From the IMG/VR virus record IMGVR_UViG_3300021376_000006: a stretch of DNA of 64,000 nucleotides. One strand, written 5' to 3'. The translations under genes and the position numbers were made by a program. Origin of the DNA: a virus (Duplodnaviria > Caudoviricetes). This document shows positions 1-64,000 of this stretch, in pieces. Below the pieces are notes generated by a model. The model was given only the letters and a program-made list of their open reading frames with translations, made no database searches and was not told the origin of the DNA. Numbering within the stretch: the first letter of the stretch is position 1; each line of letters begins with the position of its first letter.

Positions 1-924
1 ATAATGTATTTTTGTTTCTATTCCTTGTCTGGCCAGATGACCCATTAAAGCTGACCTGTTATTAGTTCTAATTACAAATTTGTGCCAGGCATGTTCGACG
101 CCCTTGTTTGGTACCGAAATGTCAACAAATTGATATAATTCGTTAATATAATAATCAGCTATCTCTTTGCGCCTCCTCTGCCACGAATCAAAATGTTGTA
201 ATTTGATAAGCATTTGAGCACAATCACTTTCGCTCATTTTGCTATTGGTTCCTGGAGTGTCGTGGATACTTTTACCATTGTCCCTGAGAGTTCGACATGT
301 CTCATATATATGATAGTCGTCGGTTAGAATCATTCCGCCGCTACCGTAATTGTTCAAGTTTTTAGTTGGATCAAAACTCAAAACACTGATATCGCCGAGT
401 TTTCCACTAGGAACGCCCTGATAACTTGCTCCGAAACTTTGTGCAGCATCTTCGATAATAATTAAATCATCATTAAAGAATCTGGTCTGCATTTGAAACC
501 TGTCCCAGTCTACACAGTTGCCAAACAAATTAACATACATGACAGCGCCAACACTTTGATCAAGCTTATATTCGTAGCTATCAAGATCAATTAGTCCTTT
601 GTGATCGATATCACAAAACACTGGAGTAAAATTATTCATTAGCACACTATTGATAGTAGCCACAAAACTCACAGTAGGAATTAAAATTGAATATGGCGGT
701 CTGGACACCGCGGCCATTTGTGCAAAAATCAATGCTTGTGTTCCAGAATTGACTGCTAATGCATATGCTCTGTTACACCGTTTTGCTATTTTATTTTCAA
801 AGTGTTCTGTGTAAGCGCCATCGAGGACGCGACCGGTAGAGTACACCCGATCTGTTATTTCTAATATTTCTTCGCGAATATTTTGGTACTGTCTATGAAT
901 TCCGAAAAAAGGAATTACTTGCAT
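1..924 (-). CDS. DegT/DnrJ/EryC1/StrS family PLP aminotransferase (3' end runs off the window)
   Basis: Not in ORF track; read manually from ATG at 924 (MQVIPFFGIHRQYQNIREE...). Motifs AVNSGTQAL, IIEDAAQSFG and SFDPTKNLNNYGSGG (PLP lysine). Frame appears open to base 1. Confidence 0.9.
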   Translation of the reverse strand, partial: MQVIPFFGIHRQYQNIREEILEITDRVYSTGRVLDGAYTEHFENKIAKRCNRAYALAVNSGTQALIFAQMAAVSRPPYSILIPTVSFVATINSVLMNNFTPVFCDIDHKGLIDLDSYEYKLDQSVGAVMYVNLFGNCVDWDRFQMQTRFFNDDLIIIEDAAQSFGASYQGVPSGKLGDISVLSFDPTKNLNNYGSGGMILTDDYHIYETCRTLRDNGKSIHDTPGTNSKMSESDCAQMLIKLQHFDSWQRRRKEIADYYINELYQFVDISVPNKGVEHAWHKFVIRTNNRSALMGHLARQGIETKIHY

Positions 925-1889
925 AATCTAGACTGCCAATAATCTGATTGTTGAAACCATTCATAATAGCGTTGGAATCCTTCTTCAACGTTGACCCTAG
1001 GCGAATAACCAAAATCTTGTGTGGCGCGATCGATATTAAGTCTTCCTCGCTTAGGAAAATTCAAATCTCGATCTTGTATTTCAATCGAGCCTTTGCCGGC
1101 TATTGCAATTGCCAACTCGGCTGCATCGCATAATGTATATTGACGTTCTGCACTTCGAGTAATATTATAAATTTTATTTGCACTATATTTACTGCAGGTT
1201 GCTTGAACAATTCCCAAAGCAGCATCCTCGACATAAGTGAAATCTAATACTTCATTGGCACCTTTAACTTTGAGAGTTTCGCCTTTCATTGCTGTTAGCA
1301 TAAATTTTGATACTACACGGTCCTCTACATCCCATTCGCCATAAACTGCACTAGGACGAATAATTACCGATTCAAAACCGTGTTGACGAGCATAATCTTC
1401 GACCAGTTTTTCGCCCATGTATTTCATAATGCCATATTGGCCAATTGGATTGCATACAGCATCTTCTGTTACATCTGTTTCAAAGTCGCCGTATACCATG
1501 CTAGAACTAATATAAACAAAACGTTTTACTCGATGAGTTGCTGCTGCTTCGAGTAAATTAATCAATCCGGTGCTCATCACTTCACTGGCTACAACAGGAT
1601 TTCGACCAACAACTTTTTGTCTAGGAAAACTAGCCAGATGTATAATAGTGTCACAGCCAAAAACACCAACACGACTTTTAATATCATCACCATTGCGTAT
1701 ATCGCCAACTAACGGTGTTGCACGTATTCTTGATAATCTTTCTCGTATCAAATAATCTAATTCGTCTTGTGGAACGAATCCATAGTTGGTACGACTATCG
1801 ACTCCAAAACATTCAATGCCATGTTTTTCTAATTGTTGTACTACATTATGACCAATAAAGCCCGCACTACCTGTTATAAAAACTTTCAT
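915..1889 (-). CDS. NAD-dependent epimerase/dehydratase (extended SDR)
   Basis: ITGSAGFIG Rossmann motif, SSSMVYG, YGIMK (YxxxK), RPSAVYG, DFTYVED. Confidence 0.92.
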   Translation of the reverse strand: MKVFITGSAGFIGHNVVQQLEKHGIECFGVDSRTNYGFVPQDELDYLIRERLSRIRATPLVGDIRNGDDIKSRVGVFGCDTIIHLASFPRQKVVGRNPVVASEVMSTGLINLLEAAATHRVKRFVYISSSMVYGDFETDVTEDAVCNPIGQYGIMKYMGEKLVEDYARQHGFESVIIRPSAVYGEWDVEDRVVSKFMLTAMKGETLKVKGANEVLDFTYVEDAALGIVQATCSKYSANKIYNITRSAERQYTLCDAAELAIAIAGKGSIEIQDRDLNFPKRGRLNIDRATQDFGYSPRVNVEEGFQRYYEWFQQSDYWQSRLCK

Positions 1890-2518
1890 TGTAATTTATA
1901 TTCTATATAAAAAATTGGATAATCGTTAACTGGTGAATTGGTTTGATAACAATTAGTTCGTTGTAAGTTAACTAAAAATTTATCAAAGGTATCACGGTTA
2001 CACCCCCATGAACTCTCTTGTAACAGTATTACACCGTCCGGGGTTAGATGTTTGGAAATGTTGTTAAAAAATTCTTTATGTATAACCCAATCTAGATCTA
2101 AATAAATTCTAGGATCGTTTCTTAACACAATTTCTTGATAATTTACTGGCTTAGAAAAGTGTGGAGGATTTGCCACCACCAGATCAAATTTTTTGGTTAT
2201 TGGTAAACTAGAAATTTTATCTGTGCAATAAGTGGTAACATTTAAATTAGTATTATAACATGATAAACTATGTGTAGCAAAATTCAAAGCAGATTGATGT
2301 TGATCTACTAGTGTTAATTCTTTGCAGTAATTGTTTAATAATAAATCAAATCCAATAAAGCCAGGGCCCGAACACCATTCTAAGCAGCATTTGAATTCGC
2401 GATGAGCATAGTGTGTGTTTAGAATATTTTTAAAATCTAATCCAATTGATGTTCCGCCGCCGTCAACATCATCTTCATAATGTAACTGAAAATCTCCTAT
2501 ATCAAATATACGTTTCAT
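1886..2518 (-). CDS. Class I SAM-dependent methyltransferase (NPPx amino-methyltransferase type)
   Basis: LEWCSGPGFIG motif I and DLVVANPPHF motif IV. Confidence 0.8.
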   Translation of the reverse strand: MKRIFDIGDFQLHYEDDVDGGGTSIGLDFKNILNTHYAHREFKCCLEWCSGPGFIGFDLLLNNYCKELTLVDQHQSALNFATHSLSCYNTNLNVTTYCTDKISSLPITKKFDLVVANPPHFSKPVNYQEIVLRNDPRIYLDLDWVIHKEFFNNISKHLTPDGVILLQESSWGCNRDTFDKFLVNLQRTNCYQTNSPVNDYPIFYIEYKLQ

Positions 2519-2745
2519 AAAAATTTTAATCTAAAGTAGATTTCTGCTTCTGGATTAAGATTTCCCGTAATAACTACACGATACCCAAGAGTGTCATGGT
2601 CGGGCGTGACATGAAAAGTGGGCTCAGAAGTCACGTTCTCCATTATCCATTTGCCTTTTTCTGTTTCTTGCCATTCTCCAATAGGAAAGGCAGCATACAG
2701 ATAAGGATCCTCAACATCTGCCATGTGAAAGCTATGTAGTATCAT
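2515..2745 (-). CDS. Hypothetical protein
   Basis: 76 aa ORF with ATGA overlaps to both neighbours. Confidence 0.75.
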   Translation of the reverse strand: MILHSFHMADVEDPYLYAAFPIGEWQETEKGKWIMENVTSEPTFHVTPDHDTLGYRVVITGNLNPEAEIYFRLKFL

Positions 2746-3818
2746 AATAAATGTATTTTATTTTGTATTATTTGATTAATGTCATTAAACAATTCTGTCT
2801 TTATGCTTTTATAGGCACTAGGCCAAGACCAAAAAAGATTTTGGTTATGTTCTAGTATAGGTAAAATTTCACGATGTAATTTTTCTAATTTGTTCACTGA
2901 CCAAGTTGACATTTCTAAAAGTAAATGAAAAATAGCTTCTAGTCTGTAATTTCCTGCTAAACTATCGTAATCTTCATCCCAAAAATTAGCAAAAGTTTGA
3001 AATCCTAAATCTTGTAACATTTTTAGAGAACCAGGATTGCCGTGTAAAATAAATGGGTGCCCAAACACTATAGGTTTAAAAATTTTTTCTGTAAAATATG
3101 GAAACGGTTGATCGTCATAGGTTTCAAATACTACAGAACAAAATGTATCTTCATAGTATTTTTTATCTCCTATAGACCAATCATTTATTTCAAATTTGTC
3201 CCCCTTAATTGTAAACGGTATATTATTATGCAGTTTGTGTAAATCTAGATTTTTACAGAACCATGCGGTATGACTACTTAGCATTTCTTCGGATATTTCG
3301 TCGTAAGACTTATATTTTGATCTTTCAAGCTCTCCTAAATAACTAAAATATGATTTTTCGATTAAATTAAATTTTACAAAAAAATAATATAGTGATTGTC
3401 TTGCTACAGATGCTCTGTTATTAAGAGAAAGAAAATGAAATTTGATATTTTTTTTTAATTCTACCTTTTGAAAATGGTCAGTATAATAGTTGTAGATAAG
3501 TGGTTGATACAAGAAAGAAAAAAAATCTTGATATTCATCGAAAAGAGATTGAGGATATTTGTGAGAGTGGACAATAATGTAATAATTTTTTAATTTTCCA
3601 GTCATTTCATAATGACTTTTGCTATTAGCTAAAATTTCTTCGATCCAGTCATAAGTATGATATTCTAAATAAAGTAAGATGATAATTTTGCCTTCTATGT
3701 CGGCAAAAGAGTTCATAGTATCATCATTTGGATCGTGCGTTTGTAAAACAAAAACTTTATCGCTGGTGATTTTAAAATCATCTAATAATGTAGGAACGCT
3801 ACACATTTGCGCGGTCAT
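2742..3818 (-). CDS. Hypothetical protein with glycosyltransferase-like C-terminus
   Basis: 358 aa AT-rich ORF; FETY...YFTEKIFKPI...HPF segment resembles GT10-like C-terminal motif; function is inference. Confidence 0.55.
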   Translation of the reverse strand: MTAQMCSVPTLLDDFKITSDKVFVLQTHDPNDDTMNSFADIEGKIIILLYLEYHTYDWIEEILANSKSHYEMTGKLKNYYIIVHSHKYPQSLFDEYQDFFSFLYQPLIYNYYTDHFQKVELKKNIKFHFLSLNNRASVARQSLYYFFVKFNLIEKSYFSYLGELERSKYKSYDEISEEMLSSHTAWFCKNLDLHKLHNNIPFTIKGDKFEINDWSIGDKKYYEDTFCSVVFETYDDQPFPYFTEKIFKPIVFGHPFILHGNPGSLKMLQDLGFQTFANFWDEDYDSLAGNYRLEAIFHLLLEMSTWSVNKLEKLHREILPILEHNQNLFWSWPSAYKSIKTELFNDINQIIQNKIHLL

Positions 3819-4729
3819 ACAGCCATCCGGGCCTTGATAGCACCATGGCTTTGATATCCTTCGAGTCGAATATCAGACATGGTAAATTTTGTAATATCAG
3901 TTATCTCAGGATTGAGCCACAATTGCGGTGCAGGCAATGGTTCACGTGTCAACTGTTCTTTTACTTGCTCTACATGATCTAGGTATATGTGTGCGTCGCC
4001 TAGAACGTGAACAAACTCTCCTACATCCAAATCACACACTTGTGCAATCATTGCTGTTAGTAGCGAATAGCTGGCGATATTAAAAGGTACACCCAAAAAC
4101 ATATCGCAGGATCGCTGATACATCTGGCACGACAATCTTCCATCTGCTACATAAAACTGTGCAAAACAATGACACGGTGGCAGGGCCATTTGATCTAATT
4201 CTCCAGGATTCCATGCAGTTAATATGTGTCGTCGTCCGTGCAGATCTTGCTTAATACCGTCGATTAAATTTCGTAGTTGATCGACTTCTTTAATTTCAAC
4301 GTTATTGCCTACTCTTCGGTAAGTGCTTCCAAACCCGTCTTTGAAAGATCCTTCTGTTTCGCGTTCTTTGATAGTACGCCAATGTCTCCACTGTACTCCG
4401 TACACACGACCTAGATCTCCTTCAAATTGGGCCCGCGATCGCCAATATGGTGCTAGTGCATTGGGCGTCCATATAGTTACTGTACCATCCCGTGTGCCAT
4501 GCGTTATCTCAGCCAATCTACGTTCATCGCCTGAACCTTCAATCATCCATAATAGTTCGCCCACCACAGCATTCCATGCTAGTTTTTTTGTAGTTACAGC
4601 AGGAAAACCTTGACTTAAATCATAACGTTGCTGCATACCAAACTTGCTTATGGTACCTACACCCGTGCGATCATCTTTGCGTGTTCCTGTTTCTAATATA
4701 TCTTTAAGAACATTGTGGTATGTTTTCAT
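3815..4729 (-). CDS. thyA: Thymidylate synthase
   Basis: DRTGVGT, ELLW, ALPPCH catalytic Cys, QRSCDMFLGVPFNIASY, GDAHIYLDH. Confidence 0.97.
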   Translation of the reverse strand: MKTYHNVLKDILETGTRKDDRTGVGTISKFGMQQRYDLSQGFPAVTTKKLAWNAVVGELLWMIEGSGDERRLAEITHGTRDGTVTIWTPNALAPYWRSRAQFEGDLGRVYGVQWRHWRTIKERETEGSFKDGFGSTYRRVGNNVEIKEVDQLRNLIDGIKQDLHGRRHILTAWNPGELDQMALPPCHCFAQFYVADGRLSCQMYQRSCDMFLGVPFNIASYSLLTAMIAQVCDLDVGEFVHVLGDAHIYLDHVEQVKEQLTREPLPAPQLWLNPEITDITKFTMSDIRLEGYQSHGAIKARMAV

Positions 4730-5442
4730 AAGTTTAATTTTTCTCGAATATGATTAAATAAAATTTTATGTCCATTATGATTAGGATGCACTCCATCTGG
4801 GTAAAAGACACTTTCTCTAAATACCAATGAATTCGTTTCTTGATACAAATAAAAATCTTCAATCACATTCTTTGCCTGTAGATCGTTAAACAATTTTAAA
4901 TCAACTAATTCAATTCTGCAGTTTGGATTTGATAATATTCTAAATTTGTTATCTATTGTGTTACTATACTCATTAAAATGACCTACTAATATATTAACCC
5001 ACGAAGATACTATAGGAATAAGATTATTATAATTAGAAATAGAGTAATCTAAATTGTTAAGTGCTCCAATCATATAAATTTTCCTATTGAATTGTTTGCA
5101 TAGATTGTTAAGCATATTATAAGTTGAATCTAGTAAGATGTCAACTAACCCTGATAGACTTTGGTTCTCTTGTAGGCATTTAGTGAGACTATTTTTAGTA
5201 AAAAATGTATCTCTAGTTGCGTCTGTAGTTATAAAAAATATAAAGTCACTGCGGTCTATATTAACTATTTCTTTACTTAACAAACGTACTAAATTAAGAT
5301 TAGAACTGGCCGGACGACTTAGATTTATAACGGTGTAACCTAAATTACTTAGAAAGAATTCTAGACCTTTGTGAATTATTTTGTGATTTTCCCATACTCC
5401 GGCACCCCAACTATCGCCAAAGATATAAATTTTTCTTGGCAT
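4726..5442 (-). CDS. SGNH/GDSL-hydrolase-like protein
   Basis: IFGDSW N-terminal and DGVHPNHNGH C-terminal motifs. Confidence 0.7.
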   Translation of the reverse strand: MPRKIYIFGDSWGAGVWENHKIIHKGLEFFLSNLGYTVINLSRPASSNLNLVRLLSKEIVNIDRSDFIFFITTDATRDTFFTKNSLTKCLQENQSLSGLVDILLDSTYNMLNNLCKQFNRKIYMIGALNNLDYSISNYNNLIPIVSSWVNILVGHFNEYSNTIDNKFRILSNPNCRIELVDLKLFNDLQAKNVIEDFYLYQETNSLVFRESVFYPDGVHPNHNGHKILFNHIREKLNL

Positions 5443-5942
5443 TATCTAAAAATATCTATATTTTTATAAATGCAAAAGTTTAAAGTTTTATCGGCACTAG
5501 GGCGTGAACTTGTTATACGCATACCCATCATAAAAGATCGTAAGTCAATACGAACATCCGAAAAAGCTGCGCCTCGCCTGTGGGTTACATAAGCGTAATC
5601 AATTAAATCCTTGCATTCCATTATGATACTAGGGCCACCTAGAATAAACACATTTTTCTTTGGATATAATTCTTGTAAATTTTTAATTGCGTCCTTATAA
5701 TCACCATGTAATCTACGTACACCTGAGTGCTGTAAAGGTTGATTAGAAACAACACAATTTATTCTATCAGGTAAAGGTTTACTCATTTTAGGATCATCCC
5801 AAGTGTTACGGCCCATTACAACTATTTGATTGAGGGTGTGCTCACGAAACCATTCCATATCTTCTGAATGTATTGGCCATGGCAAGGTTCCACGGTTACC
5901 AAATGTTCCCAATTGGTCTGTGGCGAATATGGTGCAAATCAT
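5442..5942 (-). CDS. folA: Dihydrofolate reductase
   Basis: GNRGTLPW, EDMEWF, VVMGRNTW, KPLPDRIN, ILGG. Confidence 0.93.
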   Translation of the reverse strand: MICTIFATDQLGTFGNRGTLPWPIHSEDMEWFREHTLNQIVVMGRNTWDDPKMSKPLPDRINCVVSNQPLQHSGVRRLHGDYKDAIKNLQELYPKKNVFILGGPSIIMECKDLIDYAYVTHRRGAAFSDVRIDLRSFMMGMRITSSRPSADKTLNFCIYKNIDIFR

Positions 5943-5945
5943 TTT

Positions 5946-6776
5946 TTATAATCTTTCTGGGATAAATTTTTCAAAAAAATAAGGTTGTTTTTGAGTAATT
6001 TTTTTATCAATATCCCGCACCCAATTTACTGTAGATTCATTTATATCTAAGTTAGTTATAAATTTAAGTGCGGTTAAATGTTCTAATGGGGTTGGATGGC
6101 TGTCTTGTGCTGTATTAGTGAAGTATAAATGTTTATTATTACCTATAAGTTGCAAAAAAGAATCAACTTCGTTATTTATTGATGTATTATAAACAGTTCT
6201 ATCATAAGAAAAAATATCAATTAGTTTTGGCCAATCAACACCTGCGTGTCTATCGTATAAATCTTGTAATTTATGTTGTGCTGTTAAAGAAACTTCTTTT
6301 GACACTATCGGAAAATTAATTTTACGAATTTTCTTTAGGGTATCTCTATATAATGAGCCTGCTTTAGAATATAAATCATAATCTAAAAAACTTAAAAAAG
6401 AGTAACTACTTTTTGATGATGAAAGTATTTTGTCTATAGCTGTGAATAATGCATAACTTATAATTTCTGCTCCATTTGGACAACTGACAGGTGACTTAGT
6501 GTCAAATATAGAATGATAATGACTCCATTCATTCATTTGATAATAGTCAATTCGAGTTATTCCGGACCACATTACAATTACGGTGTCGTCTTCGGTAAAA
6601 GTTTTTTTGATAAGACATTCAATAATTGAATTAAATATAAAGTTGTTTCCTGCACCTGGTCTAGCCCAGTTTTCAAAATAATCATATTCTTTACCTAGTA
6701 TGTCCGCCCAAGTAGGCCAACTATATGAAGTCATACTACAACCAAAGGTGTATAAATTGCCTTTGCGACTTTTCAT
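5946..6776 (-). CDS. SGNH-like hypothetical protein
   Basis: FGCSMT...WPTW...GAGN and DSHPTP motifs. Confidence 0.6.
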   Translation of the reverse strand: MKSRKGNLYTFGCSMTSYSWPTWADILGKEYDYFENWARPGAGNNFIFNSIIECLIKKTFTEDDTVIVMWSGITRIDYYQMNEWSHYHSIFDTKSPVSCPNGAEIISYALFTAIDKILSSSKSSYSFLSFLDYDLYSKAGSLYRDTLKKIRKINFPIVSKEVSLTAQHKLQDLYDRHAGVDWPKLIDIFSYDRTVYNTSINNEVDSFLQLIGNNKHLYFTNTAQDSHPTPLEHLTALKFITNLDINESTVNWVRDIDKKITQKQPYFFEKFIPERL

Positions 6777-7117
6777 AAATTTTTTAAAATATTATCTGTT
6801 GCAGGCTGAACAACTTTTGCAACTGCCTTGACACTTATGTAAAAATCAATATCACTTATAATATGATCCAATGCACTCAATTTGACCTTGATCATTTCTT
6901 CAAGTTCGTTTGGGTCATTACCTTCGTCTAACAGTTCTTTAATATTGATATTTACAATTGTGCCATCTGTTAAATTCACTGAGACACTTTCTAGTAAAGC
7001 AATGGGAATCTCTTTTTTCTCAACTGACTTTAGAATAGATTCCCATTGTACTTTGCTATTTAAATTAAGCCGCTTGCTTTTTTGTCGCGGTTTTTTTGGT
7101 TTTTGTTCCGACATCAT
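6773..7117 (-). CDS. Hypothetical protein
   Basis: 114 aa ORF in co-oriented run. Confidence 0.7.
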   Translation of the reverse strand: MMSEQKPKKPRQKSKRLNLNSKVQWESILKSVEKKEIPIALLESVSVNLTDGTIVNINIKELLDEGNDPNELEEMIKVKLSALDHIISDIDFYISVKAVAKVVQPATDNILKNL

Positions 7118-7745
7118 CTACCTTTGGACTAAGACTTTGTGCTTCTTGTTTTAATCTTTCTGCTTCGGCCAACAATTGTTGAGCACTTGCTTCCATTTTT
7201 TGAGCTTGCTCTAACCGTTGCGATGCGAGGTCAGAATCTGACAATAGTCCTGACAGCATGTCGGCTGCACTGGTATTACCTTGTGCTTCACGAGTTTTAC
7301 GTTCACCCACTTCCTGAATTGTAGCTTTTCTAGGTGCCTGTTTGCCTGTCATGCCTCTGCTGGCATCAATGTCCTGTAGCCGTTTTAATGCTTCTTCGCC
7401 TTTGGCCATTTCGTCAAGAATATCGTTTAGCTCATCTAACCGAACACTCGAATTTGAAGTTGGTGTAACTAACACTTGATTAGTAGGAACTTTCTTCATT
7501 AGCCCATTGCGATGTAGACTTTCTAAACAATTAGCACCATCAGCCATAATAGTCCTAAATAAAACATCACTGAGTTCTTTGGCTTCTTGTCCTTGCGGAC
7601 TTTCGAGTGCTCGCATAACTTCATCATGAATCATTCTTGGTAACAAGTCACTGTACAAAACCAGTGCCATGTGATCTAATTCGGGAATTTTTCGAAACAC
7701 AATTACACATCGCTTATCGTTGTGTTTACCAACGTGTTTTAACAT
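7065..7745 (-). CDS. Hypothetical protein with coiled-coil C-terminus
   Basis: Start reassigned to MLKHVGKH at 7745, preceded by AGGAG. Confidence 0.8.
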   Translation of the reverse strand: MLKHVGKHNDKRCVIVFRKIPELDHMALVLYSDLLPRMIHDEVMRALESPQGQEAKELSDVLFRTIMADGANCLESLHRNGLMKKVPTNQVLVTPTSNSSVRLDELNDILDEMAKGEEALKRLQDIDASRGMTGKQAPRKATIQEVGERKTREAQGNTSAADMLSGLLSDSDLASQRLEQAQKMEASAQQLLAEAERLKQEAQSLSPKVDDVGTKTKKTATKKQAA

Positions 7746-7761
7746 TTGATTTCTCCTTGAT

Positions 7762-7983
7762 TTATTCGGACTGATCCGCAGCGGCATCTAGCGGTGTCGT
7801 TTTATTTATGGCACCGCTGGCTTCTAAAAATTTTAAAAGTTTATCGTAAACTGCGCCGACTGCGCTGAGTTCTTCGGCTTTGATAGCACCGCGTTCGCTA
7901 GTCACTCGTATAAGATTCAACATTAAAACTAAATCTGCAAGAGCAAGGCTGGGTGCTTCGGGGGATTGTGAATTCTGATCCAT
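7762..7983 (-). CDS. Hypothetical protein
   Basis: 73 aa ORF with GGAG RBS; TAAATA element at 8007-8012. Confidence 0.75.
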   Translation of the reverse strand: MDQNSQSPEAPSLALADLVLMLNLIRVTSERGAIKAEELSAVGAVYDKLLKFLEASGAINKTTPLDAAADQSE

Positions 7984-8040
7984 TTGTTCTCCATTAAAGT
8001 TATATATATTTAATGAAGACCAATTAGATAGTTTTTTTTA

Positions 8041-8349
8041 CTAATAGTTAGATTGTTGTATCTGATCTAGGCAAAGACTAAACATACTTGCTTCGCCGGG
8101 GATTTCAAACGCAGCACAAGTAGACATAATTATTGGTCCGTTTTTGTTTGTATAATAAATATCTCCAAACCAAAATCTACCTTCAAAATTTTCCCAGATC
8201 CAGTCGGTAATTTTTTTTGGATTTCCAAGTTGTAGTTCAAATTGAACTTTGACAAAATGTGGTGGACAGCGATCCAACTCACGTAGTCCGTGTACTGCTA
8301 ACGGATTTGCTTCTCCGTTACGTAACATTTTTGTTGCCTTTGGTCTCAT
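8041..8349 (-). CDS. Hypothetical protein
   Basis: 102 aa ORF in co-oriented run. Confidence 0.7.
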   Translation of the reverse strand: MRPKATKMLRNGEANPLAVHGLRELDRCPPHFVKVQFELQLGNPKKITDWIWENFEGRFWFGDIYYTNKNGPIIMSTCAAFEIPGEASMFSLCLDQIQQSNY

Positions 8350-8605
8350 CTGTTACAACAAGAATTTTTTGTTCGTCGGCTGATATGCTAGTATCTGGTC
8401 GCACAATACGATTTCTAAGAAACTCATTTGATTGTTCGATCCAAGTGCTTAAAATTTCTCGCTGCCCGGTTACTTCAACAATTTCAGCTGCACGAGTGAT
8501 ATCTTCTAGTGCGTCTTCGGTTAGCAACAAACGTTCTTGCAAGTCAGCAATAAGTTGTTTGACTTTTTTGCTTGCTTTTAGCTCGTCAAAATTAATTGGT
8601 GCCAT
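8318..8605 (-). CDS. Hypothetical protein
   Basis: 95 aa ORF, helical character. Confidence 0.7.
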   Translation of the reverse strand: MAPINFDELKASKKVKQLIADLQERLLLTEDALEDITRAAEIVEVTGQREILSTWIEQSNEFLRNRIVRPDTSISADEQKILVVTDETKGNKNVT

Positions 8606-8831
8606 TGTTGTCCCCTAGTCGTTCTTTCCAATCAAATCCAACATAGTACTCCATGAGTGTTTCCATAGCATTACGGTATCTATAATTATGTTCAAGATCT
8701 TCTTTTTGATATTTCTTTAATTCTTTAGCAGACTCCAGGCGACCAATGTCCTCACACAAGCCTTTATAGTCTTGTACAAGAATACTACGCATCAAGCCAT
8801 CTACCGCTTCATTGTTTAGTTCAACTATCAT
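8592..8831 (-). CDS. Hypothetical protein
   Basis: 79 aa ORF with coupled overlaps. Confidence 0.7.
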   Translation of the reverse strand: MIVELNNEAVDGLMRSILVQDYKGLCEDIGRLESAKELKKYQKEDLEHNYRYRNAMETLMEYYVGFDWKERLGDNNGTN

Positions 8832-9001
8832 CGTGCCATCCTTTCTTTCCTACAGGCTTCTTTTATTTCGTTAGTATAGTCCGGGCTGATTTCTGCAATG
8901 CTGCAATCAATTACTCGCCTATCTTCGGGGAAACTGTACAGGGCCACTACAACTGCGATAGCTACAGCCACAAGTACTAAAATAAATTCTTTCGATATCA
9001 T
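8828..9001 (-). CDS. Small membrane-anchored protein
   Basis: Start reassigned to MISKEF at 9001; hydrophobic N-terminus and two Cys. Confidence 0.65.
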   Translation of the reverse strand: MISKEFILVLVAVAIAVVVALYSFPEDRRVIDCSIAEISPDYTNEIKEACRKERMAR

Positions 9002-10248
9002 TATCGTCCTCTCGCAGCTTCTTCGTAGTGAGCCCAGATGCCCCACGGGGGTTCGCAGCCAGGATTGCCTTTAATGATCCAAACAGTTTCGCAATACTCT
9101 TTCTCGCCCCACTCACCGCACGGCATGCCGTCGGTAAACATGATAAACTTTTTTGGTTCAATGTTTTCTTGCTTCATGAACTCCCAATTGGCCATAAAGT
9201 CGGTACCGCCACCACCTGCTGGTTCGTAGTTTTCAATGTCTTCAATATTGTCCGACGTATAAGTTTTGACATTGTAAATTTCAGTGTCAAAGCACCATAG
9301 CGTGATTTTGTACTCGTCAAAGGCTTCCATAATGCCTTTAATCTCGCCAAGGAACGCTTTGCTATCGGCTTCACTAATACTACCCGACTGGTCCATAGCA
9401 ATACAGATATCAATCATGTCGCCAGGCTTGAGTCCGGGCATGATAGCATCCATGTGCCAACCTCGTCGACTAGGCCGCGCCCAAGTATAGTCGTTCTTGA
9501 TTACGGCTGTGATTTGTTGTTGTAGCAGTTCCTTCCAGCCAATTACAGGTGCAGTAATATCTTTGAGCAGTCGTTTAACACCCATTGGCAAGTTGCCTGC
9601 GCCTGCTGCCTGCGCCGCACTAATTACAGCACCTTTTATCTCATCGCGGATAGCCTGTGCTTCTTCTTTGCTTAGTCGAGGCTTACCCGAACCGTCTTTG
9701 CCTTCACCGTCGCTATCTTCTTCGAGGTGATCGTCTAGAATCATCTTCTCAAGTTGGTCCAAGTCTATCTTGTCTGCGTTCTCGTACAGATAGTCATATA
9801 CTTCTTCATAGCTTTGACCTTTAAACTTGTTGTCAAACAAGATAGGAACTACACTGATCTTTTCACCAATGCGCTGTTCTACAAGGTCTTGATTCACACA
9901 ATAGTCAGCAGCAATATTACTGAGACGCGGTTGACGATCGCCACGTCGGCCCATGTGATCATATACAGCATGTAGAATTTCGTGTCCGACAAGAAACTCA
10001 AGTTGCTTTAGCGGCATCTTGTTCACAAACTCGCTGTTGTAATAGAACTTGCGTCCGTCAGTTGCAGCGGTACCGCACCATTCATCCGCATTAGTTAGGG
10101 TCATTCGGGTAGCCAGCTGTCCAAAGAACGGAGCCTTGAGCAACAAGCCAATACGTGCAGTAGTCAGTTTCTCACGAGCCGCAGCATCTGTGCGCGGATA
10201 CGTAACGGTTACAACTTTTTCTTTGTCAATTATTGTAGATTCTGCCAT
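9001..10248 (-). CDS. Metallopeptidase-like + VWA-like domain protein (partner of MoxR ATPase)
   Basis: HEILH (HExxH), acidic linker, MIDAS-like DQSGS, GGGGTDF and FTDG motifs. Confidence 0.85.
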   Translation of the reverse strand: MAESTIIDKEKVVTVTYPRTDAAAREKLTTARIGLLLKAPFFGQLATRMTLTNADEWCGTAATDGRKFYYNSEFVNKMPLKQLEFLVGHEILHAVYDHMGRRGDRQPRLSNIAADYCVNQDLVEQRIGEKISVVPILFDNKFKGQSYEEVYDYLYENADKIDLDQLEKMILDDHLEEDSDGEGKDGSGKPRLSKEEAQAIRDEIKGAVISAAQAAGAGNLPMGVKRLLKDITAPVIGWKELLQQQITAVIKNDYTWARPSRRGWHMDAIMPGLKPGDMIDICIAMDQSGSISEADSKAFLGEIKGIMEAFDEYKITLWCFDTEIYNVKTYTSDNIEDIENYEPAGGGGTDFMANWEFMKQENIEPKKFIMFTDGMPCGEWGEKEYCETVWIIKGNPGCEPPWGIWAHYEEAARGR

Positions 10249-10274
10249 TTGTTATGCTCCTTAACTATATGTAT

Positions 10275-10303
10275 ATTATAGCGCAAAATGGATTTATAGT
10301 CAA
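10275..10303 (-). promoter_or_regulatory. Sigma70-type promoter of the vWA gene
   Basis: TTGACT-N17-TATAAT followed by AAGGAG. Confidence 0.8.
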
Positions 10304-10617
10304 ACCCATCTTAATGTTATGTGGCTTAGGATATTGCGATTCTGCACATATATGTATTGAGTATTTGGATAATCTCGATCCACGTGCCAACACCACGGCG
10401 GGTCGAACAATTCGTTATCTTTAAACTCCAAAACTGTATTCGCATAACTATCTCGCTCTGTGCTTAACGCGTATTGTTCAATCATCCACGACCTAAGTGT
10501 ATGAAAATTTCTATTGGCTGATTTATATGCATTAGGGCTATGGCCAATACGCAAGCGGTATTGCCAAAGTAAATGTCCGGTATATCTCTTGTTAAGTTTT
10601 TCAACAAAAAATTTCAT
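10300..10617 (-). CDS. Hypothetical protein
   Basis: 105 aa ORF. Confidence 0.65.
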   Translation of the reverse strand: MKFFVEKLNKRYTGHLLWQYRLRIGHSPNAYKSANRNFHTLRSWMIEQYALSTERDSYANTVLEFKDNELFDPPWCWHVDRDYPNTQYIYVQNRNILSHITLRWV

Positions 10618-10620
10618 AAT

Positions 10621-10654
10621 AAAAAGGAGGACTTACGGATCAAGATCCTGCCTC
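10621..10654 (-). terminator. Intrinsic terminator after MoxR ATPase
   Basis: GGAGG/CCUCC outer stem, GGAU-CUUG-AUCC inner hairpin, then UUUUAUU. Confidence 0.65.
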
Positions 10655-10673
10655 CGCCTCACACGCGACTCAA

Positions 10674-11777
10674 TTACTTGGTAGAACCAGCTGCTGCAAG
10701 AACATACTTGCCAAAACGCTGATGGAACTCATCAAAGCTTGGCATCTTGCCTGGAACCATTGGCAGATTGTATGTAGTAAGTGCAACTCTAGCACCCATG
10801 ACAGTGACTTCGGTTGTAAAATTATCCATCATGAATCGCAAGAAGTTATCCGCCATCTTATGAAACTCGGCAATCTTGTCCTTGTTCTTGGTGTGATAGT
10901 CTTGCAACTCGTAACACATACTAGTAGTCAACGAATACATAGCCGACACTTCTTTGGTCTTGAGTTCTTTAACCTTGCCTGCTAGAATGTCTTCGGGTTT
11001 GGGCAACGAACCAGCAACCTTGCGGTGAGCCATAAACTTGTGTGCAATACCCTCGCCTACACAGCCTGCAACAAGATCCGTAAGCTCTGAAGCTGGCACG
11101 CCTTCGTCATGACAGAACTCACTGGCAAAGGTCCAAGAACGCGGCGTAGCAAACGAGCGGCTATTACTACGCGGATCAAAGTCAAACATGTCTGCCTTAG
11201 CAAACGACAGATAACCAACAACATCTGCATGGATCTTGTTTTTAACAGCCCACGTCTGCCAAGATTCAAAGTCCGGACGGACCTCCAAGTGTACAAAGCG
11301 ATTGGCTAGCGGACTAGGCATACGATAAGTGACACCTTTATCGCTATCTCTATTACCCGCAGCCACCATCACTACATTGTCGGGCAGTGTGTACTTGCCG
11401 ATTCGGCGATTGAGAATCAGCTGATATGCTGCCGCTTGTACAGCCGGTGCCGCTGAATTCATCTCATCCAATAGCAATACTACAATCGGATACTGAGCCG
11501 CTAGCTCGGCGTCAGGCAAATCAATAGGTGGTGCCCAATCCATCAGACCCTTGTCCTTGTTATAGAACGGGATACCACGCATGTCAGTGGGCTCCATCTG
11601 CGATAGACGCAGGTCGATCATGTAGCCGCCTAGCTCGTCACAAATGTCAGCGATCACTTCACTTTTGCCAACACCGGGCGGTCCCCATAGGAACATGGGT
11701 CGCTTGTGTTTAAACGAGCGTAAAATACGGCTACGTGCCTCTTCAGGCGTGACCGTACGAGTTTCAGTTACAGCCAT
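10674..11777 (-). CDS. MoxR-like AAA+ ATPase
   Basis: Walker A GPPGVGKS, Walker B LLLDE, AAGNR, SPLANRF. Confidence 0.92.
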   Translation of the reverse strand: MAVTETRTVTPEEARSRILRSFKHKRPMFLWGPPGVGKSEVIADICDELGGYMIDLRLSQMEPTDMRGIPFYNKDKGLMDWAPPIDLPDAELAAQYPIVVLLLDEMNSAAPAVQAAAYQLILNRRIGKYTLPDNVVMVAAGNRDSDKGVTYRMPSPLANRFVHLEVRPDFESWQTWAVKNKIHADVVGYLSFAKADMFDFDPRSNSRSFATPRSWTFASEFCHDEGVPASELTDLVAGCVGEGIAHKFMAHRKVAGSLPKPEDILAGKVKELKTKEVSAMYSLTTSMCYELQDYHTKNKDKIAEFHKMADNFLRFMMDNFTTEVTVMGARVALTTYNLPMVPGKMPSFDEFHQRFGKYVLAAAGSTK

Positions 11778-11830
11778 TTACATCCTCCTTGTCAACGTGT
11801 GAATACATATTATAGTTTAAAACAGAATAA

Positions 11831-11858
11831 GCGTCTGTGGCTTTTACACAACAGACGC
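11831..11858 (-). terminator. Hairpin/terminator after the 11865-12335 ORF
   Basis: Perfect 8-bp inverted repeat GCGTCTGT/ACAGACGC followed on minus strand by UUAUUCUGUUUU. Confidence 0.6.
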
Positions 11859-11864
11859 TCATTA

Positions 11865-12335
11865 TTAGAAACAAGTTTGTCCTGCTTCACGCTTGACTGC
11901 AAGTTTGGCATCACACTTGGCAAAGAATGCTACAGCCTTGGCTGCATCACGCTTGTATTGTGCAAAGCTTACAACTGGCATGCCGTTAGCTTTACGCTCA
12001 CCCATAGCCTCAGCATAAGCCTCCTTAGTTACTTCGTCCGAATCAACTGCTTTGGCCTTGGCTGCGACAACGTTAGTAGTCTTAGCAGCCTTAACCTTAA
12101 CAGTAGCCGGCTTTGCAGCCCGAGCAGCACGAGCCGGCTTGGTAGCAGTCATGCCTTGTGCATTAAGATAGTCGACAGCGGCTTCTTTAGCCATTGTAAA
12201 CGGCAGTTCAATCATCTTAACTTCAGTGCAACCAAAACGTTCAAGTGCCTTGGCACGATTAGCATCGTTAGCAAATTTGTAAACGGTAGTACCGTTTTCA
12301 GTGCAGGTACCTGCAAAAGCAAACAATTTAGACAT
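11865..12335 (-). CDS. Hypothetical protein with Ala/Lys-rich linker
   Basis: TKPARAARAAKPATVKVKAAK segment; own promoter, RBS and terminator. Confidence 0.8.
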   Translation of the reverse strand: MSKLFAFAGTCTENGTTVYKFANDANRAKALERFGCTEVKMIELPFTMAKEAAVDYLNAQGMTATKPARAARAAKPATVKVKAAKTTNVVAAKAKAVDSDEVTKEAYAEAMGERKANGMPVVSFAQYKRDAAKAVAFFAKCDAKLAVKREAGQTCF

Positions 12336-12366
12336 GCAAGTTCTCCTTACTAGTTAATGTACAACT

Positions 12367-12395
12367 ATTATAGCAAAATGGGTCATTTGAGTCTA
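12367..12395 (-). promoter_or_regulatory. Sigma70-type promoter
   Basis: TAGACT-N17-TATAAT; spacer shares CCATTTTGC with the 10275 promoter. Confidence 0.72.
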
Positions 12396-12743
12396 CCGTT
12401 TTTTGAGTTTCTTTTTCTGTTGTGTTTTTACAACAGTTTTGGGTGTTACTAAAGGTGCAACTTTCGTTGCTGTTTTGAGCCTGTTAAACAAGAATGTTGC
12501 TTTATTGAACTCAAAATTTGGATGCTTGTACATATAGTCAATTTTACGCTCTAGAACTTGCAAAACTTCTAACAAGTCCATTTTTGTTGCAAAATCGCTA
12601 TTCATTAGTATTTTGTTAACATCATGCTTATCTAGCATGTATTCTACCCATTTTTCTGTTGCGGGTATTTTGTGCCATTGACTTTTAAAACCTTTGCTAC
12701 TAGTTTTGGTTGCATATTTGCTAATGTAACTTTGTGCTAGCAT
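12393..12743 (-). CDS. Hypothetical basic protein
   Basis: 116 aa ORF with GGGAGG RBS. Confidence 0.75.
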   Translation of the reverse strand: MLAQSYISKYATKTSSKGFKSQWHKIPATEKWVEYMLDKHDVNKILMNSDFATKMDLLEVLQVLERKIDYMYKHPNFEFNKATFLFNRLKTATKVAPLVTPKTVVKTQQKKKLKKR

Positions 12744-12769
12744 ACAGCCTCCCTTGTATAAGACTATAC

Positions 12770-12798
12770 AGTATATGCTAAACGTGAATTTAGCGCAA
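12770..12798 (-). promoter_or_regulatory. Sigma70-type promoter
   Basis: TTGCGC-N17-TATACT. Confidence 0.6.
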
Positions 12799-12799
12799 T

Positions 12800-13165
12800 C
12801 TACTGTGTTTGAAGGTTGTCTAAGTATTGTTGCAAGTTATCCGCATGTAGTGCAAGTAATACGGATTCTTGTTCGCCAAGCAAATAGACACAATCCAACT
12901 TTTTTATGTAATAAGGACAAGTGAGCAGTCGGCTCATTTGTATTAGAGTGCGATTTCGTAAAGGTTGGGGCAGTACTATTTCGTATTTGGGTATTTTGTT
13001 TAGTTGGACAAACTTGAATCCGTCCATGCTCAATCTCAAGTTTTTGGGATCAGTGTGATTCCACCACCATGTTTTGTGATATCTATTAAAGTTAGCATGG
13101 TCTAGGCCCGTTTGAGTCAAAAACTGTCGGGTATAGTCAGTTTGATTAAGGGTAGATTTGGTCAC
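12800..13165 (-). CDS. Hypothetical protein
   Basis: 121 aa ORF. Confidence 0.7.
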   Translation of the reverse strand: MTKSTLNQTDYTRQFLTQTGLDHANFNRYHKTWWWNHTDPKNLRLSMDGFKFVQLNKIPKYEIVLPQPLRNRTLIQMSRLLTCPYYIKKLDCVYLLGEQESVLLALHADNLQQYLDNLQTQ

Positions 13166-13433
13166 CTTGTTTCATTAAGACCACAGTGAATTTGTCGGTC
13201 TTGAAAAGGGTGTTAAGTTTTTTTGCTAGATTGATAGCGTGTCCACTGTTGCTAAATGAAACCTTCTTATATTTTGGACCCGGGTAAGCAACCAACATAT
13301 TGGAACTTTTTAAGTTGATGGGTTTGTTGTCGTAGAATACCGCCCAAATTCCTTCGCTGCTGAGAACTTGATCGCTTTTGTAGTTAGATTTATTAACATG
13401 TTCTAACAGTACTGTGGGTTTAGGTCTAGACAT
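13146..13433 (-). CDS. Hypothetical protein
   Basis: 95 aa ORF, AAGGA RBS, TAAATA element upstream. Confidence 0.8.
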   Translation of the reverse strand: MSRPKPTVLLEHVNKSNYKSDQVLSSEGIWAVFYDNKPINLKSSNMLVAYPGPKYKKVSFSNSGHAINLAKKLNTLFKTDKFTVVLMKQGDQIYP

Positions 13434-13452
13434 CTTGTAATCCTTGAACTAT

Positions 13453-13468
13453 GTATTTATGCAGTTTT
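13453..13468 (-). promoter_or_regulatory. T4-late-like promoter element
   Basis: AAAACTGCATAAATAC, identical to the 16-mer at 52333-52348. Confidence 0.6.
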
Positions 13469-13482
13469 CTGGGTAGTTTAAG

Positions 13483-13692
13483 TTAAAAACCTCCTCCATC
13501 AAAGTTAGTAGCTGGTATTTGCGTTGTTTCTGATTTTGTTTGAAGTTCGGCAATGTTAGCCAATAAATTAAAGATATCTGCGTGTAAATTTCTTGCTTCT
13601 TCGGCTGATAGAGTTAATTGTTTGCTTCCAGTTTGATTTAAGACTTTAACACGCTCATTGAAATTTTTAACTGCTAAACTTAGTTTTTGCAT
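13483..13692 (-). CDS. Hypothetical protein
   Basis: 69 aa ORF. Confidence 0.72.
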   Translation of the reverse strand: MQKLSLAVKNFNERVKVLNQTGSKQLTLSAEEARNLHADIFNLLANIAELQTKSETTQIPATNFDGGGF

Positions 13693-14153
13693 TGTAGATC
13701 CTGTAAGGTGTGTTGCATTTGTTGCTTGGTCAAAAAAGGACCAACGTACTCATATCTTGAAATTGTTATATTCTTAGGGCAAAATGATTCAGTCCATATG
13801 CCATTTAGTTTAATGCCATAATACCCTGCACAGTATAAACTTTTACTTTTGCCTGTCTTACTGTAAATTGGTAATCGTCTATGTACATCCCATACTTGAT
13901 TGAAGGCTTTGCCGTTTATAGGATAACCATATACAGTTTTGGCATTTTCTTTTTTAACACGTTCTGGCGAGCCAAATTTAATATTATATTTTTGTTTTAA
14001 AACTTTAACACTAGGGAAATATTCTCTTTGTTCGTCATGAACATAAACTAATCCACCATCCTCTCTTGCCTGAATGGTAGCAATCTTTTGACCGTGATCT
14101 TCTACTACCCAAAATTTATTTTTTACTACGGGTTTGGCTACTCGTTCAGTCAT
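13680..14153 (-). CDS. Hypothetical protein
   Basis: 157 aa ORF. Confidence 0.78.
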   Translation of the reverse strand: MTERVAKPVVKNKFWVVEDHGQKIATIQAREDGGLVYVHDEQREYFPSVKVLKQKYNIKFGSPERVKKENAKTVYGYPINGKAFNQVWDVHRRLPIYSKTGKSKSLYCAGYYGIKLNGIWTESFCPKNITISRYEYVGPFLTKQQMQHTLQDLQCKN

Positions 14154-14425
14154 GTTTTTGCTAATGTGTGATGTGTTACAATTTTTCCAAGTTCTTGGCC
14201 AAGATCTTGATTGTCGCCAATTACATATAAATTATCCTGATCTCCAATACCAATTCCGCTTGCCACTCTAATCACATAACCACCATTGGCGGTATGCACA
14301 TCAAATGATATTTTTTTGTTTGGTAGTTTTTTATTATCGAAGCCATATGAACTGGTTAAATCTATCTGTGATATTTGTGTTGCTGTAATAGGTGCCACCT
14401 GTCCTGCCATTGTATAGTTGCTCAT
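14150..14425 (-). CDS. Hypothetical protein
   Basis: 91 aa ORF. Confidence 0.7.
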   Translation of the reverse strand: MSNYTMAGQVAPITATQISQIDLTSSYGFDNKKLPNKKISFDVHTANGGYVIRVASGIGIGDQDNLYVIGDNQDLGQELGKIVTHHTLAKT

Positions 14426-14523
14426 AGTTTCATTTGCTCTAGCATGATGGCCTGCGCTACCTGCTTGGCAAAATCTTCGTCCTCGTGAATCATGTACAGG
14501 GTGCCTTCATCATTTTTAATCAT
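14422..14523 (-). CDS. 33 aa micro-ORF (MIKNDEGTLYMIHEDEDFAKQVAQAIMLEQMKL)
   Basis: Read manually; fills the gap exactly with ATGA overlaps at both ends. Confidence 0.5.
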   Translation of the reverse strand: MIKNDEGTLYMIHEDEDFAKQVAQAIMLEQMKL

Positions 14524-14894
14524 ATGTATTCAATCATTAAAACGCTGACTATAAAACCAATTAACAGATAAGTTATGGCATGAATCAGCTGATCAACCCC
14601 AATCCAAAACCAAAAAGCATCTGCATCAGTGGACCATCTCACTGTGAGTCGACGATGTGCCATATCCACGAAGTAATGTACGACAGCATCAAATACAGCC
14701 AGCATGACCGAAGCTTGTAAAGTCAAAAAATGCATCAAGATTACATAACTCAAAGCACCGTGAAGCCCGGCATGTTGTAATCCGCCCAATCGACCAAAGT
14801 GTCCTTTGTCTTTGAGCATTCGATCACTTTGCCAGCAAAAGTCTGCTAAGAAATGTTTAATAAACAACAATGCCAATATCAGCCATGTGATCAT
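14520..14894 (-). CDS. Membrane protein, DUF3307-like
   Basis: KHFLADFCWQ, HAGLHG, HYFVD, DQLIH His-rich membrane motifs. Confidence 0.75.
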   Translation of the reverse strand: MITWLILALLFIKHFLADFCWQSDRMLKDKGHFGRLGGLQHAGLHGALSYVILMHFLTLQASVMLAVFDAVVHYFVDMAHRRLTVRWSTDADAFWFWIGVDQLIHAITYLLIGFIVSVLMIEYI

Positions 14895-15880
14895 TCGGGA
14901 TACTCTGCACTAAGAAATTCACCAAACGATTGACTTTGTTCGCTTAATCTATTCAATTCATACTTGCCGCAAAACTTAAGAAACTGTGCGCCCACCATTG
15001 GACGATTTTTTTTGACAGCATTAGCGGCAATTGTTTCTGTAATTTTAGCCTTAATTTCATCAGGTTGTGCTGAGAGATCCACTAGCACTCGATTGCGTTC
15101 ATAATCATCTAACACTCGATGTTCCACACCGTTATGGTCTGTCCATCGCTGAAGCATAAGGTTATTCCAAGCATATCCTTTTTTATGTTGGTCAGCAAAA
15201 GCTTCAGTGAGACCAACTTTGTTTTTGGAACCCTTCGTCCTAACACCAGGGTATGCGGAAAAGATATTATCTGTTGGATCTCCCCGCATACACTTCTCAA
15301 ACAGTATCCACGCCGGGTCAGGGATGACTTTGGGTGCTTTGGTCTTTTTATCAAATACCAGTTTACCTTTCTTGTCAAGGATACCGTTCAGCGTGTGGAG
15401 TTCATCGGCAACACCGTTATATTGCTCGACATTCGGCGCAAGTAGTTGGTAGAAATCGGTGTCCGAGGATATAATAACATGATGGTCATTGGGGTGTTGG
15501 TGGATGAATCCTGCAATAAGATCATCTGCTTCAAGTTTGGGATGTTGAAGAACTGTGCAATTAGTCTTTTCTGTGAGGAACGTTTTAAGGTTATCAAACG
15601 CTTCCCAAAATAGTCGGTCCTCTTCCTGCTCGGTTTTGGTAAGGGCTGCACGAGCGACTGCACGATTCTTTTTGTACGGCTCGTAATAATCTTTTCGCCA
15701 TGACCGTCCCTCCAAACAGAATACCACATGATCGGCTTTCTGATCCCGCCAGGCCTTATTAACCGAACCAAGGGTAACATGAATAGCGAATCCTAGCCGA
15801 TCCCAAGTGTCCGACTGACGGTGAGCCGAATGGCGAGCACGAAAGAATGTGTTTGCAGTGTCTACAATTAGGTATCTCAT
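14891..15880 (-). CDS. rnh: 5'-3' exonuclease / T4 RNase H-like flap nuclease
   Basis: IVDTAN, YKKNR, EADDLI, SSDTDFYQL, GDPTDNI motifs. Confidence 0.9.
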   Translation of the reverse strand: MRYLIVDTANTFFRARHSAHRQSDTWDRLGFAIHVTLGSVNKAWRDQKADHVVFCLEGRSWRKDYYEPYKKNRAVARAALTKTEQEEDRLFWEAFDNLKTFLTEKTNCTVLQHPKLEADDLIAGFIHQHPNDHHVIISSDTDFYQLLAPNVEQYNGVADELHTLNGILDKKGKLVFDKKTKAPKVIPDPAWILFEKCMRGDPTDNIFSAYPGVRTKGSKNKVGLTEAFADQHKKGYAWNNLMLQRWTDHNGVEHRVLDDYERNRVLVDLSAQPDEIKAKITETIAANAVKKNRPMVGAQFLKFCGKYELNRLSEQSQSFGEFLSAEYPE

Positions 15881-15886
15881 GCGTTA

Positions 15887-15915
15887 ATAGTAGCATATTA
15901 TTGTACTCCAGTCAA
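15887..15915 (-). promoter_or_regulatory. Sigma70-type promoter, probably giving a leaderless rnh mRNA
   Basis: TTGACT-N17-TACTAT; -10 ends 6 nt before the ATG; no SD. Confidence 0.65.
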
Positions 15916-16095
15916 GAACAAATTGGCCAAATTTAAATTAGATTTTAACCCATTATGTATTTTGTCTCTAGCCAGATCTCCTTGTGGATTAAATTTGTAA
16001 GATATAGGTACTGACCAATTTGTATCTACGTTTTCGGGTTGATCGGTTCCAGACCAATGTTCTAAATTATTTTTTTGATACCAGCTGTATGGCAT
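15898..16095 (-). pseudogene. Possible internally deleted SGNH-like gene remnant (65 aa)
   Basis: ISYKFNPQG directly abuts DLARDKIHNG; from recall these resemble the N- and C-terminal motifs of longer phage SGNH-like proteins. Confidence 0.35.
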
Positions 16096-16115
16096 TATTT
16101 TTGATTGCCAAAAAT

Positions 16116-16802
16116 TTAAATTCGTAATAGTTTTTTTAGATAAGGTGTTAAAAATTCAGCCCATTTCCTATGAGCAGCAGGACCAAAATGATATGACGAA
16201 TTTGATGTAAAACCACTGTCGGTGAGCCATTTCCAATAAGTCAGATTTGGATCATATGGATCAATAAAACAATGATGCCAATCTTTTTTTAATTGGTCAT
16301 TAAAATGATTAAAGGTATTGAAAAATAAATGAGGAATTTTCAAATCTAATAGCTGGGTATGAAAGTTGTAAATTTCATTGTGTGCTTTAGAAGTAACCAC
16401 GGACCAGTCTAAATTAATTATATAATTTTTATAACGTTCTTTTATTGGATCAGGCCAATCATTGCCTATACCACCACCATTAATTTGCCAATACACATCA
16501 TCATGCAACCACTCTTCTCTCTCCCATGTACTCCATCCAATAATTATTGCATCTGGTTTGTGATTTTCGAGATATTGTTTTGTTGTTCTTATAATTCTAG
16601 TATTAGAACTCGCCGATTCTGCGTCGCAATGTAAAATTGCAAATATATCATTAGCAATAATGCATCCATAACTTACACGTTCATTATCTGGATGTGGAAT
16701 ACGACCTAGTGCATAGTAAAATGGATCGTCTTCGGCAAAGCAATAATTGTTTACGGCTTCTGCACCGGCACTGTGACTGTCGCCATTTACATAAAGAATC
16801 AT
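16116..16802 (-). CDS. SGNH-like hypothetical protein
   Basis: YVNGDSHS, ASSN, IGWS and HFGPAAH motifs. Confidence 0.7.
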   Translation of the reverse strand: MILYVNGDSHSAGAEAVNNYCFAEDDPFYYALGRIPHPDNERVSYGCIIANDIFAILHCDAESASSNTRIIRTTKQYLENHKPDAIIIGWSTWEREEWLHDDVYWQINGGGIGNDWPDPIKERYKNYIINLDWSVVTSKAHNEIYNFHTQLLDLKIPHLFFNTFNHFNDQLKKDWHHCFIDPYDPNLTYWKWLTDSGFTSNSSYHFGPAAHRKWAEFLTPYLKKLLRI

Positions 16803-17197
16803 GAAATTTCTGTTCTTCCATTTCCTAAATCATTGCGGTCTACTCTTCTTGGTCTAGCATCAACTGGTTGATTTGCTTCCCACTGTTCAAAATTTTCGTT
16901 TAGAATATTGCGACACACACTCTGAAACCATCTATCCACAATCTCAGCATCGGTATCATCCTTTTTCTGCATGTACCCAGCTTTTACTAATCTAGCAACA
17001 AATACTTCGTTCCAGTCAAGTTCAAACGAACCGTTCCCGACATCATCTGCATCAAGTTCTATGCTTAATACACTGATGTACGGCTCACCTGCCTCGGTGG
17101 CCTGTTCTTTGGCCGACTTTATACGTTTGCCTACAGGTTTTTTTGGTTCATCGTTTATTGCTTGACTTGATGCTTTCTTTTTCATCCAATTAAACAT
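16799..17197 (-). CDS. Hypothetical protein
   Basis: 132 aa ORF. Confidence 0.8.
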   Translation of the reverse strand: MFNWMKKKASSQAINDEPKKPVGKRIKSAKEQATEAGEPYISVLSIELDADDVGNGSFELDWNEVFVARLVKAGYMQKKDDTDAEIVDRWFQSVCRNILNENFEQWEANQPVDARPRRVDRNDLGNGRTEIS

Positions 17198-17399
17198 CTA
17201 CTTTTCCCCATTTAATTTTTAACCAAACACGTTCATGAATATAGTAATCTATACTTAACAAAACATGTAATGCAGTAGCAAAACCAGTACTTCGTCCGAC
17301 GTCGCTAATAAACAACCAAGTCCAAAAAATTGTAAATAGCCATGCCGTAATTCTATAGGTTAGCATTCTTGTAATTGTTCTAGTTTTCGTTTCGTTCAT
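17190..17399 (-). CDS. Small membrane protein, DUF2061-like
   Basis: KTRTITRMLTYR...YYIHERVWLKIKWG. Confidence 0.75.
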   Translation of the reverse strand: MNETKTRTITRMLTYRITAWLFTIFWTWLFISDVGRSTGFATALHVLLSIDYYIHERVWLKIKWGKVDV

Positions 17400-17592
17400 A
17401 TCTTAATAACCCTGATTCGTAATAAAGTGCAGTTAAATCTAAATATTCTAACCTATAGGTTACAAAGGAAGGACGCCAAAATCTTGCTGTTTTATCTAGC
17501 CTTACAGTTATTACCCTTTTGTTTATTCGAATAGACCAAACACAAGAAAATCTTGACTTACAATAATAAAAGTTTATATCATTTTTAGTCAT
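17380..17592 (-). CDS. Hypothetical protein
   Basis: Start reassigned to MTKND at 17592, overlapping the queE stop. Confidence 0.45.
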   Translation of the reverse strand: MTKNDINFYYCKSRFSCVWSIRINKRVITVRLDKTARFWRPSFVTYRLEYLDLTALYYESGLLRYERNEN

Positions 17593-18440
17593 CAAGTTCC
17601 CCATTCGTTTTTAAATAACGGTACTTGAAGTCTATCGCTGTATCGTAAACCATGTTTCATTGCTAACAGTGCAACGTTGCGGTTATTTAAAGTATATACA
17701 CTTTCAATACCTCCTACTGGCATAAGATAAATTGATCCTTTAAATCCTGCATTACGATACTGCTCTGTGGCTTTTAAAGCATCTGTGACATCTTCTTCGG
17801 TTGCCACAACAAACTTGAGATAGGTGTAACCAACAGTGGCATAATCGCACACAATGTTGGGTTTGATTGCATCTTCCCATGACTCTCCACTGACAGGTAG
17901 TTTTGCGCTTACACTGAATGTAACTTCTCTATCTCGAGACGCAGCAGTCCATTCGCCTAGATAATGTTTGAACTCTTTGGTTAGCTCTTGAGTACCGTTA
18001 GTTTCAAAAGTAATTTCTTTTAACTTTTGCATACGAGGATGATTCAGCAGATCTTCGTAACTACGCTGCCAACCTAGTAGAGGCTCGCCACCTGTAATAA
18101 CAAGATGTTCGTCCTTCCACTTGCTATGTGGAAGAATTTCCATAATTTGTTCCACAATTGCATCACTGGTTAGCATAGGACTAAGATCTTTGAATCTTGG
18201 ATCCCAGCTTGCATAACTGTCACAGCCTGTACTTACCAAAGGTAAATCATCGTATTTGTTGTAATAATGCACTCTTGCTGCTATATCTTCTACTTCTCTA
18301 CTTAGTTTTCCTCTAGGCATACCGAATCCTGCACATTTAAAGTTGCAACCAAATGTGCGAAGAAAGACACTAGGCACACCCATGTATCTGCCTTCGCCTT
18401 GGATTGAATAAAATAGTTCAGCTACTTTGATTTTACTCAT
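17592..18440 (-). CDS. queE: 7-carboxy-7-deazaguanine synthase (radical SAM)
   Basis: ELFYSIQGEG, VFLRTFGCNFKC...CDS (CxxxC with displaced third Cys), ITGGEPLL, ETNGT, LKFVV, RLQV. Confidence 0.92.
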   Translation of the reverse strand: MSKIKVAELFYSIQGEGRYMGVPSVFLRTFGCNFKCAGFGMPRGKLSREVEDIAARVHYYNKYDDLPLVSTGCDSYASWDPRFKDLSPMLTSDAIVEQIMEILPHSKWKDEHLVITGGEPLLGWQRSYEDLLNHPRMQKLKEITFETNGTQELTKEFKHYLGEWTAASRDREVTFSVSAKLPVSGESWEDAIKPNIVCDYATVGYTYLKFVVATEEDVTDALKATEQYRNAGFKGSIYLMPVGGIESVYTLNNRNVALLAMKHGLRYSDRLQVPLFKNEWGT

Positions 18441-18442
18441 GA

Positions 18443-18967
18443 TTATCCTTGGTAGGTTGCACTGTTAGCACCGTGCTCAAATACTTCTACACTTTTTATA
18501 CGCACAGTTGGATTGATTGGATAACGCAAAGCGTCACCGGCTAACAGTTCACTCATTTTGTCATAGCACATCTTGGCAAACATTTCGCACCCTACACCCG
18601 GAACAATGCGTAGATCACACAATGCACCTCGTTCGTATGGTTTAACTTGTTCTAAACTTCCGGTACCAGACATAGGCATGTTGCCCTGATGACTCATTCG
18701 TACAAAAAAATCTAGGTGAGGATCATCTTCGGCCACAATTAGAGTATGATCAAACATGTAGTCGGCCCATGACTTGAATTCTTTGAGACCTCCAAAGTCC
18801 ATGCACCAGTTTTTATCGTCTAGTGTATCACATTCAAATACCAGCCGAATGCCAATTGAATAACCGTGTAGCGTTGAACAATGGCTGTGTGTGGCACGCC
18901 ATTGTCTAAAGCAACAGCTGAGTCCTCGGTCGTTGCCATAAGTTTTTGTTGAGTAAAATTGTGCCAA
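18443..18967 (-). CDS. queD: 6-carboxy-5,6,7,8-tetrahydropterin synthase
   Basis: HSHCSTLHGY, DFGGLK, FDHT, CEMFA, VEVFEH; TTG start after AGGAG. Confidence 0.9.
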   Translation of the reverse strand: MAQFYSTKTYGNDRGLSCCFRQWRATHSHCSTLHGYSIGIRLVFECDTLDDKNWCMDFGGLKEFKSWADYMFDHTLIVAEDDPHLDFFVRMSHQGNMPMSGTGSLEQVKPYERGALCDLRIVPGVGCEMFAKMCYDKMSELLAGDALRYPINPTVRIKSVEVFEHGANSATYQG

Positions 18968-18976
18968 TTTAATTCT

Positions 18977-19043
18977 CCTATGTTAAATTTTAGCATAGGC
19001 CTGCAGAATTTGTAAAGCGGGATGAAGAGCCAGGAAGGCCGCT
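18977..19043 (-). promoter_or_regulatory. Structured 5' leader of queD with SD-sequestering hairpin and possible nested promoter
   Basis: AGCGG/CCGCU stem; CCUAUG/CAUAGG stem covering the SD; competing GGCCU/AGGCC pairing; TTTACA-N18-TAAAAT. Confidence 0.55.
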
Positions 19044-19053
19044 GTGTAAAGTT

Positions 19054-19233
19054 TTATTTATTAATGTATATGCAGTTAGCTGAAACTCTGTATCTATCTG
19101 ATTTCCAGGCTTGACGAACATAATCTCTTGTCTTTTCGCATTCTTCAAAATTTTGAGTTGGAAAACTTATAGAACCTCGAGATGATGGCACATTTGGATT
19201 AATTGCATGCAACATAATTATTAGAGTCCACAT
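19054..19233 (-). CDS. Small secreted or membrane protein with two Cys
   Basis: Start reassigned to MWTLIIML; TATAAATA at 19239-19246 immediately upstream. Confidence 0.65.
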   Translation of the reverse strand: MWTLIIMLHAINPNVPSSRGSISFPTQNFEECEKTRDYVRQAWKSDRYRVSANCIYINK

Positions 19234-19273
19234 AAAAATATTTATACTACAGTTTCCCAGGCATGTCTTTCCA

Positions 19274-19558
19274 TTACAGTTTGAATATTGTTGGCAGTAA
19301 CATACTGGCAGTACTAGCATCATCCCCGTGAAAGTGAAGTCTAGTACCGCCTGTGCCATTTTGGTGATGATGACAACGTTTTGCCTTGCCGTAACTAACA
19401 TATTTCACAATTTGTTCTCGACCACGACTGTCCCAAAATTTAGATTCAATTACAGTGCCGTCAATCATCTTGTACCACTCTATCATATCATCAGTGAGTT
19501 CGTCTACATCAATCCAGACCGCATACGTTACTGTGCAACCTGGTGGTAAAGCTATCAT
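19274..19558 (-). CDS. Hypothetical protein
   Basis: Start MIALPPG overlapping the PRTase stop; 3' end possibly frameshifted. Confidence 0.65.
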   Translation of the reverse strand: MIALPPGCTVTYAVWIDVDELTDDMIEWYKMIDGTVIESKFWDSRGREQIVKYVSYGKAKRCHHHQNGTGGTRLHFHGDDASTASMLLPTIFKL

Positions 19559-20103
19559 TGAGCCCACCACGTTTCCCAAGGAAAAACAACCCAACAAGGA
19601 TCATCGAGTTTGTTTATGTTGCGACCGCTATAGCTAATACCTTCGTAGCTGCTGGCTTCATTGTTTACAACAACTGCGAATCTTACATTACGGTTCCAGA
19701 TTGCCGACCATGCAGGATGATTGGGCAAGCAACTGCTCTGCCAATCTTGTCTAATCCATTCTAGTGTAGCACCTGAGTCATTGATGTCATCCACTATCAA
19801 TATTTTTTTTCGATAAGCAGGATCAGTGTCTGCATCACCTGAACCACGTTCGTCTTTGGGCACATAACCAAATGCCTGTTCGGCCATCCATAAATTACTT
19901 TCAGATTCCCCACCGTCACGCAAGCTCACTTTAAGTGTTTCACAAGGAACACCAAAGTAATGACTGATCATTACAGCAGGTTGCAATCCGCCCCGAGTTA
20001 TACCAACTACATAATCTGGACGCCAATTACTATTTGCAATATCTCTGCACAGTTTGTTGACCAAACCTTTGAATTCAGAATCTGAAATAATTAGTTGTTT
20101 CAT
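19555..20103 (-). CDS. Type I purine phosphoribosyltransferase (Gpt/Hpt-like)
   Basis: VVGITRGG, PRPP loop LIVDDINDSGATL, WVVFPWE. Confidence 0.9.
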   Translation of the reverse strand: MKQLIISDSEFKGLVNKLCRDIANSNWRPDYVVGITRGGLQPAVMISHYFGVPCETLKVSLRDGGESESNLWMAEQAFGYVPKDERGSGDADTDPAYRKKILIVDDINDSGATLEWIRQDWQSSCLPNHPAWSAIWNRNVRFAVVVNNEASSYEGISYSGRNINKLDDPCWVVFPWETWWAQ

Positions 20104-20291
20104 CAGTCTCTTTCCATAAGTGAAGCTTCTTTGATAAGTGCTACCAATTCATCCAAGGTGTTACACAAAATTTTTGCATTGGCCCAATCGCCATCTTCGG
20201 TGCGACCACCAGCTTCAAACATGAAACCGTTGTCATACATGCTGTCAGTAAAGCTGTCGTTGATTTTGTTTAATTTGTCTTCGATTTTCAT
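20103..20291 (-). CDS. Hypothetical protein
   Basis: 62 aa ORF with coupled overlaps. Confidence 0.65.
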   Translation of the reverse strand: MKIEDKLNKINDSFTDSMYDNGFMFEAGGRTEDGDWANAKILCNTLDELVALIKEASLMERD

Positions 20292-20515
20292 TTTAATCCT
20301 TTCTTGAGTTTATCTTCTTTCATGCCTTGTGCTATCATTTTTTTAAAAATTAATACCACTCTATTTTTCTCCTTTTCAGAGAGAAACTTTACCAACATCA
20401 ACTTGTCTTCGTAACTTTTTGCGTTGTCAAGAAATTCTTCAGGTACTGTAATTTTTGGTTTTTTTGGTTTGAATTTCTTGAGTTCAGCTTTGACATCTTT
20501 TTCTTCATCAGACAT
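20288..20515 (-). CDS. Hypothetical protein
   Basis: 75 aa ORF with AGGAG RBS. Confidence 0.65.
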   Translation of the reverse strand: MSDEEKDVKAELKKFKPKKPKITVPEEFLDNAKSYEDKLMLVKFLSEKEKNRVVLIFKKMIAQGMKEDKLKKGLK

Positions 20516-20542
20516 GACGGGCTCCTTTTAGCGTATTTAACG

Positions 20543-21238
20543 CTATCTGGGAGCAAATTCTTGTTGTAGTTTAACGTTGTCAAAAAATTCTTTTTTGGTT
20601 GCAGCATCGTCTTTGAATGCGCCTCTCAACACTGTTGTTTGGGTAAGACTGCTATGTGCCATAATGCCTCTATTCTCGCAGCAACCGTGCGTGGCTTGTA
20701 TATAAACTGCCACATCCTTACTTCCAGTTGCAAACTCAATTTCTCTGGCGATATCCATACATAGTTCTTCTTGAAGTGTGCCGCGCCGCGCACACCATTG
20801 TGCAATTCGCGTGTACTTCGAGAGACCAATGAGTTTGGGTCCAGCAATAATACCAATATAAGCAACACCCGACACAGGTTGATGATGATGGCTACAAACA
20901 CTTTTAAGTTCGCTTCGAACTACAAGCATTCCGTCGTATGCCCCATCAGTGTCATTTGGAAATGCAGTTGCGTTGGGTGTAGGATCATATCTACCTGCCA
21001 TCAATTCATAGTAATACATTTTGGCAAGACGTCTTGCTGTGCCTTTACTGTTGGGATCAGTTGCTCGGTCAATCAACAATGTATCTAGCACTTGTTCAAA
21101 AGCCTCTGTGGCTTCGTCAATCAACTGATCTCGATCTTCGTCATTCACATAACTGCTTATGTTGTCACCGGCCCAATATCTCTTGCCGTCTGCCTGCATC
21201 TGTTCTCTAATACGATCACTTACTCTTGTATATTTCAT
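20543..21238 (-). CDS. folE: GTP cyclohydrolase I
   Basis: TARRLAKMY, CSHHHQP, GLSKYTR, LQEEL, HGCCENRG. Confidence 0.95.
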   Translation of the reverse strand: MKYTRVSDRIREQMQADGKRYWAGDNISSYVNDEDRDQLIDEATEAFEQVLDTLLIDRATDPNSKGTARRLAKMYYYELMAGRYDPTPNATAFPNDTDGAYDGMLVVRSELKSVCSHHHQPVSGVAYIGIIAGPKLIGLSKYTRIAQWCARRGTLQEELCMDIAREIEFATGSKDVAVYIQATHGCCENRGIMAHSSLTQTTVLRGAFKDDAATKKEFFDNVKLQQEFAPR

Positions 21239-21850
21239 TTAATCTCCAATAATTGCGATATCTCTTAGATCTGGATATTCGTGATATTTAGGTTGTTCAT
21301 TCAGTGTTAGAAGTTTTTCTAAACCGATCCTTGCATCTTCGATAGTGGGGCGATAATGATAACCAACCTTGAAAACACGCTGTTCCTGCCACGGCAAGAA
21401 ATTGAGATTTCTTCCGTCATAGCGTTGTTGTAATAGTATATCATATGCCTCGTAATCGTCTAACAGTATAGCACCACCGTGGCCTATCTGTAAAGGTTTA
21501 TTATGACCAAAACTCAAACACTGCATCATACCAGGCCGATACATGCCGTCTTCCAATCTTCTAGCACTATCCCAAATGTCTGTTCCGTAAAATCTATACT
21601 CACCTGTCCATTTTTCTGGAACTAATTTGTATTCTATTCCTAACTTGTGCATGATCATTGGGATTGATAGATAGGTGTATGCGGTAAACTTGACTCGTTG
21701 AACCTTATTGTAGCGCAAACATAACTCAATCGCATGTGTACAGCAATCAGTCATTATGGCATAAGGTGCACCAGTTTTCTTTGCTAATAATTTTTCAAAT
21801 TGCGCTATTTCTTCAAAGGCCACGTGTGTACCATTTATAAGCTGAATCAA
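21239..21850 (-). CDS. Short DegT-family PLP protein
   Basis: DCCTHAIEL, DSARR, SFGHNKPLQIGHGGAIL; only 203 aa. Confidence 0.75.
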   Translation of the reverse strand: MIQLINGTHVAFEEIAQFEKLLAKKTGAPYAIMTDCCTHAIELCLRYNKVQRVKFTAYTYLSIPMIMHKLGIEYKLVPEKWTGEYRFYGTDIWDSARRLEDGMYRPGMMQCLSFGHNKPLQIGHGGAILLDDYEAYDILLQQRYDGRNLNFLPWQEQRVFKVGYHYRPTIEDARIGLEKLLTLNEQPKYHEYPDLRDIAIIGD

Positions 21851-22778
21851 CGATTTGGTTGATAGTTGAATAGTTAGGACGCCAGTTCAGTACTGATTGT
21901 GCTAGGCCAGCATCTGCAACTAGTTGATCCGGATCTCCGGGCCTACGTTCGCCTACGTGTAATTTTAACGGTCCATATTTTAATGTAATATAATCTACAA
22001 TTTCTTGATTGCTTATTCCGCTATTGGTTCCCAAATTAAACACTGCAAATTGCTGATCAGTGTTCCAATGTATAGCTCTATGATGTGCATCAGCTAAATC
22101 CCATACATGAATGTAATCTCTAATACAGGTTCGATCTGGTGTTGCAAAGTCTACACCGTTTAGAGTGAAAAATTCATCACGAATTTTAGATTCTAATAAT
22201 CTAGCAATGATGTGTCCTGCGCCCGGTGCTTGACCTAGGTCGTGATTGTAAGGTTCGGCACCGGCGGCGTTAAAGTATCTAAAACAAACACCAGGTAATC
22301 CGTATGCTTGGTTATAATTTTGAAGCACTACTTCAATAATATCTTTAGTGTGGCCGTATGGACTAATAGGTTTTATCCTGTCAGTTTCAACCAGTGGAAC
22401 ATGATCAGGGTTGCCGTACACACTAGCACTAGAACTAAAAAGAATAATCGGTTTCTTTTTATAATCCTTAACATGATTTAAAAATGTAATTGTCTTTGCT
22501 ACATTGTTATCATAATATTTTGCCGGATCTTCAACACTTTCTCTAACAGAGATATCCCCGGCACAATGTACAATGACATCGGGTTGTAATTCGTCTAACC
22601 ATAATAAACTTTGTTTAGATACATAGTCAGTATGTAAAAATCCATCAACATTTTTTAATGTGTGATCTCTACGCTCACTATCAATAACATACACACTTGA
22701 ATTTTTGTTGTGTTGTTTTAAATAGCGAGAAATGTGACTACCAATGTAGCCACATCCGCCTGTAATGACAATTTTCAT
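21813..22778 (-). CDS. galE: UDP-glucose 4-epimerase-like SDR
   Basis: ITGGCGYIGSH, FSSSASVYG, SPYGHTK, RYFNAAGA, RDYIHVWDLA. Confidence 0.88.
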   Translation of the reverse strand: MKIVITGGCGYIGSHISRYLKQHNKNSSVYVIDSERRDHTLKNVDGFLHTDYVSKQSLLWLDELQPDVIVHCAGDISVRESVEDPAKYYDNNVAKTITFLNHVKDYKKKPIILFSSSASVYGNPDHVPLVETDRIKPISPYGHTKDIIEVVLQNYNQAYGLPGVCFRYFNAAGAEPYNHDLGQAPGAGHIIARLLESKIRDEFFTLNGVDFATPDRTCIRDYIHVWDLADAHHRAIHWNTDQQFAVFNLGTNSGISNQEIVDYITLKYGPLKLHVGERRPGDPDQLVADAGLAQSVLNWRPNYSTINQIVDSAYKWYTRGL

Positions 22779-23971
22779 TAGTACTTGCTTTCGTGTGTGT
22801 GTTTACGATAGTCTGTACTCATTCGCAACCAGGATTCTCCGTTGCCTTGGAGAATATCGCAGATCCTATCAATAGTCGAGTCGTTCCACGCACTAAACTT
22901 GCCCATGTTGTTGTGCGGATGTTGTAAGAGGGGTACAAGTTTTTGTATTGCATCTCTAATCGACCACGGGACATAAAGTCTCTCGCTATCATTTGCAAAA
23001 GCTTCGGGGAAACTTCTGTAGGCGGGGTATAAAATATTAGCCCCAAGAGCGTCAGCTTCACTTGCTGTGTTCGAAACCCAATCCTGTAGAGCACAATTAA
23101 ACAATACTCGCGTATCCGTGAGTAATTCATAGTAATCATTCTTTTCAAGATCTTCATACACAGTCAGTTTGCCTTCGGCCTGCAGTCTACGTGTACGTTC
23201 CATGTAACTGCTATTGTTACTACGCAACTTGCTGCCGCTGAATACACAGAATTCTACCCGGGGCCAATCGTTATATGGCAATGTCTGCAGTCTATGATAT
23301 TCTTCGATTAGATCCATGTAGAAGTCTGGCTGCTTCTCTTGATCCCACCTAGCAGCAAAACCTACACGGTAAGCTCTATCTTCGAATCTTTTTAGATCTC
23401 CGGGTACACGACTGCGTACTTCGTCTTTACCAAACGCCAGTCCACTGATATTATACAGCCTACCCTGCCAGCCTGCAACCTTCATGTGCATGACCATTTC
23501 TTCATTAGTGGCAAGAATTATATCGGCAAACGAGTCGACCATCTTTTCATAGTGTCCCATCCATTCTTGCATACCCCATACATGAACAAAATCATCGGGG
23601 TCAATAGTTTGTGCAAGACAGCGAACGGCAATGCGAGGACGGCTACCAGCGTCCACTTGATCCAAAATGTAAGGTAGGCTTTCGATGCCGGGTTGAAACA
23701 TGTCCTCAAAGTATACAACATCTTCATTAGTAACTGCTCCTGCTTTCATTAGACGAATAAGATTCATAAGTTGGCTCATGCCAAAATATGTACGACCATG
23801 TGCATCAAGGACTTGACCAGTAACAATAGCTTGGTCATTGCTTAGTGTGTCGCCGGGCACAATTTCATAGTCGATGCCGCGGCGTTCAAACACTGCACGA
23901 TTCCATTCTTGTAATTGTAATGTATAACGTGCCTTATAAGGCTCTAGGCCCATGTACCATAATTTACGCAT
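22778..23971 (-). CDS. GT-B fold glycosyltransferase-like protein
   Basis: FAARWDQEKQP and FNCALQDWVSNTASEADALG...YP...SFPE resemble the GT4 nucleotide-sugar-binding domain. Confidence 0.65.
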   Translation of the reverse strand: MRKLWYMGLEPYKARYTLQLQEWNRAVFERRGIDYEIVPGDTLSNDQAIVTGQVLDAHGRTYFGMSQLMNLIRLMKAGAVTNEDVVYFEDMFQPGIESLPYILDQVDAGSRPRIAVRCLAQTIDPDDFVHVWGMQEWMGHYEKMVDSFADIILATNEEMVMHMKVAGWQGRLYNISGLAFGKDEVRSRVPGDLKRFEDRAYRVGFAARWDQEKQPDFYMDLIEEYHRLQTLPYNDWPRVEFCVFSGSKLRSNNSSYMERTRRLQAEGKLTVYEDLEKNDYYELLTDTRVLFNCALQDWVSNTASEADALGANILYPAYRSFPEAFANDSERLYVPWSIRDAIQKLVPLLQHPHNNMGKFSAWNDSTIDRICDILQGNGESWLRMSTDYRKHTHESKY

Positions 23972-24393
23972 TATTTTTCTCCTGTATCTGTAGCGACCTT
24001 GATATTTAGACCGCGTAGTGCGCTGTCAGGAATTTGTACTCTCGTTGACTTTTGAGCTATCACACTGTTCCAATATTCTTGTGCTCGATAGCCACCTTGT
24101 GTGAAATTCTTTTCAGGGTAAGAAAGTTGATTTTTCAATGATTGTACTTGATCATCAAGTCTTTTGATCCATCTCCAATGATCTTTTATGTCTTCTTGCA
24201 TTCTACGCAATGGCCCTTGAGCTCGAACATCTGCTTCATTATCTCCGCTATCAGTCAATATCACCATCATCATGAGTTGACGTAGTGCATTCTTTACTCT
24301 AGGATCATCGCTGGTCATTGCTCGATCAAACATTTCCGTCAAACGTTCTAGATCGAAGTTGGCTGCGTCTTTTTCTCTCATTGCTCCACTCAT
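23971..24393 (-). CDS. Hypothetical protein
   Basis: 140 aa ORF. Confidence 0.7.
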   Translation of the reverse strand: MSGAMREKDAANFDLERLTEMFDRAMTSDDPRVKNALRQLMMMVILTDSGDNEADVRAQGPLRRMQEDIKDHWRWIKRLDDQVQSLKNQLSYPEKNFTQGGYRAQEYWNSVIAQKSTRVQIPDSALRGLNIKVATDTGEK

Positions 24394-24611
24394 TGTACAC
24401 GATCCTTTTTAGCGTACCAATTCATCTTGGGCCATTTTCCACGTTGGGCACGATCAAACTCACCCCAGGGAGTTTTTTCATTGTATAGGTGTCTTTCATC
24501 ATACGGATATCCGTATGTGACACAAAATTCACGATATTTTTCAAGGTCGTCAAAAATTTGACTGACTTCAGGTTTCATAGTCAGGTATTTCTTGAGCCAT
24601 TTAGCGGCCAT
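24390..24611 (-). CDS. Hypothetical protein
   Basis: 73 aa ORF with AAGGAG RBS. Confidence 0.75.
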   Translation of the reverse strand: MAAKWLKKYLTMKPEVSQIFDDLEKYREFCVTYGYPYDERHLYNEKTPWGEFDRAQRGKWPKMNWYAKKDRVQ

Positions 24612-24621
24612 GTTTATCTCC

Positions 24622-25071
24622 TTAGATTTTTATTGAAAGAGAAGGTTGATGAGTTGCATAAGTTATGGAGCAGCCGTTTTCGTTGTCTTCGCTTACACTG
24701 ATTGTAACATTGCGTTCGGGATACCTGTTAGCGATTTGAACATATAAATCATCTGCAATCATTTCACAACTTTTGTGATCTAATTGCAATACAGCTTGGT
24801 CGCCCGAATACAATTGTTCGATCCAGCGTTTGAACTGGATGAATTCGATGTCTCTGTCATTGTGAAATACATCAATACTAATCCTAAAATGAAATATATG
24901 GCGATGAGGATGGCCAAGGAACGAAACGTCATATTTGTCTCCGGTTGCGAGTAGTGGATCGGTCAGTGCTGCTGGATATTGATGGATACCTTCTCGAGAA
25001 AAAGTAACCCAAATCTGTCTTTGAGCGTGGTGTAAAATTCTATCAACTGTTTCTCTTTGTGATTGGATCAT
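24622..25071 (-). CDS. QueD/PTPS-like T-fold protein (second, divergent copy)
   Basis: HPHRHIFHF His cluster, DIEF, SCEMIA, VSEDNENG parallel the QueD motif layout. Confidence 0.6.
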   Translation of the reverse strand: MIQSQRETVDRILHHAQRQIWVTFSREGIHQYPAALTDPLLATGDKYDVSFLGHPHRHIFHFRISIDVFHNDRDIEFIQFKRWIEQLYSGDQAVLQLDHKSCEMIADDLYVQIANRYPERNVTISVSEDNENGCSITYATHQPSLSIKI

Positions 25072-25664
25072 AATAAATTCAAGTTGTCAAAAGTTATTGT
25101 TTTAGTATAAATTCCAAATTGCAAATAGTCAATCAATTTGATTATCAAATCTGCGATTTGTGCGGTACTTTGTAATAGTTTATCTTTAGGTAATATACCG
25201 TTCAATGAATGTATAAAATTGGTGTCTAATAGAGCCGGATTAATTTCAATTATTTTTAATTGAGAATCAATTTGACGATGTATATCTATCATGTTTTTTT
25301 GTTTTCTTTTTTCTTCTATGTACTTTTTTTCTTTGGGATTGAAGTTTACGTAAAATGATTCAGGTTTGTCTACCAAGAAACTTCCTATGTGAATTATCAA
25401 TTTGTTTGGATCATATCGCCATACTTTTAAAATATATTTAAGAAGCATGGTTTGCCCAAACGCATCGTATGCGTTGTTAATAAAAACATCTGCCGATCGA
25501 CTTAATTGTAATATTTTTGCTATGGTACTAAGTTTACTAATGTCGTACCCATCAATGATATCATATCCTACAACTTGATTTTGACCAAAATTCTTATAAT
25601 ATTGTAGTCTGAGACAAAGAGCTTGCCCTAAGCCAGATTTATGGCCAGTTATAACCAATTTCAT
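25068..25664 (-). CDS. Short-chain dehydrogenase/reductase
   Basis: ITGHKSGLG, DVFINNA, YIEEK (YxxxK). Confidence 0.75.
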   Translation of the reverse strand: MKLVITGHKSGLGQALCLRLQYYKNFGQNQVVGYDIIDGYDISKLSTIAKILQLSRSADVFINNAYDAFGQTMLLKYILKVWRYDPNKLIIHIGSFLVDKPESFYVNFNPKEKKYIEEKRKQKNMIDIHRQIDSQLKIIEINPALLDTNFIHSLNGILPKDKLLQSTAQIADLIIKLIDYLQFGIYTKTITFDNLNLL

Positions 25665-26194
25665 TTAATTACTTCGTCTTTGGTATACTGTGACCAATCA
25701 GTAAATACACCGTCTCTACGCATCAGGCTGTGTACACTATGGCACCACACCCCAGGATTAGAATGTGCAAAATTAGTATCATCGATTTTTATTGTTGCAT
25801 TATATCCAAGCTGTTGTATATAGGGCAATTTAACCGATATCATTGGAATAAACTTTTGATATTCAACAAGAGTAGATTCTAGCAATCCTTCTACTTCTCT
25901 CACATCTATATCCAAAGTACACCAATAACCACGTCCTATAAAAGGCATGATCATATTTTCCCATCGTGTCCAATCTTGACTTGTAGCGCGACCTGTTGGA
26001 AAACTTTGGTTAGCACCAAAATATATGTGTTCAATTTTTTTGTTTACTTGGGTGAAAGGATCATTTAGTATCTGTTCAATGTCTTCAGTAGATTTCACTC
26101 CTGCTACAAAAAGAGTTTTCAAGCCATATGCTGGACTATGTTCTACTTCAGTGCCTAAAAACATAGTAACATCATTGTGTCCAGGTCTGTCCAT
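25661..26194 (-). CDS. Hypothetical protein within the deazaguanine cluster
   Basis: 177 aa ORF (GTEVEHSPAYG...HIYFGANQSF...NPGVWCH). Confidence 0.8.
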   Translation of the reverse strand: MDRPGHNDVTMFLGTEVEHSPAYGLKTLFVAGVKSTEDIEQILNDPFTQVNKKIEHIYFGANQSFPTGRATSQDWTRWENMIMPFIGRGYWCTLDIDVREVEGLLESTLVEYQKFIPMISVKLPYIQQLGYNATIKIDDTNFAHSNPGVWCHSVHSLMRRDGVFTDWSQYTKDEVIK

Positions 26195-26406
26195 TATTCA
26201 TCACCATATCCTGTTCGTTGAGTATCTTCTTCCCACTGCAACTTGCTTAGTTTGCTGATTTCGTCTTTAATCAACAACTTTTTCTTTTTCAATTCAGCTA
26301 AATGCTCCACATCAACACCAGGATGATTTGTTTGCATTTCTGTTATTTGTTTGTCGAGTAATTTATGCATTTCTTCTAAATGATTGATTCTACTTTTATA
26401 GCTCAT
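26194..26406 (-). CDS. Small coiled-coil protein, YdcH/DUF465-like
   Basis: HKLLDKQI...LKKKKLLIKDEI; start reassigned to 26406 after GGAGG. Confidence 0.7.
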   Translation of the reverse strand: MSYKSRINHLEEMHKLLDKQITEMQTNHPGVDVEHLAELKKKKLLIKDEISKLSKLQWEEDTQRTGYGDE

Positions 26407-26407
26407 A

Positions 26408-27952
26408 TTATTCCTCCAAATGAGTTTGCATAATTGTTTCTGCTTCGTCCTCAGACATTTCGTCTTCAACTTCTTCTACTGTTTCAAAAAGTGCATTAAA
26501 CATGGTATGACTGTTCTTTGTTTTTTTGCCTTTGAATCCTCTTGTGCCAACGATGTCCATCCAATAACTATCGTAGCGTTCAACAATTGCTTCGGCACTT
26601 GCACGATCAGGTGCAGAGAAAACAGCTTCAACAATGTCTCTGAATCTAGCATGGTCACCATTGACATTCCACAGCATGCTAGGTCGTTCTCCTGCATCAT
26701 ACGCTCTATTCGCTCGCTGAACTGATTCAATATGCATCCAAACATTGTGCCCCATCATTAATGCGTAACTAAAACTATCCCAACTGGTTCGACCTTCCTT
26801 GCCATTTTTATTCAGGTCACCGGGTTGATATATACAAACATCTTTAATTAGCAAATGTTTACTTATTGGACTGTCCTCAAATTGTTCAAAGATACCATCT
26901 TGTAATACCGCATCTCGAAACAGTCTAGTGTCTGTGGCGTATTTCTTGTCATCGGCACTGGGCTTCATTTTGTACGACCATTTACTATCGTGTTCAAGAC
27001 TAATGGCATGATACATCTGTCCATTGGCAGTAGCAAGAAACGGACTGGCGCAATCAAAACTGATTGTAAATGCTGGATTGACATACTTACGAACGGCTCG
27101 TTGAATGTCAGTTAGTAACAACGCCCATTCTAGTTTACTTGTTCCTAGAAAGTGCATCCAATCATGTACACCTTCTTGCAGTAGATTATCATATCTCAAT
27201 GCAACTAATCTTTTAAGAACAAGATGAATATCACACATGTTCTGACCGCCCATAGCCCAGCCATCAAAATGTGTATCTGGATATATGGTAGGATCGCAGA
27301 ACTGTTTCATTTCTTGATACCATTCTTCTGCCGAAGTATGATTGTCACCTTGAAGAACGTTTAGGAACTTAGCACCACCGTTGTTCTTTCCTTGACGGTG
27401 TTGCATAAAGTAATTGTTGTTAAACTTGGTAGCATCAACTGCTTCTTGGAGAGTAGTAATGCCGCAGGCCTTGCTTGCTTTCTTGTCATGGATAACCCAA
27501 GTTGGAATATCAAGAATCATACCATAGTCAGCAATACCGTCTAGCCATTTTAACACAGCCGAACGTTTCTTTTCAGCTTTTGAACACCCGCTATTGGCTT
27601 TCCAATCACCTTCCCACAAGCCCTTGGCAATCTGAAATCCGCCGGAGTCACCTAACATAAAGGTTCCAGGTTCTCTCTTGCGAACCATGTCTTCACTGGC
27701 ATCCTCTTTAGTAAGATCTAGGTTTGCGTGTCCTCCGGAGTAGAGATTCCATCTGTAGGGGAACAGGGCTTGTTGGCTGTTCAGCCAATTGAATTGCTCC
27801 ATGTCCTGTAATGCCTGTGGCATACGAGCAGGATCAACATAGTCATTGTTAACACGTTGTTTTCCTATAAAAGTTGCATAGAATCCAGATATAGCAGGCA
27901 AGAACACTGCATAATCTGATTGCTTTGCTGTTAAATTATCTTGGTTCGTCAT
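26408..27952 (-). CDS. Guanine transglycosylase (TGT/DpdA-like)
   Basis: DSGGFQ, LDIP, NVLQG, GWAMGG, HFLGTS, SFDCASP; located with folE/queD/queE. Confidence 0.8.
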   Translation of the reverse strand: MTNQDNLTAKQSDYAVFLPAISGFYATFIGKQRVNNDYVDPARMPQALQDMEQFNWLNSQQALFPYRWNLYSGGHANLDLTKEDASEDMVRKREPGTFMLGDSGGFQIAKGLWEGDWKANSGCSKAEKKRSAVLKWLDGIADYGMILDIPTWVIHDKKASKACGITTLQEAVDATKFNNNYFMQHRQGKNNGGAKFLNVLQGDNHTSAEEWYQEMKQFCDPTIYPDTHFDGWAMGGQNMCDIHLVLKRLVALRYDNLLQEGVHDWMHFLGTSKLEWALLLTDIQRAVRKYVNPAFTISFDCASPFLATANGQMYHAISLEHDSKWSYKMKPSADDKKYATDTRLFRDAVLQDGIFEQFEDSPISKHLLIKDVCIYQPGDLNKNGKEGRTSWDSFSYALMMGHNVWMHIESVQRANRAYDAGERPSMLWNVNGDHARFRDIVEAVFSAPDRASAEAIVERYDSYWMDIVGTRGFKGKKTKNSHTMFNALFETVEEVEDEMSEDEAETIMQTHLEE

Positions 27953-28559
27953 AAAAATCAAGGTTACTTATAAATTTGTAGTCGTTGTGATATGTAATAA
28001 TAATTTTAGATTTTAATTTAGGATCGTTGTCGATACGTGATTTGATAAATTTTATAACCTGGGCGTTATCGTAATTTGATTCTGATCTGTTATCTTCAAT
28101 GTTATCAAGTGTATTTAGATCATAGCCCAAGTAATGATTTATTTGTTGCTTTAAATTTTTGTTAAATCTAAAATATACTGGATCGTAATTCAAAATTTGT
28201 TGTATATATTTTAACTGAAAGTCAGTATGATCATCAAACACGATTTGATCAAAGATTATTCTTTCGGCTAAATGGTTGTAATCAGAAACAAAGTGATCAC
28301 TGCCATAGCCTGATCCTAGCAGGCGTAAAGAAGCGTAAGTACCAAATCCACTCAGCCATCTTTCTACAGGATCTCTTATTACCACCAAGCAATTTTTAAT
28401 AGCAATTGGTTGATCAATGATATTCCAGTGTGACCAAGAATTGTATTTCAACAAATTAGTTAAATAGGTGCTTGCATTTTTTGGAATATTGAGATAAAAT
28501 ATTTCCCGGTCAGGGGACAACATACCTCCGCCGGGAACATATCCTGTGTCTTTGATCAC
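27936..28559 (-). CDS. Sulfotransferase family protein
   Basis: IPKNAST (5'-PSB) and IRDPVERWLS (3'-PB) motifs. Confidence 0.75.
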   Translation of the reverse strand: MIKDTGYVPGGGMLSPDREIFYLNIPKNASTYLTNLLKYNSWSHWNIIDQPIAIKNCLVVIRDPVERWLSGFGTYASLRLLGSGYGSDHFVSDYNHLAERIIFDQIVFDDHTDFQLKYIQQILNYDPVYFRFNKNLKQQINHYLGYDLNTLDNIEDNRSESNYDNAQVIKFIKSRIDNDPKLKSKIIITYHNDYKFISNLDFYDEPR

Positions 28560-29282
28560 TTATTTTTGTTGAGCTGGTAGAATATAGTTGTATTCAGCAA
28601 TGCCACTGTCGACAGTGATCATGGCTGCACCTTCGTCACTGAACTTGATAGTTTTGTCGCCTGACAAAGATAGGATACTAATTACGGCACTCACTGGCCA
28701 AGACCATGCTTTGGTCAACGATCCTTGAACACTGTGTTGAAACACAAAGTTACCACTGTGGCTGCTGTGATCACCAAAGTAGAAAACCAAGTTGCTGTTA
28801 TCGACCTTGGCAATAAATGTTGTTTCTTCGCTGTTGGCTTGAGCCTGGAACTTCATGCGTTGAATAGCTGCCACAGTGGGTTCAATATCCACTCCCCACT
28901 TGACACCTTTAAATTTTACAGTCTTTAATTTGTCATTGACAATAGCTGCAAGCATAAAACGATAATCGTTTTTGAAATCACCCGCATTGTTTTCAAAATG
29001 TACTCCATTTGGAATTCCATCATCTTTTTTCGTGATTGTTAATTTCGCATCATCTCTATACTCAGGGATATTCAATATAGTGTTTAGTTTGGCCAAGTTA
29101 GGCATACCAAATGTGCCAATGAATTCAGGAACTGGATTATGAAATTGTGCCTGCACAATTACTGTGCGTTCTTCGCTGACTGCTTCGATAATGGTCTGGC
29201 CATCTGACCCTGTAATTTTAACCAGATCAATAATGCCTAAACTGTGAGTATGTTGTACGATATCTTGTAAATAATCTTTCAT
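28560..29282 (-). CDS. Putative DNA sliding clamp (gp45-like)
   Basis: 240 aa beta-rich two-domain protein near polB; clamp loader elsewhere in window; inferred from size and context. Confidence 0.55.
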   Translation of the reverse strand: MKDYLQDIVQHTHSLGIIDLVKITGSDGQTIIEAVSEERTVIVQAQFHNPVPEFIGTFGMPNLAKLNTILNIPEYRDDAKLTITKKDDGIPNGVHFENNAGDFKNDYRFMLAAIVNDKLKTVKFKGVKWGVDIEPTVAAIQRMKFQAQANSEETTFIAKVDNSNLVFYFGDHSSHSGNFVFQHSVQGSLTKAWSWPVSAVISILSLSGDKTIKFSDEGAAMITVDSGIAEYNYILPAQQK

Positions 29283-29305
29283 GTTGAATCTCCAATAATG
29301 TTAAA

Positions 29306-29334
29306 ATTTTACTATTGATTTTTGCTAATGTCAA
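29306..29334 (-). promoter_or_regulatory. Sigma70-type promoter
   Basis: TTGACA-N17-TAAAAT, GGAG RBS downstream. Confidence 0.75.
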
Positions 29335-30263
29335 TTGACAATCTGCTTTATTTCGGCCAAAGTTTGTCCAACTTTGATTGATTTGAGAATACCAGGTTTA
29401 TTTAATTCAATTATTGAGTAAGCTGGTTCGCAATTGTAAATAAATTTAGTTTCAAATCCGAGACTCTCAGCCAACGGTACCAAAATATTTTCTGGTACAT
29501 AAGTCATAAAATAATTTTCAGCATAAGCCGCAGCAGCTGGCAGGTCTGCATTATTGTAGGTAAAAATCATTGTGCCACCTGGTCTTAGCCATTCGAATGC
29601 CTGTAAAAGAAACTGCTTGATGCTGTCGACACTAAGATAATTAAAAAAATTATAACTAAAGATCAAACCAAATTGATTTTTTGGTAAATTGGCTATTTTA
29701 TAAAAATCTTTAATCAAGTACTTTCTGACTCTTCCTTGATACAGTTGAGGAAACTGTTGCACTGCACTTGTCAAAAATTCTGCAAATACATCGGCGATAT
29801 AAAGCGGGTCACTGGCCACGAGATATTTGGTCCATTCGCCATCTCTACAGCCAATTTCTAATGCTGGGTATTGCCAGTTACTATACAAATTGATTCGTTG
29901 AAGTAAAACTTGTTCAAATTCTTCGTCATTACGCAAATTTCTCATTTGCCTAATAGTGTCTGGATCAAGGTTTTTCAATTCAAATTGATAATTATCTGCA
30001 AAAAACTGCGTAGATAGTTGATTTATTTTTTGCTGAATATTGGTTAATATCTGTTGTAATTGATTTTGATCACGCTCTAAATAATTTTTAATTGATATGT
30101 GTTCTTCTGCAATACTGTTTATACTACTAGAAAGATCTTGATCGATATCTTCAGTCAATACAACAAGTCGCGAATAATTTTTTTCAAGCTCGTCAAACAA
30201 TGCTGAATATTGTAAAGCATTGGCCAGTTGATTTCTTAGTCTTACCAGTTCGTGCAATTTCAT
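29331..30263 (-). CDS. Coiled-coil + class I SAM-dependent methyltransferase
   Basis: ALEIGCRDG, FSYNFFNYL, LRPGG. Confidence 0.75.
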   Translation of the reverse strand: MKLHELVRLRNQLANALQYSALFDELEKNYSRLVVLTEDIDQDLSSSINSIAEEHISIKNYLERDQNQLQQILTNIQQKINQLSTQFFADNYQFELKNLDPDTIRQMRNLRNDEEFEQVLLQRINLYSNWQYPALEIGCRDGEWTKYLVASDPLYIADVFAEFLTSAVQQFPQLYQGRVRKYLIKDFYKIANLPKNQFGLIFSYNFFNYLSVDSIKQFLLQAFEWLRPGGTMIFTYNNADLPAAAAYAENYFMTYVPENILVPLAESLGFETKFIYNCEPAYSIIELNKPGILKSIKVGQTLAEIKQIVN

Positions 30264-30295
30264 TGAATAACATAAGTAATTTGTAACTGTACTAT

Positions 30296-32956
30296 TTATT
30301 CAAAGGTAAACAAGGTATCAAATGTTGTTTTGATATCAGTATAATTAGGTATATCCCATTCTAGTACTCCCAAGAGATTTTCTACCTTTTGATCCACAAT
30401 TGTGGCTTCCATAAGATTATCGTCAAATGGCAATTCTTTAAACCAAGCAGGAATATGACTTTCATCTGTGGGATAACCTACACTGGTGTATCCTAACGCA
30501 TTGTCTTTTAATTTGCAAACAATAGTTTTCATACCATCCACAATAGCCATGCTGTAATTGTCCCCGTGCATGCGCCGTAAGTTGTTCCAGTTAAGAGCAG
30601 CACGAACATGACCCGGCATATTGGCACGACCAAGTCGCTCTTCTTCTCGACCGTACTTGGTTAGATTATTGACACGTTTAGGTGTACCTTTTTCCCAAGC
30701 AGGTCTATCTTGGAACGCAATTTTGAATTCTCGTACACGGTCGTAGATTTCTTCCTTGTCTGCTCCAGTTAGTACCGCAGTCAACAGTTCACTCAAGAAG
30801 TCTTGTACAACCTTGGGAGTATCTGATCGTTTAAGATCAAGACCCATTGCTTTTACTTTACCGGGCTTGCCATGTGTGTCTAGTCTGTGCCCTTCTAGGT
30901 CATAGATAAGAACAGCATAGCGTTTTTTCTTTATGAATAGTCCCTTACTAGCGACAAGTTCTCGCCCCCCTCGTATTAGCTCACCCATTGGTCTTGGTAC
31001 ATGACAGGCCCTTTCCATAAAAGCCGGGAAGGAATCATTGACTTGATCTGCGATATTATCGTAAAGTTGGGCACAGATGTCTCGGTTCCATTCCATCCGA
31101 CCTGATTCAACTTCTTCTCTAACTGCAGGCCATGCTGTAAAATAGCATGAATCAGTGTCACCGTAGATGATGGATTTGCCCACATGGTTATATTCTCCGA
31201 ATATGCACTCATTGATATACGCATCCATGTGCCGCGCGATAATCCTTCCAGTGAGAGTAGTACTTTGACCAATTCTTTTATCGAAAAATCTACAACCTGG
31301 ATTGAGGATCGCTCCGTAGAGACTGTTAAGGTTAATTTTCTTGACAAGTTGTCGCTTGTCCCAGAACGCTTGGTCTTCTTTCGTATTAGCTTCTTTTTTC
31401 TTGGCTTGTAATTCCTTGCGTTCTGCATACCACCTCTCTAATAGTCCAGGCACAACTGCTTTTTGTTCATAACTGAATATAGTACCATTTGCACTTAGCA
31501 TCCATGGACGATTACTATCAAATATAAGTCTCCATATATCAGCTGCACTCATTATATCTGAACCGCCGGCTTCCCAATCAATGGTAATTTCTGTGCCAAC
31601 TTCTCCATTCATTACTGCGGTATACTCAAGACTGCCAAACATGTTTTCCCATGCATCTGCAAAACTACTGCCACCGGCCATTTTTTCTTGAATATACCTG
31701 TCGGTCATTATTGGCCGCAGCTGACCGACGATCGACTCTTGTGCCATGTTAAGAGCGCGGATTGCTGACGGGTAGAGACTGTTGATGTCGATTGCTCCGA
31801 TCCAGTCGTGCATGCCTTTTTTGGGGAAAGCAACATAGGCACCTGCTGCTTGCGTATCTCCTTGGTCATCTCTTCCTTTCCTATCAGGTACAACCATACC
31901 TCGTTGATGTGCTTCGTTGATAATTGCCTGCTCAGTCACTGCCACAGCACCCATGGTAGTTTGTAACAGCACGGTGTTATCATGTGCAAGTTCATTGGCT
32001 AGATCTAGGAATCGCAATTTGCGATCTAGATTGGCCACAAGCATGGTATCTTGTCGGTTGTAGTCAATGAACTTGGGAAAGTCTTTGTTGTATAGCTGAT
32101 CCAGTGTGCCTTCGTATTGTGTCTTACGCTCATCTAGTTCGTATTCACCAATGGCATCCAAGCTATAACTGTGTCGCTCTTCATATGTGTATTTGCGATA
32201 CAGTTGCATATAGTCCATATGCACTCGGCCAATTAAATCAAATGTGAGATTCTCTGCACCAAAACGTTCAAATGTTCGTTGTTTGGGTAGTTGATTCCAT
32301 AGGCAGAATCTGCGGGTATCGTCCTTGGCCAACACCTTGGTTGTACGCATGACCATGTAAGGAATATCGAAGCCCTCTGAGTTCCACCCACTCAAGATGT
32401 CTGCATCTTCGATGATATCAAGAAATGTATTAAGTAAATCTTCTTCTCGTTCAAATAAAAAACAGTTGTCGTATTGGTTGCATATTTCTTGTGCCGTAGC
32501 CCACGAATAACTCTTGGGCGGCACAACCAACGTAACTAGTTTGTCCATCCAGTCTAGATACACGCTAATTGCTGTAATTGGATTGAACGGATCTTCAGGT
32601 TTTGAGAAACCTCTCGCCGGGTCAAAGTCTACCTCAATGTCGAAAAAAACCGTTTGTAATTTAGGCGAATTGGCGCCAAGATAGTTTGTCTCTAAACAGC
32701 GAAATATGGGATTGATGTCACTTTCCCACAAAATTTTTCCTGAGTTGATTTTAAGTTCTTTATGATATTCTTTGCTGTTGCGAGTGCTGAATCTTGACAC
32801 CGCAGTGTGATATATGGTACGATACTTGCCCTTGGGATCATCATAGTAGAACACATATTCAGCGGGATATTCACGGTACTGTCGTTCGCCATTCACACGT
32901 TCTACCACACGAATGCGATCTTTGTCTCTGTCAAACAGAGCATCTATATAACTCAT
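30296..32956 (-). CDS. polB: Family B DNA polymerase with 3'-5' exonuclease
   Basis: FFDIEV (ExoI), WNSEGFD, YNRQD, DINSLYPS, KINLNSLYG, YGDTDS, KKRY; no intein-size insertion. Confidence 0.97.
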   Translation of the reverse strand: MSYIDALFDRDKDRIRVVERVNGERQYREYPAEYVFYYDDPKGKYRTIYHTAVSRFSTRNSKEYHKELKINSGKILWESDINPIFRCLETNYLGANSPKLQTVFFDIEVDFDPARGFSKPEDPFNPITAISVYLDWMDKLVTLVVPPKSYSWATAQEICNQYDNCFLFEREEDLLNTFLDIIEDADILSGWNSEGFDIPYMVMRTTKVLAKDDTRRFCLWNQLPKQRTFERFGAENLTFDLIGRVHMDYMQLYRKYTYEERHSYSLDAIGEYELDERKTQYEGTLDQLYNKDFPKFIDYNRQDTMLVANLDRKLRFLDLANELAHDNTVLLQTTMGAVAVTEQAIINEAHQRGMVVPDRKGRDDQGDTQAAGAYVAFPKKGMHDWIGAIDINSLYPSAIRALNMAQESIVGQLRPIMTDRYIQEKMAGGSSFADAWENMFGSLEYTAVMNGEVGTEITIDWEAGGSDIMSAADIWRLIFDSNRPWMLSANGTIFSYEQKAVVPGLLERWYAERKELQAKKKEANTKEDQAFWDKRQLVKKINLNSLYGAILNPGCRFFDKRIGQSTTLTGRIIARHMDAYINECIFGEYNHVGKSIIYGDTDSCYFTAWPAVREEVESGRMEWNRDICAQLYDNIADQVNDSFPAFMERACHVPRPMGELIRGGRELVASKGLFIKKKRYAVLIYDLEGHRLDTHGKPGKVKAMGLDLKRSDTPKVVQDFLSELLTAVLTGADKEEIYDRVREFKIAFQDRPAWEKGTPKRVNNLTKYGREEERLGRANMPGHVRAALNWNNLRRMHGDNYSMAIVDGMKTIVCKLKDNALGYTSVGYPTDESHIPAWFKELPFDDNLMEATIVDQKVENLLGVLEWDIPNYTDIKTTFDTLFTFE

Positions 32957-32967
32957 CTATTCTCCTT

Positions 32968-33021
32968 GTGTGACTTCTAGCTCACACTACTCTACATGCC
33001 GTTTTTGGTCCAGCGAGACCA
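32968..33021 (-). promoter_or_regulatory. Two-hairpin 5' leader of the polymerase gene
   Basis: UGGUC/GACCA stem and GUGUGA/UCACAC stem ending 1 nt before AAGGAG. Confidence 0.5.
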
Positions 33022-33027
33022 TGATAT

Positions 33028-33318
33028 TTATTGTGCAAGCATTCTTGCTAGTCCTACTGTGTCAATTGTGACCAGTAGTAGATAATTGGCCAACATACCA
33101 AAGGAACCACGACTATAAGCACACCCAGCGTATATAGCACAACCTGTAATCCAGACTGGATACAGGACAAGAAGGGGTGGATTAGGCACGGTGAGGGCCA
33201 TAGCGATAGCACAACCAATAGATAGAGCCCAAGCCAGGACCTCAAGACAAAAACGCAATCTATGACTCGCATAATCCTGCCGGATCCATTGTGAGATTTC
33301 ATATAATATGTGATTCAT
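33028..33318 (-). CDS. Small multi-pass membrane protein
   Basis: About three hydrophobic segments. Confidence 0.78.
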   Translation of the reverse strand: MNHILYEISQWIRQDYASHRLRFCLEVLAWALSIGCAIAMALTVPNPPLLVLYPVWITGCAIYAGCAYSRGSFGMLANYLLLVTIDTVGLARMLAQ

Positions 33319-33674
33319 TAGTCTGCATGCCTGGTTAAGTAATTGATTCTAATATTTTTTGCTCCAAAATATTCTTTCACACAGCGAACGACAATATCAG
33401 AATCAAATTCTTTACAACTAAAGACGTCAAAGTATGCAGAATGGTTTGTTTCAATAAAATGACCAGTGATGGTACTTGTGGTAATAAGTTGCATCAAACT
33501 GTAGCCTTGTTTGGGATCACCGGGTAAAAGATACTCTATCACCGGATCTCCGTGTGCTGTCATATCAATGCTCTTGACTAAATTGGTAACAAATGCGTGT
33601 ATATTTGCACGACTTTTTATACCATCGTTGCAGCCAGAACAATCAAGCATCAAATGATACCCAAAGTAAGTCAT
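33318..33674 (-). CDS. speD: Pyruvoyl-dependent S-adenosylmethionine decarboxylase (SpeD)-like proenzyme
   Basis: GYHLMLD, GYS, T-S cleavage site in ITTSTITGH, DVFSCKEF. Confidence 0.75.
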   Translation of the reverse strand: MTYFGYHLMLDCSGCNDGIKSRANIHAFVTNLVKSIDMTAHGDPVIEYLLPGDPKQGYSLMQLITTSTITGHFIETNHSAYFDVFSCKEFDSDIVVRCVKEYFGAKNIRINYLTRHAD

Positions 33675-33931
33675 AGTGTTTTACCTACAGTTTGCAGAAT
33701 GGTGTTGAGTTGTTCATTTTCTGCGTTTGTTTCGCCCAGCTTGCTTTTGTGTGCAATGCGAATCGCTTTCTTTAGCACACCAGGTTTAACTTCCAATTCT
33801 TCGGCAATGGCTTTAACGGTGTCGTTGAGTCCCTCTGTGAGATCCTCAACTTCTTGCATGATAGTCATGCCTTCATTTATCAATTGTGTAAGTTTGGCTT
33901 TTTGTTCTGAACTGAACATTCTTGAACTCAT
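33671..33931 (-). CDS. Hypothetical helical protein
   Basis: 86 aa ORF with AGGAG RBS. Confidence 0.8.
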   Translation of the reverse strand: MSSRMFSSEQKAKLTQLINEGMTIMQEVEDLTEGLNDTVKAIAEELEVKPGVLKKAIRIAHKSKLGETNAENEQLNTILQTVGKTL

Positions 33932-33957
33932 AATATCTCCTGTGTTGAGTTAAATAA

Positions 33958-33986
33958 ATTATAAACTTATACGTCAAAAATTGCAA
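33958..33986 (-). promoter_or_regulatory. Sigma70-type promoter
   Basis: TTGCAA-N17-TATAAT. Confidence 0.68.
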
Positions 33987-33992
33987 GCGATA

Positions 33993-34066
33993 TTTGCTCA
34001 CTTTCAACCTTGGGGCACGACTCCCGTGGTTGGCGCAGCAGCCGCGCACACCGGTCCTAAGGGTGT
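33993..34066 (-). ncRNA. Candidate structured non-coding RNA
   Basis: GC-rich intergenic island: CCUUAGG/CCCCAAGG closing stem, GCGC/GCGC hairpin with GGCUGCU loop, CACG/CGUG hairpin, possible loop pairing with downstream AGUGAGC. Confidence 0.5.
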
Positions 34067-34068
34067 TC

Positions 34069-34248
34069 TTATTTTTTTGGTTCGCATGTGCGAGTGCGTT
34101 GGATTGTACCATCCGCTTTGCGTTCTTCACGCCATTCTGTGCATACTTGAGTTTCTGTTCGTTCTGGTAACACTTTGTCCACAGTCCAGTTGGCTGCCAT
34201 CCAGCCCATTGCACTAAAAAATCCCCATACTAGTATTTCTGCCATCAT
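34069..34248 (-). CDS. 59 aa membrane-anchored protein
   Basis: Read manually: MMAEILVWGFFSAMGW...VCTEWREE...RTRTCEPKK; overlaps the upstream stop. Confidence 0.7.
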   Translation of the reverse strand: MMAEILVWGFFSAMGWMAANWTVDKVLPERTETQVCTEWREERKADGTIQRTRTCEPKK

Positions 34249-35399
34249 TTAGTTTGTAATAATAATTTAAGTCTTTGTTCTAGCTCTTCCCAATATACCA
34301 AATCTGCTGTTATTGGAGTGACCAATATAATTGAACTTGGAAGAAAATACGGAGTACACAATCCAGCATATTCGTAATCTTGTTTTGCCAATGATTTGTT
34401 TACTAAAAGCTCTTTAGCCAACCCGGTTCCTCGAAAACCAGTTACACCGTAATCTTTTAATTTATCAAATAAAATTTCATGTTGAATATTAATATTTTCG
34501 ACCAATTCAGAATTAAATTGTTCTAACACACAATTGGCTAAAGCTATACCAAGCATTTGCGGTTGCCAGGTATGACCGTACATGATTGAATTTTTTACAT
34601 TTGAATAAACTCTGTCATTCATCAAAGCACAACTAAGTGGAACCATGCCGCCTGTGATACTTTTTCCCATTATGTTGATATCAGGTTTTACGTTGTATTT
34701 TTGATAACTAAACGCAGGTCCTACTTTGCCAAATCCGCCCCACACATCATCTACTATCAATAATATATCTTTTTGGTCACACAACGTCCTAATTTTTTGC
34801 CACCAATTATTAGTCCATGGTCGTAAACCGTTTATCCACGGAATAGATTCCATGACAATAGTTCCTATAGAAATATCTGTATTGGTAATCTTTTCAATTA
34901 CACCAAGTAAATTAATTTCATCTTGAACTTGATCATTTGCAGGCGCTGGTAAAATTATATTGTAGTCTGACGACTTTTCTCCGCGTAGCATTCTTGCACG
35001 GTAAGTTGTACCATGATAACCAGGATAGAAGCTTATTGTCTTATTTTTTCTTGGATCAACATTTTTCCAATATTGGTCTGCAATTTCTAGTCCAGCTTCA
35101 ACACCATCACTGCCACTGACAGCATACAAAACTGCATTCATGCCACTTGTTTGCAAAAGTCGTTTGTTAACTTTTTCTACTAGATGATTTTTTTCACTTG
35201 ATCTACCGCGTAAAAACTGAACATCGCGCAATTGAGATTCAACAGCAGCAATTAAATTGGAATCGCTGTAGCCCCAAATGTATGCACTGTGTCCGCACAT
35301 TAGGTCTAAGTATTTTTTTGATTCTGTTTCGATCCAATAATCATAGGTTTTAGTAACAAAGCGGGTCGCTTCTTCGTTACAGTGTTCGACTATTTCCAT
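34245..35399 (-). CDS. Class III PLP aminotransferase (BioA/ArgD-like)
   Basis: YLDLMCG, SGSDGVE, YHGTT, LLIVDDVWGGFGKVG, PDINIMGKSITGG. Confidence 0.85.
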   Translation of the reverse strand: MEIVEHCNEEATRFVTKTYDYWIETESKKYLDLMCGHSAYIWGYSDSNLIAAVESQLRDVQFLRGRSSEKNHLVEKVNKRLLQTSGMNAVLYAVSGSDGVEAGLEIADQYWKNVDPRKNKTISFYPGYHGTTYRARMLRGEKSSDYNIILPAPANDQVQDEINLLGVIEKITNTDISIGTIVMESIPWINGLRPWTNNWWQKIRTLCDQKDILLIVDDVWGGFGKVGPAFSYQKYNVKPDINIMGKSITGGMVPLSCALMNDRVYSNVKNSIMYGHTWQPQMLGIALANCVLEQFNSELVENINIQHEILFDKLKDYGVTGFRGTGLAKELLVNKSLAKQDYEYAGLCTPYFLPSSIILVTPITADLVYWEELEQRLKLLLQTK

Positions 35400-35985
35400 A
35401 AAAATATTTTGAGGGTTGATTAATACAATCTTTGATAATTCCTACTGCTGTATTATTTAAAACAACTTCGTAATGGTTACATTCTAGTTCAACCAAATTC
35501 ATAATGTCTTCGCGTTTACGCTGACTCGATATAGTGACTACTCCGTCGTTAGGAGCAGGAATCCAAGGTGCTGATCCTTGAATAGTTACTATATTTGTCC
35601 ACGGTTTGTTAATACGTATTGATCTAGAAAGTTTCATAGCCCACGACGTGGGACCTATATCTTTCAGTAATCGACTGTAAGGTAAAAAGTACTTGGCAAC
35701 ATCCGCCACTTCCGCGCCACCGTATGGTGTACTTAGTGTTACTGCACCCAACACCTGATTTTCAAATGCGGCTGCTAGATGTAATGCGTAGATTCCGCCA
35801 AGACTATGACAAATAAAAAACATGTTTTTTTGTGCCGATAACAAATTTTTCATGTTTTCTAAGTTGACTTCGAAGCCGTTCCTGCTGTCATAATTTATGA
35901 GCAGTTCTTTGCCTTTAATTTGTTGTCGAATGTAGTTGAAACTTTCACTAGTTGCACTGGCACCGTGAATATAGACTAGAAGCAT
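35377..35985 (-). CDS. Alpha/beta hydrolase
   Basis: YIHG, HSLGG nucleophile elbow, NDGVV, NHYEV. Confidence 0.88.
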   Translation of the reverse strand: MLLVYIHGASATSESFNYIRQQIKGKELLINYDSRNGFEVNLENMKNLLSAQKNMFFICHSLGGIYALHLAAAFENQVLGAVTLSTPYGGAEVADVAKYFLPYSRLLKDIGPTSWAMKLSRSIRINKPWTNIVTIQGSAPWIPAPNDGVVTISSQRKREDIMNLVELECNHYEVVLNNTAVGIIKDCINQPSKYFYGNSRTL

Positions 35986-35992
35986 TGTGCGC

Positions 35993-36427
35993 TTATTTAA
36001 GAGTAGATCTCAACATCCATGAATGTTTTGCATGGGCATCTTGTCTGCTTGCTAGAAAATCACTTAGGCCATGTTGTCCTAATTCTTCAGCAGCTTGAAA
36101 CACGATTCGAAACATTTCTTGCATCTTGTCGCTGTCTTGTAATAATTCTAGTAGCATGGACTCCGCAGGCAGAATATTAGTTTCGTCATCAACCAAACTG
36201 AGTACACTAAAACGCTCAAAAGAACCTGGAGTATATGAACCAGTCGCTCTTATTTCTTCAGCAAATTTGTCAATGCTGCTGTACACTTCTTCATAAATTT
36301 TCGCAAACAATTCGTGATATTGTGGAAAATTAGGCCCTTCCACATTCCAATGAAAATAGTGTGCTTTGAGGTAAAAAGCATACTCACTGGCAAATGCTAT
36401 TTTAAGAGCTTGTTTTAATGCGTCCAT
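35993..36427 (-). CDS. dps: Dps/ferritin-like DNA protection protein
   Basis: KAHYFHWNVEGPNFPQYHELF, DKFAEEIRA, WMLRS. Confidence 0.93.
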   Translation of the reverse strand: MDALKQALKIAFASEYAFYLKAHYFHWNVEGPNFPQYHELFAKIYEEVYSSIDKFAEEIRATGSYTPGSFERFSVLSLVDDETNILPAESMLLELLQDSDKMQEMFRIVFQAAEELGQHGLSDFLASRQDAHAKHSWMLRSTLK

Positions 36428-36449
36428 TGCAGATCCTAATAAAGCGTAT

Positions 36450-36596
36450 TTATCTGCCTTGCCCTTGATAGGCTTTATGACTTCTACGCTTACTTTTGTT
36501 CATAGCACTAGTCTTGGGTCTGCGTCCGCCTTGGCTGGTGGATTTGACCACGTGAGCTATACTTTTTTTGTTTGTTTGTTGTCCTGGTTTAGCCAT
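36450..36596 (-). CDS. 48 aa highly basic protein
   Basis: Read manually: MAKPGQQTNKKSIAHVVKSTSQGGRRPKTSAMNKSKRRSHKAYQGQGR, preceded by AAGGAG. Confidence 0.75.
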   Translation of the reverse strand: MAKPGQQTNKKSIAHVVKSTSQGGRRPKTSAMNKSKRRSHKAYQGQGR

Positions 36597-36611
36597 TGCG
36601 TTCTCCTTGAA

Positions 36612-37301
36612 TTATTTAAACAGTTTGCTTTTACCGTAATGTTCGTCGTTAACCGTATCGGAACTTTTTTCATACATTACGGTGTCTGTGTCGCCCAAAC
36701 GCCATTTGGGATTTTGTTCTACTACATATTTTTTAGTGCATACTTTAAAATCTGGAAACTTCATGTCGCGTGGGTTGCTGGCAGCATCAAAAAACAAGCA
36801 TCTATTGTTTGGTTGTGCTGCATATTGACCGCTGTCTAGTTCTATGAAATTAAAACTCTTATGGTCTTCTGGCCATTCACTGTATCCAGTGTCTATGATG
36901 TTGTGATTAGGATGAGCATGATCCACAGTAAACATGTAATTGCCTGAGTACATGTTTTTATCTTTGGCATAAAATTTACAACTTAAATTTCTTAAAAATG
37001 CTTTTTGTATCACAGTCATATCATAATCAAAGCAATCCCAGATTTGCAAGGTATCTAGATTTAAAAAACTTGCAGTATCAAGAAGGTTTGTGCGTGATAC
37101 AAACGCATGCAGTGGTAATTTATCGTACAGTGCTCCGTAGTTGGGCAAGTAGGCTTCAATTCTAAAAGCTTGTCCTCTTATGCTTTTGATAGATACCCAT
37201 ATACACGGCTCATATTCGCCGTGTCCCTTTTCAAAATCATAGAGAAATTCTCGTCTGATATAACAGTGTACAGGTGGTGTGTTAGCTACTAGAAATGACA
37301 T
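36612..37301 (-). CDS. Hypothetical protein
   Basis: 229 aa ORF (ANTPP...LQIWDCF...QYAAQPNNRC). Confidence 0.85.
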   Translation of the reverse strand: MSFLVANTPPVHCYIRREFLYDFEKGHGEYEPCIWVSIKSIRGQAFRIEAYLPNYGALYDKLPLHAFVSRTNLLDTASFLNLDTLQIWDCFDYDMTVIQKAFLRNLSCKFYAKDKNMYSGNYMFTVDHAHPNHNIIDTGYSEWPEDHKSFNFIELDSGQYAAQPNNRCLFFDAASNPRDMKFPDFKVCTKKYVVEQNPKWRLGDTDTVMYEKSSDTVNDEHYGKSKLFK

Positions 37302-37310
37302 AGATTTGAC

Positions 37311-38279
37311 TTATGGTTGTTGATTTTTGTCTCCGGGGAATATTCTGCGAATTAAGCTTTGATTTTGCCTGTTGGGATCAATTACATTGCCCAATTCTTG
37401 ATGTACCAAAGCCTTGGGATCTTGTAACAATTTGCCTGCTGTAAAAATCGTACCTAACGCATCTAGTCCCTTTCGTAATGCACTAGGTTCTTGCTGTTGA
37501 TCCTGTGGTGGCTGTAATTCCGGAATACCTTGTTCTTTCATACCTCTAGTCTTGGTTGCTACATTCTTGGCTGGCCCTCTACGCTCTGGATTGGGATCTT
37601 CTCTGCGTTTTTTAGCTGCTGAGCTAGCACGACCTTTTTTACCAAGACTGTGTGCTTTGCTAGCAGGCAAGCATTTGGGTTTACCTTCGCCGCCGTCTCT
37701 GCCACCACACTCACCTCTAATTTTACCATCAGGACCGAACCGTACCCATTTTTCACGAAACCACTTTTTGAGATCTTCTTCTAGTTCGGACTCTGACATT
37801 TTTACACAGTTTGGAACCTGGCGGGAACCTTTTTTCTTCATACCCTGTTGTTGATAACCATCCCAGCATTTTTCGTCTAGTTGTTCTTCATTTGTTTTCT
37901 TAATACTATTAATAAATTTTCTATAAACACTTGCAGCTTCAGTTTTTCCTGCAGCTTTTGCTCTTTGTTCCATTGCTACCGCTGCTTGTATTTTATGTGC
38001 ATGACTTTTGCCACTATTACGAATTTTACTTACACTTGCTTTTGCATCCTCTGCAGTGGCAAATTTTAATCCTTGAATGGTACCTTTTGGATTTTCATCT
38101 GTATATAAGTCACTGTGTTTTTTACTATTAGCAGGTTGTCCTGGCTTTCTAGGTATTCTTTGTTCTTCGTTTGTTTTTTTATTTTTGACGCAATTAGGAT
38201 ATCGTTTACCAAACATGGTCTTCATGCCTTCTTTGTGGTAGCCTTTCCAACAGGCTTCTAGGAGTTCTCTGTATTTCAT
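37311..38279 (-). CDS. Modular basic protein, putative internal head protein precursor
   Basis: MKYRELLE N-terminus; two CW-x-GY...PNCV modules; modules bounded by xxE sites. Confidence 0.75.
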   Translation of the reverse strand: MKYRELLEACWKGYHKEGMKTMFGKRYPNCVKNKKTNEEQRIPRKPGQPANSKKHSDLYTDENPKGTIQGLKFATAEDAKASVSKIRNSGKSHAHKIQAAVAMEQRAKAAGKTEAASVYRKFINSIKKTNEEQLDEKCWDGYQQQGMKKKGSRQVPNCVKMSESELEEDLKKWFREKWVRFGPDGKIRGECGGRDGGEGKPKCLPASKAHSLGKKGRASSAAKKRREDPNPERRGPAKNVATKTRGMKEQGIPELQPPQDQQQEPSALRKGLDALGTIFTAGKLLQDPKALVHQELGNVIDPNRQNQSLIRRIFPGDKNQQP

Positions 38280-39058
38280 TTGGCATCTCCATCTTGGCCC
38301 ATTTGGCCATCAGTAGGCTCGGGTCCTGTGACTTGCACACGTGGCTGTGGTTTGCCATCTGGCCCCATTACAACTCGTTCGCTTAAAATATCTAAATATC
38401 GTCTAAAAAATCTTGGATCCATTTGTTGGTTATTTTGGTTTCTTACAGTGTCTTCTTGTACATTTCCGCCGCTATTAGTTTTTGTTTGTGCTGCTGGTTG
38501 AGCTGGTGGTTGAGGTTTGGCTGCGGCTGTAGGTGCTGCTGGTTGAGGTGCTGTTGCTGGTTGAGCTGGTTTAGCTGCGGCTGTAGGTGCTGCTGGTTGA
38601 GCTGGTTGTGTATCTAATACACGATTTATAGCATCAGCTGCTTTTGGTTGAGCCGGTTGAGCTGGTGCTGCTGTTGGTTGAGCTGGTGATGCAGCAACAT
38701 CATCATCTTTATACTGACTAAAATCAGGTTTTTGCGTAGGTTGTGTTTCTGGTGCTCTTCCCACACCAGCTAGTGCTAATCTTTTCTCTACGGTGTTCAG
38801 ATCTTGTTGCATGTCGCCAACTATGCTGTTTACTCTAGGATCAGTATAAGTTATTTGGTTCGGTCCACCTGTTGTTAAACTTTTATCAGTTTGCAAGGTA
38901 CCTGCTAATTTCTCTCTACTCTGTATGTCTTGTTGATTGGGTTGAATACCCAGTTGTGGCACTCCACCTTGACGGTACTCAGTGCCAGCAATATCCAACG
39001 GTGGTTGGGACTGCTCACTGAGAATGTCTAAATATCGTCTAAAAAATCTTGGATCCAT
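38276..39058 (-). CDS. Pro/Ala/Gln-rich protein with duplicated MDPRFFRRYLDILSE leader
   Basis: Leader at N-terminus and again near C-terminus; PAQP and AAPTAAAKP repeats. Confidence 0.78.
   Translation of the reverse strand: MDPRFFRRYLDILSEQSQPPLDIAGTEYRQGGVPQLGIQPNQQDIQSREKLAGTLQTDKSLTTGGPNQITYTDPRVNSIVGDMQQDLNTVEKRLALAGVGRAPETQPTQKPDFSQYKDDDVAASPAQPTAAPAQPAQPKAADAINRVLDTQPAQPAAPTAAAKPAQPATAPQPAAPTAAAKPQPPAQPAAQTKTNSGGNVQEDTVRNQNNQQMDPRFFRRYLDILSERVVMGPDGKPQPRVQVTGPEPTDGQMGQDGDAK
38391..38424. repeat. 34 bp exact direct repeat, copy 1
   Basis: TCTAAATATCGTCTAAAAAATCTTGGATCCATTT, identical to 39027-39060. Confidence 0.95.
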
Positions 39059-39060
39059 TT
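39027..39060. repeat. 34 bp exact direct repeat, copy 2
   Basis: Identical to 38391-38424. Confidence 0.95.
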
Positions 39061-39075
39061 AACTTTCCTTTAGAT

Positions 39076-40365
39076 TTATTTCTTGCTTTTGTTGCCCCAA
39101 TTAGCAGCACCTTTTTTGCGGCAGCGTACCAAGGCACCTGACGCATATGCCGACGGCCATACTTTATAACGACTTTTTACTTTGTGATAACAGGCATCCT
39201 GTTTTTCTGCTAGCATGCGATCCGCATAAGCAACGCGGCCACATTCAGGACATAGTGTGGCAGTTTCTGTGACAATATCATATCCAGCTCGACCTAGTTC
39301 TTCAACATAACGTTCACAATCCTCGTTAGCTACCACAGCCTTCATTTGTGTTTTTTCTTCCTTGGGCTTGTCAAAAACTTTAACTGATTTTACCTTACGG
39401 TAGGGATGTAGGTTTTTATTAAAAGCTGCTGTGGTCGCAGGATCAGGCGTTACTTTTTCTCCTGGCTTGTCAGGTTTGGCAAAGAGATAATCTTTTTTTC
39501 CTTTATCGAGCTCAATTTTATATTTCACCGAACCGTCTGCGCTTTCTTTTACCTTGTATTTCTTTTTAATTTCTGCCTGCCGTGCATGTCTCTCTTGGTC
39601 GTCTTCAATGTCATATGACTGACCTAGTTCTTTAAAATATTCAGGATCTGGTGCCCCACGCTTTTTGCGTAGTTCTTGATGACGCTTGTATAACTTGTCT
39701 TGCACGGATCCTTCATCTACTGTTTTGTTCTTGGGTTCTGGCCTTGGTTGCGGTGCTCTTGGAATTTCAGGAATGGCAAATCCACCTTCACGCATGGCAG
39801 AGATACGCTGTTCGGCAATCATGATCAAGTCGCGCATTTCTTCTATGCTTTCGCAGTTCCATCTGCGTAAGGCCTTGTTGATTGGGCTATCTGGATTGCG
39901 TTTGGTTTTGGCACTGGCACGAGATTTTTTCATACCACTCATTCTGGCACAGAAACTCTTACGACGCTTGGCACTCTTGGAACCTTTCTTTAGTTTGCTG
40001 GGCTTGGTGGTCACTGCTGTTTGCAATTTACTACCGGGGTTTTCTCTGCGATAGGCCTTCACTGCCTTGCGACTCATGCCCGGGGTTTTGTCTCTACGAT
40101 TGACCTTTTTCCAGTCTTCATCTAATGGATCATCCACCTTTTTAGTTGGATAGTGTAGATCTAAGCTTCGAGCTCGCATACCGCTGACCACAGACCAGCC
40201 CATTTCTCTAGCACGATTTTCAGCAAATCGTCGGCCTGAACTTTTGTGGCTCCAAGTATCTTTGATTTCTTTTGTGTCTGGATCATAGGCATAAAAGTCA
40301 TCATCTAGAAAGCGTGGTTCACTGCCTTCATTTAATTTTTTACTAAATATATCGTTTACGAACAT
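39076..40365 (-). CDS. Modular basic protein, putative internal head protein precursor
   Basis: Modules SFCARM...RRWNC, CPECG, ACYHKVKSRYKVWPSAYASGALVRC separated by LNE/LDE/VDE/LAE-type sites. Confidence 0.78.
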   Translation of the reverse strand: MFVNDIFSKKLNEGSEPRFLDDDFYAYDPDTKEIKDTWSHKSSGRRFAENRAREMGWSVVSGMRARSLDLHYPTKKVDDPLDEDWKKVNRRDKTPGMSRKAVKAYRRENPGSKLQTAVTTKPSKLKKGSKSAKRRKSFCARMSGMKKSRASAKTKRNPDSPINKALRRWNCESIEEMRDLIMIAEQRISAMREGGFAIPEIPRAPQPRPEPKNKTVDEGSVQDKLYKRHQELRKKRGAPDPEYFKELGQSYDIEDDQERHARQAEIKKKYKVKESADGSVKYKIELDKGKKDYLFAKPDKPGEKVTPDPATTAAFNKNLHPYRKVKSVKVFDKPKEEKTQMKAVVANEDCERYVEELGRAGYDIVTETATLCPECGRVAYADRMLAEKQDACYHKVKSRYKVWPSAYASGALVRCRKKGAANWGNKSKK

Positions 40366-40369
40366 AATT

Positions 40370-41674
40370 TTAAACCGCCTGTTGTCTTAGTGCTGCAATT
40401 TGTGCAGTTAAATCTTCAATCTGCTTTTTGATTTGTGTTTTTTGTGCTGACATTTGTTGCATGGCCATGGTTTTTTCAACAGGATTGGCACCTTGGGGAA
40501 ATTGTTGATTTAGGTCTGCCAACTGTGCTCGAGCTGCTTGCAGTTGTGCAACCAGTTGAGCTATCTGGCCTTGAATCTGTTGTTTGGCTGCTTTGCGTTC
40601 TTGCCCTTTTGCAAATTCTTCTGCGGGATTTCTAGCTGTGTCGTTGCCAATGCCAGATCCAGGAGCACCATATTCTGTAATAGGAGGAGTTTCCTTCCAG
40701 TTGGGCAATGGAGCATGATATCGACCTTTGTCTTGACCAGGTACTTTGATGTCTTGTATGGTGTCTGGTTCTTTAGGCATAAATTCTTTACCACGTTTAA
40801 CAGGAGATTGAATACCTTTGATTAGCTCTTGAGTAATTGGTGTTTCTTTGCCTGTGAAGGTTCTATACCATTTGTCATGGTAATACGAACCAATTGGTAC
40901 TAGCTCTTCCCTGCCATCTGGGTATATATGAATAAACCTTACTTTATCGTAGGCATCACTGCCAACCGGTCTTTTCATTCTAACAGTAACTTTTTCGCCT
41001 TCTTCGGAATCGTTGTCTTCTTGCACATTTTCGCTGATACGAGGATCTCCTCTTCCTCGAAAATATTGAGGAGGCAAACTTTTTTTTACCGGTCTTCCCC
41101 TAAAATAGTCAGTGTTATCTTGCCCAGGTATAATAGTATCTCGATCGGTAGGAACATCAGGTACCGGTATTGGGGGGGATTTCGGTGCTGGCCCAGGGTT
41201 TTCAAAGTTTTGTTTCAGTTGATCGTACATTTGATCAACCATGGGATCTCGTGGTGCAGGTCGGCCTGTAAAGTCTTCAATCCAATCTTGCCATGGACCG
41301 CTGTACCTGTCAAGTACTACTGGACCATTTGTCCCCGGAACGGTTATAATCCATTTGTGTGGATTTTCTGGATCATCGGGGTCTCGATCCAGAGAATGCT
41401 TTTCGTAGTCTTGTTCTGCCAGTTTGTATTCTTGCCATTCTTGAAATAAATCTCTTTTGACAGGATTGCTGTTGATCAATTGACCCAGCTCTTTTAAAAA
41501 ACTTTCTGACTCTTCTACACTTTCAGCCGCACCGTCACCTACCATCTTGTTACGAATTTTTTTGGCATTATCTGTGCCTTTTAGGTATCCGGGCCATCGT
41601 GGACCTGTTGGTTTCTTTTCGGCTGCTGTCATGGCATCCATTTTTTCCAACAGGTTTCGTAAATCACTCATCAA
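40370..41674 (-). CDS. Modular hypothetical protein with C-terminal coiled coil
   Basis: 434 aa; MSDLRNLLE N-terminus; Pro-rich modules. Confidence 0.78.
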   Translation of the reverse strand: MMSDLRNLLEKMDAMTAAEKKPTGPRWPGYLKGTDNAKKIRNKMVGDGAAESVEESESFLKELGQLINSNPVKRDLFQEWQEYKLAEQDYEKHSLDRDPDDPENPHKWIITVPGTNGPVVLDRYSGPWQDWIEDFTGRPAPRDPMVDQMYDQLKQNFENPGPAPKSPPIPVPDVPTDRDTIIPGQDNTDYFRGRPVKKSLPPQYFRGRGDPRISENVQEDNDSEEGEKVTVRMKRPVGSDAYDKVRFIHIYPDGREELVPIGSYYHDKWYRTFTGKETPITQELIKGIQSPVKRGKEFMPKEPDTIQDIKVPGQDKGRYHAPLPNWKETPPITEYGAPGSGIGNDTARNPAEEFAKGQERKAAKQQIQGQIAQLVAQLQAARAQLADLNQQFPQGANPVEKTMAMQQMSAQKTQIKKQIEDLTAQIAALRQQAV

Positions 41675-42372
41675 TAGATGCCTTTGCCCACTGTGACTTT
41701 TTTAGATTTGTAACTGTTGCCCATTTTCTTTGGCACTCCACTTGAAGGTTTGTGACCAGGACCAGACATGGATGTTGCCACTGCACCTGCACTGCTGGCA
41801 CCACCTGTGGCCATCTCTGACAGTTGTTGGCCTTCTGCCATGCCTTGTTCACCCAGGCTGGCTTGTCCTGCCACAGCTCTACCTGTTGGCTTAGAACTGA
41901 TGCCAGTACGGCTTGACTTCATCTTTTCGCCACCGCCACCAATGTGTCTACTTCCGCCTAAACGTTCTGATTTTCTTGGCTTGTGTGTTTTACCTTTTTG
42001 CACTTGGCCGCCCTTGGCCAAAAAATCCTTGACAGCATCGTCGTAGTCATCTTCAACCAGCAGTTGGTCTAGAGCGTAATCAGCAGCTGATTCAGCGAAT
42101 GCCATCATTTCTGGCTCTTGACTTACTGCTTCGTACTTCATGTAATCTCTTACACTTTCTAGATACTGGCTTGCAAGAGTCAGTTTGCTTTGTACCCAAC
42201 CTTCTAGGCCTTCCATTTCGCTTACATCTCTAAGCAAACGATGTATTTCAATTGCTGCCTGTGCTGCTGAATACATCTGACTTCTAGCCATTTGCACTTC
42301 GTGATCTCTATGCATATCATCGGCTTCTTGAGCGATTATGCTGTTTTCTACTATAAATTCTGTTGGTTTCAT
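41671..42372 (-). CDS. Modular protein with T4 capsid-targeting-like N-terminus
   Basis: MKPTEFIVE resembles T4 internal-protein CTS (MKTYQEFIAE); TAAATA element at 42394-42399. Confidence 0.78.
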   Translation of the reverse strand: MKPTEFIVENSIIAQEADDMHRDHEVQMARSQMYSAAQAAIEIHRLLRDVSEMEGLEGWVQSKLTLASQYLESVRDYMKYEAVSQEPEMMAFAESAADYALDQLLVEDDYDDAVKDFLAKGGQVQKGKTHKPRKSERLGGSRHIGGGGEKMKSSRTGISSKPTGRAVAGQASLGEQGMAEGQQLSEMATGGASSAGAVATSMSGPGHKPSSGVPKKMGNSYKSKKVTVGKGIY

Positions 42373-42396
42373 GTGTGTTTCCTGATAATGTAGTAT

Positions 42397-42876
42397 TTAT
42401 TTTTTGGCGTTCAACTGCCTGGCTCTTTGTACCAATGGAATATAGGTATCATAATTTTTAACTTGTACAACCTTCCTAGGACGTTCAGCGGGTGGTGCCA
42501 ACGGAGTTGGTCGCGAAACCTTTGCTAGATCAATTAACAAATTATGTGTGTGTGTTTCGCGACGATTCAACAAATGATCTACAACAAATCTCCATTCAAT
42601 ACGTGCGCCATTTGTTTTTAACAAATTTTTGTTAACTGGTTGTTGGTCAACCTTAAAGTGTTCGAGTTCAAAACGACTGCGATTATCTAAATTTTCTAAA
42701 CAAAAAGTATGTACACCAGTGTCTAGGTCACAATACATGTGTTCGGTGATATAGTTCTGATAGCTAGGCCATCCAAATGTACGTTCGACCAGCATTTCGT
42801 TGTCAACATAAATTCTGTAAATTGGGGGATTGTCGCTCCAGTGGCTGTAAACATCAACCTCCAATTTAGTATGCAT
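42397..42876 (-). CDS. Hypothetical protein
   Basis: 159 aa ORF. Confidence 0.75.
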   Translation of the reverse strand: MHTKLEVDVYSHWSDNPPIYRIYVDNEMLVERTFGWPSYQNYITEHMYCDLDTGVHTFCLENLDNRSRFELEHFKVDQQPVNKNLLKTNGARIEWRFVVDHLLNRRETHTHNLLIDLAKVSRPTPLAPPAERPRKVVQVKNYDTYIPLVQRARQLNAKK

Positions 42877-44096
42877 TATTTTTTTCTACCTTGGCAATGA
42901 GCTCGCTGGCTAAAGCCTCGAGGACGATTGCAGTTGATGCTGCGTTTGTATTTGGCGCTCCATTTTTCTTTCAATGTGGCTATTTGTTCTTTCAATTGTT
43001 CTACACTGTCGACTAAATGCATTTTTTTAAGTTGTCTGTTTACTTCACCGGGACTTATATCATTGGTCAGACTGTGACTATATCTTGGATCGCGGGCCTG
43101 TTTTTTATTTGCAATAACACCTACACCAGCAGTTTCATAGTAACGATCGCGACTGCGTTTTTTAACTTCCGACTCCAGACCATAATTTTCACCGCCCCAC
43201 TTCAGCATAGGATCGTCCATTCTGGCTGTAGCAGGATCGCTTTTGATTCTTTTGCCTAATTCAGTGTCATGTACATGACCTTTAAAGTCACCGGGCATCT
43301 TCTCTGTTGGTTTATCCCAAGGCGCCTGATTACCAATCACATTGTCTTGACCAGGTGGGTATTTGCCAGTATTGTATTTGTCTTGTTTGTACAATTGGTA
43401 AGTTAATTTGCCGGTTTGTTTTTGAAGCGGAGTAAGTTCTGCTTCCTGATCCTCAGTAACAGTTTGTGGTATTTTATCCAGTATTCTACCAAGTTCAGCA
43501 TCATCTCTACCGTACATTTGTAACAAATATTCACTACGTAATTTAGGTGTGTCTCTAACTGCATTCCATGCTGCTCGTGCAGCTGTGCCATGACTGACAT
43601 CTACCTGTTGTCCGTTTATGGAGATAACTTTTTGACGCTCGTCTGCAATTATTACATACCCGTGCTTGTCAGCAGTTGTACATTCGTCCAAGCTTTTGAA
43701 CGTTTTAAAATAACCCGGATTGCCATCTTTCTTTACGCTGTCTGGGCGCAGGCGGTCTCGATCCGGAGTACCGACTGCTGCTATAAAAATTGTATTAGCA
43801 GGATTGAATTGCTGTTCTGGTAATTTGTAAGGATTGGTTACTTCCACAATACGATCACTGGGTACTCCAGCTGCGTTCATGAATACTGTTTTGTCTGAAA
43901 AATTAAAAGGGCTTTTAGGAAGTTCTGTTTTATTGCTAGTTGCAATATAGACGCTGTCGCGCCCGAACTTGTTTTGTAGGCTTTGAAATACTTCTCTGTG
44001 CCCGAGGTGAAAAGGTTGAAATCGGCCCGGGTATAGTACAACCAATTGCGGGCCAGCTTCAGCTACATACGATTCAAAAAGATCAGCAATATGCAT
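42876..44096 (-). CDS. HxGH nucleotidyltransferase (cytidyltransferase-like) with C-terminal peptide modules
   Basis: YPGRFQPFHLGH, SPFNFSDK; C-terminal KWSAKYKRSINC...AHC; TAAATA at 44118-44123. Confidence 0.8.
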   Translation of the reverse strand: MHIADLFESYVAEAGPQLVVLYPGRFQPFHLGHREVFQSLQNKFGRDSVYIATSNKTELPKSPFNFSDKTVFMNAAGVPSDRIVEVTNPYKLPEQQFNPANTIFIAAVGTPDRDRLRPDSVKKDGNPGYFKTFKSLDECTTADKHGYVIIADERQKVISINGQQVDVSHGTAARAAWNAVRDTPKLRSEYLLQMYGRDDAELGRILDKIPQTVTEDQEAELTPLQKQTGKLTYQLYKQDKYNTGKYPPGQDNVIGNQAPWDKPTEKMPGDFKGHVHDTELGKRIKSDPATARMDDPMLKWGGENYGLESEVKKRSRDRYYETAGVGVIANKKQARDPRYSHSLTNDISPGEVNRQLKKMHLVDSVEQLKEQIATLKEKWSAKYKRSINCNRPRGFSQRAHCQGRKK

Positions 44097-44125
44097 GAAA
44101 CATCCATTATATTGCTGTATTTAGC

Positions 44126-44605
44126 TTAAATGGTCTCTAGCAACCAAATGTAAAACGGACTTGTAAAAGGTAAAGTCCAACGTCCGTTCCAGCCCAAGTT
44201 TACACAATTTTTAATTGATACAGCCAAATCTTGGCCTTGCTTGATGGTTTCTTGCCGATATATTTCAGGATAATCCGGCTCATAATCACTAGCTGTCCAA
44301 AGTAAAGATCCTAGATCAATTGCGTCTATTTCAACTGATTCTATGTTTAATAACATGTCTTCGGTTATGCTACCATCTTTATCTAATACAGTATCGTATA
44401 TTGTTTTGTTTAATAACTCGATGCTTAGTACACAATCGCCATCATGTACTGTAGCATCAAATTCAAAGTATTGAGTAACAAATGGGGCAACTGTCAATTG
44501 TGTAGATAACTGTTCTTGACCATTCAGCAAAATTTTAATTTTAGGTTGTTTTTTTGACGACGAGCCACTCAATCCTATTTTAAAATGTAAATTTTCATGT
44601 TCCAT
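44126..44605 (-). CDS. Hypothetical protein
   Basis: Start reassigned to MEHEN at 44605. Confidence 0.75.
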   Translation of the reverse strand: MEHENLHFKIGLSGSSSKKQPKIKILLNGQEQLSTQLTVAPFVTQYFEFDATVHDGDCVLSIELLNKTIYDTVLDKDGSITEDMLLNIESVEIDAIDLGSLLWTASDYEPDYPEIYRQETIKQGQDLAVSIKNCVNLGWNGRWTLPFTSPFYIWLLETI

Positions 44606-44615
44606 TGCCTGTCCT

Positions 44616-45566
44616 TTATGCTGGTGCCTTTTGCGCCATTTTAATTGCATCAGCTAGTGCAGCCGGCGCAGATGCATCCAGTTCTGGTGCTGCACCTTCA
44701 GGTTGTGCAAATTGTGGCATCTTGCTGAGATCTCCAACAAATTCGTAATGTCCGATGTGGTTTAATAACACTTTGCCATGCGCCCAGATCTCGCCGCCTA
44801 ATGCACTCCATCTACGGCAGAACTGCCAATCTTCAGATAGATAGTGTCCTTTTTCATCAATGGCCACATCAAAGATGCTGTACATTGTGGGTTCAAATTG
44901 TTTACCAAGACCAACGTCATCTACATATTTGGTTTCTGGGTGTGCTTTGCACAGTGTTTCATATACATGCCGTTTAAACAACAAGAAACCTGTGCCCATT
45001 GTATCAACAGTGAAAATATCACCTTGTACTTTTGTTTCGCGCTTGAGATTGATAACATAATTTACTGGCAATGCTTTCTTAGGATATAGGCCGCCAATAA
45101 CATCTTTATCACAAGCCATCATTTGCAAGATACTTTCTGGTTGGAAACGAATGTCAGCATCAATAAACATAAAATGTGTAGCAGACGCATTAGTCATCAT
45201 CTTAGCCATCAAGTTGTTTCTTGCTCTAGTGACCAAGCTTTCATTGACCATGGTGTCAAGACTCCAATTTAATCCAACTTGTTGCGCCATAAGAATAAAA
45301 CGCAACAGACTAGTCATTGTAGGTTCGCTGACATTCCCACCATAACAGGGCATGCCAATATGCAAATGGCATTTAGTAAAGTCAAACGGAACACCTTGTT
45401 GCTGTTGTTCACGTTGCTGAGCCTGTTGTGCAGCAGCAGCTTTAATCATCGCTACTGCATCTTTCGGGTCAGGTGCTGCTGATTGCTTGGCTGCTACTGC
45501 TGCCTTGATTGCTGCCACTGCATCTGCCTGTGTAGATGCAGATTCTCCAATTACTTTTTTGGTCAT
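44616..45566 (-). CDS. GT-A fold glycosyltransferase-like protein
   Basis: MPCYGG, ESLVTRARN, FIDADI (DxD), GTGFLL, YLSEDWQFC. Confidence 0.75.
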   Translation of the reverse strand: MTKKVIGESASTQADAVAAIKAAVAAKQSAAPDPKDAVAMIKAAAAQQAQQREQQQQGVPFDFTKCHLHIGMPCYGGNVSEPTMTSLLRFILMAQQVGLNWSLDTMVNESLVTRARNNLMAKMMTNASATHFMFIDADIRFQPESILQMMACDKDVIGGLYPKKALPVNYVINLKRETKVQGDIFTVDTMGTGFLLFKRHVYETLCKAHPETKYVDDVGLGKQFEPTMYSIFDVAIDEKGHYLSEDWQFCRRWSALGGEIWAHGKVLLNHIGHYEFVGDLSKMPQFAQPEGAAPELDASAPAALADAIKMAQKAPA

Positions 45567-45589
45567 TGATTTCTCTCTTAGTTAATTGA

Positions 45590-45754
45590 TTAGGCTTTGT
45601 TTGCTTCTACTACCACGCTGTTGCCTAGCAGTTCTTGTGCCACTTGTTCAAGTGCTGCTCTAATTTCTTCAGTAATAAACACACCAGGGGTTTCGTGGTC
45701 TTTGACAAGTTTGCTTACAGATATAATTACCACTTCTTCATGTACTTTGGCCAT
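45590..45754 (-). CDS. 54 aa hypothetical protein
   Basis: Read manually: MAKVHEEVVIISVSKLVKD...QVAQELLGNSVVVEANKA; AAGGAAG RBS; TAAATA at 45779-45784. Confidence 0.7.
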   Translation of the reverse strand: MAKVHEEVVIISVSKLVKDHETPGVFITEEIRAALEQVAQELLGNSVVVEANKA

Positions 45755-45777
45755 TTGGGCTTCCTTGAATAATAAAG

Positions 45778-46500
45778 TTATTTATTATCCAAGTAAACGA
45801 ACTCAGAAACTTCTCTAATAATATCTGGGTTAATAAGTGTTATGAACGTGGCCACTTTTTTATCGTTAGTGTAAAAATATGCACCCCAAATCCAATCGTG
45901 TGGTCTGGTTAAACTTTCACGAGTGTGATCAGTCAATCTTACCAGATCCCCTAAACTTTGAAGATAATTTAATATTTGAATCCGAGATTCATAACTAAAT
46001 TGCTTTTCCTTAAACCAAATTCTATATTGATATTTAGGAGGCTTTTTGACCAGTACCATATGTTTTTCTAATCTAGCCTTGATTTCTTCATTGGCTGGTC
46101 CAGTTATTGATGTTATTTTATCTCTGTTATCGGGATCTATTGATTTTGCAACAGATTTGATCATGGTTTCATCTGTAGCATAAACAGAAATTTTAGGTTC
46201 CTCTGTACGTATTTTTACGTCAGGATATTCATAATAAAGATTACTTAGACTATGCAAAAACCCCACATTCGCCTCTTTGAGATACTTAAACAATTGTTTG
46301 TTGTGCCAAGAACCTTGGCGTCGATAATCTCGCACCCAGTCACGCCTTTTACTAATGTCCAGTGCAATATCTGCACATCTTATACTTTTACAACCAGGAG
46401 CATAGATGTCTAATCTATAGTAATATTGATTATAAAATTGTTTTGTTGATGCTTGTATTTCAATACTGGGTGATAGGTTCTTCCAGAACGATGTATCCAT
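45778..46500 (-). CDS. Hypothetical protein
   Basis: 240 aa ORF. Confidence 0.78.
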   Translation of the reverse strand: MDTSFWKNLSPSIEIQASTKQFYNQYYYRLDIYAPGCKSIRCADIALDISKRRDWVRDYRRQGSWHNKQLFKYLKEANVGFLHSLSNLYYEYPDVKIRTEEPKISVYATDETMIKSVAKSIDPDNRDKITSITGPANEEIKARLEKHMVLVKKPPKYQYRIWFKEKQFSYESRIQILNYLQSLGDLVRLTDHTRESLTRPHDWIWGAYFYTNDKKVATFITLINPDIIREVSEFVYLDNK

Positions 46501-48754
46501 TTTCGTCTATTCTATGTTGAAAGGTTAATGTGTCTGCAGTTTGAAATACAAACTTGTCCTGGCAATAATCAACTATAACCGTATTACCTGCCATGATGTT
46601 TTCAAACAAGATTTTTTTACTTAAAGGCACTTTGATCAAATCATTGATTTTTCTTTGCAACGGTCTTGCGCCCATTTTGCTATCAAAGCCAGTTGTGATT
46701 AGTTCATCTACAGCCTGTTCGGTTAATCTAACACGCAATTGCTTGTCAAGAAGTAAATCATTGAGTTCATTGATACACTTGTTAACAATTTTACGCATGC
46801 TGAGTTGATCTAGTTTGACAAATTTTACTATGCCATCTAGTCTATTTCTAAATTCAGGTTTGAAAAAGTCCTTGACCGCACGATCATCTTCGCCTGACTT
46901 TTCTAATGCAGTGGTAAATCCAATAGTGTTTTTTTCGTTATCTGCTGCACCAAGATTAGATGTTAGTATAATAATTGCATTTTTGCAATCTGCTTTTTTA
47001 CCATTGCTGCTTGTGACTGAACCCTCGTCCATCATTTGCAATAAAATATTGCTTACATCCGGGTGTGCTTTTTCTATCTCATCCATTAAAATTATACAGT
47101 TTGGATTTTTTTCAATATCAGAAATCAATAATCCTCCACCAAGATTACCGTCGTCGTACCCTACATATCCTGGAGGTGCACCTATCAATTTGGCCACTGT
47201 GTGTCGTTCCTGATACTCACTCATGTCATATCTAAGCAGTTTCATACCAAGGTGCTCTGATAGTAATTTTGCTAGTTCAGTTTTTCCTGTGCCAGTTGGT
47301 CCTAAAAATAAAAAATTACCAATTGGTTTATTGATTGACTTTAAACCCGCTTTACTTACATAAATTTTTTCTAAAACATTTTCTACAGCAGTATCTTGAC
47401 CATACAATTTATCTTTTATAAGCATTTCTAAACTGCTAATGCCCTTTACACTTTTTGATGCAGTGTCTCCAATTTGATCAATTGGTATTTTTGTTATTCT
47501 ACTAATAGCTGTAACAACATCAGTTCTTGTTACAGTCCATGTGTTATTTTTGATTCGATGTTTAGCGCAACATGCATCAATCAAATCAATAGCTTTGTCT
47601 GGTAGTTTTTTGTCAGTCTGATATCTAACACTCAATTCCACAGCGGCGTCTATGGCTTCATCTAGTATTGTGCCGCCATGAAACTTTTCAAAGTTAAATC
47701 TTAAACCAAGTAGAATTTCTTTTGTTGTTTCTGCACTGGGTTCGTCGATGGTCACACGTTGAAATCTACGCATAAGTGCGCGATCTTTTTCAAAACTTTG
47801 CGTGTACTCCTCCCATGTTGTACTTGCAATTACTTTTATCTTGCCTTTGCTTAATGCAGGCTTTATCATGTTACTGAAGTCTACACTGCTTTGACTTCCT
47901 GCTCCGGCACCTCGCATTTGATGTGCTTCGTCTATAAAGAGAATTGCATTACCTTTTGTGTTCAATGCCGAGATAATTTCTTGTATTTTTTCTTCAAAAT
48001 CACCACGATACTTGCTGCCTGCTAACAAGCTTCCAATATCTAAATTGTACACAGTGTAGCCTTGTAGATATAACGGCACTGTTTTGGAAATAATAGACAA
48101 TGCTAGACCTTCTGCAATTGCTGTTTTACCTACACCGGGATCACCTACCATGAGTACATTGCTTTTGTTCCTACGTGCCAGTATTTCTACTATGTCTGCG
48201 GTTTCTTGCGCCCGACCAATGACTGGATCAATTTTACCTTCTTTGGCTGCTGTGTTTAGATTGTCACAGTAGTGTTCTAAAATCTTGTCTGCACGGTCTG
48301 AGCTGGCCAGGGATTTACTTGATTCAGATTTATAAGTTTTATTATACACCTCAACCAATTTCGCGCGATCGAGGCCATACTTGACCATAAAATAGTGTGC
48401 ATAGCTATTGTTTTCAGCATGGATGCTGAGAAACAAATCCATTAACTCTATATGCTTTCTTGCACTAAACAAAACCTGAGTAAACGCACGATTAAAGACA
48501 CGTTCGAGAGTGTGTGTTTTTTTTGGCTCAAAGTCACTAACAATCAAATTTGTAGCTTGGAGCAAATAAGATTCTAGCTCTGCATCTAATCCATCAGTAT
48601 CGGCACCAAACTCTGTTAACAATTCTTTGAAAGGATTAAACCTTATCATTGATAAAAATACATGCTCCAGAGTTACATATTCATGACTTAAATCTTTGGC
48701 CAATTGTGTTGCTTCAGCCACTATATAATCAATTTCTGGGTTGGTTTGTAGCAT
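46460..48754 (-). CDS. clpA: ClpA-type ATP-dependent Clp unfoldase subunit
   Basis: Clp N-domain (HEYVTLEH), two Walker A motifs (GDPGVGKT, GPTGTGKT), no ClpB middle domain, IGF loop. Confidence 0.9.
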   Translation of the reverse strand: MLQTNPEIDYIVAEATQLAKDLSHEYVTLEHVFLSMIRFNPFKELLTEFGADTDGLDAELESYLLQATNLIVSDFEPKKTHTLERVFNRAFTQVLFSARKHIELMDLFLSIHAENNSYAHYFMVKYGLDRAKLVEVYNKTYKSESSKSLASSDRADKILEHYCDNLNTAAKEGKIDPVIGRAQETADIVEILARRNKSNVLMVGDPGVGKTAIAEGLALSIISKTVPLYLQGYTVYNLDIGSLLAGSKYRGDFEEKIQEIISALNTKGNAILFIDEAHQMRGAGAGSQSSVDFSNMIKPALSKGKIKVIASTTWEEYTQSFEKDRALMRRFQRVTIDEPSAETTKEILLGLRFNFEKFHGGTILDEAIDAAVELSVRYQTDKKLPDKAIDLIDACCAKHRIKNNTWTVTRTDVVTAISRITKIPIDQIGDTASKSVKGISSLEMLIKDKLYGQDTAVENVLEKIYVSKAGLKSINKPIGNFLFLGPTGTGKTELAKLLSEHLGMKLLRYDMSEYQERHTVAKLIGAPPGYVGYDDGNLGGGLLISDIEKNPNCIILMDEIEKAHPDVSNILLQMMDEGSVTSSNGKKADCKNAIIILTSNLGAADNEKNTIGFTTALEKSGEDDRAVKDFFKPEFRNRLDGIVKFVKLDQLSMRKIVNKCINELNDLLLDKQLRVRLTEQAVDELITTGFDSKMGARPLQRKINDLIKVPLSKKILFENIMAGNTVIVDYCQDKFVFQTADTLTFQHRIDENGYIVLEEPITQY

Positions 48755-48762
48755 AAAAATAT

Positions 48763-49629
48763 TTATTGAATGTAGAATAATTCTTTAAGCGAATCTATTT
48801 GTTGTTGTGACAAATTTATTGGAACGTTTATTTTAACATTAACTATTAAAGATCCCCTAACATTTTGATTCATTGCATAAAGACCTTGATTAGCTATTCT
48901 GAATCGTGTGTTTGGTTGAGTTCCGGCAGGTAAAGATAATTCAAATCTTTTGCCATCTAGGCCATGAACAATCAAGGTGTCTCCTACCATAGCTCTTACA
49001 CAATCAATTTGTGCTTCTGTAATTAAATCTAAATTGTCAATGCCAAACACAGTATTTGCTTCGATTTGAATACGCACATACAAATCTCCTCGTGGCAAGG
49101 AAGAAAAAAAGTTGTCGCCCAAGTTTGGATATTTTATTGTGCTACTTGGTTTAACTCCTCGAGGAATTTTAACTTCAATCGGATAGGTGTCACCATTTGT
49201 TGTTTTAACATTGATTATCTTGGTTTGCTCTTCAAGGGTGCTTGCCAAACTTATTAGCAGTTCGATTTGTAAATCTTTGTTTTTTCTTGGTTGCCTAAAA
49301 TGTGCCAAAGGGTCTCTGTGGTTTGCAAATCCTGAACCAAATGCAAATCCAAAATTACGGAGCATTTCTTCCATTCCTGGAGGTATGCCACCGTTGACAT
49401 CTTGTCCATTGACAGTAAATCTAAAACCACCCATACCACTACGTTCAGCATCGTATTGTGCTCTACGGTCATGATCACCTAATATATCATATGCTGCCTG
49501 AATTTTTTGAAATATATCGGTGTCTCCACCTTTGTCGGGATGATGTTGATTGGCAAGTTTACGATAGGCCTTTTTGATTTCATCTGGGCCGGCATTTTCA
49601 GTGACCCCTAAAGTTGCATAATGACTCAT
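48763..49629 (-). CDS. dnaJ: DnaJ/CbpA-type co-chaperone
   Basis: J-domain with HPD, G/F-rich linker, C-terminal domain, no zinc finger. Confidence 0.9.
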   Translation of the reverse strand: MSHYATLGVTENAGPDEIKKAYRKLANQHHPDKGGDTDIFQKIQAAYDILGDHDRRAQYDAERSGMGGFRFTVNGQDVNGGIPPGMEEMLRNFGFAFGSGFANHRDPLAHFRQPRKNKDLQIELLISLASTLEEQTKIINVKTTNGDTYPIEVKIPRGVKPSSTIKYPNLGDNFFSSLPRGDLYVRIQIEANTVFGIDNLDLITEAQIDCVRAMVGDTLIVHGLDGKRFELSLPAGTQPNTRFRIANQGLYAMNQNVRGSLIVNVKINVPINLSQQQIDSLKELFYIQ

Positions 49630-49635
49630 AATACT

Positions 49636-49664
49636 ATTATATAGCCTCCCAAGTAAGTAGTCAA
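49636..49664 (-). promoter_or_regulatory. Sigma70-type promoter, probably leaderless dnaJ mRNA
   Basis: TTGACT-N17-TATAAT; -10 ends 6 nt before the ATG. Confidence 0.75.
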
Positions 49665-49676
49665 TATAAATGAAAT

Positions 49677-49693
49677 GAGCCCATAAAGGGCTC
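49677..49693 (-). terminator. Hairpin after the lysis-region genes
   Basis: GAGCCC/GGGCTC stem followed by AUUUCAUUU; weak U tract. Confidence 0.45.
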
Positions 49694-49718
49694 TAGTATT
49701 AAATTGTGTTTAACAATT

Positions 49719-49913
49719 TTATTTTTTTGAGTCTTTTTTTGCATCTTCAATCTTGGTTCCTTCTAGTTTCTTGTGAACCTTGATTGTTTTGCAAACTTCT
49801 TTTTCTTTCTTAGTTTTGTTATCAAATTCTTTAACACAAACTCGTTTTTCTTCGGCTGCATAAACACTGGATAGTGCAAGTACGCCGATCATTAATGCTA
49901 TAAAATAATTCAT
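49719..49913 (-). CDS. Small secreted protein with two Cys
   Basis: Signal-peptide-like N-terminus, basic C-terminus. Confidence 0.72.
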   Translation of the reverse strand: MNYFIALMIGVLALSSVYAAEEKRVCVKEFDNKTKKEKEVCKTIKVHKKLEGTKIEDAKKDSKK

Positions 49914-50140
49914 TTTGGATTATCCTTTTTAGTAAATTTTTCTGATGCTGTAAATCCTAATCCACCCAATACAATATATGTGATCGCATCGAATGTCTGT
50001 GGACTAACTTTCTTTTCAAAAAACAATTCTGAAAAGAAAGCAGTTGCTAGTAGCAAAAAAGCCAAAAATGTAATGGTTCTTTTGCTACTAGGATTACTCT
50101 CGCTTTCTCCCGAAAGCATTTTAACAACAAATTGCATCAT
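49910..50140 (-). CDS. Two-TM membrane protein (holin candidate)
   Basis: NPSSKR followed by two hydrophobic helices; near endolysin. Confidence 0.6.
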   Translation of the reverse strand: MMQFVVKMLSGESESNPSSKRTITFLAFLLLATAFFSELFFEKKVSPQTFDAITYIVLGGLGFTASEKFTKKDNPK

Positions 50141-50610
50141 TTTTCTGGATGTTCAGGTTGAAATGGTGCCTCCTTGCCGCCAAAGCCGGGAGTTACTGAT
50201 GCTACAAAACTTGGAACATCGCCAAACGGTGCTGCCGATGCTGCTGCTATTGTTGCGCCAAATCCACTTGGTGCCGTTGCCACTGGTGGTGGAGGTGGAG
50301 GTGGTGGTGGAGTATATGGCTTATTAGCAGCATCTAGTGCCTTGGCTCTAAGATCCTTATCGTCACCGGCTAACATAATACCACTCAGTGTGCCTGTTAA
50401 GAATGTAGCAATAGGAATAATAAGTTCAAAAAACTTGTTATCTACTGGGCTCATTCCGTTCATTGGTTGCGTAACAAAAATCAGACTGTATAGTACAACA
50501 AACACAATACCAAATAGCGTACATCCTAAAACAATACCAATAAAGAATTTGAGTCTAGCATTTAGTTCTTCTGTGGTATATCTCTCTTGGCTGAATAACT
50601 CATTAATCAT
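50137..50610 (-). CDS. Two-TM membrane protein with poly-Pro tail
   Basis: Two TM segments, then PPPPPPPPP and Ala-rich tail. Confidence 0.75.
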   Translation of the reverse strand: MINELFSQERYTTEELNARLKFFIGIVLGCTLFGIVFVVLYSLIFVTQPMNGMSPVDNKFFELIIPIATFLTGTLSGIMLAGDDKDLRAKALDAANKPYTPPPPPPPPPVATAPSGFGATIAAASAAPFGDVPSFVASVTPGFGGKEAPFQPEHPEK

Positions 50611-50849
50611 TTACAATCTCCTTTTCGTGGTGCCTGTGGTGCAGGCTGTAAGTTTGGGTTTCCTAATGCGCCTCCTACCTTATCTTTTTCATAAGGAGTT
50701 AGATCTTCTGGGCAGGTGCCATTGGCGCTACAATAGGGTTTTGTACATTCTTTCTTTTCCCAATTATCCGGGTCTTGGCAAGGATACCGATAGTTTTCCG
50801 AGCAAGCCACTAATAATTGTAATAGTATTAGTAGTGACACGTATTTCAT
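50607..50849 (-). CDS. Cys-rich lipoprotein
   Basis: Lipobox LVAC; YRYPCQDP...C...C...GTCP...C. Confidence 0.75.
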   Translation of the reverse strand: MKYVSLLILLQLLVACSENYRYPCQDPDNWEKKECTKPYCSANGTCPEDLTPYEKDKVGGALGNPNLQPAPQAPRKGDCK

Positions 50850-51466
50850 TAATGCACTCCTAACACATGTAATGCATGGTTATAGTGTTTAATGCGATCA
50901 TCTAAACCAATGAATCCACCGTTAATTTTACGAGTCATTGTTTTAATGTCGCCTTTGTCAGCTTCGTTATTAAGTTTATTAGTTTCCCAGAACCAGCATG
51001 CTGATTGAGCTGCACCTTCGAAGGTTTGCGTATATTCTGCTGCCTCTTCAGCCGAGATTTCCAATGAGGCTGCAAACCAGGTATAGTTAGTCTTGCCAGT
51101 CAATTGAATTAATCCACGACCACGATATTTGTAACCGTCACCACTTGCTTCGTCGCCATTGCCCATTCTATTAGCATAGATTCTGTTAGCAATTTTTTCT
51201 GGCTTCTTTTCGTATGCTTTAGCAAGACTCATTTCTGTAAAATATTTTGGAAATATCTTCATCAAGCTTTCTGCTTTGTAGTTTAAATTTTCAGTTAAGA
51301 AAACAAAACTACCAGATTCGTGAGCACACTGAGCAATAAATGATGCAATACGCTGAGGTGTATTGATTTCATAATCTGGTAACAGTTGACTCAATGCCTT
51401 GTGCCAATGGTCGATGTATTGATTCTTCGGCAGTAGTTGTTTTAGTTGCTCTTTTGTAAGTTCCAT
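50849..51466 (-). CDS. Glycoside hydrolase family 19 endolysin
   Basis: FIAQCAHESG, ENLNY, YRGRGLIQLTGKTNY, INGG. Confidence 0.92.
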   Translation of the reverse strand: MELTKEQLKQLLPKNQYIDHWHKALSQLLPDYEINTPQRIASFIAQCAHESGSFVFLTENLNYKAESLMKIFPKYFTEMSLAKAYEKKPEKIANRIYANRMGNGDEASGDGYKYRGRGLIQLTGKTNYTWFAASLEISAEEAAEYTQTFEGAAQSACWFWETNKLNNEADKGDIKTMTRKINGGFIGLDDRIKHYNHALHVLGVH

Positions 51467-51530
51467 AAATTGTTGATCCTTTATTTTTTATGTTTTCCGC
51501 CACATATAGGGCAGGCTTCCTCTTGCTGCA

Positions 51531-51797
51531 CTACTTTACCTCTTCAAATATTTTTTTCTGTTTTACATACCATGTATTCCATTCTTCTACTTTTAACGCA
51601 CACTCATAATAGAGTGTGTAATTTTCAACAACTGTGGTATGTAATTCAATTATTGATATTTGGTCCCCGCTGAGTATTTTTAATTCTTCACATTTTTCCG
51701 TAAGAGATTTTGGAGCCTGAGGGAACTTTGCTGTAACTGGTACAGTAGTCGAACAACCTACTAATAAAGCTAATACAATCGCGTAAATAATTTTCAT
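51531..51797 (-). CDS. Outer-membrane lipoprotein, o-spanin (Rz1-like)
   Basis: Lipobox LVGC, Pro-rich, Cys; adjacent to Rz-like gene and endolysin. Confidence 0.7.
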   Translation of the reverse strand: MKIIYAIVLALLVGCSTTVPVTAKFPQAPKSLTEKCEELKILSGDQISIIELHTTVVENYTLYYECALKVEEWNTWYVKQKKIFEEVK

Positions 51798-52309
51798 TTT
51801 TTCTCCGCTGCTTTATTGTGTTCTTCAACTATAATTCGTGGAACAGGGCAGTTTTTAAGTGCATCCTGTAATTCTTGTTGTTTAGCCTTAAAAACCTTGC
51901 GCTCTTCTTCGCTCATGTCTTTTACTATTTCAACAGTATCTCCTTTAACCAGGCGATTGACATATTCAATTTGAATCTTGCCTTTTTCTCTGATTACCCG
52001 GGTTTTTTCAACTACACGAGTTTCTATTTCTGTGTTTGCCTGCTGTGATTTTTGTTCAGCCAGGCGCACTTTTTCTTCCATTTCTGCTACACGGGCTCTC
52101 CATAACATTTCGTTACTGTAGCCACCATACCAGTAGATACCAGCGATAAGCAATAGAACACTACCTATCTGAATCCATTTTCTATAGATATTTAGGAAAG
52201 GAACGAATGTAATGAACCAGCTGGCACCTAAGCCAACTAGTCCAGCACCCATTAAACAATAGGTAAAGAAGAGTATTAAACTGTCAGGTAATAAATGTAA
52301 AATCCACAT
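51794..52309 (-). CDS. Inner-membrane coiled-coil protein, i-spanin (Rz-like)
   Basis: N-terminal TM helices, coiled coil, C-terminal Cys. Confidence 0.65.
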   Translation of the reverse strand: MWILHLLPDSLILFFTYCLMGAGLVGLGASWFITFVPFLNIYRKWIQIGSVLLLIAGIYWYGGYSNEMLWRARVAEMEEKVRLAEQKSQQANTEIETRVVEKTRVIREKGKIQIEYVNRLVKGDTVEIVKDMSEEERKVFKAKQQELQDALKNCPVPRIIVEEHNKAAEKK

Positions 52310-52332
52310 AATATACTGTTAATCGAATCAAA

Positions 52333-52348
52333 GTATTTATGCAGTTTT
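52333..52348 (-). promoter_or_regulatory. T4-late-like promoter for the lysis cassette
   Basis: AAAACTGCATAAATAC, identical to 13453-13468. Confidence 0.62.
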
Positions 52349-52350
52349 GG

Positions 52351-52902
52351 TTATAAAATGCCAGCTAAACTGCGTAAAGTTTGAGTGTGATCGTTTTTTG
52401 GTGCTTGAGTTTTTACTGGAATGCCTGCTGCATTACGCATTTCGTCCAATTCTTTTTTGCCAAATTTGGCTTGATAAGCACTTGTGGTCAAAGGCACATA
52501 ATTTCTAATATTGTCTGCGTTAATTTCAATTTTGGTTGGATTCGATCTTACTTGCATGCTCCAATCAGACAGTTTCTGATCAGTAAGATTCATTATATCT
52601 TGTAACATGCTGATAACATTATCTGCAAGCTCTGGTTCTCTATCAGATTCTACGAAAACCAAATAGTCGCCGTCATCAAGTTCACCAGAACTAACGTCCG
52701 CATCAAGGACCCAATCGTATCCCTTTTCAATGAAGTTAACCAAATCCTCAGCTGGTTCTCGTCCGGATACCTTAAAACTAAGCACCACAATATCTTCATC
52801 TTTTCCCATTTTGCTTTTGTATTCATCGATATGCAGTTCTGGATTTACCAATCTAGCAAGATCATTTTGTTCTAGACCTTCATTGATATTATTGTGGGAC
52901 AT
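52351..52902 (-). CDS. Hypothetical protein
   Basis: Start reassigned to MSHNNINE at 52902 after AGGAG. Confidence 0.8.
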   Translation of the reverse strand: MSHNNINEGLEQNDLARLVNPELHIDEYKSKMGKDEDIVVLSFKVSGREPAEDLVNFIEKGYDWVLDADVSSGELDDGDYLVFVESDREPELADNVISMLQDIMNLTDQKLSDWSMQVRSNPTKIEINADNIRNYVPLTTSAYQAKFGKKELDEMRNAAGIPVKTQAPKNDHTQTLRSLAGIL

Positions 52903-53440
52903 TTTGGGCTCCTTGTACTGCTCCCATTGGAGCTGCTGAATCTGTCTGATACATTTTCTTGTCAACACCTTGTTCGTATGCCTGTTCAATATCTTCGGCA
53001 TCAATTGTACCAGATTCTAATTCCAAGCTTCCTTGATTGATTTCTTGCATAAGCTTTTTGGGTATTACTATTTCTACTAACCATATAGGTGTTCTGGCCA
53101 TTTTTGGAAACTTTGTGCCAGGCTTAAAATCATTTGGACTTTTAACCTTAATTGGGTATTCTAAATGATCTTTTTTATATTTTATTTCACAACCATAATC
53201 CAATAAACGCTCGCCACCTCTAGGATCCGGCATTTTTTTATATGGCCACATAAATGTACAAGTAATAAAGTACTTTTCGTATTTGGGTCCTTGCACTAAT
53301 TCACCACGTTTCCAGTTTTTAAACGTGTATATATCAAGCTCGTTAATTACTCTTTCAAAATCTAACAAAGAGTTAACAGCACTGTCTGTAAGCGAAATAG
53401 ATTTAATATTTTCTAATACGTCATTTATGTTTGTAGCCAT
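52889..53440 (-). CDS. Hypothetical protein
   Basis: Start reassigned to MATNIND at 53440; TAAATA at 53462-53467. Confidence 0.8.
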   Translation of the reverse strand: MATNINDVLENIKSISLTDSAVNSLLDFERVINELDIYTFKNWKRGELVQGPKYEKYFITCTFMWPYKKMPDPRGGERLLDYGCEIKYKKDHLEYPIKVKSPNDFKPGTKFPKMARTPIWLVEIVIPKKLMQEINQGSLELESGTIDAEDIEQAYEQGVDKKMYQTDSAAPMGAVQGAQNVPQ

Positions 53441-53789
53441 ATTATTTGGTCCAATATACACTATTTAGCGTATTACAATCCATTTTTCTTAATTTTATAA
53501 TATTGGTATTGGTACATAATAATCTAATAATTTATGAGTACAATGTAACTGATTTTATATGCTGTCGTGACCATATTCAATGATAAGTTTTTTGTATTTC
53601 ATTTAATGAACAACAATGTACGGAATAGATAGAGAACGGTCTAATACTTAGCACAAAAAATAGCAAATAAACACGCAGTTTTAGGTATAAATTTTGCTTC
53701 TTAAATATCTACGTGGACTTGATAAAGAAGATGCCAAGCCCACTAAGGAGCAGGCTATGGCAGATCCACCCATTCTAAAGGAGGTAGTC

Positions 53790-54509
53790 TTGAGCAAACG
53801 CCGTAGAAGCGAAGTAACACAATTGTCTGTAGTGAGTAACATCGATTCATATCAAAAACAACGCCGTACTATCCAACTTATTCCCAAAAGTCTTAACCAA
53901 GAAACTTATATAGATTTATTAGAAAATCCCCAACGCTTAATAGTATTTGCCGCAGGCCCGGCAGGAACAGGCAAAACTATGCTGGCTGTGTTGGCCGCGT
54001 TACAAGCATTTAGATCCGGAGAATGCTCTCGAATTGTTATTACCAGACCCGCAGTAGGTGTTGATGACGAGCAACATGGATTTTTGCCGGGTACACTAAA
54101 TCAAAAGATGGAACCGTGGACTAGACCCATCTTTGATATTATAGAGGAGTATTATCGACCACAAGAGGTACAGCGTCTGCTAGAAGAAAAATATATAGAG
54201 ATTGCTCCACTAGCATACATGCGAGGGCGGACATTTAAAAATTCGTGGATTATTGCAGATGAGATGCAAAACGCGACACCAAGTCAGATGAAGATGCTGC
54301 TTACTCGACTAGGCGAAAACTCTAAGATGGTTGTAACAGGTGACACGCAGCAGGCCGACCGTAGGGCCCAGGACAACGGATTATTGGACTTTCAAATACT
54401 TATTAAGGACTTTGATAGCCAATATATTGCTGGCGTGGAGTTTGCAGTCAAGGATGTTCGTAGACATCCGGCTGTGGCTGAAGTTCTTAAATTATACAGG
54501 GAGGATTAA
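53790..54509 (+). CDS. phoH: PhoH-family ATPase
   Basis: GPAGTGKT, ITRP, GFLPG, RGRTF, DEMQN, TRLG, GDTQQ, RHP; TTG start after AAGGAGG. Confidence 0.95.
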   Translation: MSKRRRSEVTQLSVVSNIDSYQKQRRTIQLIPKSLNQETYIDLLENPQRLIVFAAGPAGTGKTMLAVLAALQAFRSGECSRIVITRPAVGVDDEQHGFLPGTLNQKMEPWTRPIFDIIEEYYRPQEVQRLLEEKYIEIAPLAYMRGRTFKNSWIIADEMQNATPSQMKMLLTRLGENSKMVVTGDTQQADRRAQDNGLLDFQILIKDFDSQYIAGVEFAVKDVRRHPAVAEVLKLYRED

Positions 54510-54991
54510 TATAGCTGAGACAACGAGTACAAAGTACTATTCAAACTAACATGATGAATGGCGATACCTCCAGCAGCTCGCCATTCATCGATGTTACTTT
54601 GCCTATCATCAATCAAGATATCACCTGGTTGACAATGTTGCCATTTGTCTTTGCTGTACGGACCAAACATAACTGCTATGTTAGGAAAGTGCTGTTGAGC
54701 CCAAACAACTTTATCATAAAAAGACCATTTTACATCGTTCCCTTTGGGAACGGCTGTTAAAAAATACAAATTATATCCCTTAGTAAGTGCGAAATCCTTG
54801 CACTCGGCCACTAATTCATCTGCATAGGAAGTCTTTTTTAGATCTCTGTATAGCCTAGGATTCGCTGCTATTTTATTCCAATGTTCATCTGGATATATGC
54901 CATTATTTCCAGGCAACAATCCGAGAATACCCTCAGCAAATTCATCGAAGTCGGCTATGACTCCGTCCATGTCTAGGTATAGTGTTGTCAT
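54506..54991 (-). CDS. HAD-family 5'(3')-deoxyribonucleotidase
   Basis: YLDMDGVIADF, FLTA, LIDDR. Confidence 0.88.
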   Translation of the reverse strand: MTTLYLDMDGVIADFDEFAEGILGLLPGNNGIYPDEHWNKIAANPRLYRDLKKTSYADELVAECKDFALTKGYNLYFLTAVPKGNDVKWSFYDKVVWAQQHFPNIAVMFGPYSKDKWQHCQPGDILIDDRQSNIDEWRAAGGIAIHHVSLNSTLYSLSQLY

Positions 54992-55224
54992 TTGTTTTTA
55001 AGTTTTGAATGCACTGCTTGTAAATAAACGGTTTGATTGTTCAATTTGTTTTGCAAACTTCTCACAGTGTCTTTGAGGGTGAATATTTCTTGTTGCATGC
55101 TGGATATTACGCTTTGCTGATCTCTAATTTTTACGTCATGAGTCATTAAATTAGGTCGAGGCGGAGCATTGGGATCAACAGTCCGTTTCTTTTTGGCCTT
55201 CATTGCTCGGAATATATTACTCAT
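54988..55224 (-). CDS. Small coiled-coil protein
   Basis: 78 aa; TAAATA at 55233-55238. Confidence 0.72.
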   Translation of the reverse strand: MSNIFRAMKAKKKRTVDPNAPPRPNLMTHDVKIRDQQSVISSMQQEIFTLKDTVRSLQNKLNNQTVYLQAVHSKLKNK

Positions 55225-55546
55225 CTAAGTAATATTTATCGCTGGGCACACTGGGAAATTTAATCGCCACTACCTTGGTATCTTCCAAGTAATGTGCCCG
55301 ATATTCTTCACCGGGTTCATTTACGTAAATATCTCCTGGTCCAAATTCCTCACCGTTGATTACCATACGACCTTCTGTTATTAACTGTACTTCAGTGACT
55401 ATTTTGTGCAGGTGCGGTTTATCTCTGTTTCCAGCTTTATTGGTTTGCCAGCAAATCTCAAAGTTTTTGGTTTTTACTATTGCTTTGGGAAAATTGCCAA
55501 TAAACCATCCCCTTTCCCCAGCATCACTCAGCTTGTACTTTTTCAT
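55217..55546 (-). CDS. Cupin-fold protein
   Basis: GWFIGNF, PHLHKIVTE, GRM, PGE; start reassigned to 55546. Confidence 0.75.
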   Translation of the reverse strand: MKKYKLSDAGERGWFIGNFPKAIVKTKNFEICWQTNKAGNRDKPHLHKIVTEVQLITEGRMVINGEEFGPGDIYVNEPGEEYRAHYLEDTKVVAIKFPSVPSDKYYLDE

Positions 55547-55886
55547 TGTCCAGTTCAGTCTGCATTTCATCCAACATAGTGTTGAAGTACTCGGCATCAA
55601 GTTTGGCCATTACTTCTGTAATGTATTTGTGGTAGCCTTTGAAAAAGTATTTGAACAGTTCATCAAAGTTCTTGACATTATTGAATGAATTTTTATCAAC
55701 TGTTTTATTTGATAAGTTGAGAATAATCTTGGCTGTGTACAAGTCTTGATTTCGCAATCGAGTTGAAATCTGCACACGTTCATCGTACTGAAAATTTTTA
55801 GGATCCTTCATATAACCTGCAATATGAGTCTTGCGTGGATCTCTAGGTCGTGTTACATATTGTGCTACTAGATAAATGTTTTTCAT
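55524..55886 (-). CDS. Hypothetical protein
   Basis: 120 aa ORF. Confidence 0.78.
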   Translation of the reverse strand: MKNIYLVAQYVTRPRDPRKTHIAGYMKDPKNFQYDERVQISTRLRNQDLYTAKIILNLSNKTVDKNSFNNVKNFDELFKYFFKGYHKYITEVMAKLDAEYFNTMLDEMQTELDNEKVQAE

Positions 55887-56806
55887 TGTATTTGACTCAA
55901 TTCTACCAGTGTGGCGCTGAGATTTATTTCAGGGTCTGCAACTATGGGATGATTCACAATACCTTTTCTAATGGCTAGAATGGCTTGATCATGTTGCTCA
56001 GGAGTAGATCCCCAAAGATCCAAGTTGTCATACATCCAACGAAATAATTCTTCCATTTCTTCAGGAGCAGTGTGTGTACAAAGTAGTGTTCTTGCTTCTC
56101 TAACTCGTCCCTGTTTGAACAGTTCAATCACTTCCAGTTTGTGATCTGCCGATCCCAAACCACTTGAAGTTTTTGACAAGTTGAGTGTGCCAGACAGACT
56201 GTTTGTTTGTAACAGTTTCAAGCAGCTTCTGAGATCAGGATAAGTGGCTTTCACAAAGCTATCTAACGTATCAAGTTCGAACTCAACGCCTTCGTTGAGC
56301 AATATGGTTGCTGCTCTACTGGTAAATTCTGTTTGATCAGACTTATCAATAATGATTTGTTGACATCTTGATTTTAATGGAGCAATAATTTTGTGTGCTA
56401 GATTGGCAGTCAATATGAATCTAGCCTGACTTTGATAAGTTTCCATTAGGCCACGTAGGATGGCCTGTGCGTTGTGACTCAAGTAATCAGCTTCGTCAAG
56501 TAACACAATCTTTAAGTCACCAAACGGCATGGTACTAACAAAGCCTTCAATTTTGCTTTTCAAGAAATCAACACCATTGTCTCGCGACGCATTTACTTGC
56601 AAGAAATCATATGGATCAATGTTTAAACTGTTCACTAGAATTTTGGCCAAGGTTGTTTTACCTGTGCCTGCAGATCCAGTGAATAACAAATGAGGAATGG
56701 ATTTTTCTTGTACAAAGTATTCAATCTGCTCACGTTGTGCGGGGTCAGTGAACACATACCCGTCTAATGTCTGCGGGCGATATTTCTCAGTCCAAAGTTC
56801 TTTCAT
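55883..56806 (-). CDS. Clamp loader ATPase subunit (T4 gp44/RFC-like)
   Basis: WTEKYRP, GSAGTGKT, LDEAD, LKSRC, PDLR. Confidence 0.93.
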   Translation of the reverse strand: MKELWTEKYRPQTLDGYVFTDPAQREQIEYFVQEKSIPHLLFTGSAGTGKTTLAKILVNSLNIDPYDFLQVNASRDNGVDFLKSKIEGFVSTMPFGDLKIVLLDEADYLSHNAQAILRGLMETYQSQARFILTANLAHKIIAPLKSRCQQIIIDKSDQTEFTSRAATILLNEGVEFELDTLDSFVKATYPDLRSCLKLLQTNSLSGTLNLSKTSSGLGSADHKLEVIELFKQGRVREARTLLCTHTAPEEMEELFRWMYDNLDLWGSTPEQHDQAILAIRKGIVNHPIVADPEINLSATLVELSQIQ

Positions 56807-57000
56807 TTAATCAATTGGCGTAAGTTGTTGAGTGCGCTGGGTGACAATAACAACGTGTATTTTACTTGTTCTTCAGTGCAATTCCTAGCAGTTTCACACT
56901 GAGTGGTTATCTTTAATGATTGATATCCTTCGGGATGATTGGCAGGTGTCAAACTGGCATACATATGGTAACCATTGACATTGCTTAATTCAATTTTCAT
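56803..57000 (-). CDS. Hypothetical protein
   Basis: Start reassigned to MKIEL at 57000. Confidence 0.65.
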   Translation of the reverse strand: MKIELSNVNGYHMYASLTPANHPEGYQSLKITTQCETARNCTEEQVKYTLLLSPSALNNLRQLIK

Positions 57001-57794
57001 AGATTGTCCTTGTGAATACATACCAAATCTTCGCTTTTGCGATTGAAATCGGCTGGCTCCATTGTGTCAGGATAATGTGCAACATAACCAGCATCATTAA
57101 TTGCATCAAAAAGTTTTTGACTGTCAACAGCACTATAGCCAAAAAACCATTCAGTCAGTAACACAGGTTTGTGCTCGTATAAAAAATCTTGCATGCCGCG
57201 AATAATTTCAATATCATGTCCTTCGGTATCAATTTTCACAAAGCCAATTTTTGATATCTCTTCATCGGTCAAATATTTTTTGCAAAGTTCAACAAAAGTT
57301 AAACCTGCTATGGTAATTGTGTTACCAGTCATACCTTTCACTGTGGCCGCAGTGCCTGCATCCCAATTTTCGTCCAAGATGCCGCCATTGATCATGGCGT
57401 TGTTATGATCTGCAAACACCAAATCTCTTGCCTCTCCATTTGTTACTGCTTCTGTTGCTATAACAAATTTTCCCAGATGACTGTTGGCATCACAATTTTT
57501 TCGTAAAAATGGAAGCATATGTATATTTGGTTCCACGGCCAACACAGTGGCTCTACAAGCTGCCATCATTGGCAAGGCCGTGTCCCCTATATGGGCACCT
57601 ATATCAACACAGGTCATGTCAGGTTTGATCCATTTACCGTAATGATAATCGTTCCAGTACGATGAAAAAACTTGTTCAAAAGGAGGCATCCTATGTAACG
57701 GGTGCTCAAAGTCATACCAGGTGCAATTCTCTTCTACACCGAATTGTGCAAGATCAAGTTCAACTGGATCTTTTAATCGATAATCTGTGTTCAT
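56997..57794 (-). CDS. FkbM-family methyltransferase
   Basis: VDIGAHIGD, AVEPN, VKIDTEGHD. Confidence 0.88.
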   Translation of the reverse strand: MNTDYRLKDPVELDLAQFGVEENCTWYDFEHPLHRMPPFEQVFSSYWNDYHYGKWIKPDMTCVDIGAHIGDTALPMMAACRATVLAVEPNIHMLPFLRKNCDANSHLGKFVIATEAVTNGEARDLVFADHNNAMINGGILDENWDAGTAATVKGMTGNTITIAGLTFVELCKKYLTDEEISKIGFVKIDTEGHDIEIIRGMQDFLYEHKPVLLTEWFFGYSAVDSQKLFDAINDAGYVAHYPDTMEPADFNRKSEDLVCIHKDNL

Positions 57795-58213
57795 TCGTAT
57801 TGTTCTCTGGTTTTTCTTTCTGCATGTACTGCTGTGGAAAGAGTGTCTATGTTTTCTGGTTCTTGATCACTTACAAAAATAACAGCTTCAGGATCTGCTC
57901 TACGTATAGTTGTTTCCTTGCCATTTTGAATTATTTTGAGACCTCTGCTCCAACGTCCGTGTTCGACAAGTACCCACTGACCCACACGAACATCTTGTTG
58001 TTCAGGTCCAATAGCATATACTCGCGCCCATCTTGGACGAATACCCTCTGTCTTACCATCGTCTCCTAATAATACTATACCGCTGGCTAATTGTCTACCA
58101 CTGAAATCCATTTCGGTAACAATAATGCTGTTTCGTAAGGGTTTGATTTCTCCATCTATTTTGACGCCAAATTGATACCCTCGTTTTTGATCAAACGGAT
58201 TTTCTAATTTCAT
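57791..58213 (-). CDS. groES: GroES-like co-chaperonin
   Basis: IKPLRNSII, ASGIVL, ARVYAIGP, VRVGQWVL. Confidence 0.78.
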   Translation of the reverse strand: MKLENPFDQKRGYQFGVKIDGEIKPLRNSIIVTEMDFSGRQLASGIVLLGDDGKTEGIRPRWARVYAIGPEQQDVRVGQWVLVEHGRWSRGLKIIQNGKETTIRRADPEAVIFVSDQEPENIDTLSTAVHAERKTREQYE

Positions 58214-58225
58214 ATATTCCTCTTG

Positions 58226-58630
58226 TTAAATTCTAGTTGGACCTGTTTTTTTAGATTCTTCTTGTTGTGGTAGTTGTGTTTTTGCTACTGAGCTAGCAAG
58301 ACTGCCTCTAAGAGGCTTAGGCGCAACGGGTTCTTGATTGTGCGAAACAGTTTGCTGCGGCACTACTGGTTCTACCCAATCATCTACCAAATCGCGTTTG
58401 TTTTCTTCTCTAGGAACTGGCACATTATCGGTTGCAACAGGAGTATTTAATTTGTAGTAGTCTGCCATAACACGTTCTCTGGTGCGTTCGATTCTACCAC
58501 CGGGACCTAATTCATCGCCCCTAGCATTTACTCGCATGTTACCAACTGCAATCGATTCTTCATTTTGTGACACAATTGCATCAATGTTAATTCTTTTACC
58601 ATTTGCTGTTTTATATACTCTTTTACTCAC
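58226..58630 (-). CDS. Hypothetical protein
   Basis: 134 aa (GNMRVNARGDELGPGG); TAAATA at 58650-58655. Confidence 0.8.
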   Translation of the reverse strand: MSKRVYKTANGKRINIDAIVSQNEESIAVGNMRVNARGDELGPGGRIERTRERVMADYYKLNTPVATDNVPVPREENKRDLVDDWVEPVVPQQTVSHNQEPVAPKPLRGSLASSVAKTQLPQQEESKKTGPTRI

Positions 58631-58652
58631 TAGTTTCTCCTTGTGCCGATAT

Positions 58653-59165
58653 TTATCGCAAGAATTCGGTAATATCTAAATCATAATACATGCTGTTAAT
58701 TCTATGTACACCTATTAAGTATAACACATAACTGGCAACACTGGACCCGCGACCGACCCCCCACACGACATTATTTTTTCGCCATGTGTCTACAACATAT
58801 TTCAATTGTTTCAGCAATGGAAAAAGATCGCGTTCTTGAAATAACAAAAGTTCTTGCCCCACACGTTGTAACTCCTCCTGTGTTTTGCATTGATCTAATA
58901 ACCAATTGGCAATGTCCATATTGATATATTCTTCTGGCATGTGCCACACGCTTTGATTAGCAGAATCAAATTTTTTAATATCTAATTCATCTGCACCATA
59001 AAATTTTAGTGCAGCAAAATCTGCATAAAAGGCTTTGATTGCATCGTTATACTGCTGTGGATCTGTAACTAATATTTTTGATATATCAAGATCAGGATTG
59101 CCGTATAACAAGTTGCACAAGTCATCTGTATTTGCGTAAGCTCTACCCAATGTATCATACTTCAT
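58653..59165 (-). CDS. Stand-alone DNA polymerase III alpha (DnaE)-like fragment
   Basis: RVGQELLLF, VWGVGRGSSVASYVLYLIGVHRIN matches the DnaE GRGS region; only 170 aa. Confidence 0.75.
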   Translation of the reverse strand: MKYDTLGRAYANTDDLCNLLYGNPDLDISKILVTDPQQYNDAIKAFYADFAALKFYGADELDIKKFDSANQSVWHMPEEYINMDIANWLLDQCKTQEELQRVGQELLLFQERDLFPLLKQLKYVVDTWRKNNVVWGVGRGSSVASYVLYLIGVHRINSMYYDLDITEFLR

Positions 59166-59398
59166 TGTATATCAATGATTCCTTTGAACTTGTCGTTTTT
59201 TTCTTCCATTTCTTGCATAATTTTTCTATTACGTGCATCCATTTCGTATTTGTAGTTTTCAATAATCATTTGCATTTGTGGAATAATACTCACTGGGCCA
59301 AATCGATAGGCCTGATTTAATTTTTGAACCAATTCGTTGTATTTTTTGTGCAAATCTTCAGTTGACAGATTAGATAAATCTAGTACCAATGGATGCAT
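59162..59398 (-). CDS. Hypothetical protein
   Basis: 78 aa ORF with GGAGG RBS. Confidence 0.75.
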   Translation of the reverse strand: MHPLVLDLSNLSTEDLHKKYNELVQKLNQAYRFGPVSIIPQMQMIIENYKYEMDARNRKIMQEMEEKNDKFKGIIDIQ

Positions 59399-59406
59399 AT
59401 TACCTC

Positions 59407-59841
59407 CTACAAATCTCCAGCCTGCCTATTTTCAGAATAGTGAACATCAAACGCACCACCTGGATATCGGGCTTTTAATTTATTTACGTTTTCCGCAATG
59501 ACGTCATTTGGATCTAGACCAAGTGCGCGGCATGCATTTATCCAATACCACATGATATCACCCAGTTCCCGTTTCATGTGAAATACATTTTCCTCAGTCA
59601 ATGGCTTGCCTTGAAAATAAATCTTTTTGGGAATCTCACAAAATTCACCTGTTTCGGCTGCAAGTCCTAGAGCTGCAGTTAGCAGTAGTGGCACGTTGAT
59701 ATCAGGACCATGTGTATCTGTGTTGTAATCAAAGTTGCCGTCTAAATAGTCCAAACGGTTCATAAAACTGGTAAGATCGTTTGATGGTTGGCTGGTCACT
59801 GCTTCAACAAAATCTTTATACTTGTTTAAGTCAACTGTCAT
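59407..59841 (-). CDS. mazG: MazG-like nucleotide pyrophosphohydrolase
   Basis: GLAAETGEFCE, RELGDIMWY, NVNKLKARYP. Confidence 0.88.
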   Translation of the reverse strand: MTVDLNKYKDFVEAVTSQPSNDLTSFMNRLDYLDGNFDYNTDTHGPDINVPLLLTAALGLAAETGEFCEIPKKIYFQGKPLTEENVFHMKRELGDIMWYWINACRALGLDPNDVIAENVNKLKARYPGGAFDVHYSENRQAGDL

Positions 59842-59846
59842 AAAAA

Positions 59847-59891
59847 ACTCCTGGATAGCATAATTATAAACTATGCAACGCCAGGAGTCAA
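59847..59891 (-). promoter_or_regulatory. Sigma70 promoter nested in a terminator-like, SD-sequestering hairpin
   Basis: TTGACT-N17-TATAAT inside ACTCCTGG/CCAGGAGT and GCATA/TATGC inverted repeats, followed by a U tract. Confidence 0.72.
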
Positions 59892-59906
59892 TAATGTTTG
59901 GTTATT

Positions 59907-60884
59907 TTAACTACGTAACCAATTTGAATTTGTTACACTATAGGTAAACTTTGCTACCACATTACCTGAACTCACAGTGGTATTGGGGAACCATTTAACC
60001 AAGGCAGTATTGCCTTTGTTGACCCAAACCGCAGTAATTGGTGCTAGGAAACTAAGCGTAATTTCTCTACCATCTACGTCTGTATCGGGCAATGCAATAC
60101 GTGCATTAGCGATAGTGTCACTACTTGCAGTATCAAAATATACTGTATTATATCCTGTGTTGGCAAAAAAGTTTTGATCGTTGGTTAGCGTTACATAGGC
60201 GTAATTTGTGTTGATAGTTCCGGCACTGGTAATCAAGTTGGCACTTGCTGTTAAATTGCCATTCACTTGCAGTCCACTTAATGCTTTGGTTCTGTTTCTG
60301 CCTAAATCACGTATGCCTAATGTTGTGCCACCATCTACAGTAAAGATTTCAAAGAAATAATCTGTAGAGTTACTAATTTCGGCTGAACTGAATGACACAG
60401 TATTACCACTAAATCCAGCAATAGTGTCAGTATCGCCCAGTGTCATTGAGTTAGGAAAACTCAATGTATAACTGGCACTTGGATTACTTACCCATAGTTT
60501 AATCCTGGCATACTGATTGCCAGTGTTGGCCGGAAAACTAAAAGTGAGTGTTGTAGTGCCAGACATGGTAATTTTTTGAAAATTACCATTAACGAAATTA
60601 ATTGTAACACTTCCACTTACGCTACCTATATTATTGTAGGTTTCACGCCAGCTAGTTAGTGCAGGATTAACCATTGCATTACCTGCAAAATCGTTACTTA
60701 GCGTTGTATTTAACAAAGCACTTTTGAGCACAACTTTGTTTTGTAAATCTTCTATTTCGGCTTTAGAAAAGGTAAAATTATTGCGAATATTAGTGAAATT
60801 GTCGCGAAAACCTTGACTGTCATTGTCTTGGCCGGCTACAGGAAATGTACCGTCAATATTGTTTGGATTAACTTGGCTTGTCAT
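59907..60884 (-). CDS. Putative virion structural (tail/baseplate/fibre) protein
   Basis: Asn/Thr/Ser/Gly-rich beta-structured 325 aa; adjacent to large structural ORF. Confidence 0.65.
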   Translation of the reverse strand: MTSQVNPNNIDGTFPVAGQDNDSQGFRDNFTNIRNNFTFSKAEIEDLQNKVVLKSALLNTTLSNDFAGNAMVNPALTSWRETYNNIGSVSGSVTINFVNGNFQKITMSGTTTLTFSFPANTGNQYARIKLWVSNPSASYTLSFPNSMTLGDTDTIAGFSGNTVSFSSAEISNSTDYFFEIFTVDGGTTLGIRDLGRNRTKALSGLQVNGNLTASANLITSAGTINTNYAYVTLTNDQNFFANTGYNTVYFDTASSDTIANARIALPDTDVDGREITLSFLAPITAVWVNKGNTALVKWFPNTTVSSGNVVAKFTYSVTNSNWLRS

Positions 60885-63800
60885 TTATACAAATACTCCA
60901 GTTTGTGGGAATTTAATATATTTATCTAGTGTTTCAGGAATGATCCAGATATCTTGATTGCTACTAAATGTGGTCCCTGCAGCCACTGATTGTCCGGCCT
61001 CATGTCCGGCCTCAAACCTTTCGCGCATGATACATGTTCCACCATCAAAAGTGGTTTCTGCAGTACGCTCTAATCCAGTCGCAAAAGTAGCCACATAATA
61101 ACTTGGAGTGGCTGTTCCTGGATCCACTCTATACTGTAAAGTGGTTATAGTATAGGTATCACCTGTGCGTACTTTTACAAGTTGATCTAAAATTATTTCC
61201 TGATCAAAAATTAGAGTTACTTCAGCATCGTCACCCTGATCAAAATGACTAAAAGTTAAAACTTCGCTTGCTTCGTCAAATCCTACTAAATCGTCATCAA
61301 GTCCCACATCAGGGAACTCTTCCCAAGTTATTTGCCAAACCCCGCCTTGTTGATTTATGGTACTATAATTTCCCACTTTGTCCAAGTAACCTGGAATGGT
61401 ATTACCTAATGCAGTTATCCATCCGTCATTGATTCCGCCATAACCGCTTTGTTTTGCAAAAATTATTTTTTCTCCCTCTAAGAAATTGCCAATTCCGTCG
61501 ACAATTAGTGAGGACCTCACTGTTTGTAAATTTTCCCCATCTATGCTATCAAAACTGGTGCTCACTGCGTAGTCCACAAATGCCTCGCCATTTATTCTTA
61601 TTGCAGAACCTGCTGTTGCAGTGATTTCGCTTGATAATGTCAATACATTTCCGGCAAGATTCAAGTTAGCTATAAAAGTTGAATCGGGTATAGTTGAACT
61701 GTCATCTATACTGCTAAATCTCCAACCATATCCTACGTTGATATCATTTGGTATTGTTACTACATTTGCATTGGTTACTGACGTTACTATAATTGTGTCA
61801 ACAAGTGCCGAACCAGATGCTAAGTTTGGATATTTGTCGAATGTAGTAGGTACACTAGGTTCAAAACTGTTTGTGTCTATGTTGTAAAATCTTGACAAAT
61901 AATTATCCCATTGATATCTATCTGCAACGAATGGAATTTGATTGATTTCAAATTCGCTATTTTGTAATCTATAAGAAATAAGTTTTGATGCACCGGGCTT
62001 AGTATATGCCAATACCACACATCTTATTAAGCCTAGTACATTCCCGTCCTCTTGAACGCTAGTCATCCATCTTGGCAACGTGCTTCTATTCGTGTAACCA
62101 ATTCCATTTTCCAAACGTTTTTGCATATTACCGAAACTGTTAGGATAGATAATATTGTAAAATTGATTTTGAAATAAAAAGTTATTGGCCAAGTCAAGTA
62201 CAATTTCTAACGGTGGACCACTGGTGTCAAAGGATTGAGTATCTATCAAATCAACATATACTATTTCGTATCCCACAGTACCATCTGAATTTACTGCCCT
62301 GGCTGTTTTTATTTCTCCAAAATTTATAGTTTTGAAATAGTGATTTCTTGCTATCGCACTGACAAAAGTTTCTGCTGTTACAGGGTTGAGCCCTGACAAA
62401 AATAAAGATTTTAACGTGCCTTGGACCCCAAAATAACTGTCATCGGGTCGGTATATCAATTCAGGAGGAAAGATGGTTTGATCTTTGATCGTGTTGTCCC
62501 AGCTTAATCTTTGTGTATAACTAGGCAACGCTTTTAAATATACATTTTCGTATGGAGATAAATTTCGTGGCCGAACCAGTATTGTAAATGATTGCGTTGA
62601 TGTGATTGAACCATCTACAGCAGTGGCTCGTACGGTAAATCCGCACTGTTGATCAAACGTAGTAGTACCACTATCTATTGCGGTACTAATAGCATTACTG
62701 GTAGTGCTTATTGCTTTTTGAATAGTGTCATTCGAAAATACTAATATAGTACCTTGTGTCATATAGATTGCTGGACTCACTTCAATGGTGTTTGAGTCAA
62801 CTATTGCAGTAATTTTACAACCTGCAGCAACACCTACTCCTTGCACTGTCATGCCTACCACCAAATCCTCAGTTGAAGTTACATTCAACTGAGCAACTTG
62901 TCCATCCAAACTAAAGTACCTAAAAGTAGTACGCCCGATCATTCTACCACTTCGTAAAAACTTCAATCCTTGCGGAATTTTTCTGAATGGAGCATAAATC
63001 AAACTGTATTGTAATTCTTTATCTAATGTGTTATAGGCTTCAATTGCTATTTCACTTACTGCACCGTTATCTATAATACCTAGATCAAATGGTGTGATCC
63101 AAACAATTTCCTCATTGAGAGTTCGTTTGACAGTTAGTGAAAATGTTACTCCATCACTTTCTGCGTCGGGGAAAGCTGTTCTATAGGCATATACTGTAAA
63201 ACTGTATGTGGTAAAATCATCGGTTTGGCTAGGAAGCGTTCCAATCGCCCAACCGGTGTCCGCGTTAATCTCTATACCTGAAGGAAAACCACTTGCTCCT
63301 TGGTCAAACAAGATACTGTCATATCCAGTTGTTGTGCTGATAAACTGAACAAAAATTGTATCAGCACTTGACGGTGCCAAAGACGTAAATGTCAATTGCA
63401 ATGAGGCGGTATTGTAATCAGTGTAGGCAGTATATAATACTCCATTTACCTGTACCACAATTCTGGCTGCATTTGCGGGAGCAAAATCAAGGGTGTAAGG
63501 TCCTACTGTTCCATTGCCAGTAATGGTCTGACTGTCCGCGGCATCAAGTTCGTCTATGCCACTGAATGCCAATTCGTCAATTTTCCATGACACATCTTCG
63601 TCCTCAGGATCATATGCCACAAATCTATAGGCAAAGGTACTACCGGAGACCAAGACTGGTAATGAATCTGGATTATTGAGTATAATCGGTCTATATTTGT
63701 TATCAGCATCTACAGTAATAAATGTATTGTTTATTACTGTCAAATCGTTGTCGGCAGTGTAATTGCCTTTACTTAAAATCAATAATCTTACATTCAAAGT

Positions 63801-64000
63801 GTCTACTTTAAAGTCATCAGTAACCTGAATAGTAAAATTGTAATATTTGTCAGTGCTTAATGGCAAAGCATCAAAAATAACTGCTTCAACAGGTGCTGCT
63901 TCAAAACCCAGTTCATCGATATTTTCAGCAACTATATCAACGTAACCATACAATCTACCTTCTGATGTAAAGGTGGTTCCTGGAGGAATATCACCTTCGA
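60885..64000 (-). CDS. Large virion structural protein, baseplate/Ig-like repeats (5' end off window)
   Basis: Frame is open from base 64000 to the stop at 60885; track M at 63953 is an internal TTG; repeated beta-rich domains. Confidence 0.75.
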   Translation of the reverse strand, partial: EGDIPPGTTFTSEGRLYGYVDIVAENIDELGFEAAPVEAVIFDALPLSTDKYYNFTIQVTDDFKVDTLNVRLLILSKGNYTADNDLTVINNTFITVDADNKYRPIILNNPDSLPVLVSGSTFAYRFVAYDPEDEDVSWKIDELAFSGIDELDAADSQTITGNGTVGPYTLDFAPANAARIVVQVNGVLYTAYTDYNTASLQLTFTSLAPSSADTIFVQFISTTTGYDSILFDQGASGFPSGIEINADTGWAIGTLPSQTDDFTTYSFTVYAYRTAFPDAESDGVTFSLTVKRTLNEEIVWITPFDLGIIDNGAVSEIAIEAYNTLDKELQYSLIYAPFRKIPQGLKFLRSGRMIGRTTFRYFSLDGQVAQLNVTSTEDLVVGMTVQGVGVAAGCKITAIVDSNTIEVSPAIYMTQGTILVFSNDTIQKAISTTSNAISTAIDSGTTTFDQQCGFTVRATAVDGSITSTQSFTILVRPRNLSPYENVYLKALPSYTQRLSWDNTIKDQTIFPPELIYRPDDSYFGVQGTLKSLFLSGLNPVTAETFVSAIARNHYFKTINFGEIKTARAVNSDGTVGYEIVYVDLIDTQSFDTSGPPLEIVLDLANNFLFQNQFYNIIYPNSFGNMQKRLENGIGYTNRSTLPRWMTSVQEDGNVLGLIRCVVLAYTKPGASKLISYRLQNSEFEINQIPFVADRYQWDNYLSRFYNIDTNSFEPSVPTTFDKYPNLASGSALVDTIIVTSVTNANVVTIPNDINVGYGWRFSSIDDSSTIPDSTFIANLNLAGNVLTLSSEITATAGSAIRINGEAFVDYAVSTSFDSIDGENLQTVRSSLIVDGIGNFLEGEKIIFAKQSGYGGINDGWITALGNTIPGYLDKVGNYSTINQQGGVWQITWEEFPDVGLDDDLVGFDEASEVLTFSHFDQGDDAEVTLIFDQEIILDQLVKVRTGDTYTITTLQYRVDPGTATPSYYVATFATGLERTAETTFDGGTCIMRERFEAGHEAGQSVAAGTTFSSNQDIWIIPETLDKYIKFPQTGVFV

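What the first reader, a model, noticed from the sequence alone, without database searches (positions are those of the whole stretch)
17592..27952. 7-deazaguanine DNA-modification cluster lacking QueC, with sugar-transfer genes embedded
Seen: queE, queD, folE and a TGT/DpdA-like gene within about 10 kb, with a PRTase, short DegT, GalE, GT-B, second T-fold protein, SDR and an unknown ORF between them, followed by sulfotransferase, clamp, methyltransferase and polB. No queC, queF or gat-queC in the window. Established: FolE-QueD-QueE convert GTP to 7-carboxy-7-deazaguanine (CDG); QueC is needed for preQ0; phage DpdA enzymes put deazaguanines into DNA against restriction. Inference: the genome carries CDG or a further-decorated derivative made by a pathway not yet described.
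Basis: partly seen in the sequence, partly recalled or inferred. Interest (0 to 1): 0.82.

Follow-up and report, generated by a model that had tools for sequence, protein, structure and literature searches.

The report
QueC-less deazaguanine DNA module with glycosyltransferase
A large lake-water phage carries a known type of gene set (DpdL type) that most likely swaps guanine in its DNA for 7-deazaguanine, and a sugar-transferring enzyme that travels only with this gene set hints that the new base may carry a sugar, which nobody has yet looked for.

Summary
On the minus strand, 17592-27952 encodes QueE, QueD, a PRTase, FolE, a 203-aa DegT-like protein, GalE, a GT-B glycosyltransferase, a second QueD-like protein and a 514-aa protein whose model has the tRNA-guanine transglycosylase fold. 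No QueC, QueF or Gat-QueC is in the window.

The second T-fold protein is DpdL, the proposed CDG decarboxylase published in 2023 (PMC10516641). Cellulophaga phage phiST has FolE, QueD, QueE, DpdL and a DpdA, lacks QueC, and has all dG replaced by 2'-deoxy-7-deazaguanosine. The missing QueC is therefore already explained, and plain CDG is not the likeliest base.

What is not explained is the glycosyltransferase. Its family occurs in 6 of 12 cultured DpdL phage lineages and in two metagenomic lineages. It always lies in the deazaguanine cluster and usually next to dpdL. I found it in no phage record without DpdL. Lineage-specific nucleotide-sugar genes ride along. No DNA of a phage with this glycosyltransferase has been analysed by mass spectrometry; PA5oct DNA resists G-site restriction enzymes.

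Verdict: a new variant of a known kind, testable in PA5oct, ACP17 or BUCT-ZZ01. First-stage notes of this scan report the same layout on other genomes; I did not check them.

The parts
26408..27952 (-). DpdA-type DNA (deaza)guanine transglycosylase candidate, 514 aa from the ATG at 27952 (the ORF opens at TTG 27961)
   Evidence: GDSGGFQ motif. AF2 model pLDDT 90.8. The 50 best PDB matches are all tRNA-guanine transglycosylase, probability 1.0, E 4e-7. BFVD matches are phage TGT/DpdA-like proteins. hhalign to the DpdA-like proteins of ACP17, BUDD and BUCT-ZZ01 gives 94-97%. D102, S103, G105, H267, G270 and D300 are invariant in 60 homologues.
24622..25071 (-). DpdL, a QueD-like T-fold protein and the proposed 7-carboxy-7-deazaguanine decarboxylase
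   Evidence: Motif LGHPHRHIF fits LxxxHRHxF. tblastn: phiST CGPG_00067 35%, E 2e-10; ACP17 53%, E 6e-34; PA5oct 53.5%. phrog_17812, E 5e-35.
22778..23971 (-). GT4-like GT-B glycosyltransferase (o397); acceptor unknown
   Evidence: AF2 model pLDDT 85. Foldseek matches BshA, MshA, glycogen synthase and OtsA at probability 1.0. 36 of 54 family members hit PF00534. Among phage records, homologues occur only in phages with DpdL, inside the deazaguanine cluster.
25661..26194 (-). o177, a conserved protein of unknown fold with many invariant polar residues
   Evidence: No family or PDB match. Homologues occur only in PA5oct-like phages and ACP17 and in the lake and marine lineages, between dpdA and dpdL. 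Invariant residues include E16, E18, H56, N62, D95, D138 and D139.
20543..21238 (-). FolE, GTP cyclohydrolase I
   Evidence: PF01227, E 5e-38.
18443..18967 (-). QueD, 6-carboxytetrahydropterin synthase, with CxxxHGY in place of CxxxHGH
   Evidence: PF01242, 57 bits. The HGY variant is shared with the QueD proteins of phiST, ACP17 and BUCT-ZZ01.
17592..18440 (-). QueE, CDG synthase (radical SAM), with cysteine spacing CxxxC-x36-C
   Evidence: phrog_2076, E 3.6e-52. NCBIfam QueE models match below cut-off. Alignment with six phage QueE proteins.
19555..20103 (-). Gpt-like purine phosphoribosyltransferase
   Evidence: PF00156, 45 bits; the best NCBIfam match is xanthine PRTase. PRTase genes also lie in the deazaguanine clusters of PA5oct, BUCT-ZZ01 and the marine lineage.
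21813..22778 (-). GalE-like NDP-sugar 4-epimerase
   Evidence: PF01370, E 5e-44. Found downstream of the GT in most (43) of the 80 related loci. PA5oct has a 172-aa relative of its N-terminal half in its own cluster.
21239..21850 (-). Short DegT-like protein, 203 aa
   Evidence: PF01041, E 1.2e-12, over profile positions 163-240 only. Conserved at 53-88% identity in 37 related loci.
25068..25664 (-). SDR-like protein, 198 aa; a variable accessory
   Evidence: No family hit. Rossmann and YxxxK motifs were read by eye. Present in 2 of 80 related loci.
23971..24611 (-). Two small ORFs between dpdL and the GT: o140 (23971-24393) and o73 (24390-24611)
   Evidence: o73 is conserved in 60 of 80 related loci and in the marine lineage at the same position. 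o140 is in 17 of 80. Their function is unknown.
26194..26469 (-). DUF465 protein
   Evidence: PF04325, E 2e-11. A DUF465 gene lies at the same place in the marine locus L091.
27936..28559 (-). Weak sulfotransferase-like protein; a variable accessory
   Evidence: PF03567, 21.8 bits against a cut-off of 22. Present in 27 of 80 related loci.
28560..29282 (-).
   Evidence: phrog_12062, unknown function. 34-37% identical homologues lie at the same place in PA5oct and Vibrio phage 2.275.O. A promoter-like site TTGACA-17-TAAAAT at 29334-29306 lies just upstream, but the region's count of such sites is at chance level.
29331..30263 (-). Class I SAM methyltransferase; a conserved neighbour
   Evidence: PF08242, PF13649 and PF08241. 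Present in 75 of 80 related loci, at 22-80% identity among the 40 loci printed.
30296..32956 (-). Family B DNA polymerase (context)
   Evidence: PF00136 and PF03104. 42-47% identical to the PolB of PA5oct and of Vibrio phage 2.275.O.

Best explanation
This is a DpdL-type, QueC-independent 7-deazaguanine DNA-modification module of a roughly 350-kb freshwater myovirus.

Proposed pathway:
1. FolE, QueD and QueE turn GTP into 7-carboxy-7-deazaguanine (CDG). This follows from established family functions.
2. DpdL removes the carboxyl group to give 7-deazaguanine (DG). This step is proposed in the literature but has not been shown biochemically.
3. The 514-aa TGT-fold DpdA-type enzyme exchanges guanine in phage DNA for the deazaguanine base. 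This is inferred from family behaviour.
4. The result is DNA that resists G-dependent restriction.

The Gpt-like PRTase most simply recycles the released guanine into GMP and GTP, the pathway's own precursor (inference).

This variant also contains a GT4 glycosyltransferase, fed by GalE-type nucleotide-sugar genes, and a conserved 177-aa protein. The gene pattern says they belong to the pathway, but their chemical step is unknown.
For: - Gene identities are established.
- The DpdL signature motif and homology to phiST and ACP17 DpdL are shown.
- phiST has the same core set, and dDG replaces all its dG, with no dCDG (PMC10516641).
- QueC is absent above cut-off from the complete genomes of five cultured DpdL phages, from five related contigs of 112-225 kb and from the window.
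- The long DpdA family sits beside alternative deazaguanine pathways in other lineages: QueC, QueF and Gat in Vibrio phage 2.275.O, and QueC in the P0245 lineage. That fits an inserting enzyme whose substrate varies.
- The gene order PolB, methyltransferase, 240-aa protein, dpdA, o177, dpdL, GT, GalE, DegT-like, FolE is conserved across the related IMG/VR loci examined (40 of the 80 were printed) and in a marine sister lineage.
Against: - DpdL's decarboxylase activity has never been demonstrated. Co-expressing DpdL with DpdA from phiST or from ACP17 in E. coli gave no dDG.
- This DpdA is not a clear member of phiST's DpdA3 subfamily (hhalign 59.8%, Foldseek E 9e-3), so its substrate cannot be transferred from phiST.
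- No member of the long DpdA family has been assayed.
- The strict association of the GT with DpdL suggests that plain dDG may not be the end product here.
- The rest of the genome could not be searched for QueC.
- No chemical data exist for this phage. It is known only from lake-water metagenome contigs.
Confidence: 0.6

Rival explanations
1. The final DNA base is a sugar-decorated 7-deazaguanine. After, or instead of, simple decarboxylation, the GT4 enzyme uses a phage-made NDP-sugar (GalE here; cytidylyltransferase, phosphomannomutase and epimerase in the marine lineage). It glycosylates the deazaguanine as free base, as nucleotide or in DNA. This extends the best explanation rather than excluding it.
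For: - Among 50,697 phage records, the GT family is found only in phages with DpdL.
- The profile search finds it in PA5oct, Phosso and BCSR5. It finds none in phiST, RHph_I1_18, Bakedbeans, Ahp1, D479, MA9V-3 or the QueC-type Vibrio phage 2.275.O.
- The GT lies next to dpdL, or one to two small genes away, in the lake lineage, the marine lineage, ACP17, PA5oct, BUCT-ZZ01 and Phosso. In Phosso the dpdA-like gene lies about 170 kb away.
- The genes are translationally coupled here.
- Nucleotide-sugar genes differ between lineages but are always nearby.
- Close relatives insert B12-type and SPASM-type radical SAM genes in the same cluster, which suggests a tailoring hot spot.
- A GT that puts GlcNAc on N2 of a 7-deazapurine is proposed for huimycin on gene-cluster evidence (PMC7439116).
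Against: - Unsubstituted 7-deazaguanine has no hydroxyl group, so the acceptor atom is unclear.
- An N2 sugar in the minor groove would hinder transcription and replication (my inference).
- Half of the DpdL lineages manage without the GT, and phiST has plain dDG.
- This genome carries many other glycan genes, so GalE and the DegT-like gene could serve another pathway.
- No glycosylated deazaguanine has been reported in DNA in the literature searched.
Confidence: 0.35
2. The base enters DNA through the nucleotide pool, before replication. The PRTase couples CDG or DG to PRPP, as TubE does in tubercidin synthesis. The ribonucleotide is decarboxylated, phosphorylated and reduced to the dNTP, and the phage PolB incorporates it. 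DpdA plays only a minor or proofreading role.
For: - A PRTase lies in the cluster here and in PA5oct, BUCT-ZZ01 and the marine lineage, where a HIT-family protein lies next to it.
- TubE uses CDG plus PRPP (PMC6112128).
- The module sits beside PolB.
- The window also encodes a MazG pyrophosphohydrolase at 59407-59841, and phiST has a MazG inside its cluster.
Against: - A DpdA-type enzyme was found in every DpdL cluster in which I looked for one (the window, PA5oct, ACP17, BUDD, BUCT-ZZ01, phiST, MA9V-3, Phosso elsewhere in its genome, and the marine and L093 loci), and the literature reads this as post-replicative insertion. I did not look for a dpdA in RHph_I1_18, Bakedbeans, Ahp1 or D479.
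- No PRTase was found in the fetched cluster regions of ACP17, BUDD, BCSR5 or phiST.
- The PRTase resembles xanthine-guanine salvage enzymes, which fits recycling of released guanine equally well.
Confidence: 0.15
3. One reading: the pathway stops at CDG and the DNA carries 2'-deoxy-7-carboxy-7-deazaguanosine.
For: - FolE, QueD and QueE are present and QueC is absent.
- dCDG does exist in nature, at 0.04% of G in Sulfolobus virus STSV-2.
Against: - A DpdL with the full signature motif is present and conserved.
- phiST has the same core set, and no dCDG was detected in its DNA.
Confidence: 0.07
4. The module acts on RNA or makes a small molecule. The TGT-fold enzyme modifies phage or host tRNA, or the genes make a soluble glycosylated deazapurine, and the DNA is unmodified.
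For: - The fold is shared with tRNA-guanine transglycosylases.
- First-stage notes, which I did not check, say the genome carries a tRNA array.
- GT plus PRTase plus the CDG genes resembles actinomycete deazapurine antibiotic clusters.
Against: - All phage DpdA subfamilies tested so far insert into DNA.
- The gene lies in the PolB block in every lineage of the long DpdA family examined (the window and IMG/VR loci, PA5oct, Vibrio phage 2.275.O, the P0245 context, the marine loci) except Phosso, where it lies among primase and helicase genes.
- PA5oct DNA is restriction-resistant at G-containing sites.
Confidence: 0.05

Closest known systems
Cellulophaga phage phiST dDG system: FolE, QueD, QueE, DpdL, DpdA3 (Cui, Hutinet et al., NAR 2023, PMC10516641)
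   Same: - It has FolE, QueD (with the same CxxxHGY variant), QueE and DpdL with LxxxHRHxF.
- It has a TGT-superfamily DpdA and no QueC.
- The cluster lies next to the DNA polymerase gene.
   Different: - phiST's DpdA3 is 259 aa and only marginally similar to the 514-aa protein here.
- phiST has CGPG_00066 and a MazG in its cluster.
- phiST has no GT4 (whole genome, profile search). No o177, PRTase or nucleotide-sugar gene was found in its 20-kb cluster locus.
- Only phiST has chemical data.
Pseudomonas jumbo phage PA5oct locus EST35_0316 to EST35_0322
   Same: - It holds the closest cultured homologue of the DpdA-type protein (35% identity, 540 aa), directly after PolB and the 240-aa protein.
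- It is followed by the GT4, DpdL, an SDR or epimerase-like fragment, a PRTase and QueE.
- An o177 homologue lies elsewhere in the genome.
- Its DNA resists G-site restriction enzymes.
   Different: - No FolE or QueD lies in the cluster.
- Its DpdL motif is HFH rather than HRH.
- It has no full GalE or DegT-like gene.
- The identity of its modified base has not been determined.
Acidovorax phage ACP17, Xanthomonas phage BUDD, Burkholderia phage BCSR5, Synechococcus phage BUCT-ZZ01 and Sinorhizobium phage Phosso clusters
   Same: - In all five, a DpdL and a GT4 of the same family lie in the deazaguanine cluster. QueD, FolE, QueE and a DpdA-like protein are also in the cluster in ACP17 and BUCT-ZZ01.
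- In BUDD and BCSR5 one of QueD or FolE was not seen in the fetched locus. For Phosso only DpdL and the adjacent GT were examined.
- BUCT-ZZ01's GT is 62% identical to the one here, and that phage also has the PRTase. ACP17 also has o177.
   Different: - Their DpdA-like proteins are shorter (416-446 aa) and detectable only by profile comparison.
- The accessory genes differ, for example a second GT in BUCT-ZZ01 and a PAPS-reductase-like protein in BUDD.
Phage DpdA1 and DpdA2 systems with QueC (9g, CAjan, Vibrio nt-1; dPreQ0, dG+)
   Same: - They use a TGT-superfamily enzyme plus FolE, QueD and QueE, and serve as protection against restriction.
- The long DpdA family here also pairs with QueC in other lineages.
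- The model matches a Vibrio nt-1 protein, R9TGF0, at E 9e-9. I did not confirm that this protein is nt-1's DpdA2.
   Different: QueC is replaced by DpdL, so the product cannot be preQ0-derived unless the host supplies it.
Actinomycete deazapurine pathways: tubercidin (TubE PRTase acting on CDG) and huimycin (a GT acting on a 7-deazapurine N2)
   Same: - The CDG-forming genes are combined with a PRTase or a glycosyltransferase.
- Tubercidin biosynthesis likewise ends in a deazapurine with no substituent at C7.
   Different: - Those pathways make soluble antibiotics, have no DpdA, and use a UbiD-type decarboxylase rather than a T-fold protein.
- I did not test for homology between the enzymes here and TubE or HuiG.

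Membership tests
DpdL (proposed CDG decarboxylase, QueD paralogue) | Homology to phiST CGPG_00067 and ACP17 DpdL | tested here: met
   tblastn: phiST 35.5%, E 2e-10; ACP17 52.9%, E 6e-34. phrog_17812, E 5e-35.
DpdL (proposed CDG decarboxylase, QueD paralogue) | Signature LxxxHRHxF in place of QueD's CxxxHGH | tested here: met
   The sequence reads LGHPHRHIF. It aligns with the same motif in phiST, ACP17, RHph_I1_18, BUDD and BUCT-ZZ01.
DpdL (proposed CDG decarboxylase, QueD paralogue) | Occurs with FolE, QueD, QueE and a DpdA, and without QueC | tested here: met
   Shown for the window. QueC is absent above cut-off from five complete DpdL phage genomes and five related contigs. The whole genome of this phage was not searchable.
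DpdL (proposed CDG decarboxylase, QueD paralogue) | Decarboxylates CDG to 7-deazaguanine | not testable with these tools
   This is also unproven in the literature: heterologous expression gave no dDG.
TGT/DpdA superfamily | TGT-type barrel fold | tested here: met
   The AF2 model (pLDDT 90.8) has TGT as its 50 best PDB matches, probability 1.0 and TM 0.47-0.55 by target. BFVD matches are phage TGT/DpdA proteins.
TGT/DpdA superfamily | DSGG(F/Y)Q motif containing the catalytic Asp | tested here: met
   GDSGGFQ is present. D102, S103 and G105 are invariant, and G104 and Q107 are at least 90% conserved, in 60 homologues. The assignment of the Asp's role rests on my recollection of Z. mobilis TGT.
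TGT/DpdA superfamily | Second catalytic Asp (the nucleophile) after the last barrel strand | tested here: inconclusive
   The invariant D300 in the SFDCASP motif aligns with the SYDS motif of the ACP17, BUDD and BUCT-ZZ01 DpdA-like proteins. I had no residue-level superposition on a solved TGT.
TGT/DpdA superfamily | Match to Pfam TGT (PF01702) | tested here: not met
   No hit for the protein or for any of 60 homologues. The ACP17, BUDD and phiST DpdA proteins also have no hit by hmmscan. The literature detects these only with HHpred.
DpdA3 subfamily (phiST CGPG_00065 type) | Clear homology to phiST DpdA3 | tested here: inconclusive
   hhalign gives 59.8%, E 9e-5, over 83 columns. Foldseek gives E 9e-3. 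The protein is twice as long, and is closer to the proteins of Vibrio phage 2.275.O, Motura and nt-1. I do not file it under DpdA3.
TGT/DpdA superfamily | Acts on DNA and inserts a 7-deazaguanine | not testable with these tools
   The support is indirect: the gene's place in the PolB block and the restriction resistance of PA5oct DNA.
QueE (CDG synthase) | Family match and a radical SAM cysteine triad | tested here: inconclusive
   phrog_2076, E 3.6e-52. NCBIfam QueE equivalogs score 39-59 bits, far below their cut-offs of 200-300. The triad reads CxxxC-x36-C rather than CxxxCxxC, as in the PA5oct, BUCT-ZZ01, BUDD and Vibrio 2.275.O QueE proteins.
QueD (CPH4 synthase) | PTPS family match and CxxxHGH motif | tested here: inconclusive
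   PF01242 is above cut-off. The motif is CSTLHGY, with Tyr for the last His, as in the QueD proteins of phiST, ACP17 and BUCT-ZZ01. phiST makes dDG, so this variant is presumably active.
GT4 / GT-B glycosyltransferases | Two-Rossmann GT-B fold and a Glycos_transf_1 C-terminal domain | tested here: met
   Foldseek matches at probability 1.0 and TM 0.6-0.7. PF00534 is hit by 36 of 54 family members, though not by this protein itself. A profile search hits PDB 8xsg, a putative glycosyltransferase, at E 1e-5.
tRNA-queuosine mannosyltransferase (QTMAN, PF12038) | QTMAN_N domain | tested here: not met
   The only signal is language-model feature similarity at ranks 52 and 64. There is no PF12038 hit in 54 members at E up to 1. 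The structure searches return generic GT4 enzymes.
T4-type DNA glucosyltransferases acting on hydroxymethylpyrimidines | A hydroxymethyl-pyrimidine pathway and similarity to T4 alpha-GT or beta-GT | tested here: not met
   No T4 GT is among the 50 best PDB matches. The only thymidylate-synthase-family gene found in the window matches the ThyA family strongly (PF00303, E 1e-105), and no dCMP or dUMP hydroxymethylase was seen in the ORFs scanned.

The most novel reading that the evidence does not exclude
In the GT-bearing half of the DpdL systems, guanine in virion DNA is replaced by a glycosylated, and perhaps further tailored, 7-deazaguanine. This group includes the present, very abundant freshwater jumbo-phage lineage, its marine sister lineage, PA5oct, ACP17 and BUCT-ZZ01. 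The sugar would be added by the DpdL-linked GT4 from a phage-made NDP-sugar. That would be the first sugar-bearing purine analogue in any natural DNA. The lineage-specific donor genes and the radical SAM inserts would then generate a family of such bases.
Probability: 0.35. Interest if true: 0.85.

Novelty: new variant of a known kind. Interest (0 to 1): 0.62.

Why it matters
- **The missing QueC is ordinary.** It is the published DpdL route to 7-deazaguanine.
- **Unrecognised pathway components.** In about half of its lineages the DpdL route comes with a dedicated GT4 glycosyltransferase. It often also comes with a 177-aa protein and a PRTase. The 2023 study of DpdL (PMC10516641) does not discuss any of them. 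These may be the 'other unknown enzymes' whose absence made heterologous reconstitution of dDG fail.
- **A possible new DNA base.** They may equally signal a new sugar-decorated purine analogue in DNA.
- **Abundance.** Both the DpdA-type protein and the GT have thousands of 75-93% identical relatives in metagenomes. The modification could therefore affect how well lake and marine phage DNA is cut, cloned or read by nanopore.
- **Directly testable.** Cultured phages with the same module exist: PA5oct, ACP17 and BUCT-ZZ01.

Tried and rejected
- **Near-identical DNA in GenBank phages:** none.
- **Whole-genome search for QueC:** impossible, because no genome is held.
- **Sequence searches for the DpdA-type protein:** Pfam, PHROG, NCBIfam and PDB-sequence searches, alone and as a 60-sequence profile, gave nothing. 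Only folding revealed the family.
- **QTMAN idea for the GT:** I recalled a motif resemblance, and an Atlas feature search gave weak hits. Pfam and the structure searches did not bear it out, so I dropped it.
- **The 370-aa neighbour of dpdA in Vibrio phage 2.275.O:** it is not a GT of this family (hhalign 0.1%).
- **o177:** no family, PDB or Atlas assignment.
- **Sequencing runs:** 24 lake-water metagenome runs from 2018 hold the stretch, but only as assembled contigs. No raw or nanopore reads and no RNA holder were listed, so no read-level signal of modification could be examined and I did not use read laying.
- **RNA and regulatory signals in 17000-33500:** Rfam found nothing. Promoter-like and terminator-like sites are at chance level.
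- **Complex prediction:** not used. I do not claim that any two of these proteins bind.
- **Isoelectric points:** all are acidic, including the DpdA-type protein, so they say nothing about DNA binding.
- **Supplementary tables of PMC10516641:** not held. I therefore could not see how its authors class the ACP17 DpdA, or whether PA5oct is listed.

Full report
**1. What is there**

The stretch 17.5-33 kb is one block of minus-strand genes. Most are joined by overlapping or abutting stop and start codons. In transcription order they are:
- PolB (30296-32956)
- a class I SAM methyltransferase (29331-30263)
- a conserved 240-aa protein (28560-29282)
- a weak sulfotransferase-like protein (27936-28559)
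- a 514-aa protein with no family hit (26408-27952)
- a DUF465 protein
- a 177-aa unknown protein (o177)
- a 198-aa SDR-like protein
- a 149-aa QueD-like protein (24622-25071)
- two small ORFs
- a 397-aa protein with no family hit (22778-23971)
- GalE
- a 203-aa DegT-like protein
- FolE
- two small ORFs
- a Gpt-like PRTase
- QueD
- QueE

**2. The TGT-like gene**

Sequence methods fail on the 514-aa protein, even with a 60-sequence profile. It does carry GDSGGFQ. Its family is large: 924 clusters at 50% identity. D102, S103, G105, H267, G270 and D300 are invariant.

An AlphaFold2 model has pLDDT 90.8. Its 50 best PDB matches are all tRNA-guanine transglycosylase, at probability 1.0. In the viral structure library it matches phage proteins annotated as TGT or queuine ribosyltransferase and a Vibrio nt-1 protein. 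It matches phiST's DpdA3 only at E 9e-3.

Profile comparison links it to the DpdA-like proteins of ACP17 (96.8%), BUDD (96.4%) and BUCT-ZZ01 (94%). The link to phiST DpdA3 is weak, at 59.8%. I therefore call it a DpdA-type member of the TGT superfamily and do not assign it to DpdA3.

Its relatives sit beside different deazaguanine pathways. Vibrio phage 2.275.O has QueF, a YhhQ-like transporter, QueC, a glutamine-amidotransferase-type protein (annotated 'nucleophile aminohydrolase'), FolE and QueE (QueE by blastp). A 46%-identical metagenomic lineage has QueC. This is the pattern expected of the enzyme that inserts the base.

**3. Why QueC is missing**

The 149-aa protein reads LGHPHRHIF. This is the LxxxHRHxF signature that replaces QueD's CxxxHGH in DpdL (PMC10516641). 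It is homologous to phiST CGPG_00067 (E 2e-10), to ACP17 DpdL (E 6e-34) and to 26 other phage records.

In phiST the set FolE, QueD, QueE, DpdL and DpdA3 occurs without QueC. It goes with complete replacement of dG by 2'-deoxy-7-deazaguanosine, and no dCDG was detected.

QueC is absent above cut-off in three places:
- the complete genomes of PA5oct, ACP17, phiST, BUCT-ZZ01 and BUDD
- five related IMG/VR contigs of 112-225 kb
- the window itself

The missing QueC is thus a property of a described system, not a gap. Two caveats apply. DpdL's activity has never been shown, and co-expression with DpdA gave no dDG. I also could not search the rest of this genome.

**4. The sugar genes**

The 397-aa protein folds with pLDDT 85 as a GT4-type GT-B enzyme. 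BshA, MshA, glycogen synthase and OtsA match at probability 1.0. Of 54 family members, 36 hit PF00534.

Its distribution is the main new point.
- tblastn against 50,697 phage records finds it only in phages with DpdL: BUCT-ZZ01 (62% identity), ACP17, the PA5oct group, and BUDD and X1.
- A profile search of whole genomes adds Phosso and BCSR5.
- The same profile finds none in phiST, RHph_I1_18, Bakedbeans, Ahp1, D479 or MA9V-3, nor in the QueC-type Vibrio phage 2.275.O.

So 6 of 12 cultured DpdL lineages have the GT, and it is always inside the deazaguanine cluster. In Phosso it directly follows dpdL even though the dpdA-like gene lies about 170 kb away.

Across the IMG/VR relatives examined (80 fetched; gene orders printed for 40), the order dpdA, o177, dpdL, o73, GT, GalE, DegT-like, FolE is kept. 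A marine sister lineage (DpdA 62% identical) keeps the same positions. Its GT is the ACP17-like branch of the family, and its sugar genes differ: a cytidylyltransferase, a phosphomannomutase and an epimerase. PA5oct has an epimerase-like fragment and a PRTase in its cluster.

Close relatives also insert B12-type and SPASM-type radical SAM genes into the cluster.

Within one lineage, conserved gene order is inheritance and proves little. Recurrence across eight distant lineages, together with exclusivity to DpdL, is real evidence that the GT works in this pathway. The GalE and DegT-like genes are less certain. This genome holds many other glycan genes.

**5. Other parts**

- **o177.** Its only phage-record homologues are in PA5oct-like phages and ACP17. 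It has many invariant acidic and histidine residues and no recognisable family. It looks like an enzyme of unknown type.
- **PRTase.** It is closest to xanthine-guanine PRTases. Two roles are plausible: recycling the guanine that base exchange releases into GTP (my inference), or coupling CDG or DG to PRPP as TubE does.
- **SDR-like and sulfotransferase-like genes.** These are variable accessories, present in 2 and 27 of 80 loci respectively.

**6. Experimental anchor**

Mass spectrometry exists only for phiST, which lacks the GT. [quoted passage not shown] The window comes from 2018 lake-water metagenomes that are available only as contigs, so no read-level test was possible.

**7. Verdict**

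- **Core:** a DpdL-type 7-deazaguanine DNA-modification module. The kind is known and this is a new member. Confidence is about 0.6 for DG made through DpdL and inserted by the DpdA-type enzyme.
- **Variant:** a long DpdA, a DpdL-linked GT4, o177 and a PRTase, none of which is discussed in the main text of the 2023 DpdL study (PMC10516641).
- **Most novel reading not excluded:** a glycosylated deazaguanine in DNA, at about 0.35.
- **Earlier notes:** first-stage notes of this scan describe the same dpdA, dpdL, GT, galE, folE layout on several other genomes. I did not check them, but they agree with what I saw in the IMG/VR and metagenome loci.

Noticed in passing
window 17592-18440: This QueE lacks the canonical CxxxCxxC. 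The third cysteine lies about 36 residues downstream (CNFKC...GCDS). The same long insertion is in the QueE proteins of PA5oct, BUCT-ZZ01, BUDD and Vibrio phage 2.275.O. ACP17 has the canonical spacing and phiST has a short insertion.
   Followed up: partly
window 18443-18967: QueD reads CSTLHGY, with Tyr in place of the last His of the CxxxHGH zinc motif. The QueD proteins of phiST, ACP17, RHph_I1_18 and BUCT-ZZ01 share this HGY form. It may mark the QueD clade that works with DpdL.
   Followed up: partly
L014:7391-12853, L056:11780-13324, L054:4033-5610: Close relatives (DpdA 76-86% identical) carry one to three extra radical SAM genes inside the deazaguanine cluster. They are of the B12-binding type, the SPASM type and a plain type. 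They could be further tailoring enzymes or mobile cassettes.
   Followed up: partly
L091:2660-3852 and L092:2076-3963: The marine sister lineage has a cytidylyltransferase-like gene, a phosphomannomutase (L092 only) and an epimerase between PolB and the 240-aa protein. The lake phage has a methyltransferase and a sulfotransferase-like gene there. A HIT-family gene follows the PRTase.
   Followed up: no
contig context of P0245 (no DNA returned): A lineage whose DpdA is 46% identical has PolB split by an intein-like ORF. The order is then the 240-aa protein, DpdA, a 285-aa protein and QueC. This is the QueC-type counterpart of the same gene block.
   Followed up: no
window 915-5442: The window contains further sugar and auxiliary genes: an NDP-sugar epimerase (915-1889), a methyltransferase (1886-2518), a ThyA-family thymidylate synthase (3815-4729) and a GDSL-like hydrolase (4726-5442).
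   Followed up: partly
window 46460-49629: The phage encodes a ClpB-like double-AAA chaperone (764 aa) directly followed by a DnaJ (288 aa).
   Followed up: no
window 59407-59841: A MazG-type nucleotide pyrophosphohydrolase (PF03819, E 5e-9) lies about 31 kb from the cluster. phiST has a MazG inside its cluster. It could help shape the dGTP pool.
   Followed up: no
window 9001-11777: A DUF2201 metallopeptidase/VWA-like protein (9001-10248) lies next to a MoxR-like AAA ATPase (10674-11777).
   Followed up: no
window 34245-35985 and 42876-44096: A class III aminotransferase (384 aa) is followed by an alpha/beta-hydrolase-like protein. A 406-aa protein has a cytidylyltransferase-like N-terminus. 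These are more candidate small-molecule or sugar enzymes outside the cluster.
   Followed up: no
L007:9010-10353: Synechococcus phage BUCT-ZZ01 has a second, different GT (447 aa, Glyco_trans_1_4) between FolE and its DpdA-like gene, in addition to the GT next to dpdL.
   Followed up: partly

What the first reader, a model, noticed from the sequence alone, without database searches (positions are those of the whole stretch)
18965..19050. Switch-like structured leader upstream of queD
Seen: GC-rich untranslated segment with stem AGCGG/CCGCU, an SD-occluding hairpin CCUAUG/CAUAGG, and a GGCCU/AGGCC pairing that competes for the CC of the anti-SD arm; queD starts at TTG. A possible promoter TTTACA-N18-TAAAAT sits inside. 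It does not resemble preQ1-I architecture as I recall it. Inference: either a new riboswitch or protein-binding operator tuned to GTP or a deazaguanine intermediate, or another promoter-in-hairpin device.
Basis: partly seen in the sequence, partly recalled or inferred. Interest (0 to 1): 0.65.

Follow-up and report, generated by a model that had tools for sequence, protein, structure and literature searches.

The report
Phage queD-leader pseudoknot, probable ON riboswitch
The short leader before this giant lake phage's queD gene folds into a small RNA pseudoknot that more than 130 distinct uncultured phage sequences keep through compensating base changes; it matches no catalogued RNA family and is wired like a riboswitch that switches translation on, with a second promoter nested inside it in this phage's subgroup.

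Summary
Alone they fold no better than shuffles (z -0.47), but comparison makes them significant. Window 18998-19043 (minus strand) is one copy of a roughly 46-nt H-type pseudoknot. P1 is AGCGG/CCGCU. P2 joins the P1 loop to AGGCC, which lies after an A-rich tail and an invariant UCUGC. Both helices covary across 133 distinct phage sequences. The motif occurs once per genome, in front of queD in nearly every case, and was absent from bacterial chromosomes, GenBank phages, Rfam 15 and the papers searched. In 130 of 131 leaders the P2 3' strand also forms part of the hairpin that hides the ribosome-binding site. Folding the knot should therefore free that site, which is ON logic. The fold resembles preQ1-I, but the preQ1-I model does not match and the logic is reversed. 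The ligand is unknown. In the window's subgroup a sigma-70-type promoter (TTTACA-N18-TGcTAAAAT) sits inside the switch in 45 of 47 variants, and these variants lack the upstream promoter seen in other subgroups. This scan had already found the same motif in many other genomes, with the same reading.

The parts
19055..19061 (-). ATAAATA, a candidate phage-type (T4-late-like) promoter 11 nt before P1. It overlaps the stop codon of the upstream small ORF.
   Evidence: 15 of the window's 16 ATAAATA copies lie on the coding strand, most of them 10-35 nt before an SD and start codon. In the window's subgroup, TAAATA lies 5-12 nt before P1 in 28 of 47 variants. Function is inferred.
19039..19043 (-). 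P1 5' strand, AGCGG
   Evidence: Pairs with 19016-19020. In the family, 4 of 5 pairs show changes on both sides, for example C-G 88, A-U 25, U-A 20. 114 of 120 pattern hits have a perfect P1, although the pattern did not ask for it.
19032..19038 (-). L1, CCUUCCU. The family has a conserved N-C-U-Y start followed by a part of variable length.
   Evidence: Alignments A1 and A2
19027..19031 (-). P2 5' strand, GGCU(C), inside the P1 loop
   Evidence: Pairs with 18998-19002: G19031-C18998, G19030-C18999, C19029-G19000, U19028-G19001. The MAFFT register, shifted by one, gives 4 of 5 pairs. All P2 core pairs covary, for example U-A 53, C-G 26, A-U 17, G-C 16.
19021..19026 (-). L2, UUCAUC, nearly invariant and ending in an invariant C next to P1
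   Evidence: It occupies the same position as the specificity C of preQ1-I (PMC10622847). Function is not tested.
19016..19020 (-). P1 3' strand, CCGCU
19003..19015 (-). L3: A-rich tail UUACAAA followed by the invariant UUCUGC
   Evidence: Three A positions and UCUGC are invariant in the protein-anchored alignment A2. Two tail positions covary with the middle P1 pair. In the window's MFE, AAUUCU pairs with AGAAUU (18976-18971) behind the SD.
18998..19002 (-). P2 3' strand, AGGCC, shared with the SD-masking hairpin (the CC)
18977..18999 (-). SD-masking hairpin: CCUAUG (18999-18994), an 11-nt loop, then CAUAGG (18982-18977)
   Evidence: About -6.5 to -6.8 kcal/mol within the 51-52-nt platform folds. 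It is nearly invariant in 47 subgroup variants, with C-to-U wobble changes and one compensatory G-C to A-U change in L179.
18987..19016 (-). Nested sigma-70-type promoter: -35 TTTACA (19016-19011), an 18-nt spacer, TG (18995-18994), and -10 TAAAAT (18992-18987). The predicted start is near 18979-18981, inside the 3' arm of the hairpin.
   Evidence: scores it 10 of 12 plus TG. It is conserved in 45 of 47 subgroup variants and absent (0 of 68) from subgroups B and C, many of which carry an upstream promoter instead. The transcription start is not mapped.
18975..18979 (-). Shine-Dalgarno AGGAG
   Evidence: Lies 7 nt before the start codon. Conserved in the family.
18443..18967 (-). queD (174 aa, TTG start), followed by queE at 17592-18440
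   Evidence: Pfam PTPS 2.3e-15; Radical_SAM and Fer4_12 for queE. The start codon aligns with the ATG of relatives.

Best explanation
The segment is the 5' leader of queD, the first committed step from the FolE product towards 7-deazaguanine. It holds one copy of a phage-specific H-type pseudoknot RNA.

Shown:
- Both helices (P1 and the loop-to-tail helix P2) covary.
- About 20 unpaired nucleotides are nearly invariant.
- The motif is single-copy and tied to queD.
- The 3' strand of P2 is also part of a hairpin that masks the ribosome-binding site.

Inferred:
- The knot binds a small molecule.
- Binding locks P2, keeps the masking hairpin from forming, and so turns translation of queD(-queE) ON.
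- The ligand is unknown. The gene association and the pyrimidine-rich conserved loops suggest a purine-, pterin- or 7-deazapurine-like compound. ON logic suggests a precursor or a signal rather than the end product.

In the window's subgroup:
- A sigma-70-type promoter is built into the switch, with its -35 in the aptamer tail and its -10 in the hairpin loop.
- It would give a second mRNA that starts inside the hairpin's 3' arm. That mRNA would lack both the aptamer and the mask and would be translated without gating.
- Transcripts from the upstream ATAAATA-type promoter would carry the full switch.
For: Conservation and specificity:
- 75 of 80 QueD-anchored IMG/VR loci carry the leader. L019 also carries it, with a 4-bp P1, and the other four lack a leader.
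- A sequence pattern that did not require pairing found 120 or more phage loci. 114 have a perfect P1 and 113 have queD directly downstream. In the rest, queD is the second gene.
- The QueD proteins behind the motif fall to 30% identity while the RNA core stays nearly invariant.

Structure:
- 85.6% of cells are paired, against 65% in shuffles and 37-49% when the partners are slid.
- 11 of 12 pairs show changes on both sides.
- Tail positions covary with the middle P1 pair, as in a tail-to-helix triple.

Copy number:
- One hit of 48-62 bits per large contig, and 53.7 bits in the window.

Switch wiring:
- In 130 of 131 leaders at least 2 P2 3' nucleotides (mean 3.9 of 5) pair within the predicted downstream hairpin structure that holds the SD and start codon.
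- Blocking the aptamer raises SD and start-codon accessibility in 85 of 131 leaders and lowers it in 7.
- At least three different platform designs keep the same logic. The start-codon region mimics the P2 5' strand, for example GACUU / AAGUCAUC / GAUGACUU.

Promoter:
-.

No terminator-like site was found.
Against:
- The window's own fold is not more stable than shuffles.
- In the window's subgroup the mask overlaps P2 by only 2 nt, and the hairpin is almost invariant, so covariation for it is thin.
- An ON switch on a biosynthetic gene is unusual.
- P1 statistics in A1 are partly circular, because extraction required a paired P1.
- Accessibility figures come from nearest-neighbour folding without pseudoknot energies.
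- Both promoters are consensus matches without mapped transcription starts.
Confidence: 0.6

Rival explanations
1. The pseudoknot is an operator for a protein or other macromolecule, such as a phage RNA-binding protein, QueD itself or the ribosome. Binding of that partner, rather than a metabolite, decides between the knot and the mask, as with the 5' pseudoknot of T4 gene 32 mRNA.
For: The structural facts are the same as for the main reading. Phage precedent for pseudoknot operators exists, though this is from my own knowledge and was not checked here. No ligand has been identified.
Against: The unpaired core is nearly invariant across phages whose QueD is only 30-45% identical. A co-evolving phage protein partner would be expected to let the RNA drift. 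No conserved candidate binder travels with the motif, and the neighbouring genes differ.
Confidence: 0.2
2. The structure does not depend on a ligand. It could be a 5'-terminal stabiliser, a co-transcriptional folding timer or a temperature or Mg2+ sensor. In the window's subgroup, regulation would then come only from the choice of promoter: masked long transcripts against unmasked short ones, as in the T4 e, soc, 49 and I-TevI genes.
For: The nested promoter is conserved in 45 of 47 subgroup variants. The aptamer begins at the predicted 5' end of the transcript.
Against: Subgroups B and C have no nested promoter (0 of 68), yet they keep the same knot and a competing mask. About 20 invariant unpaired nucleotides are more than a stabiliser or thermometer needs. 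A knot that always forms would make the conserved mask pointless.
Confidence: 0.13
3. It is an ordinary, divergent preQ1-I riboswitch that binds preQ1 or preQ0 and represses queD.
For: Same topology, a 5-bp P1, a C before the P1 3' strand, an A-rich tail, and association with a queuosine-pathway gene.
Against: - The RF00522 model gives nothing at the motif in 4 of 5 contigs and 9.3 bits in the fifth, against a cut-off of 39 bits.
- No Rfam hit appeared at E up to 10.
- The aptamer is 46-52 nt rather than 30-36.
- The first L1 base is variable.
- An extra invariant UCUGC is present.
- The SD is not in P2, and the wiring is ON, not OFF.
Confidence: 0.05
4. The element is chance complementarity around an ordinary promoter, with no RNA function.
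For: The single-sequence folding energy is unremarkable. A good promoter match overlaps the element.
Against: Covariation in two helices across 133 distinct sequences, and near-total specificity for queD.
Confidence: 0.01

Closest known systems
preQ1-I riboswitch (Rfam RF00522; types I-III, as described in PMC10622847)
   Same: H-type pseudoknot with a 5-bp P1. The hairpin loop pairs with sequence 3' of an A-rich tail. An invariant C sits directly before the P1 3' strand, where preQ1-I has its specificity base. It sits in the leader of a queuosine or 7-deazaguanine pathway gene and acts on translation.
   Different: - Not detected by the RF00522 model.
- 46-52 nt against 30-36 nt.
- L1 is 4-9 nt with a variable first base.
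- P2 is 4-7 bp.
- An invariant UCUGC is added to the tail.
- The SD or start codon is not inside P2; instead it is masked by a hairpin that competes with P2, so the predicted logic is ON rather than OFF.
- Found only in uncultured phages.
Promoter-in-hairpin translational control of phage T4 genes e (lysozyme), soc, 49 and I-TevI
   Same: The ribosome-binding site is masked by a hairpin in long transcripts. A promoter inside the structure gives a shorter transcript that lacks the 5' arm and is translated.
   Different: Here the nested promoter is sigma-70-like and the upstream one is TATAAATA-like, the reverse of T4. The mask is also coupled to a conserved pseudoknot aptamer. The nested promoter is confined to one subgroup.
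Translational ON riboswitches such as the add adenine riboswitch of Vibrio vulnificus (my own knowledge)
   Same: One aptamer strand is shared with a helix that masks the ribosome-binding site, so forming the aptamer frees that site.
   Different: A different fold (three-way junction against pseudoknot), a known ligand, and a bacterial setting.
5' pseudoknot operator of T4 gene 32 mRNA (my own knowledge)
   Same: A phage H-type pseudoknot at the 5' end of an mRNA that takes part in translational control.
   Different: That knot nucleates binding of the encoded protein. Here no protein partner is indicated, and the conserved loops point to a pocket.

Membership tests
preQ1-I riboswitch (RF00522) | Match to the family covariance model at or above the gathering score (39 bits) | tested here: not met
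   No hit in the window at gathering or at E up to 10, and none in six other representatives. The direct RF00522 search of five motif-bearing contigs gave only 9.3 bits (E 6.9) at one motif and nothing at the other four.
preQ1-I riboswitch (RF00522) | H-type pseudoknot: a short P1 whose loop pairs with the 3' tail (P2) | tested here: met
   P1 and P2 are both supported by covariation. 85.6% of cells are paired against 37-49% when slid, and 11 of 12 pairs change on both sides.
preQ1-I riboswitch (RF00522) | Compact aptamer of 30-36 nt, with L1 of 1-2 nt holding a conserved U and a P2 of 3-4 bp (PMC10622847) | tested here: not met
   The aptamer is 46-52 nt. L1 is 4-9 nt with a variable first base (column entropy 1.58). 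P2 is 4-7 bp. An extra invariant UCUGC is present.
preQ1-I riboswitch (RF00522) | Conserved C at the end of L2 that reads the Watson-Crick face of the ligand | tested here: inconclusive
   An invariant C sits directly before the P1 3' strand. Its role cannot be tested with these tools.
preQ1-I riboswitch (RF00522) | The SD is sequestered in P2 on ligand binding (OFF switch) | tested here: not met
   The SD and start codon lie 20-40 nt downstream of P2. They are masked by a hairpin that shares nucleotides with the P2 3' strand in 130 of 131 leaders. Blocking the aptamer raises accessibility.
preQ1-I riboswitch (RF00522) | Binds preQ1 | not testable with these tools
   Needs in-line probing, ITC or SPR.
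preQ1-II (RF01054) and preQ1-III (RF02680) | Match to the family covariance model | tested here: not met
   No match from any Rfam 15 family at E up to 10 on the window leader or on six other representatives.
Riboswitch (general kind) | Conserved structured 5' leader with covarying helices, invariant unpaired nucleotides, and an expression platform that competes with the aptamer | tested here: met
Riboswitch (general kind) | Direct, selective binding of a metabolite that changes expression | not testable with these tools
   No ligand is known. Candidates are listed under next steps.
T4-type promoter-in-hairpin device | The ribosome-binding site is masked by a hairpin, and a promoter lies inside so that the short transcript lacks the 5' arm | tested here: inconclusive
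   The sequence elements are present and conserved in 45 of 47 subgroup variants, with the -10 in the loop, TG, a 17-18 nt spacer, and the predicted start in the 3' arm. No transcription start data exist.

The most novel reading that the evidence does not exclude
This would be a riboswitch class found only in phages. It would gate entry into 7-deazaguanine DNA modification by turning QueD translation ON in response to a precursor or signal. Candidates include dihydroneopterin triphosphate or another pterin, or guanine or GTP set free or recycled during base exchange. In one lineage a host-type promoter is nested in the expression platform, so that early transcripts bypass the sensor and phage-promoter transcripts are gated.
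Probability: 0.4. Interest if true: 0.85.

Novelty: new variant of a known kind. Interest (0 to 1): 0.75.

Why it matters
Riboswitches are almost all known from bacteria, and I know of no class restricted to phages. Phage DNA hypermodification with 7-deazaguanines is a main way of escaping restriction enzymes, and its regulation is unexplored.

If this RNA binds a metabolite, several things follow:
- It would be a new ligand-sensing fold related in shape to the smallest known riboswitch, but with reversed logic.
- It would show that phages sense metabolite levels to time or dose DNA modification.
- It would give a compact ON-switch part of about 50 nt for synthetic biology.
- The ligand could point to a metabolic bottleneck of infected cells, namely the split between folate and deazaguanine at the FolE product.

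The promoter nested inside an expression platform is also an unusual, testable layout.

Tried and rejected
Searches that found nothing:
- Rfam gathering and relaxed scans gave only noise.
- megablast and blastn against GenBank phages showed no relative of the locus or the leader.
- The preQ1-I model run directly on relatives gave noise only.
- The bacterial and archaeal genome scan gave 41 chance hits and 5 true ones, all on 4-8 kb MAG contigs carrying queD. These are probably misbinned phage DNA.
- Five usable full-text searches (a sixth was rejected for its syntax) and two candidate-RNA catalogues contained no queD motif. McCown et al. 2014 is not held.

Readings rejected:
- Single-sequence folding significance was not significant.
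L043, for example, has GGACU.
- A pairing partner for the invariant UCUGC inside the aptamer was sought by eye, and no consistent one was found.
- An intrinsic terminator or attenuator is unlikely, since no such site was found.

Other points:
- QueC and TGT Pfam searches of five large relatives gave only weak PP-loop hits and no TGT hit, so they say nothing about the ligand.
- My first two regular-expression parsers failed for technical reasons.
- The metagenome scan was not used, because the other collections gave enough.

Full report
**Setting.** All genes in this part of the window lie on the minus strand.
- folE is at 20543-21238, a phosphoribosyltransferase at 19555-20103, and small ORFs run down to 19054.
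- An 86-nt gap follows, then queD (18443-18967, TTG start) and queE (17592-18440).
- The locus has no close relative among GenBank phages. QueD is under 50% identical to any isolate's protein.
- IMG/VR holds hundreds of relatives on contigs of up to 382 kb, that is, uncultured giant phages.

**Observation.** The promoter scan ranks TTTACA-N18-TAAAAT, with an upstream TG, as the best site in the surrounding kilobase and finds no terminator. Taken alone, the RNA is not unusually stable (z = -0.47). The case therefore rests on comparison.

**Comparative evidence.**
- Of 80 loci fetched through QueD protein similarity alone (75-94% identity), 75 carry a recognisable leader with a 5-bp stem whose sequence changes in a compensating way: AGCGG/CCGCU, UGCGG/CCGCA, AGAGG/CCUCU, AGUGG/CCACU, ACCGG/CCGGU, AGUCG/CGACU. 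L019 has a 4-bp version. In L014, L047, L055, L057 and L058 there is no leader, because queD abuts the upstream gene.
114 have a perfect P1. 113 are followed within about 30-110 nt by a QueD homologue, which can be as little as 30% identical to the window's. In the apparent exceptions, queD is the second gene, behind a cupin, a methyltransferase or an unknown protein.
- The same pattern over 596 Gb of bacterial and archaeal genomes gave 46 hits. 41 are chance, with P1 unpaired and no queD. The 5 true ones all sit on 4-8 kb MAG contigs with queD.
- A covariance model built from the alignment finds one strong copy per large phage contig (48-62 bits) and one in the window (53.7 bits at 18994-19044). 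It finds none in a relative whose queD has no leader.
- Second copies are rare. One full copy in L043 precedes a radical-SAM gene inside the same cluster. A degenerate copy occurs in L100.

**Structure.**
- On a MAFFT alignment of 133 distinct aptamers, I tested P1 together with a pseudoknot helix P2. P2 joins the P1 loop to the five to seven bases that follow the invariant UCUGC.
- 85.6% of cells pair, against 65% in shuffles and 37-49% when the partners are slid. 11 of 12 pairs change on both sides.
- P2 was never used to select sequences, so its covariation is unbiased. One P2 pair, for example, reads U-A 53, C-G 26, A-U 17, G-C 16.
- P1 pairing in that alignment is partly by construction.
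- The unpaired core stays nearly invariant, also in the motif-agnostic alignment of fixed -85..+3 windows. The core is N-C-U-Y after P1, UCAYC before the P1 3' strand, a 7-nt tail with three fixed A's, then YUCUGC.
- Mutual information links the middle P1 pair to two tail positions. C-G goes with YAA, and A-U or U-A goes with AAY. This is what a tail docked along P1 would give, but phylogeny is not controlled.

**Switch logic.**
- Downstream of P2 there are at least three platform designs.
  - In the window's subgroup A, CCUAUG/CAUAGG covers AGG of the SD.
  - In subgroups B and C and in smaller variants, the P2 3' strand runs on into a 7-8 bp helix with the start codon region. Examples are UGUCAUC/GAUGGCA, GCCAUUG/CAAUGGC and AAGUCAUC/GAUGACUU.
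  - The start region thus mimics the P2 5' strand and changes along with it.
- In 130 of 131 leaders at least two P2 3' bases (mean 3.9 of 5) pair within the predicted downstream hairpin structure that holds the SD and start codon.
- Making the aptamer unavailable raises the predicted accessibility of the SD or the start codon in 85 leaders and lowers it in 7.
- In the window itself the MFE also pairs AAUUCU of the tail with AGAAUU behind the SD.
- The knot and the mask therefore exclude each other, and whatever stabilises the knot should switch translation on. That both states are conserved argues that something modulates the choice. That the loops are invariant across very divergent phages argues for an invariant partner, most simply a metabolite. 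These last steps are inference.

**Promoters.**
- In subgroup A (47 distinct variants, including the window), 45 have a sigma-70-type promoter scoring at least 10 of 13. Its -35 (TTTACA or TATACA) lies in the aptamer tail. TGnTAWAAT lies in the hairpin loop, and the spacing is 17-18 nt. None of the 47 has an upstream promoter at the same score, and only 2 reach 9 of 13.
- In subgroup C, 17 of 21 have a strong TTGACA-N16-17-TATAAT ending 6-7 nt before P1, and none has a nested one. In subgroup B the figures are 12-15 of 47 and 0.
- Subgroup A instead tends to have TAAATA 5-12 nt before P1 (28 of 47).
- In the window, ATAAATA occurs 16 times, 15 of them on the coding strand and mostly just upstream of an SD and start codon. 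This is a candidate phage-type promoter like T4's TATAAATA (my own knowledge).
- The nested promoter would start transcription around 18979-18981. That mRNA would have neither aptamer nor mask.

**Comparison with known systems.**
- The topology and several details match preQ1-I as described in PMC10622847: a 5-bp P1, a C next to the P1 3' strand, and an A-rich tail.
- Membership fails on the family model, on size, on L1, on the added UCUGC and on logic.
- No other Rfam 15 family matches. The full-text searches and two catalogues of candidate RNAs do not mention it.
- I therefore class it as a new variant of a known kind, the H-type pseudoknot translational riboswitch, with an unknown ligand.

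**Earlier notes of this scan.** After my own analysis I looked them up. The same motif has been noted in at least 89 other genomes. Several follow-up reports reached the same reading: preQ1-I-like knot, no catalogued family, ON logic. Some first readers also saw the nested promoter.

**Limits.** There are no binding data and no mapped transcript ends. Pseudoknot energies are not modelled, and there is no phylogeny-aware covariation statistic. The pattern-based set inherits the pattern's fixed bases.

Noticed in passing
window, minus strand: 60925, 58656, 55239, 52340, 48766, 45785, 42400, 36453, 33031, 30299, 19245, 19061, 13460, 7809, 6179: ATAAATA occurs 16 times, 15 of them on the coding strand. 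Most copies lie 10-35 nt before an SD and start codon. This looks like a phage-specific, T4-late-like promoter motif used throughout the window.
   Followed up: partly
L043:1346-1396 with L043:1422-2360: A close relative carries a second full copy of the pseudoknot (46.7 bits) behind a TATAAATA. It precedes a 312-aa radical-SAM gene (TTG start, degenerate SD) inserted between the phosphoribosyltransferase gene and queD. The motif can therefore control a second gene of the cluster.
   Followed up: partly
L100:7-54: A degenerate second copy (20.9 bits; UUCGC in place of UCUGC) lies 1 kb upstream of the intact one, before an unrelated 309-aa ORF. It may be a decaying duplicate.
   Followed up: no
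L178:6409-6750, L185:4617-5339, L192:4432-5163: In a few phages a gene sits between the motif and queD: a cupin (113 aa), a methyltransferase-like protein (240 aa) or an unknown protein (243 aa). These are candidate tailoring enzymes under the same control.
   Followed up: partly
L014, L047, L055, L057, L058 (around position 3001, or 2552 in L057): These relatives have no leader. The queD start overlaps the stop of an upstream gene (TAATATG), so queD there appears translationally coupled rather than switch-controlled.
   Followed up: no
L208:2550-3653, L122:4072-5163, L095:2685-4691: The genes after queD vary: a UvdE-type UV endonuclease in two phages and a B12-binding radical-SAM protein in another. 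Only 31 of 141 loci show a QueE like the window's within 3.5 kb.
   Followed up: no
window 19054-19233 (minus strand): The small ORF that ends at the ATAAATA motif (C-terminal ...SDRYRVSANC...) is conserved in relatives L020 and L023 and has no Pfam match. It is itself preceded by TATAAATA at 19246-19239, with only 5 nt between that motif and its ATG at 19233.
   Followed up: no
L215, L221, L236, L242, L249: The only motif copies in the species-genome collection lie on 4-8 kb contigs of MAGs labelled Bacteroidetes, Crocinitomicaceae, Nitrospira and Chitinophagales. They are probably phage contigs binned with bacteria.
   Followed up: no

What the first reader, a model, noticed from the sequence alone, without database searches (positions are those of the whole stretch)
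19555..20103. Purine PRTase inside the que cluster suggests a pre-replicative route to a modified dGTP
Seen: Gpt/Hpt-type PRTase between queD and folE; a MazG pyrophosphohydrolase and a HAD deoxyribonucleotidase elsewhere in the window; a phage polB next to the cluster. Established: PRTases join purine bases to PRPP, and 2-aminoadenine phages use pool-editing enzymes (DatZ, MazZ) with their own polymerase. Inference: CDG could be salvaged to a nucleotide and incorporated by polB while MazG/HAD deplete dGTP, as an alternative or addition to post-replicative base exchange.
Basis: inference. Interest (0 to 1): 0.62.

Follow-up and report, generated by a model that had tools for sequence, protein, structure and literature searches.

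The report
Guanine-salvage enzyme inside phage deazaguanine genes
A giant lake-water phage keeps a small guanine-salvage-type enzyme in the operon that replaces guanine in its DNA with 7-deazaguanine; the same pairing recurs in many unrelated phages, and the papers I could search do not explain this helper step.

Summary
Window 19555-20103(-) encodes an intact 182-aa Gpt/XGPRT-like phosphoribosyltransferase (PRTase). It is translationally coupled into folE > orf75 > orf62 > PRTase > (orf115) > queD > queE.

The same block holds a DpdL-like T-fold protein, a long TGT/DpdA-like transglycosylase and PolB. No QueC was found.

The PRTase is under strong purifying selection. It sits beside CDG-pathway genes in 77/80 and 72/80 related viral contigs. 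It also sits in or near the que genes of all three phage groups shown to replace every G (phiST, CP220, immuto_2-6A), and in PA5oct, ZZ01 and Brevundimonas phages. In Queuovirinae (NP1) it is fused to FolE.

The MazG and HAD/NT5C genes are real but lie 35-40 kb away. This MazG is the generic cyanophage type and is missing from a 93%-complete relative.

Best reading (about 0.5): the enzyme salvages guanine, including guanine expelled by DpdA, to GMP and so to GTP for FolE.

Sequence analysis cannot decide between these.

This scan has noted the same PRTase-que pairing on at least eight other DNAs. The deazaguanine papers I could read (Hutinet 2019, 2023) do not mention it.

The parts
19555..20103 (-). 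Gpt/XGPRT-like purine phosphoribosyltransferase (182 aa), the finding itself
   Evidence: PF00156 E 7.5e-12. RGG, ILIVDDINDSGAT and W171..FPWE motifs are invariant in the family. Aligned with E. coli Gpt. dN/dS about 0.08.
20103..20291 (-). 62-aa ORF; its stop overlaps the PRTase start codon by 1 nt
   Evidence: Coordinates. tblastn relatives in 34 of 80 related loci, usually just upstream of the PRTase. No family match.
20288..20515 (-). 75-aa ORF between folE and orf62, with a 4-nt overlap with orf62
   Evidence: Coordinates. Relatives in 20 of 80 loci. No family match.
20543..21238 (-). FolE, GTP cyclohydrolase I (first step; consumes GTP)
   Evidence: PF01227 E 5e-38; phrog_2197.
19054..19401 (-). 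115-aa ORF between the PRTase and queD; function unknown and coding status uncertain
   Evidence: No Pfam or PHROG match. tblastn relatives in 11 of 80 loci. No similarity to phiST DpdL or to the ZZ01 118-aa neighbour.
18443..18967 (-). QueD (CPH4 synthase)
   Evidence: PF01242 E 2e-15; phrog_2389 E 2e-36.
17592..18440 (-). QueE (CDG synthase, radical SAM)
   Evidence: phrog_2076 E 4e-52. 45% identity to ZZ01 QueE.
24622..25071 (-). DpdL-like T-fold protein (proposed CDG decarboxylase)
   Evidence: 35% identity to phiST DpdL CGPG_00067, E 1.6e-15. phrog_17812. Homologues in PA5oct, ACP17, Phosso and others.
26408..27961 (-). Long TGT/DpdA-like transglycosylase (517 aa)
   Evidence: Invariant GDSGGFQ and FDCASP motifs. 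AF2 model pLDDT 79.8; all top PDB matches are tRNA-guanine transglycosylases, E 7.6e-8. The ESM look-alike search gave the first lead. Pfam TGT does not detect it.
30296..32956 (-). Family B DNA polymerase flanking the module
   Evidence: PF00136 and PF03104. Synteny PolB-240aa-DpdA-177aa-DpdL is conserved in relatives.
59407..59841 (-). Cyanomyovirus-type MazG; checked and judged not part of the module
   Evidence: PF03819. 45-60% identity to about 500 phage records, mostly cyanophages. Absent from the 93%-complete relative G005.
54506..54991 (-). NT5C/HAD 5'-deoxyribonucleotidase; checked and judged not part of the module
   Evidence: PF06941 E 8e-7. No relative within 10 kb of the PRTase in 80 loci.

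Best explanation
The gene encodes an active 6-oxopurine (guanine-type) phosphoribosyltransferase that serves a post-replicative 7-deazaguanine DNA-modification system.

Proposed pathway:
- FolE, QueD and QueE turn GTP into 7-carboxy-7-deazaguanine.
- The DpdL-like protein probably decarboxylates it to 7-deazaguanine.
- The long DpdA-like transglycosylase swaps that base for guanine in phage DNA.
- Every swap frees one guanine and has cost one GTP.
- The PRTase joins free guanine to PRPP to give GMP, and host kinases return it to GTP for FolE. The guanine comes from DpdA and from host nucleic-acid breakdown.

This would keep poorly soluble, exchange-competent guanine low, so that exchange can run far toward completion.

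What is shown: gene identity, intact motifs, operon position, wide conservation, fusion to FolE in other phages, and presence of a DpdA.

What is inferred: the substrate (guanine), the recycling loop and the pull on the exchange equilibrium.
For: 1. Family and motifs. PF00156; nearest structures are 6-oxopurine PRTases. hhalign to E. coli Gpt gives 96.7%. RGG, the DD-x-x-D-x-G-x-T motif and the C-terminal W-x-x-F-P-W-E are invariant. The third Asp (D109) aligns with Gpt D92. From my own knowledge this equals HGPRT D137, the residue that contacts purine N7, an atom that 7-deazapurines lack. The Asp is kept in phages whose final bases differ (dDG phiST, dADG CP220, fdPreQ1 immuto), which argues for one common substrate.

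2. A base-exchange enzyme is present and conserved: the 517-aa TGT-fold protein with both catalytic Asp motifs.

3. Rosetta-stone fusion. In Queuovirinae phage NP1 a compact PRTase domain forms the N-terminus of FolE (hhalign 97.7%, E 1.6e-12). NP1 also carries QueC and an annotated queuine tRNA-ribosyltransferase (DpdA-type) gene. Direct adjacency to FolE recurs in Brevundimonas MaInes and immuto_2-6A and in the folE-75-62-PRT operon of the window.

4. The PRTase is dispensable for the core pathway. The complete genomes of ACP17 and Phosso have que genes and DpdL but no PRTase.

5. The closest cellular relatives (Sphingomonadales, Bacteroidota; 27-38% identity) are stand-alone genes with no que neighbours and share the ILIVDDINDxG and DN..S motifs.

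6. It occurs in all three phage groups with complete G replacement, where guanine release is greatest (Table 1 of PMC10516641).

7. Strong purifying selection.
Against: - No assay exists, and substrate specificity cannot be read from sequence.
- The Lys that contacts O6 in Gpt/HGPRT (K115/K165, own knowledge) aligns with Asn in the window family, although it is Lys in phiST, Brevundimonas and immuto.
- The window family has two conserved insertions of unknown role, in the flexible loop and after the PRPP motif.
- GMP is not FolE's direct substrate, so the fusion does not imply channelling.
- QueC-less clusters with a PRTase and a decarboxylase mirror the tubercidin logic, where the PRTase takes CDG (PMC6112128).
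- Hutinet 2023 could not reconstitute dDG with DpdL plus DpdA alone, and reports that an ADG nucleoside was seen in CP220-infected cells (PMC10516641).
- MazG-like NTP pyrophosphatases sit inside the module in phiST, in immuto and in about a quarter of relatives. A pure base-exchange model does not need them.
Confidence: 0.5

Rival explanations
1. TubE-like deazapurine PRTase opening a pre-replicative route. The enzyme joins CDG or 7-deazaguanine to PRPP. The nucleotide is decarboxylated if needed, phosphorylated, reduced by ribonucleotide reductase and incorporated as 7-deaza-dGTP by PolB. DpdA then only polishes residual G, or has another target.
For: - TubE is a proven CDG-specific PRTase in a QueC-less FolE/QueD/QueE cluster, with decarboxylation after ribosylation (PMC6112128).
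- The window and 79 of 80 diverse related loci show no QueC, and many carry DpdL.
- The PRTase is present in all three fully substituted phage groups.
- MazG-like NTP pyrophosphatases lie inside the module in phiST, in immuto and in roughly 22 of 80 relatives.
- The S-PM2-type MazG prefers dGTP and dCTP (PMC6850273).
- A modified-dGTP route was proposed for Campylobacter phages (quoted in PMC6884629).
- dDG could not be reconstituted from DpdL plus DpdA3 alone, and an ADG nucleoside was seen in infected cells (PMC10516641).
- A 93%-complete relative encodes ribonucleotide reductase.
Against: - An intact, conserved DpdA is present.
- The N7-contacting Asp is kept in every lineage, whatever the final base.
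- The PRTase is fused to FolE, the first enzyme, rather than to a late enzyme.
- It is absent from the complete DpdL/que phages ACP17 and Phosso.
- The window's MazG and NT5C are unlinked, and MazG is missing from relative G005.
- No phage guanylate kinase was found.
- A PRTase yields a ribonucleotide, which would also enter the GTP pool. Known phage pre-replicative routes work at the dNMP level (own knowledge).
- Hutinet 2023 modelled DpdL as acting on the free base (PMC10516641).
- TubE itself rejects 7-deazaguanine (PMC6112128).
Confidence: 0.22
2. Generic purine-salvage auxiliary gene that boosts nucleotide supply for replication of a roughly 350-kb genome. Its position in the que cluster has no pathway-specific meaning.
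For: Cellular relatives are ordinary stand-alone genes. The window holds many other nucleotide-metabolism genes: ThyA, DHFR, NT5C and MazG. In phiST the gene lies about 20 genes from the que cluster, near ribonucleotide reductase.
Against: Linkage to que genes is far too regular: 77/80 and 72/80 loci, at least six isolate lineages, and a gene fusion with FolE.
Confidence: 0.1
3. A PRTase-fold protein that senses or regulates rather than catalyses. It would bind PRPP or a guanine nucleotide and tune FolE or the operon, as PurR/PyrR-type proteins do.
For: It is fused to FolE in NP1 as a very compact 117-aa domain. Earlier scan notes describe loop-less and apparently dead versions in other phages (unchecked).
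Against: All catalytic motifs (RGG, DD..D.G.T, the stacking Trp) are invariant in the window family, and a long conserved flexible-loop insertion is present.
Confidence: 0.06

Closest known systems
E. coli xanthine-guanine phosphoribosyltransferase (Gpt, PDB 1A95-1A98) and archaeal 6-oxopurine PRTases (P. horikoshii 1VDM, Sulfolobus GpT-1/2)
   Same: The same small type-I PRTase fold family. Shared RGG loop, DD-x-x-D-x-G-x-T PRPP motif with the N7-contact Asp, and C-terminal W-x-x-x-P-W-[DE] stacking motif.
   Different: About 20-25% identity. The O6-contact Lys position is Asn. There are two family-specific conserved insertions (about residues 64-98 and 116-135). It is embedded in a phage DNA-modification operon instead of standing alone.
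TubE (and ToyH) of tubercidin/toyocamycin biosynthesis in Streptomyces
   Same: A purine-type PRTase encoded with GTP cyclohydrolase I, CPH4 synthase and CDG synthase in a cluster without QueC and with a decarboxylase. TubE makes the CDG ribonucleotide (PMC6112128).
   Different: The sequence relationship was not tested, because no TubE sequence was on hand. The phage cluster has a T-fold DpdL instead of the UbiD decarboxylase. It has no GMP reductase or Nudix partner in the module, and it carries a DNA transglycosylase, which antibiotic clusters lack.
phiST-type dDG system (FolE, QueD, QueE, DpdL, DpdA3, MazG/dUTPase-like; Hutinet 2023, PMC10516641)
   Same: FolE, QueD, QueE, a DpdL homologue and a TGT-like transglycosylase, with no QueC. 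phiST also encodes a homologous PRTase, CGPG_00045.
   Different: The transglycosylase here is a 517-aa long form with the canonical DSGGFQ motif. It shows no detectable similarity to phiST DpdA3 (hhalign 9%). It is shared with PA5oct gp168 and Phosso. The PRTase is inside the operon, and sugar-nucleotide genes are interleaved.
2-aminoadenine (Z-genome) phages: PurZ, DatZ and MazZ with their own polymerase
   Different: Those enzymes act on deoxynucleotides and cluster together. Here the NTP pyrophosphatase and nucleotidase are unlinked, the entry enzyme would make a ribonucleotide, and a base-exchange enzyme is present.

Membership tests
Type I PRTase, Gpt/XGPRT-like 6-oxopurine subgroup | Pfam PF00156 score above the gathering threshold | tested here: met
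   45.3 bits against 26.3, E 7.5e-12
Type I PRTase, Gpt/XGPRT-like 6-oxopurine subgroup | PRPP-binding motif (hydrophobic stretch, DD, x-x-D-[ST]-G-x-T) and RGG pyrophosphate loop | tested here: met
   ILIVDDINDSGAT (101-113) and R37-G38-G39 are invariant in 39 sequences
Type I PRTase, Gpt/XGPRT-like 6-oxopurine subgroup | Asp three residues after the DD pair (Gpt D92 / HGPRT D137), which contacts purine N7 | tested here: met
   D109 aligns with Gpt D92. It is conserved in the phiST, ZZ01, Brevundimonas, CP220, immuto and NP1-fusion forms. Its role is taken from my own knowledge of HGPRT/XGPRT structures.
Type I PRTase, Gpt/XGPRT-like 6-oxopurine subgroup | C-terminal aromatic residue that stacks on the purine (Gpt W134 in W-I-x-x-P-W-D) | tested here: met
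   W171-V-V-F-P-W-E. W171 and E177 are invariant.
Type I PRTase, Gpt/XGPRT-like 6-oxopurine subgroup | Lys that hydrogen-bonds the 6-oxo group (Gpt K115 / HGPRT K165) | tested here: inconclusive
   The aligned position is Asn147/148 in the window family and in its cellular relatives. It is Lys in phiST, Brevundimonas and immuto, and Arg in CP220. The alignment in this stretch is not secure.
Type I PRTase, Gpt/XGPRT-like 6-oxopurine subgroup | Catalysis with guanine, xanthine or hypoxanthine plus PRPP | not testable with these tools
   Needs an enzyme assay
TubE/ToyH-type 7-deazapurine PRTase | Encoded with FolE, QueD and QueE; QueC absent (TubE type) | tested here: met
   QueC was not found in the window ORFs scanned. 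Only weak or partial PF06508 matches were found in two of five related long contigs. QueC was seen in 1 of 80 diverse loci.
TubE/ToyH-type 7-deazapurine PRTase | Sequence kinship with TubE or ToyH closer than with Gpt | not tested
TubE/ToyH-type 7-deazapurine PRTase | Partner enzymes acting on the nucleotide (UbiD decarboxylase, GMP reductase, Nudix) | tested here: not met
   None found among the module ORFs scanned. The decarboxylase candidate is a T-fold DpdL.
TubE/ToyH-type 7-deazapurine PRTase | CDG- or preQ0-specific phosphoribosyl transfer | not testable with these tools
   Needs an enzyme assay
Phage DpdA 7-deazaguanine DNA-modification system (dDG type) | FolE, QueD and QueE present | tested here: met
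Phage DpdA 7-deazaguanine DNA-modification system (dDG type) | DpdL homologue | tested here: met
   Window 24622-25071 against phiST CGPG_00067: 35% identity, E 1.6e-15
Phage DpdA 7-deazaguanine DNA-modification system (dDG type) | TGT-fold transglycosylase with both catalytic Asp motifs | tested here: met
   DSGGFQ and FDC are invariant. All top Foldseek matches are TGT, E 7.6e-8. It is not assignable to DpdA3 or to the NP1-type DpdA.
Phage DpdA 7-deazaguanine DNA-modification system (dDG type) | Modified base present in virion DNA | not testable with these tools
   Needs LC-MS of phage DNA
Pool-editing replacement system (Z-genome type) | Dedicated dNTP-destroying enzyme genetically linked to the synthesis genes | tested here: not met
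   The window's MazG and NT5C lie 35-40 kb away and appear in 0 of 80 related loci near the PRTase. MazG is absent from the 93%-complete relative. Other small MazG-like ORFs do sit in the module in about 22 of 80 relatives.

The most novel reading that the evidence does not exclude
The PRTase loads CDG or 7-deazaguanine onto PRPP, as TubE does. Together with DpdL, host kinases and ribonucleotide reductase it then supplies 7-deaza-dGTP to the phage PolB. Complete G replacement in these phages, and in phiST, CP220 and immuto, would then be at least partly pre-replicative. That would be the first natural nucleotide-pool route to a guanine analogue in DNA. It would also explain why DpdL plus DpdA3 alone failed to give dDG in E. 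coli.
Probability: 0.22. Interest if true: 0.85.

Novelty: new variant of a known kind. Interest (0 to 1): 0.58.

Why it matters
How some phages replace every guanine with a 7-deazaguanine is unsettled. The current published view is post-replicative exchange by DpdA3, but that enzyme has not been reconstituted. An earlier proposal of a modified dGTP was never tied to a gene.

This purine PRTase travels with the pathway in hundreds of phage contigs. It occurs in all three fully substituted phage groups and is fused to FolE in another lineage. It is therefore a concrete, cheap-to-assay candidate for the missing helper step.

Two outcomes are possible. It may recycle and remove expelled guanine, which by my own rough estimate could reach millimolar amounts per cell for a 350-kb genome, far above guanine's low solubility. 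Or it may make the deazapurine nucleotide. Either answer would change how these systems are reconstituted and engineered.

Tried and rejected
- The 397-aa protein (22778-23971) was my first DpdA candidate. It has no Pfam or PDB sequence match, but feature look-alikes are GT-B glycosyltransferases, and it has more than 8000 homologue clusters. I rejected it as a transglycosylase.
- The 115-aa ORF next to the PRTase is not DpdL-like.
- The 177-aa conserved neighbour of DpdA was folded (pLDDT 75). No PDB match reached E 0.001. It is not related to the 177-aa protein annotated 'glycosylase' in Phosso.
- Pfam TGT and QueC searches in five related long contigs found no TGT. This only shows that the Pfam TGT model misses this DpdA form.
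- hhalign of the DpdA family against single DpdA3 sequences (phiST, immuto) or the NP1 DpdA gave no significant match. The subfamily stays unassigned.
- Brevundimonas MAINES_00850 is not detectably DpdA3-like.
- Crippen 2019 (J Virol; PMC6854489) is not held, so I know its proposal only through Hutinet 2019 and 2023.
- Literature searches for a PRTase or a pre-replicative route in phage deazaguanine systems found nothing relevant.
- I built no tree of PRTases because the sequences are short and very divergent. Independent recruitment versus a single origin is untested.
- I sent no complex prediction, because I do not claim binding.

Full report
**What is in the window**

All genes in this region run on the minus strand. 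ORF 19555-20103 (182 aa, ATG start) matches Pfam PF00156 (E 7.5e-12, above the curated cut-off) and a PHROG family named phosphoribosyl transferase.

Its start codon overlaps the stop of a 62-aa ORF by one base. That ORF overlaps a 75-aa ORF by four bases, and FolE (20543-21238) ends 27 bases upstream. Downstream lie a doubtful 115-aa ORF, QueD (18443-18967) and QueE (17592-18440).

Further upstream lie:
- a truncated DegT-like ORF, a sugar epimerase and a 397-aa protein whose look-alikes are GT-B glycosyltransferases;
- a DpdL homologue at 24622-25071, 35% identical to phiST CGPG_00067;
- a 517-aa protein at 26408-27961;
- a family B polymerase at 30296-32956.

**The phage has a base-exchange enzyme**

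The 517-aa protein escapes Pfam. An alignment of 16 relatives shows invariant GDSGGFQ and FDCASP motifs, the two catalytic-Asp signatures of tRNA-guanine transglycosylases. An AlphaFold model (pLDDT 79.8) matches only TGT structures at the top of the PDB search (E 7.6e-8, probability 1.0).

Homologues occur in Pseudomonas phage PA5oct (gp168, E 1.7e-139) and Sinorhizobium phage Phosso. I could not assign it to DpdA3 or to the Queuovirinae type.

No QueC was seen in the window ORFs I scanned. Related long contigs gave only weak or partial matches. By analogy with phiST (PMC10516641), the expected product is 7-deazaguanine inserted after replication.

**What kind of PRTase it is**

The nearest solved relatives are small 6-oxopurine PRTases: 1VDM, Sulfolobus GpT-1/2 and E. 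coli XGPRT. The family profile aligns with E. coli Gpt over its whole length (96.7%).

These features are invariant in 39 sequences:
- the RGG loop;
- ILIVDDINDxGxT;
- the C-terminal W..FPWE.

The Asp after the DD pair aligns with Gpt D92. From what I know of HGPRT and XGPRT structures, this residue contacts purine N7. The Lys that reads O6 appears to be Asn here, but that part of the alignment is weak.

Two insertions with conserved Trp and Cys residues are specific to this jumbo-phage clade.

Median dN/dS among close relatives is 0.08.

The closest cellular relatives (Sphingomonadales and Bacteroidota, 27-38% identity) are stand-alone genes without que neighbours.

**How tightly it travels with the pathway**

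Counts in IMG/VR:
- Of the 80 closest loci, 77 have QueE and 65 have FolE within 10 kb, limited by contig ends.
- A second scan used a profile of five divergent phage PRTases. Of its 80 loci, 72 had FolE, QueD or QueE within 7 kb. QueC appeared in 1, DpdL in 26 and a MazG-like ORF in 13.

Position of the homologue in isolates:

| Phage | Position |
|---|---|
| Synechococcus phage BUCT-ZZ01 | between QueE and QueD |
| Brevundimonas MaInes | directly after FolE, beside dNMP kinase and ribonucleotide reductase |
| Flavobacterium immuto_2-6A | between QueE and FolE |
| Campylobacter CP220 | two genes from a QueE-like radical SAM gene |
| PA5oct (gp163) | next to QueE |
| phiST | about 20 genes from the que cluster |

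phiST, CP220 and immuto_2-6A are the three phages reported to replace all G (PMC10516641).

In Queuovirinae phage NP1 the 297-aa 'GTP cyclohydrolase' has a 117-aa N-terminal domain. This is a compact PRTase with all motifs (hhalign 97.7%, E 1.6e-12).

The complete genomes of ACP17 and Phosso have que genes and DpdL but no PRTase, by Pfam or by the family profile.

**MazG and HAD**

The window's MazG is the ordinary cyanomyovirus MazG, 45-60% identical to about 500 phage records, mostly cyanophages. The S-PM2 enzyme of that family prefers dGTP and dCTP and does not cleave (p)ppGpp (PMC6850273).

The gene is nevertheless not tied to the module. It is absent from a 93%-complete relative that has the whole module.

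Other, unrelated small MazG-like ORFs do lie inside the module:
- in roughly 22 of 80 relatives, one of them overlapping the PRTase stop in L068;
- in phiST and in immuto.

That relative encodes ribonucleotide reductase but no guanylate kinase or PRPP synthetase.

**Weighing the mechanisms**

I favour guanine salvage feeding FolE and removing DpdA's by-product, at about 0.5. The reasons:
- A conserved DpdA is present.
- The N7-contact Asp is kept in lineages whose inserted bases differ at position 7, which argues for one shared substrate.
- The enzyme is fused or adjacent to FolE, the GTP consumer.
- The core pathway exists without it in some phages.
- A PRTase makes a ribonucleotide, whereas known phage pre-replicative routes start from dNMPs (own knowledge).

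Stoichiometry makes the role plausible. Each swap costs one GTP and frees one guanine. By my own rough estimate, a 350-kb genome and tens of progeny would free millimolar amounts of guanine per cell, far above its low solubility.

The reasons:
- TubE is a proven CDG-specific PRTase in a QueC-less cluster followed by a decarboxylase (PMC6112128).
- dDG was not reconstituted from DpdL plus DpdA3 (PMC10516641).
- An ADG nucleoside was reported in CP220-infected cells (PMC10516641).
- NTP pyrophosphatases recur in the module.
- A modified-dGTP route was once proposed for Campylobacter phages (quoted in PMC6884629).

I could not read Crippen 2019 itself.

**Novelty and earlier notes**

Hutinet 2019 and 2023 contain no occurrence of 'phosphoribosyl'. 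My literature searches found no treatment of this enzyme in phage deazaguanine systems.

Earlier notes of this scan report the same pairing on at least eight other DNAs, with the same two rival ideas. They are unchecked AI notes and I do not count them as evidence. I re-derived the main points here.

I class the finding as a new variant of a known kind: a known DNA-modification system with an undescribed accessory enzyme.

Noticed in passing
L151:4809-5159 (Pseudomonas phage NP1, N-terminus of the 297-aa 'GTP cyclohydrolase'): A compact 117-aa PRTase domain with RGG, DDLIDSGST and WIVFPWEG motifs is fused in front of FolE. tblastn shows the same match in many Queuovirinae-like Pseudomonas, Vibrio, Xanthomonas and Stenotrophomonas phages.
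   Followed up: partly
window 25661-26194 (-): A 177-aa protein conserved next to DpdA and DpdL in most relatives. The AF2 model (pLDDT 75) has no PDB match below E 0.001. Function unknown.
   Followed up: partly
L068:10546-10839 and L030:2345-2713: Small MazG-like NTP-pyrophosphatase ORFs lie inside the que module of relatives; one overlaps the PRTase stop. About 22 of 80 related loci carry one of the two types. The window's own module has none.
   Followed up: partly
window 21239-23971 (-): A truncated DegT-like ORF (it matches only profile positions 163-240 of 360), an NAD-dependent sugar epimerase/dehydratase and a GT-B-like 397-aa protein sit between FolE and DpdL. The 397-aa protein is 62% identical to a gene beside DpdL in cyanophage BUCT-ZZ01.
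   Followed up: partly
L234 (PA5oct 222985-228313) and PV764938.1 323237-324742 (Phosso): The culturable jumbo phage PA5oct carries the same module: long DpdA gp168, DpdL gp166, PRTase gp163 and QueE gp162. In Phosso the long DpdA homologue lies about 170 kb from its FolE/DpdL/QueE cluster.
   Followed up: partly
L004-L083 (QueD hits): Relatives fall into two groups by QueD. Some carry a QueD 78-93% identical to the window's; many match at only 33-37%. This suggests that QueD alleles were swapped within an otherwise syntenic module.
   Followed up: no
window 19054-19401 (-): A 115-aa ORF between the PRTase and QueD, hydrophobic and Cys-rich, with no family match and relatives in only 11 of 80 loci. 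It may not be a real gene.
   Followed up: no
window 58653-59165 (-): A 170-aa ORF matches only positions 16-94 of the bacterial DNA polymerase III alpha NTPase domain (PF07733, E 2e-7). This is an odd fragment next to MazG.
   Followed up: no
L090-L094 (genome contigs MAGs labelled Crocinitomicaceae, Neomarinimicrobiota, Legionella, Chitinophagales): These 'bacterial' MAG contigs carry the same phage module (DpdA, DpdL, FolE, PRTase, QueE, exonuclease). They are probably phage sequence binned into MAGs.
   Followed up: no
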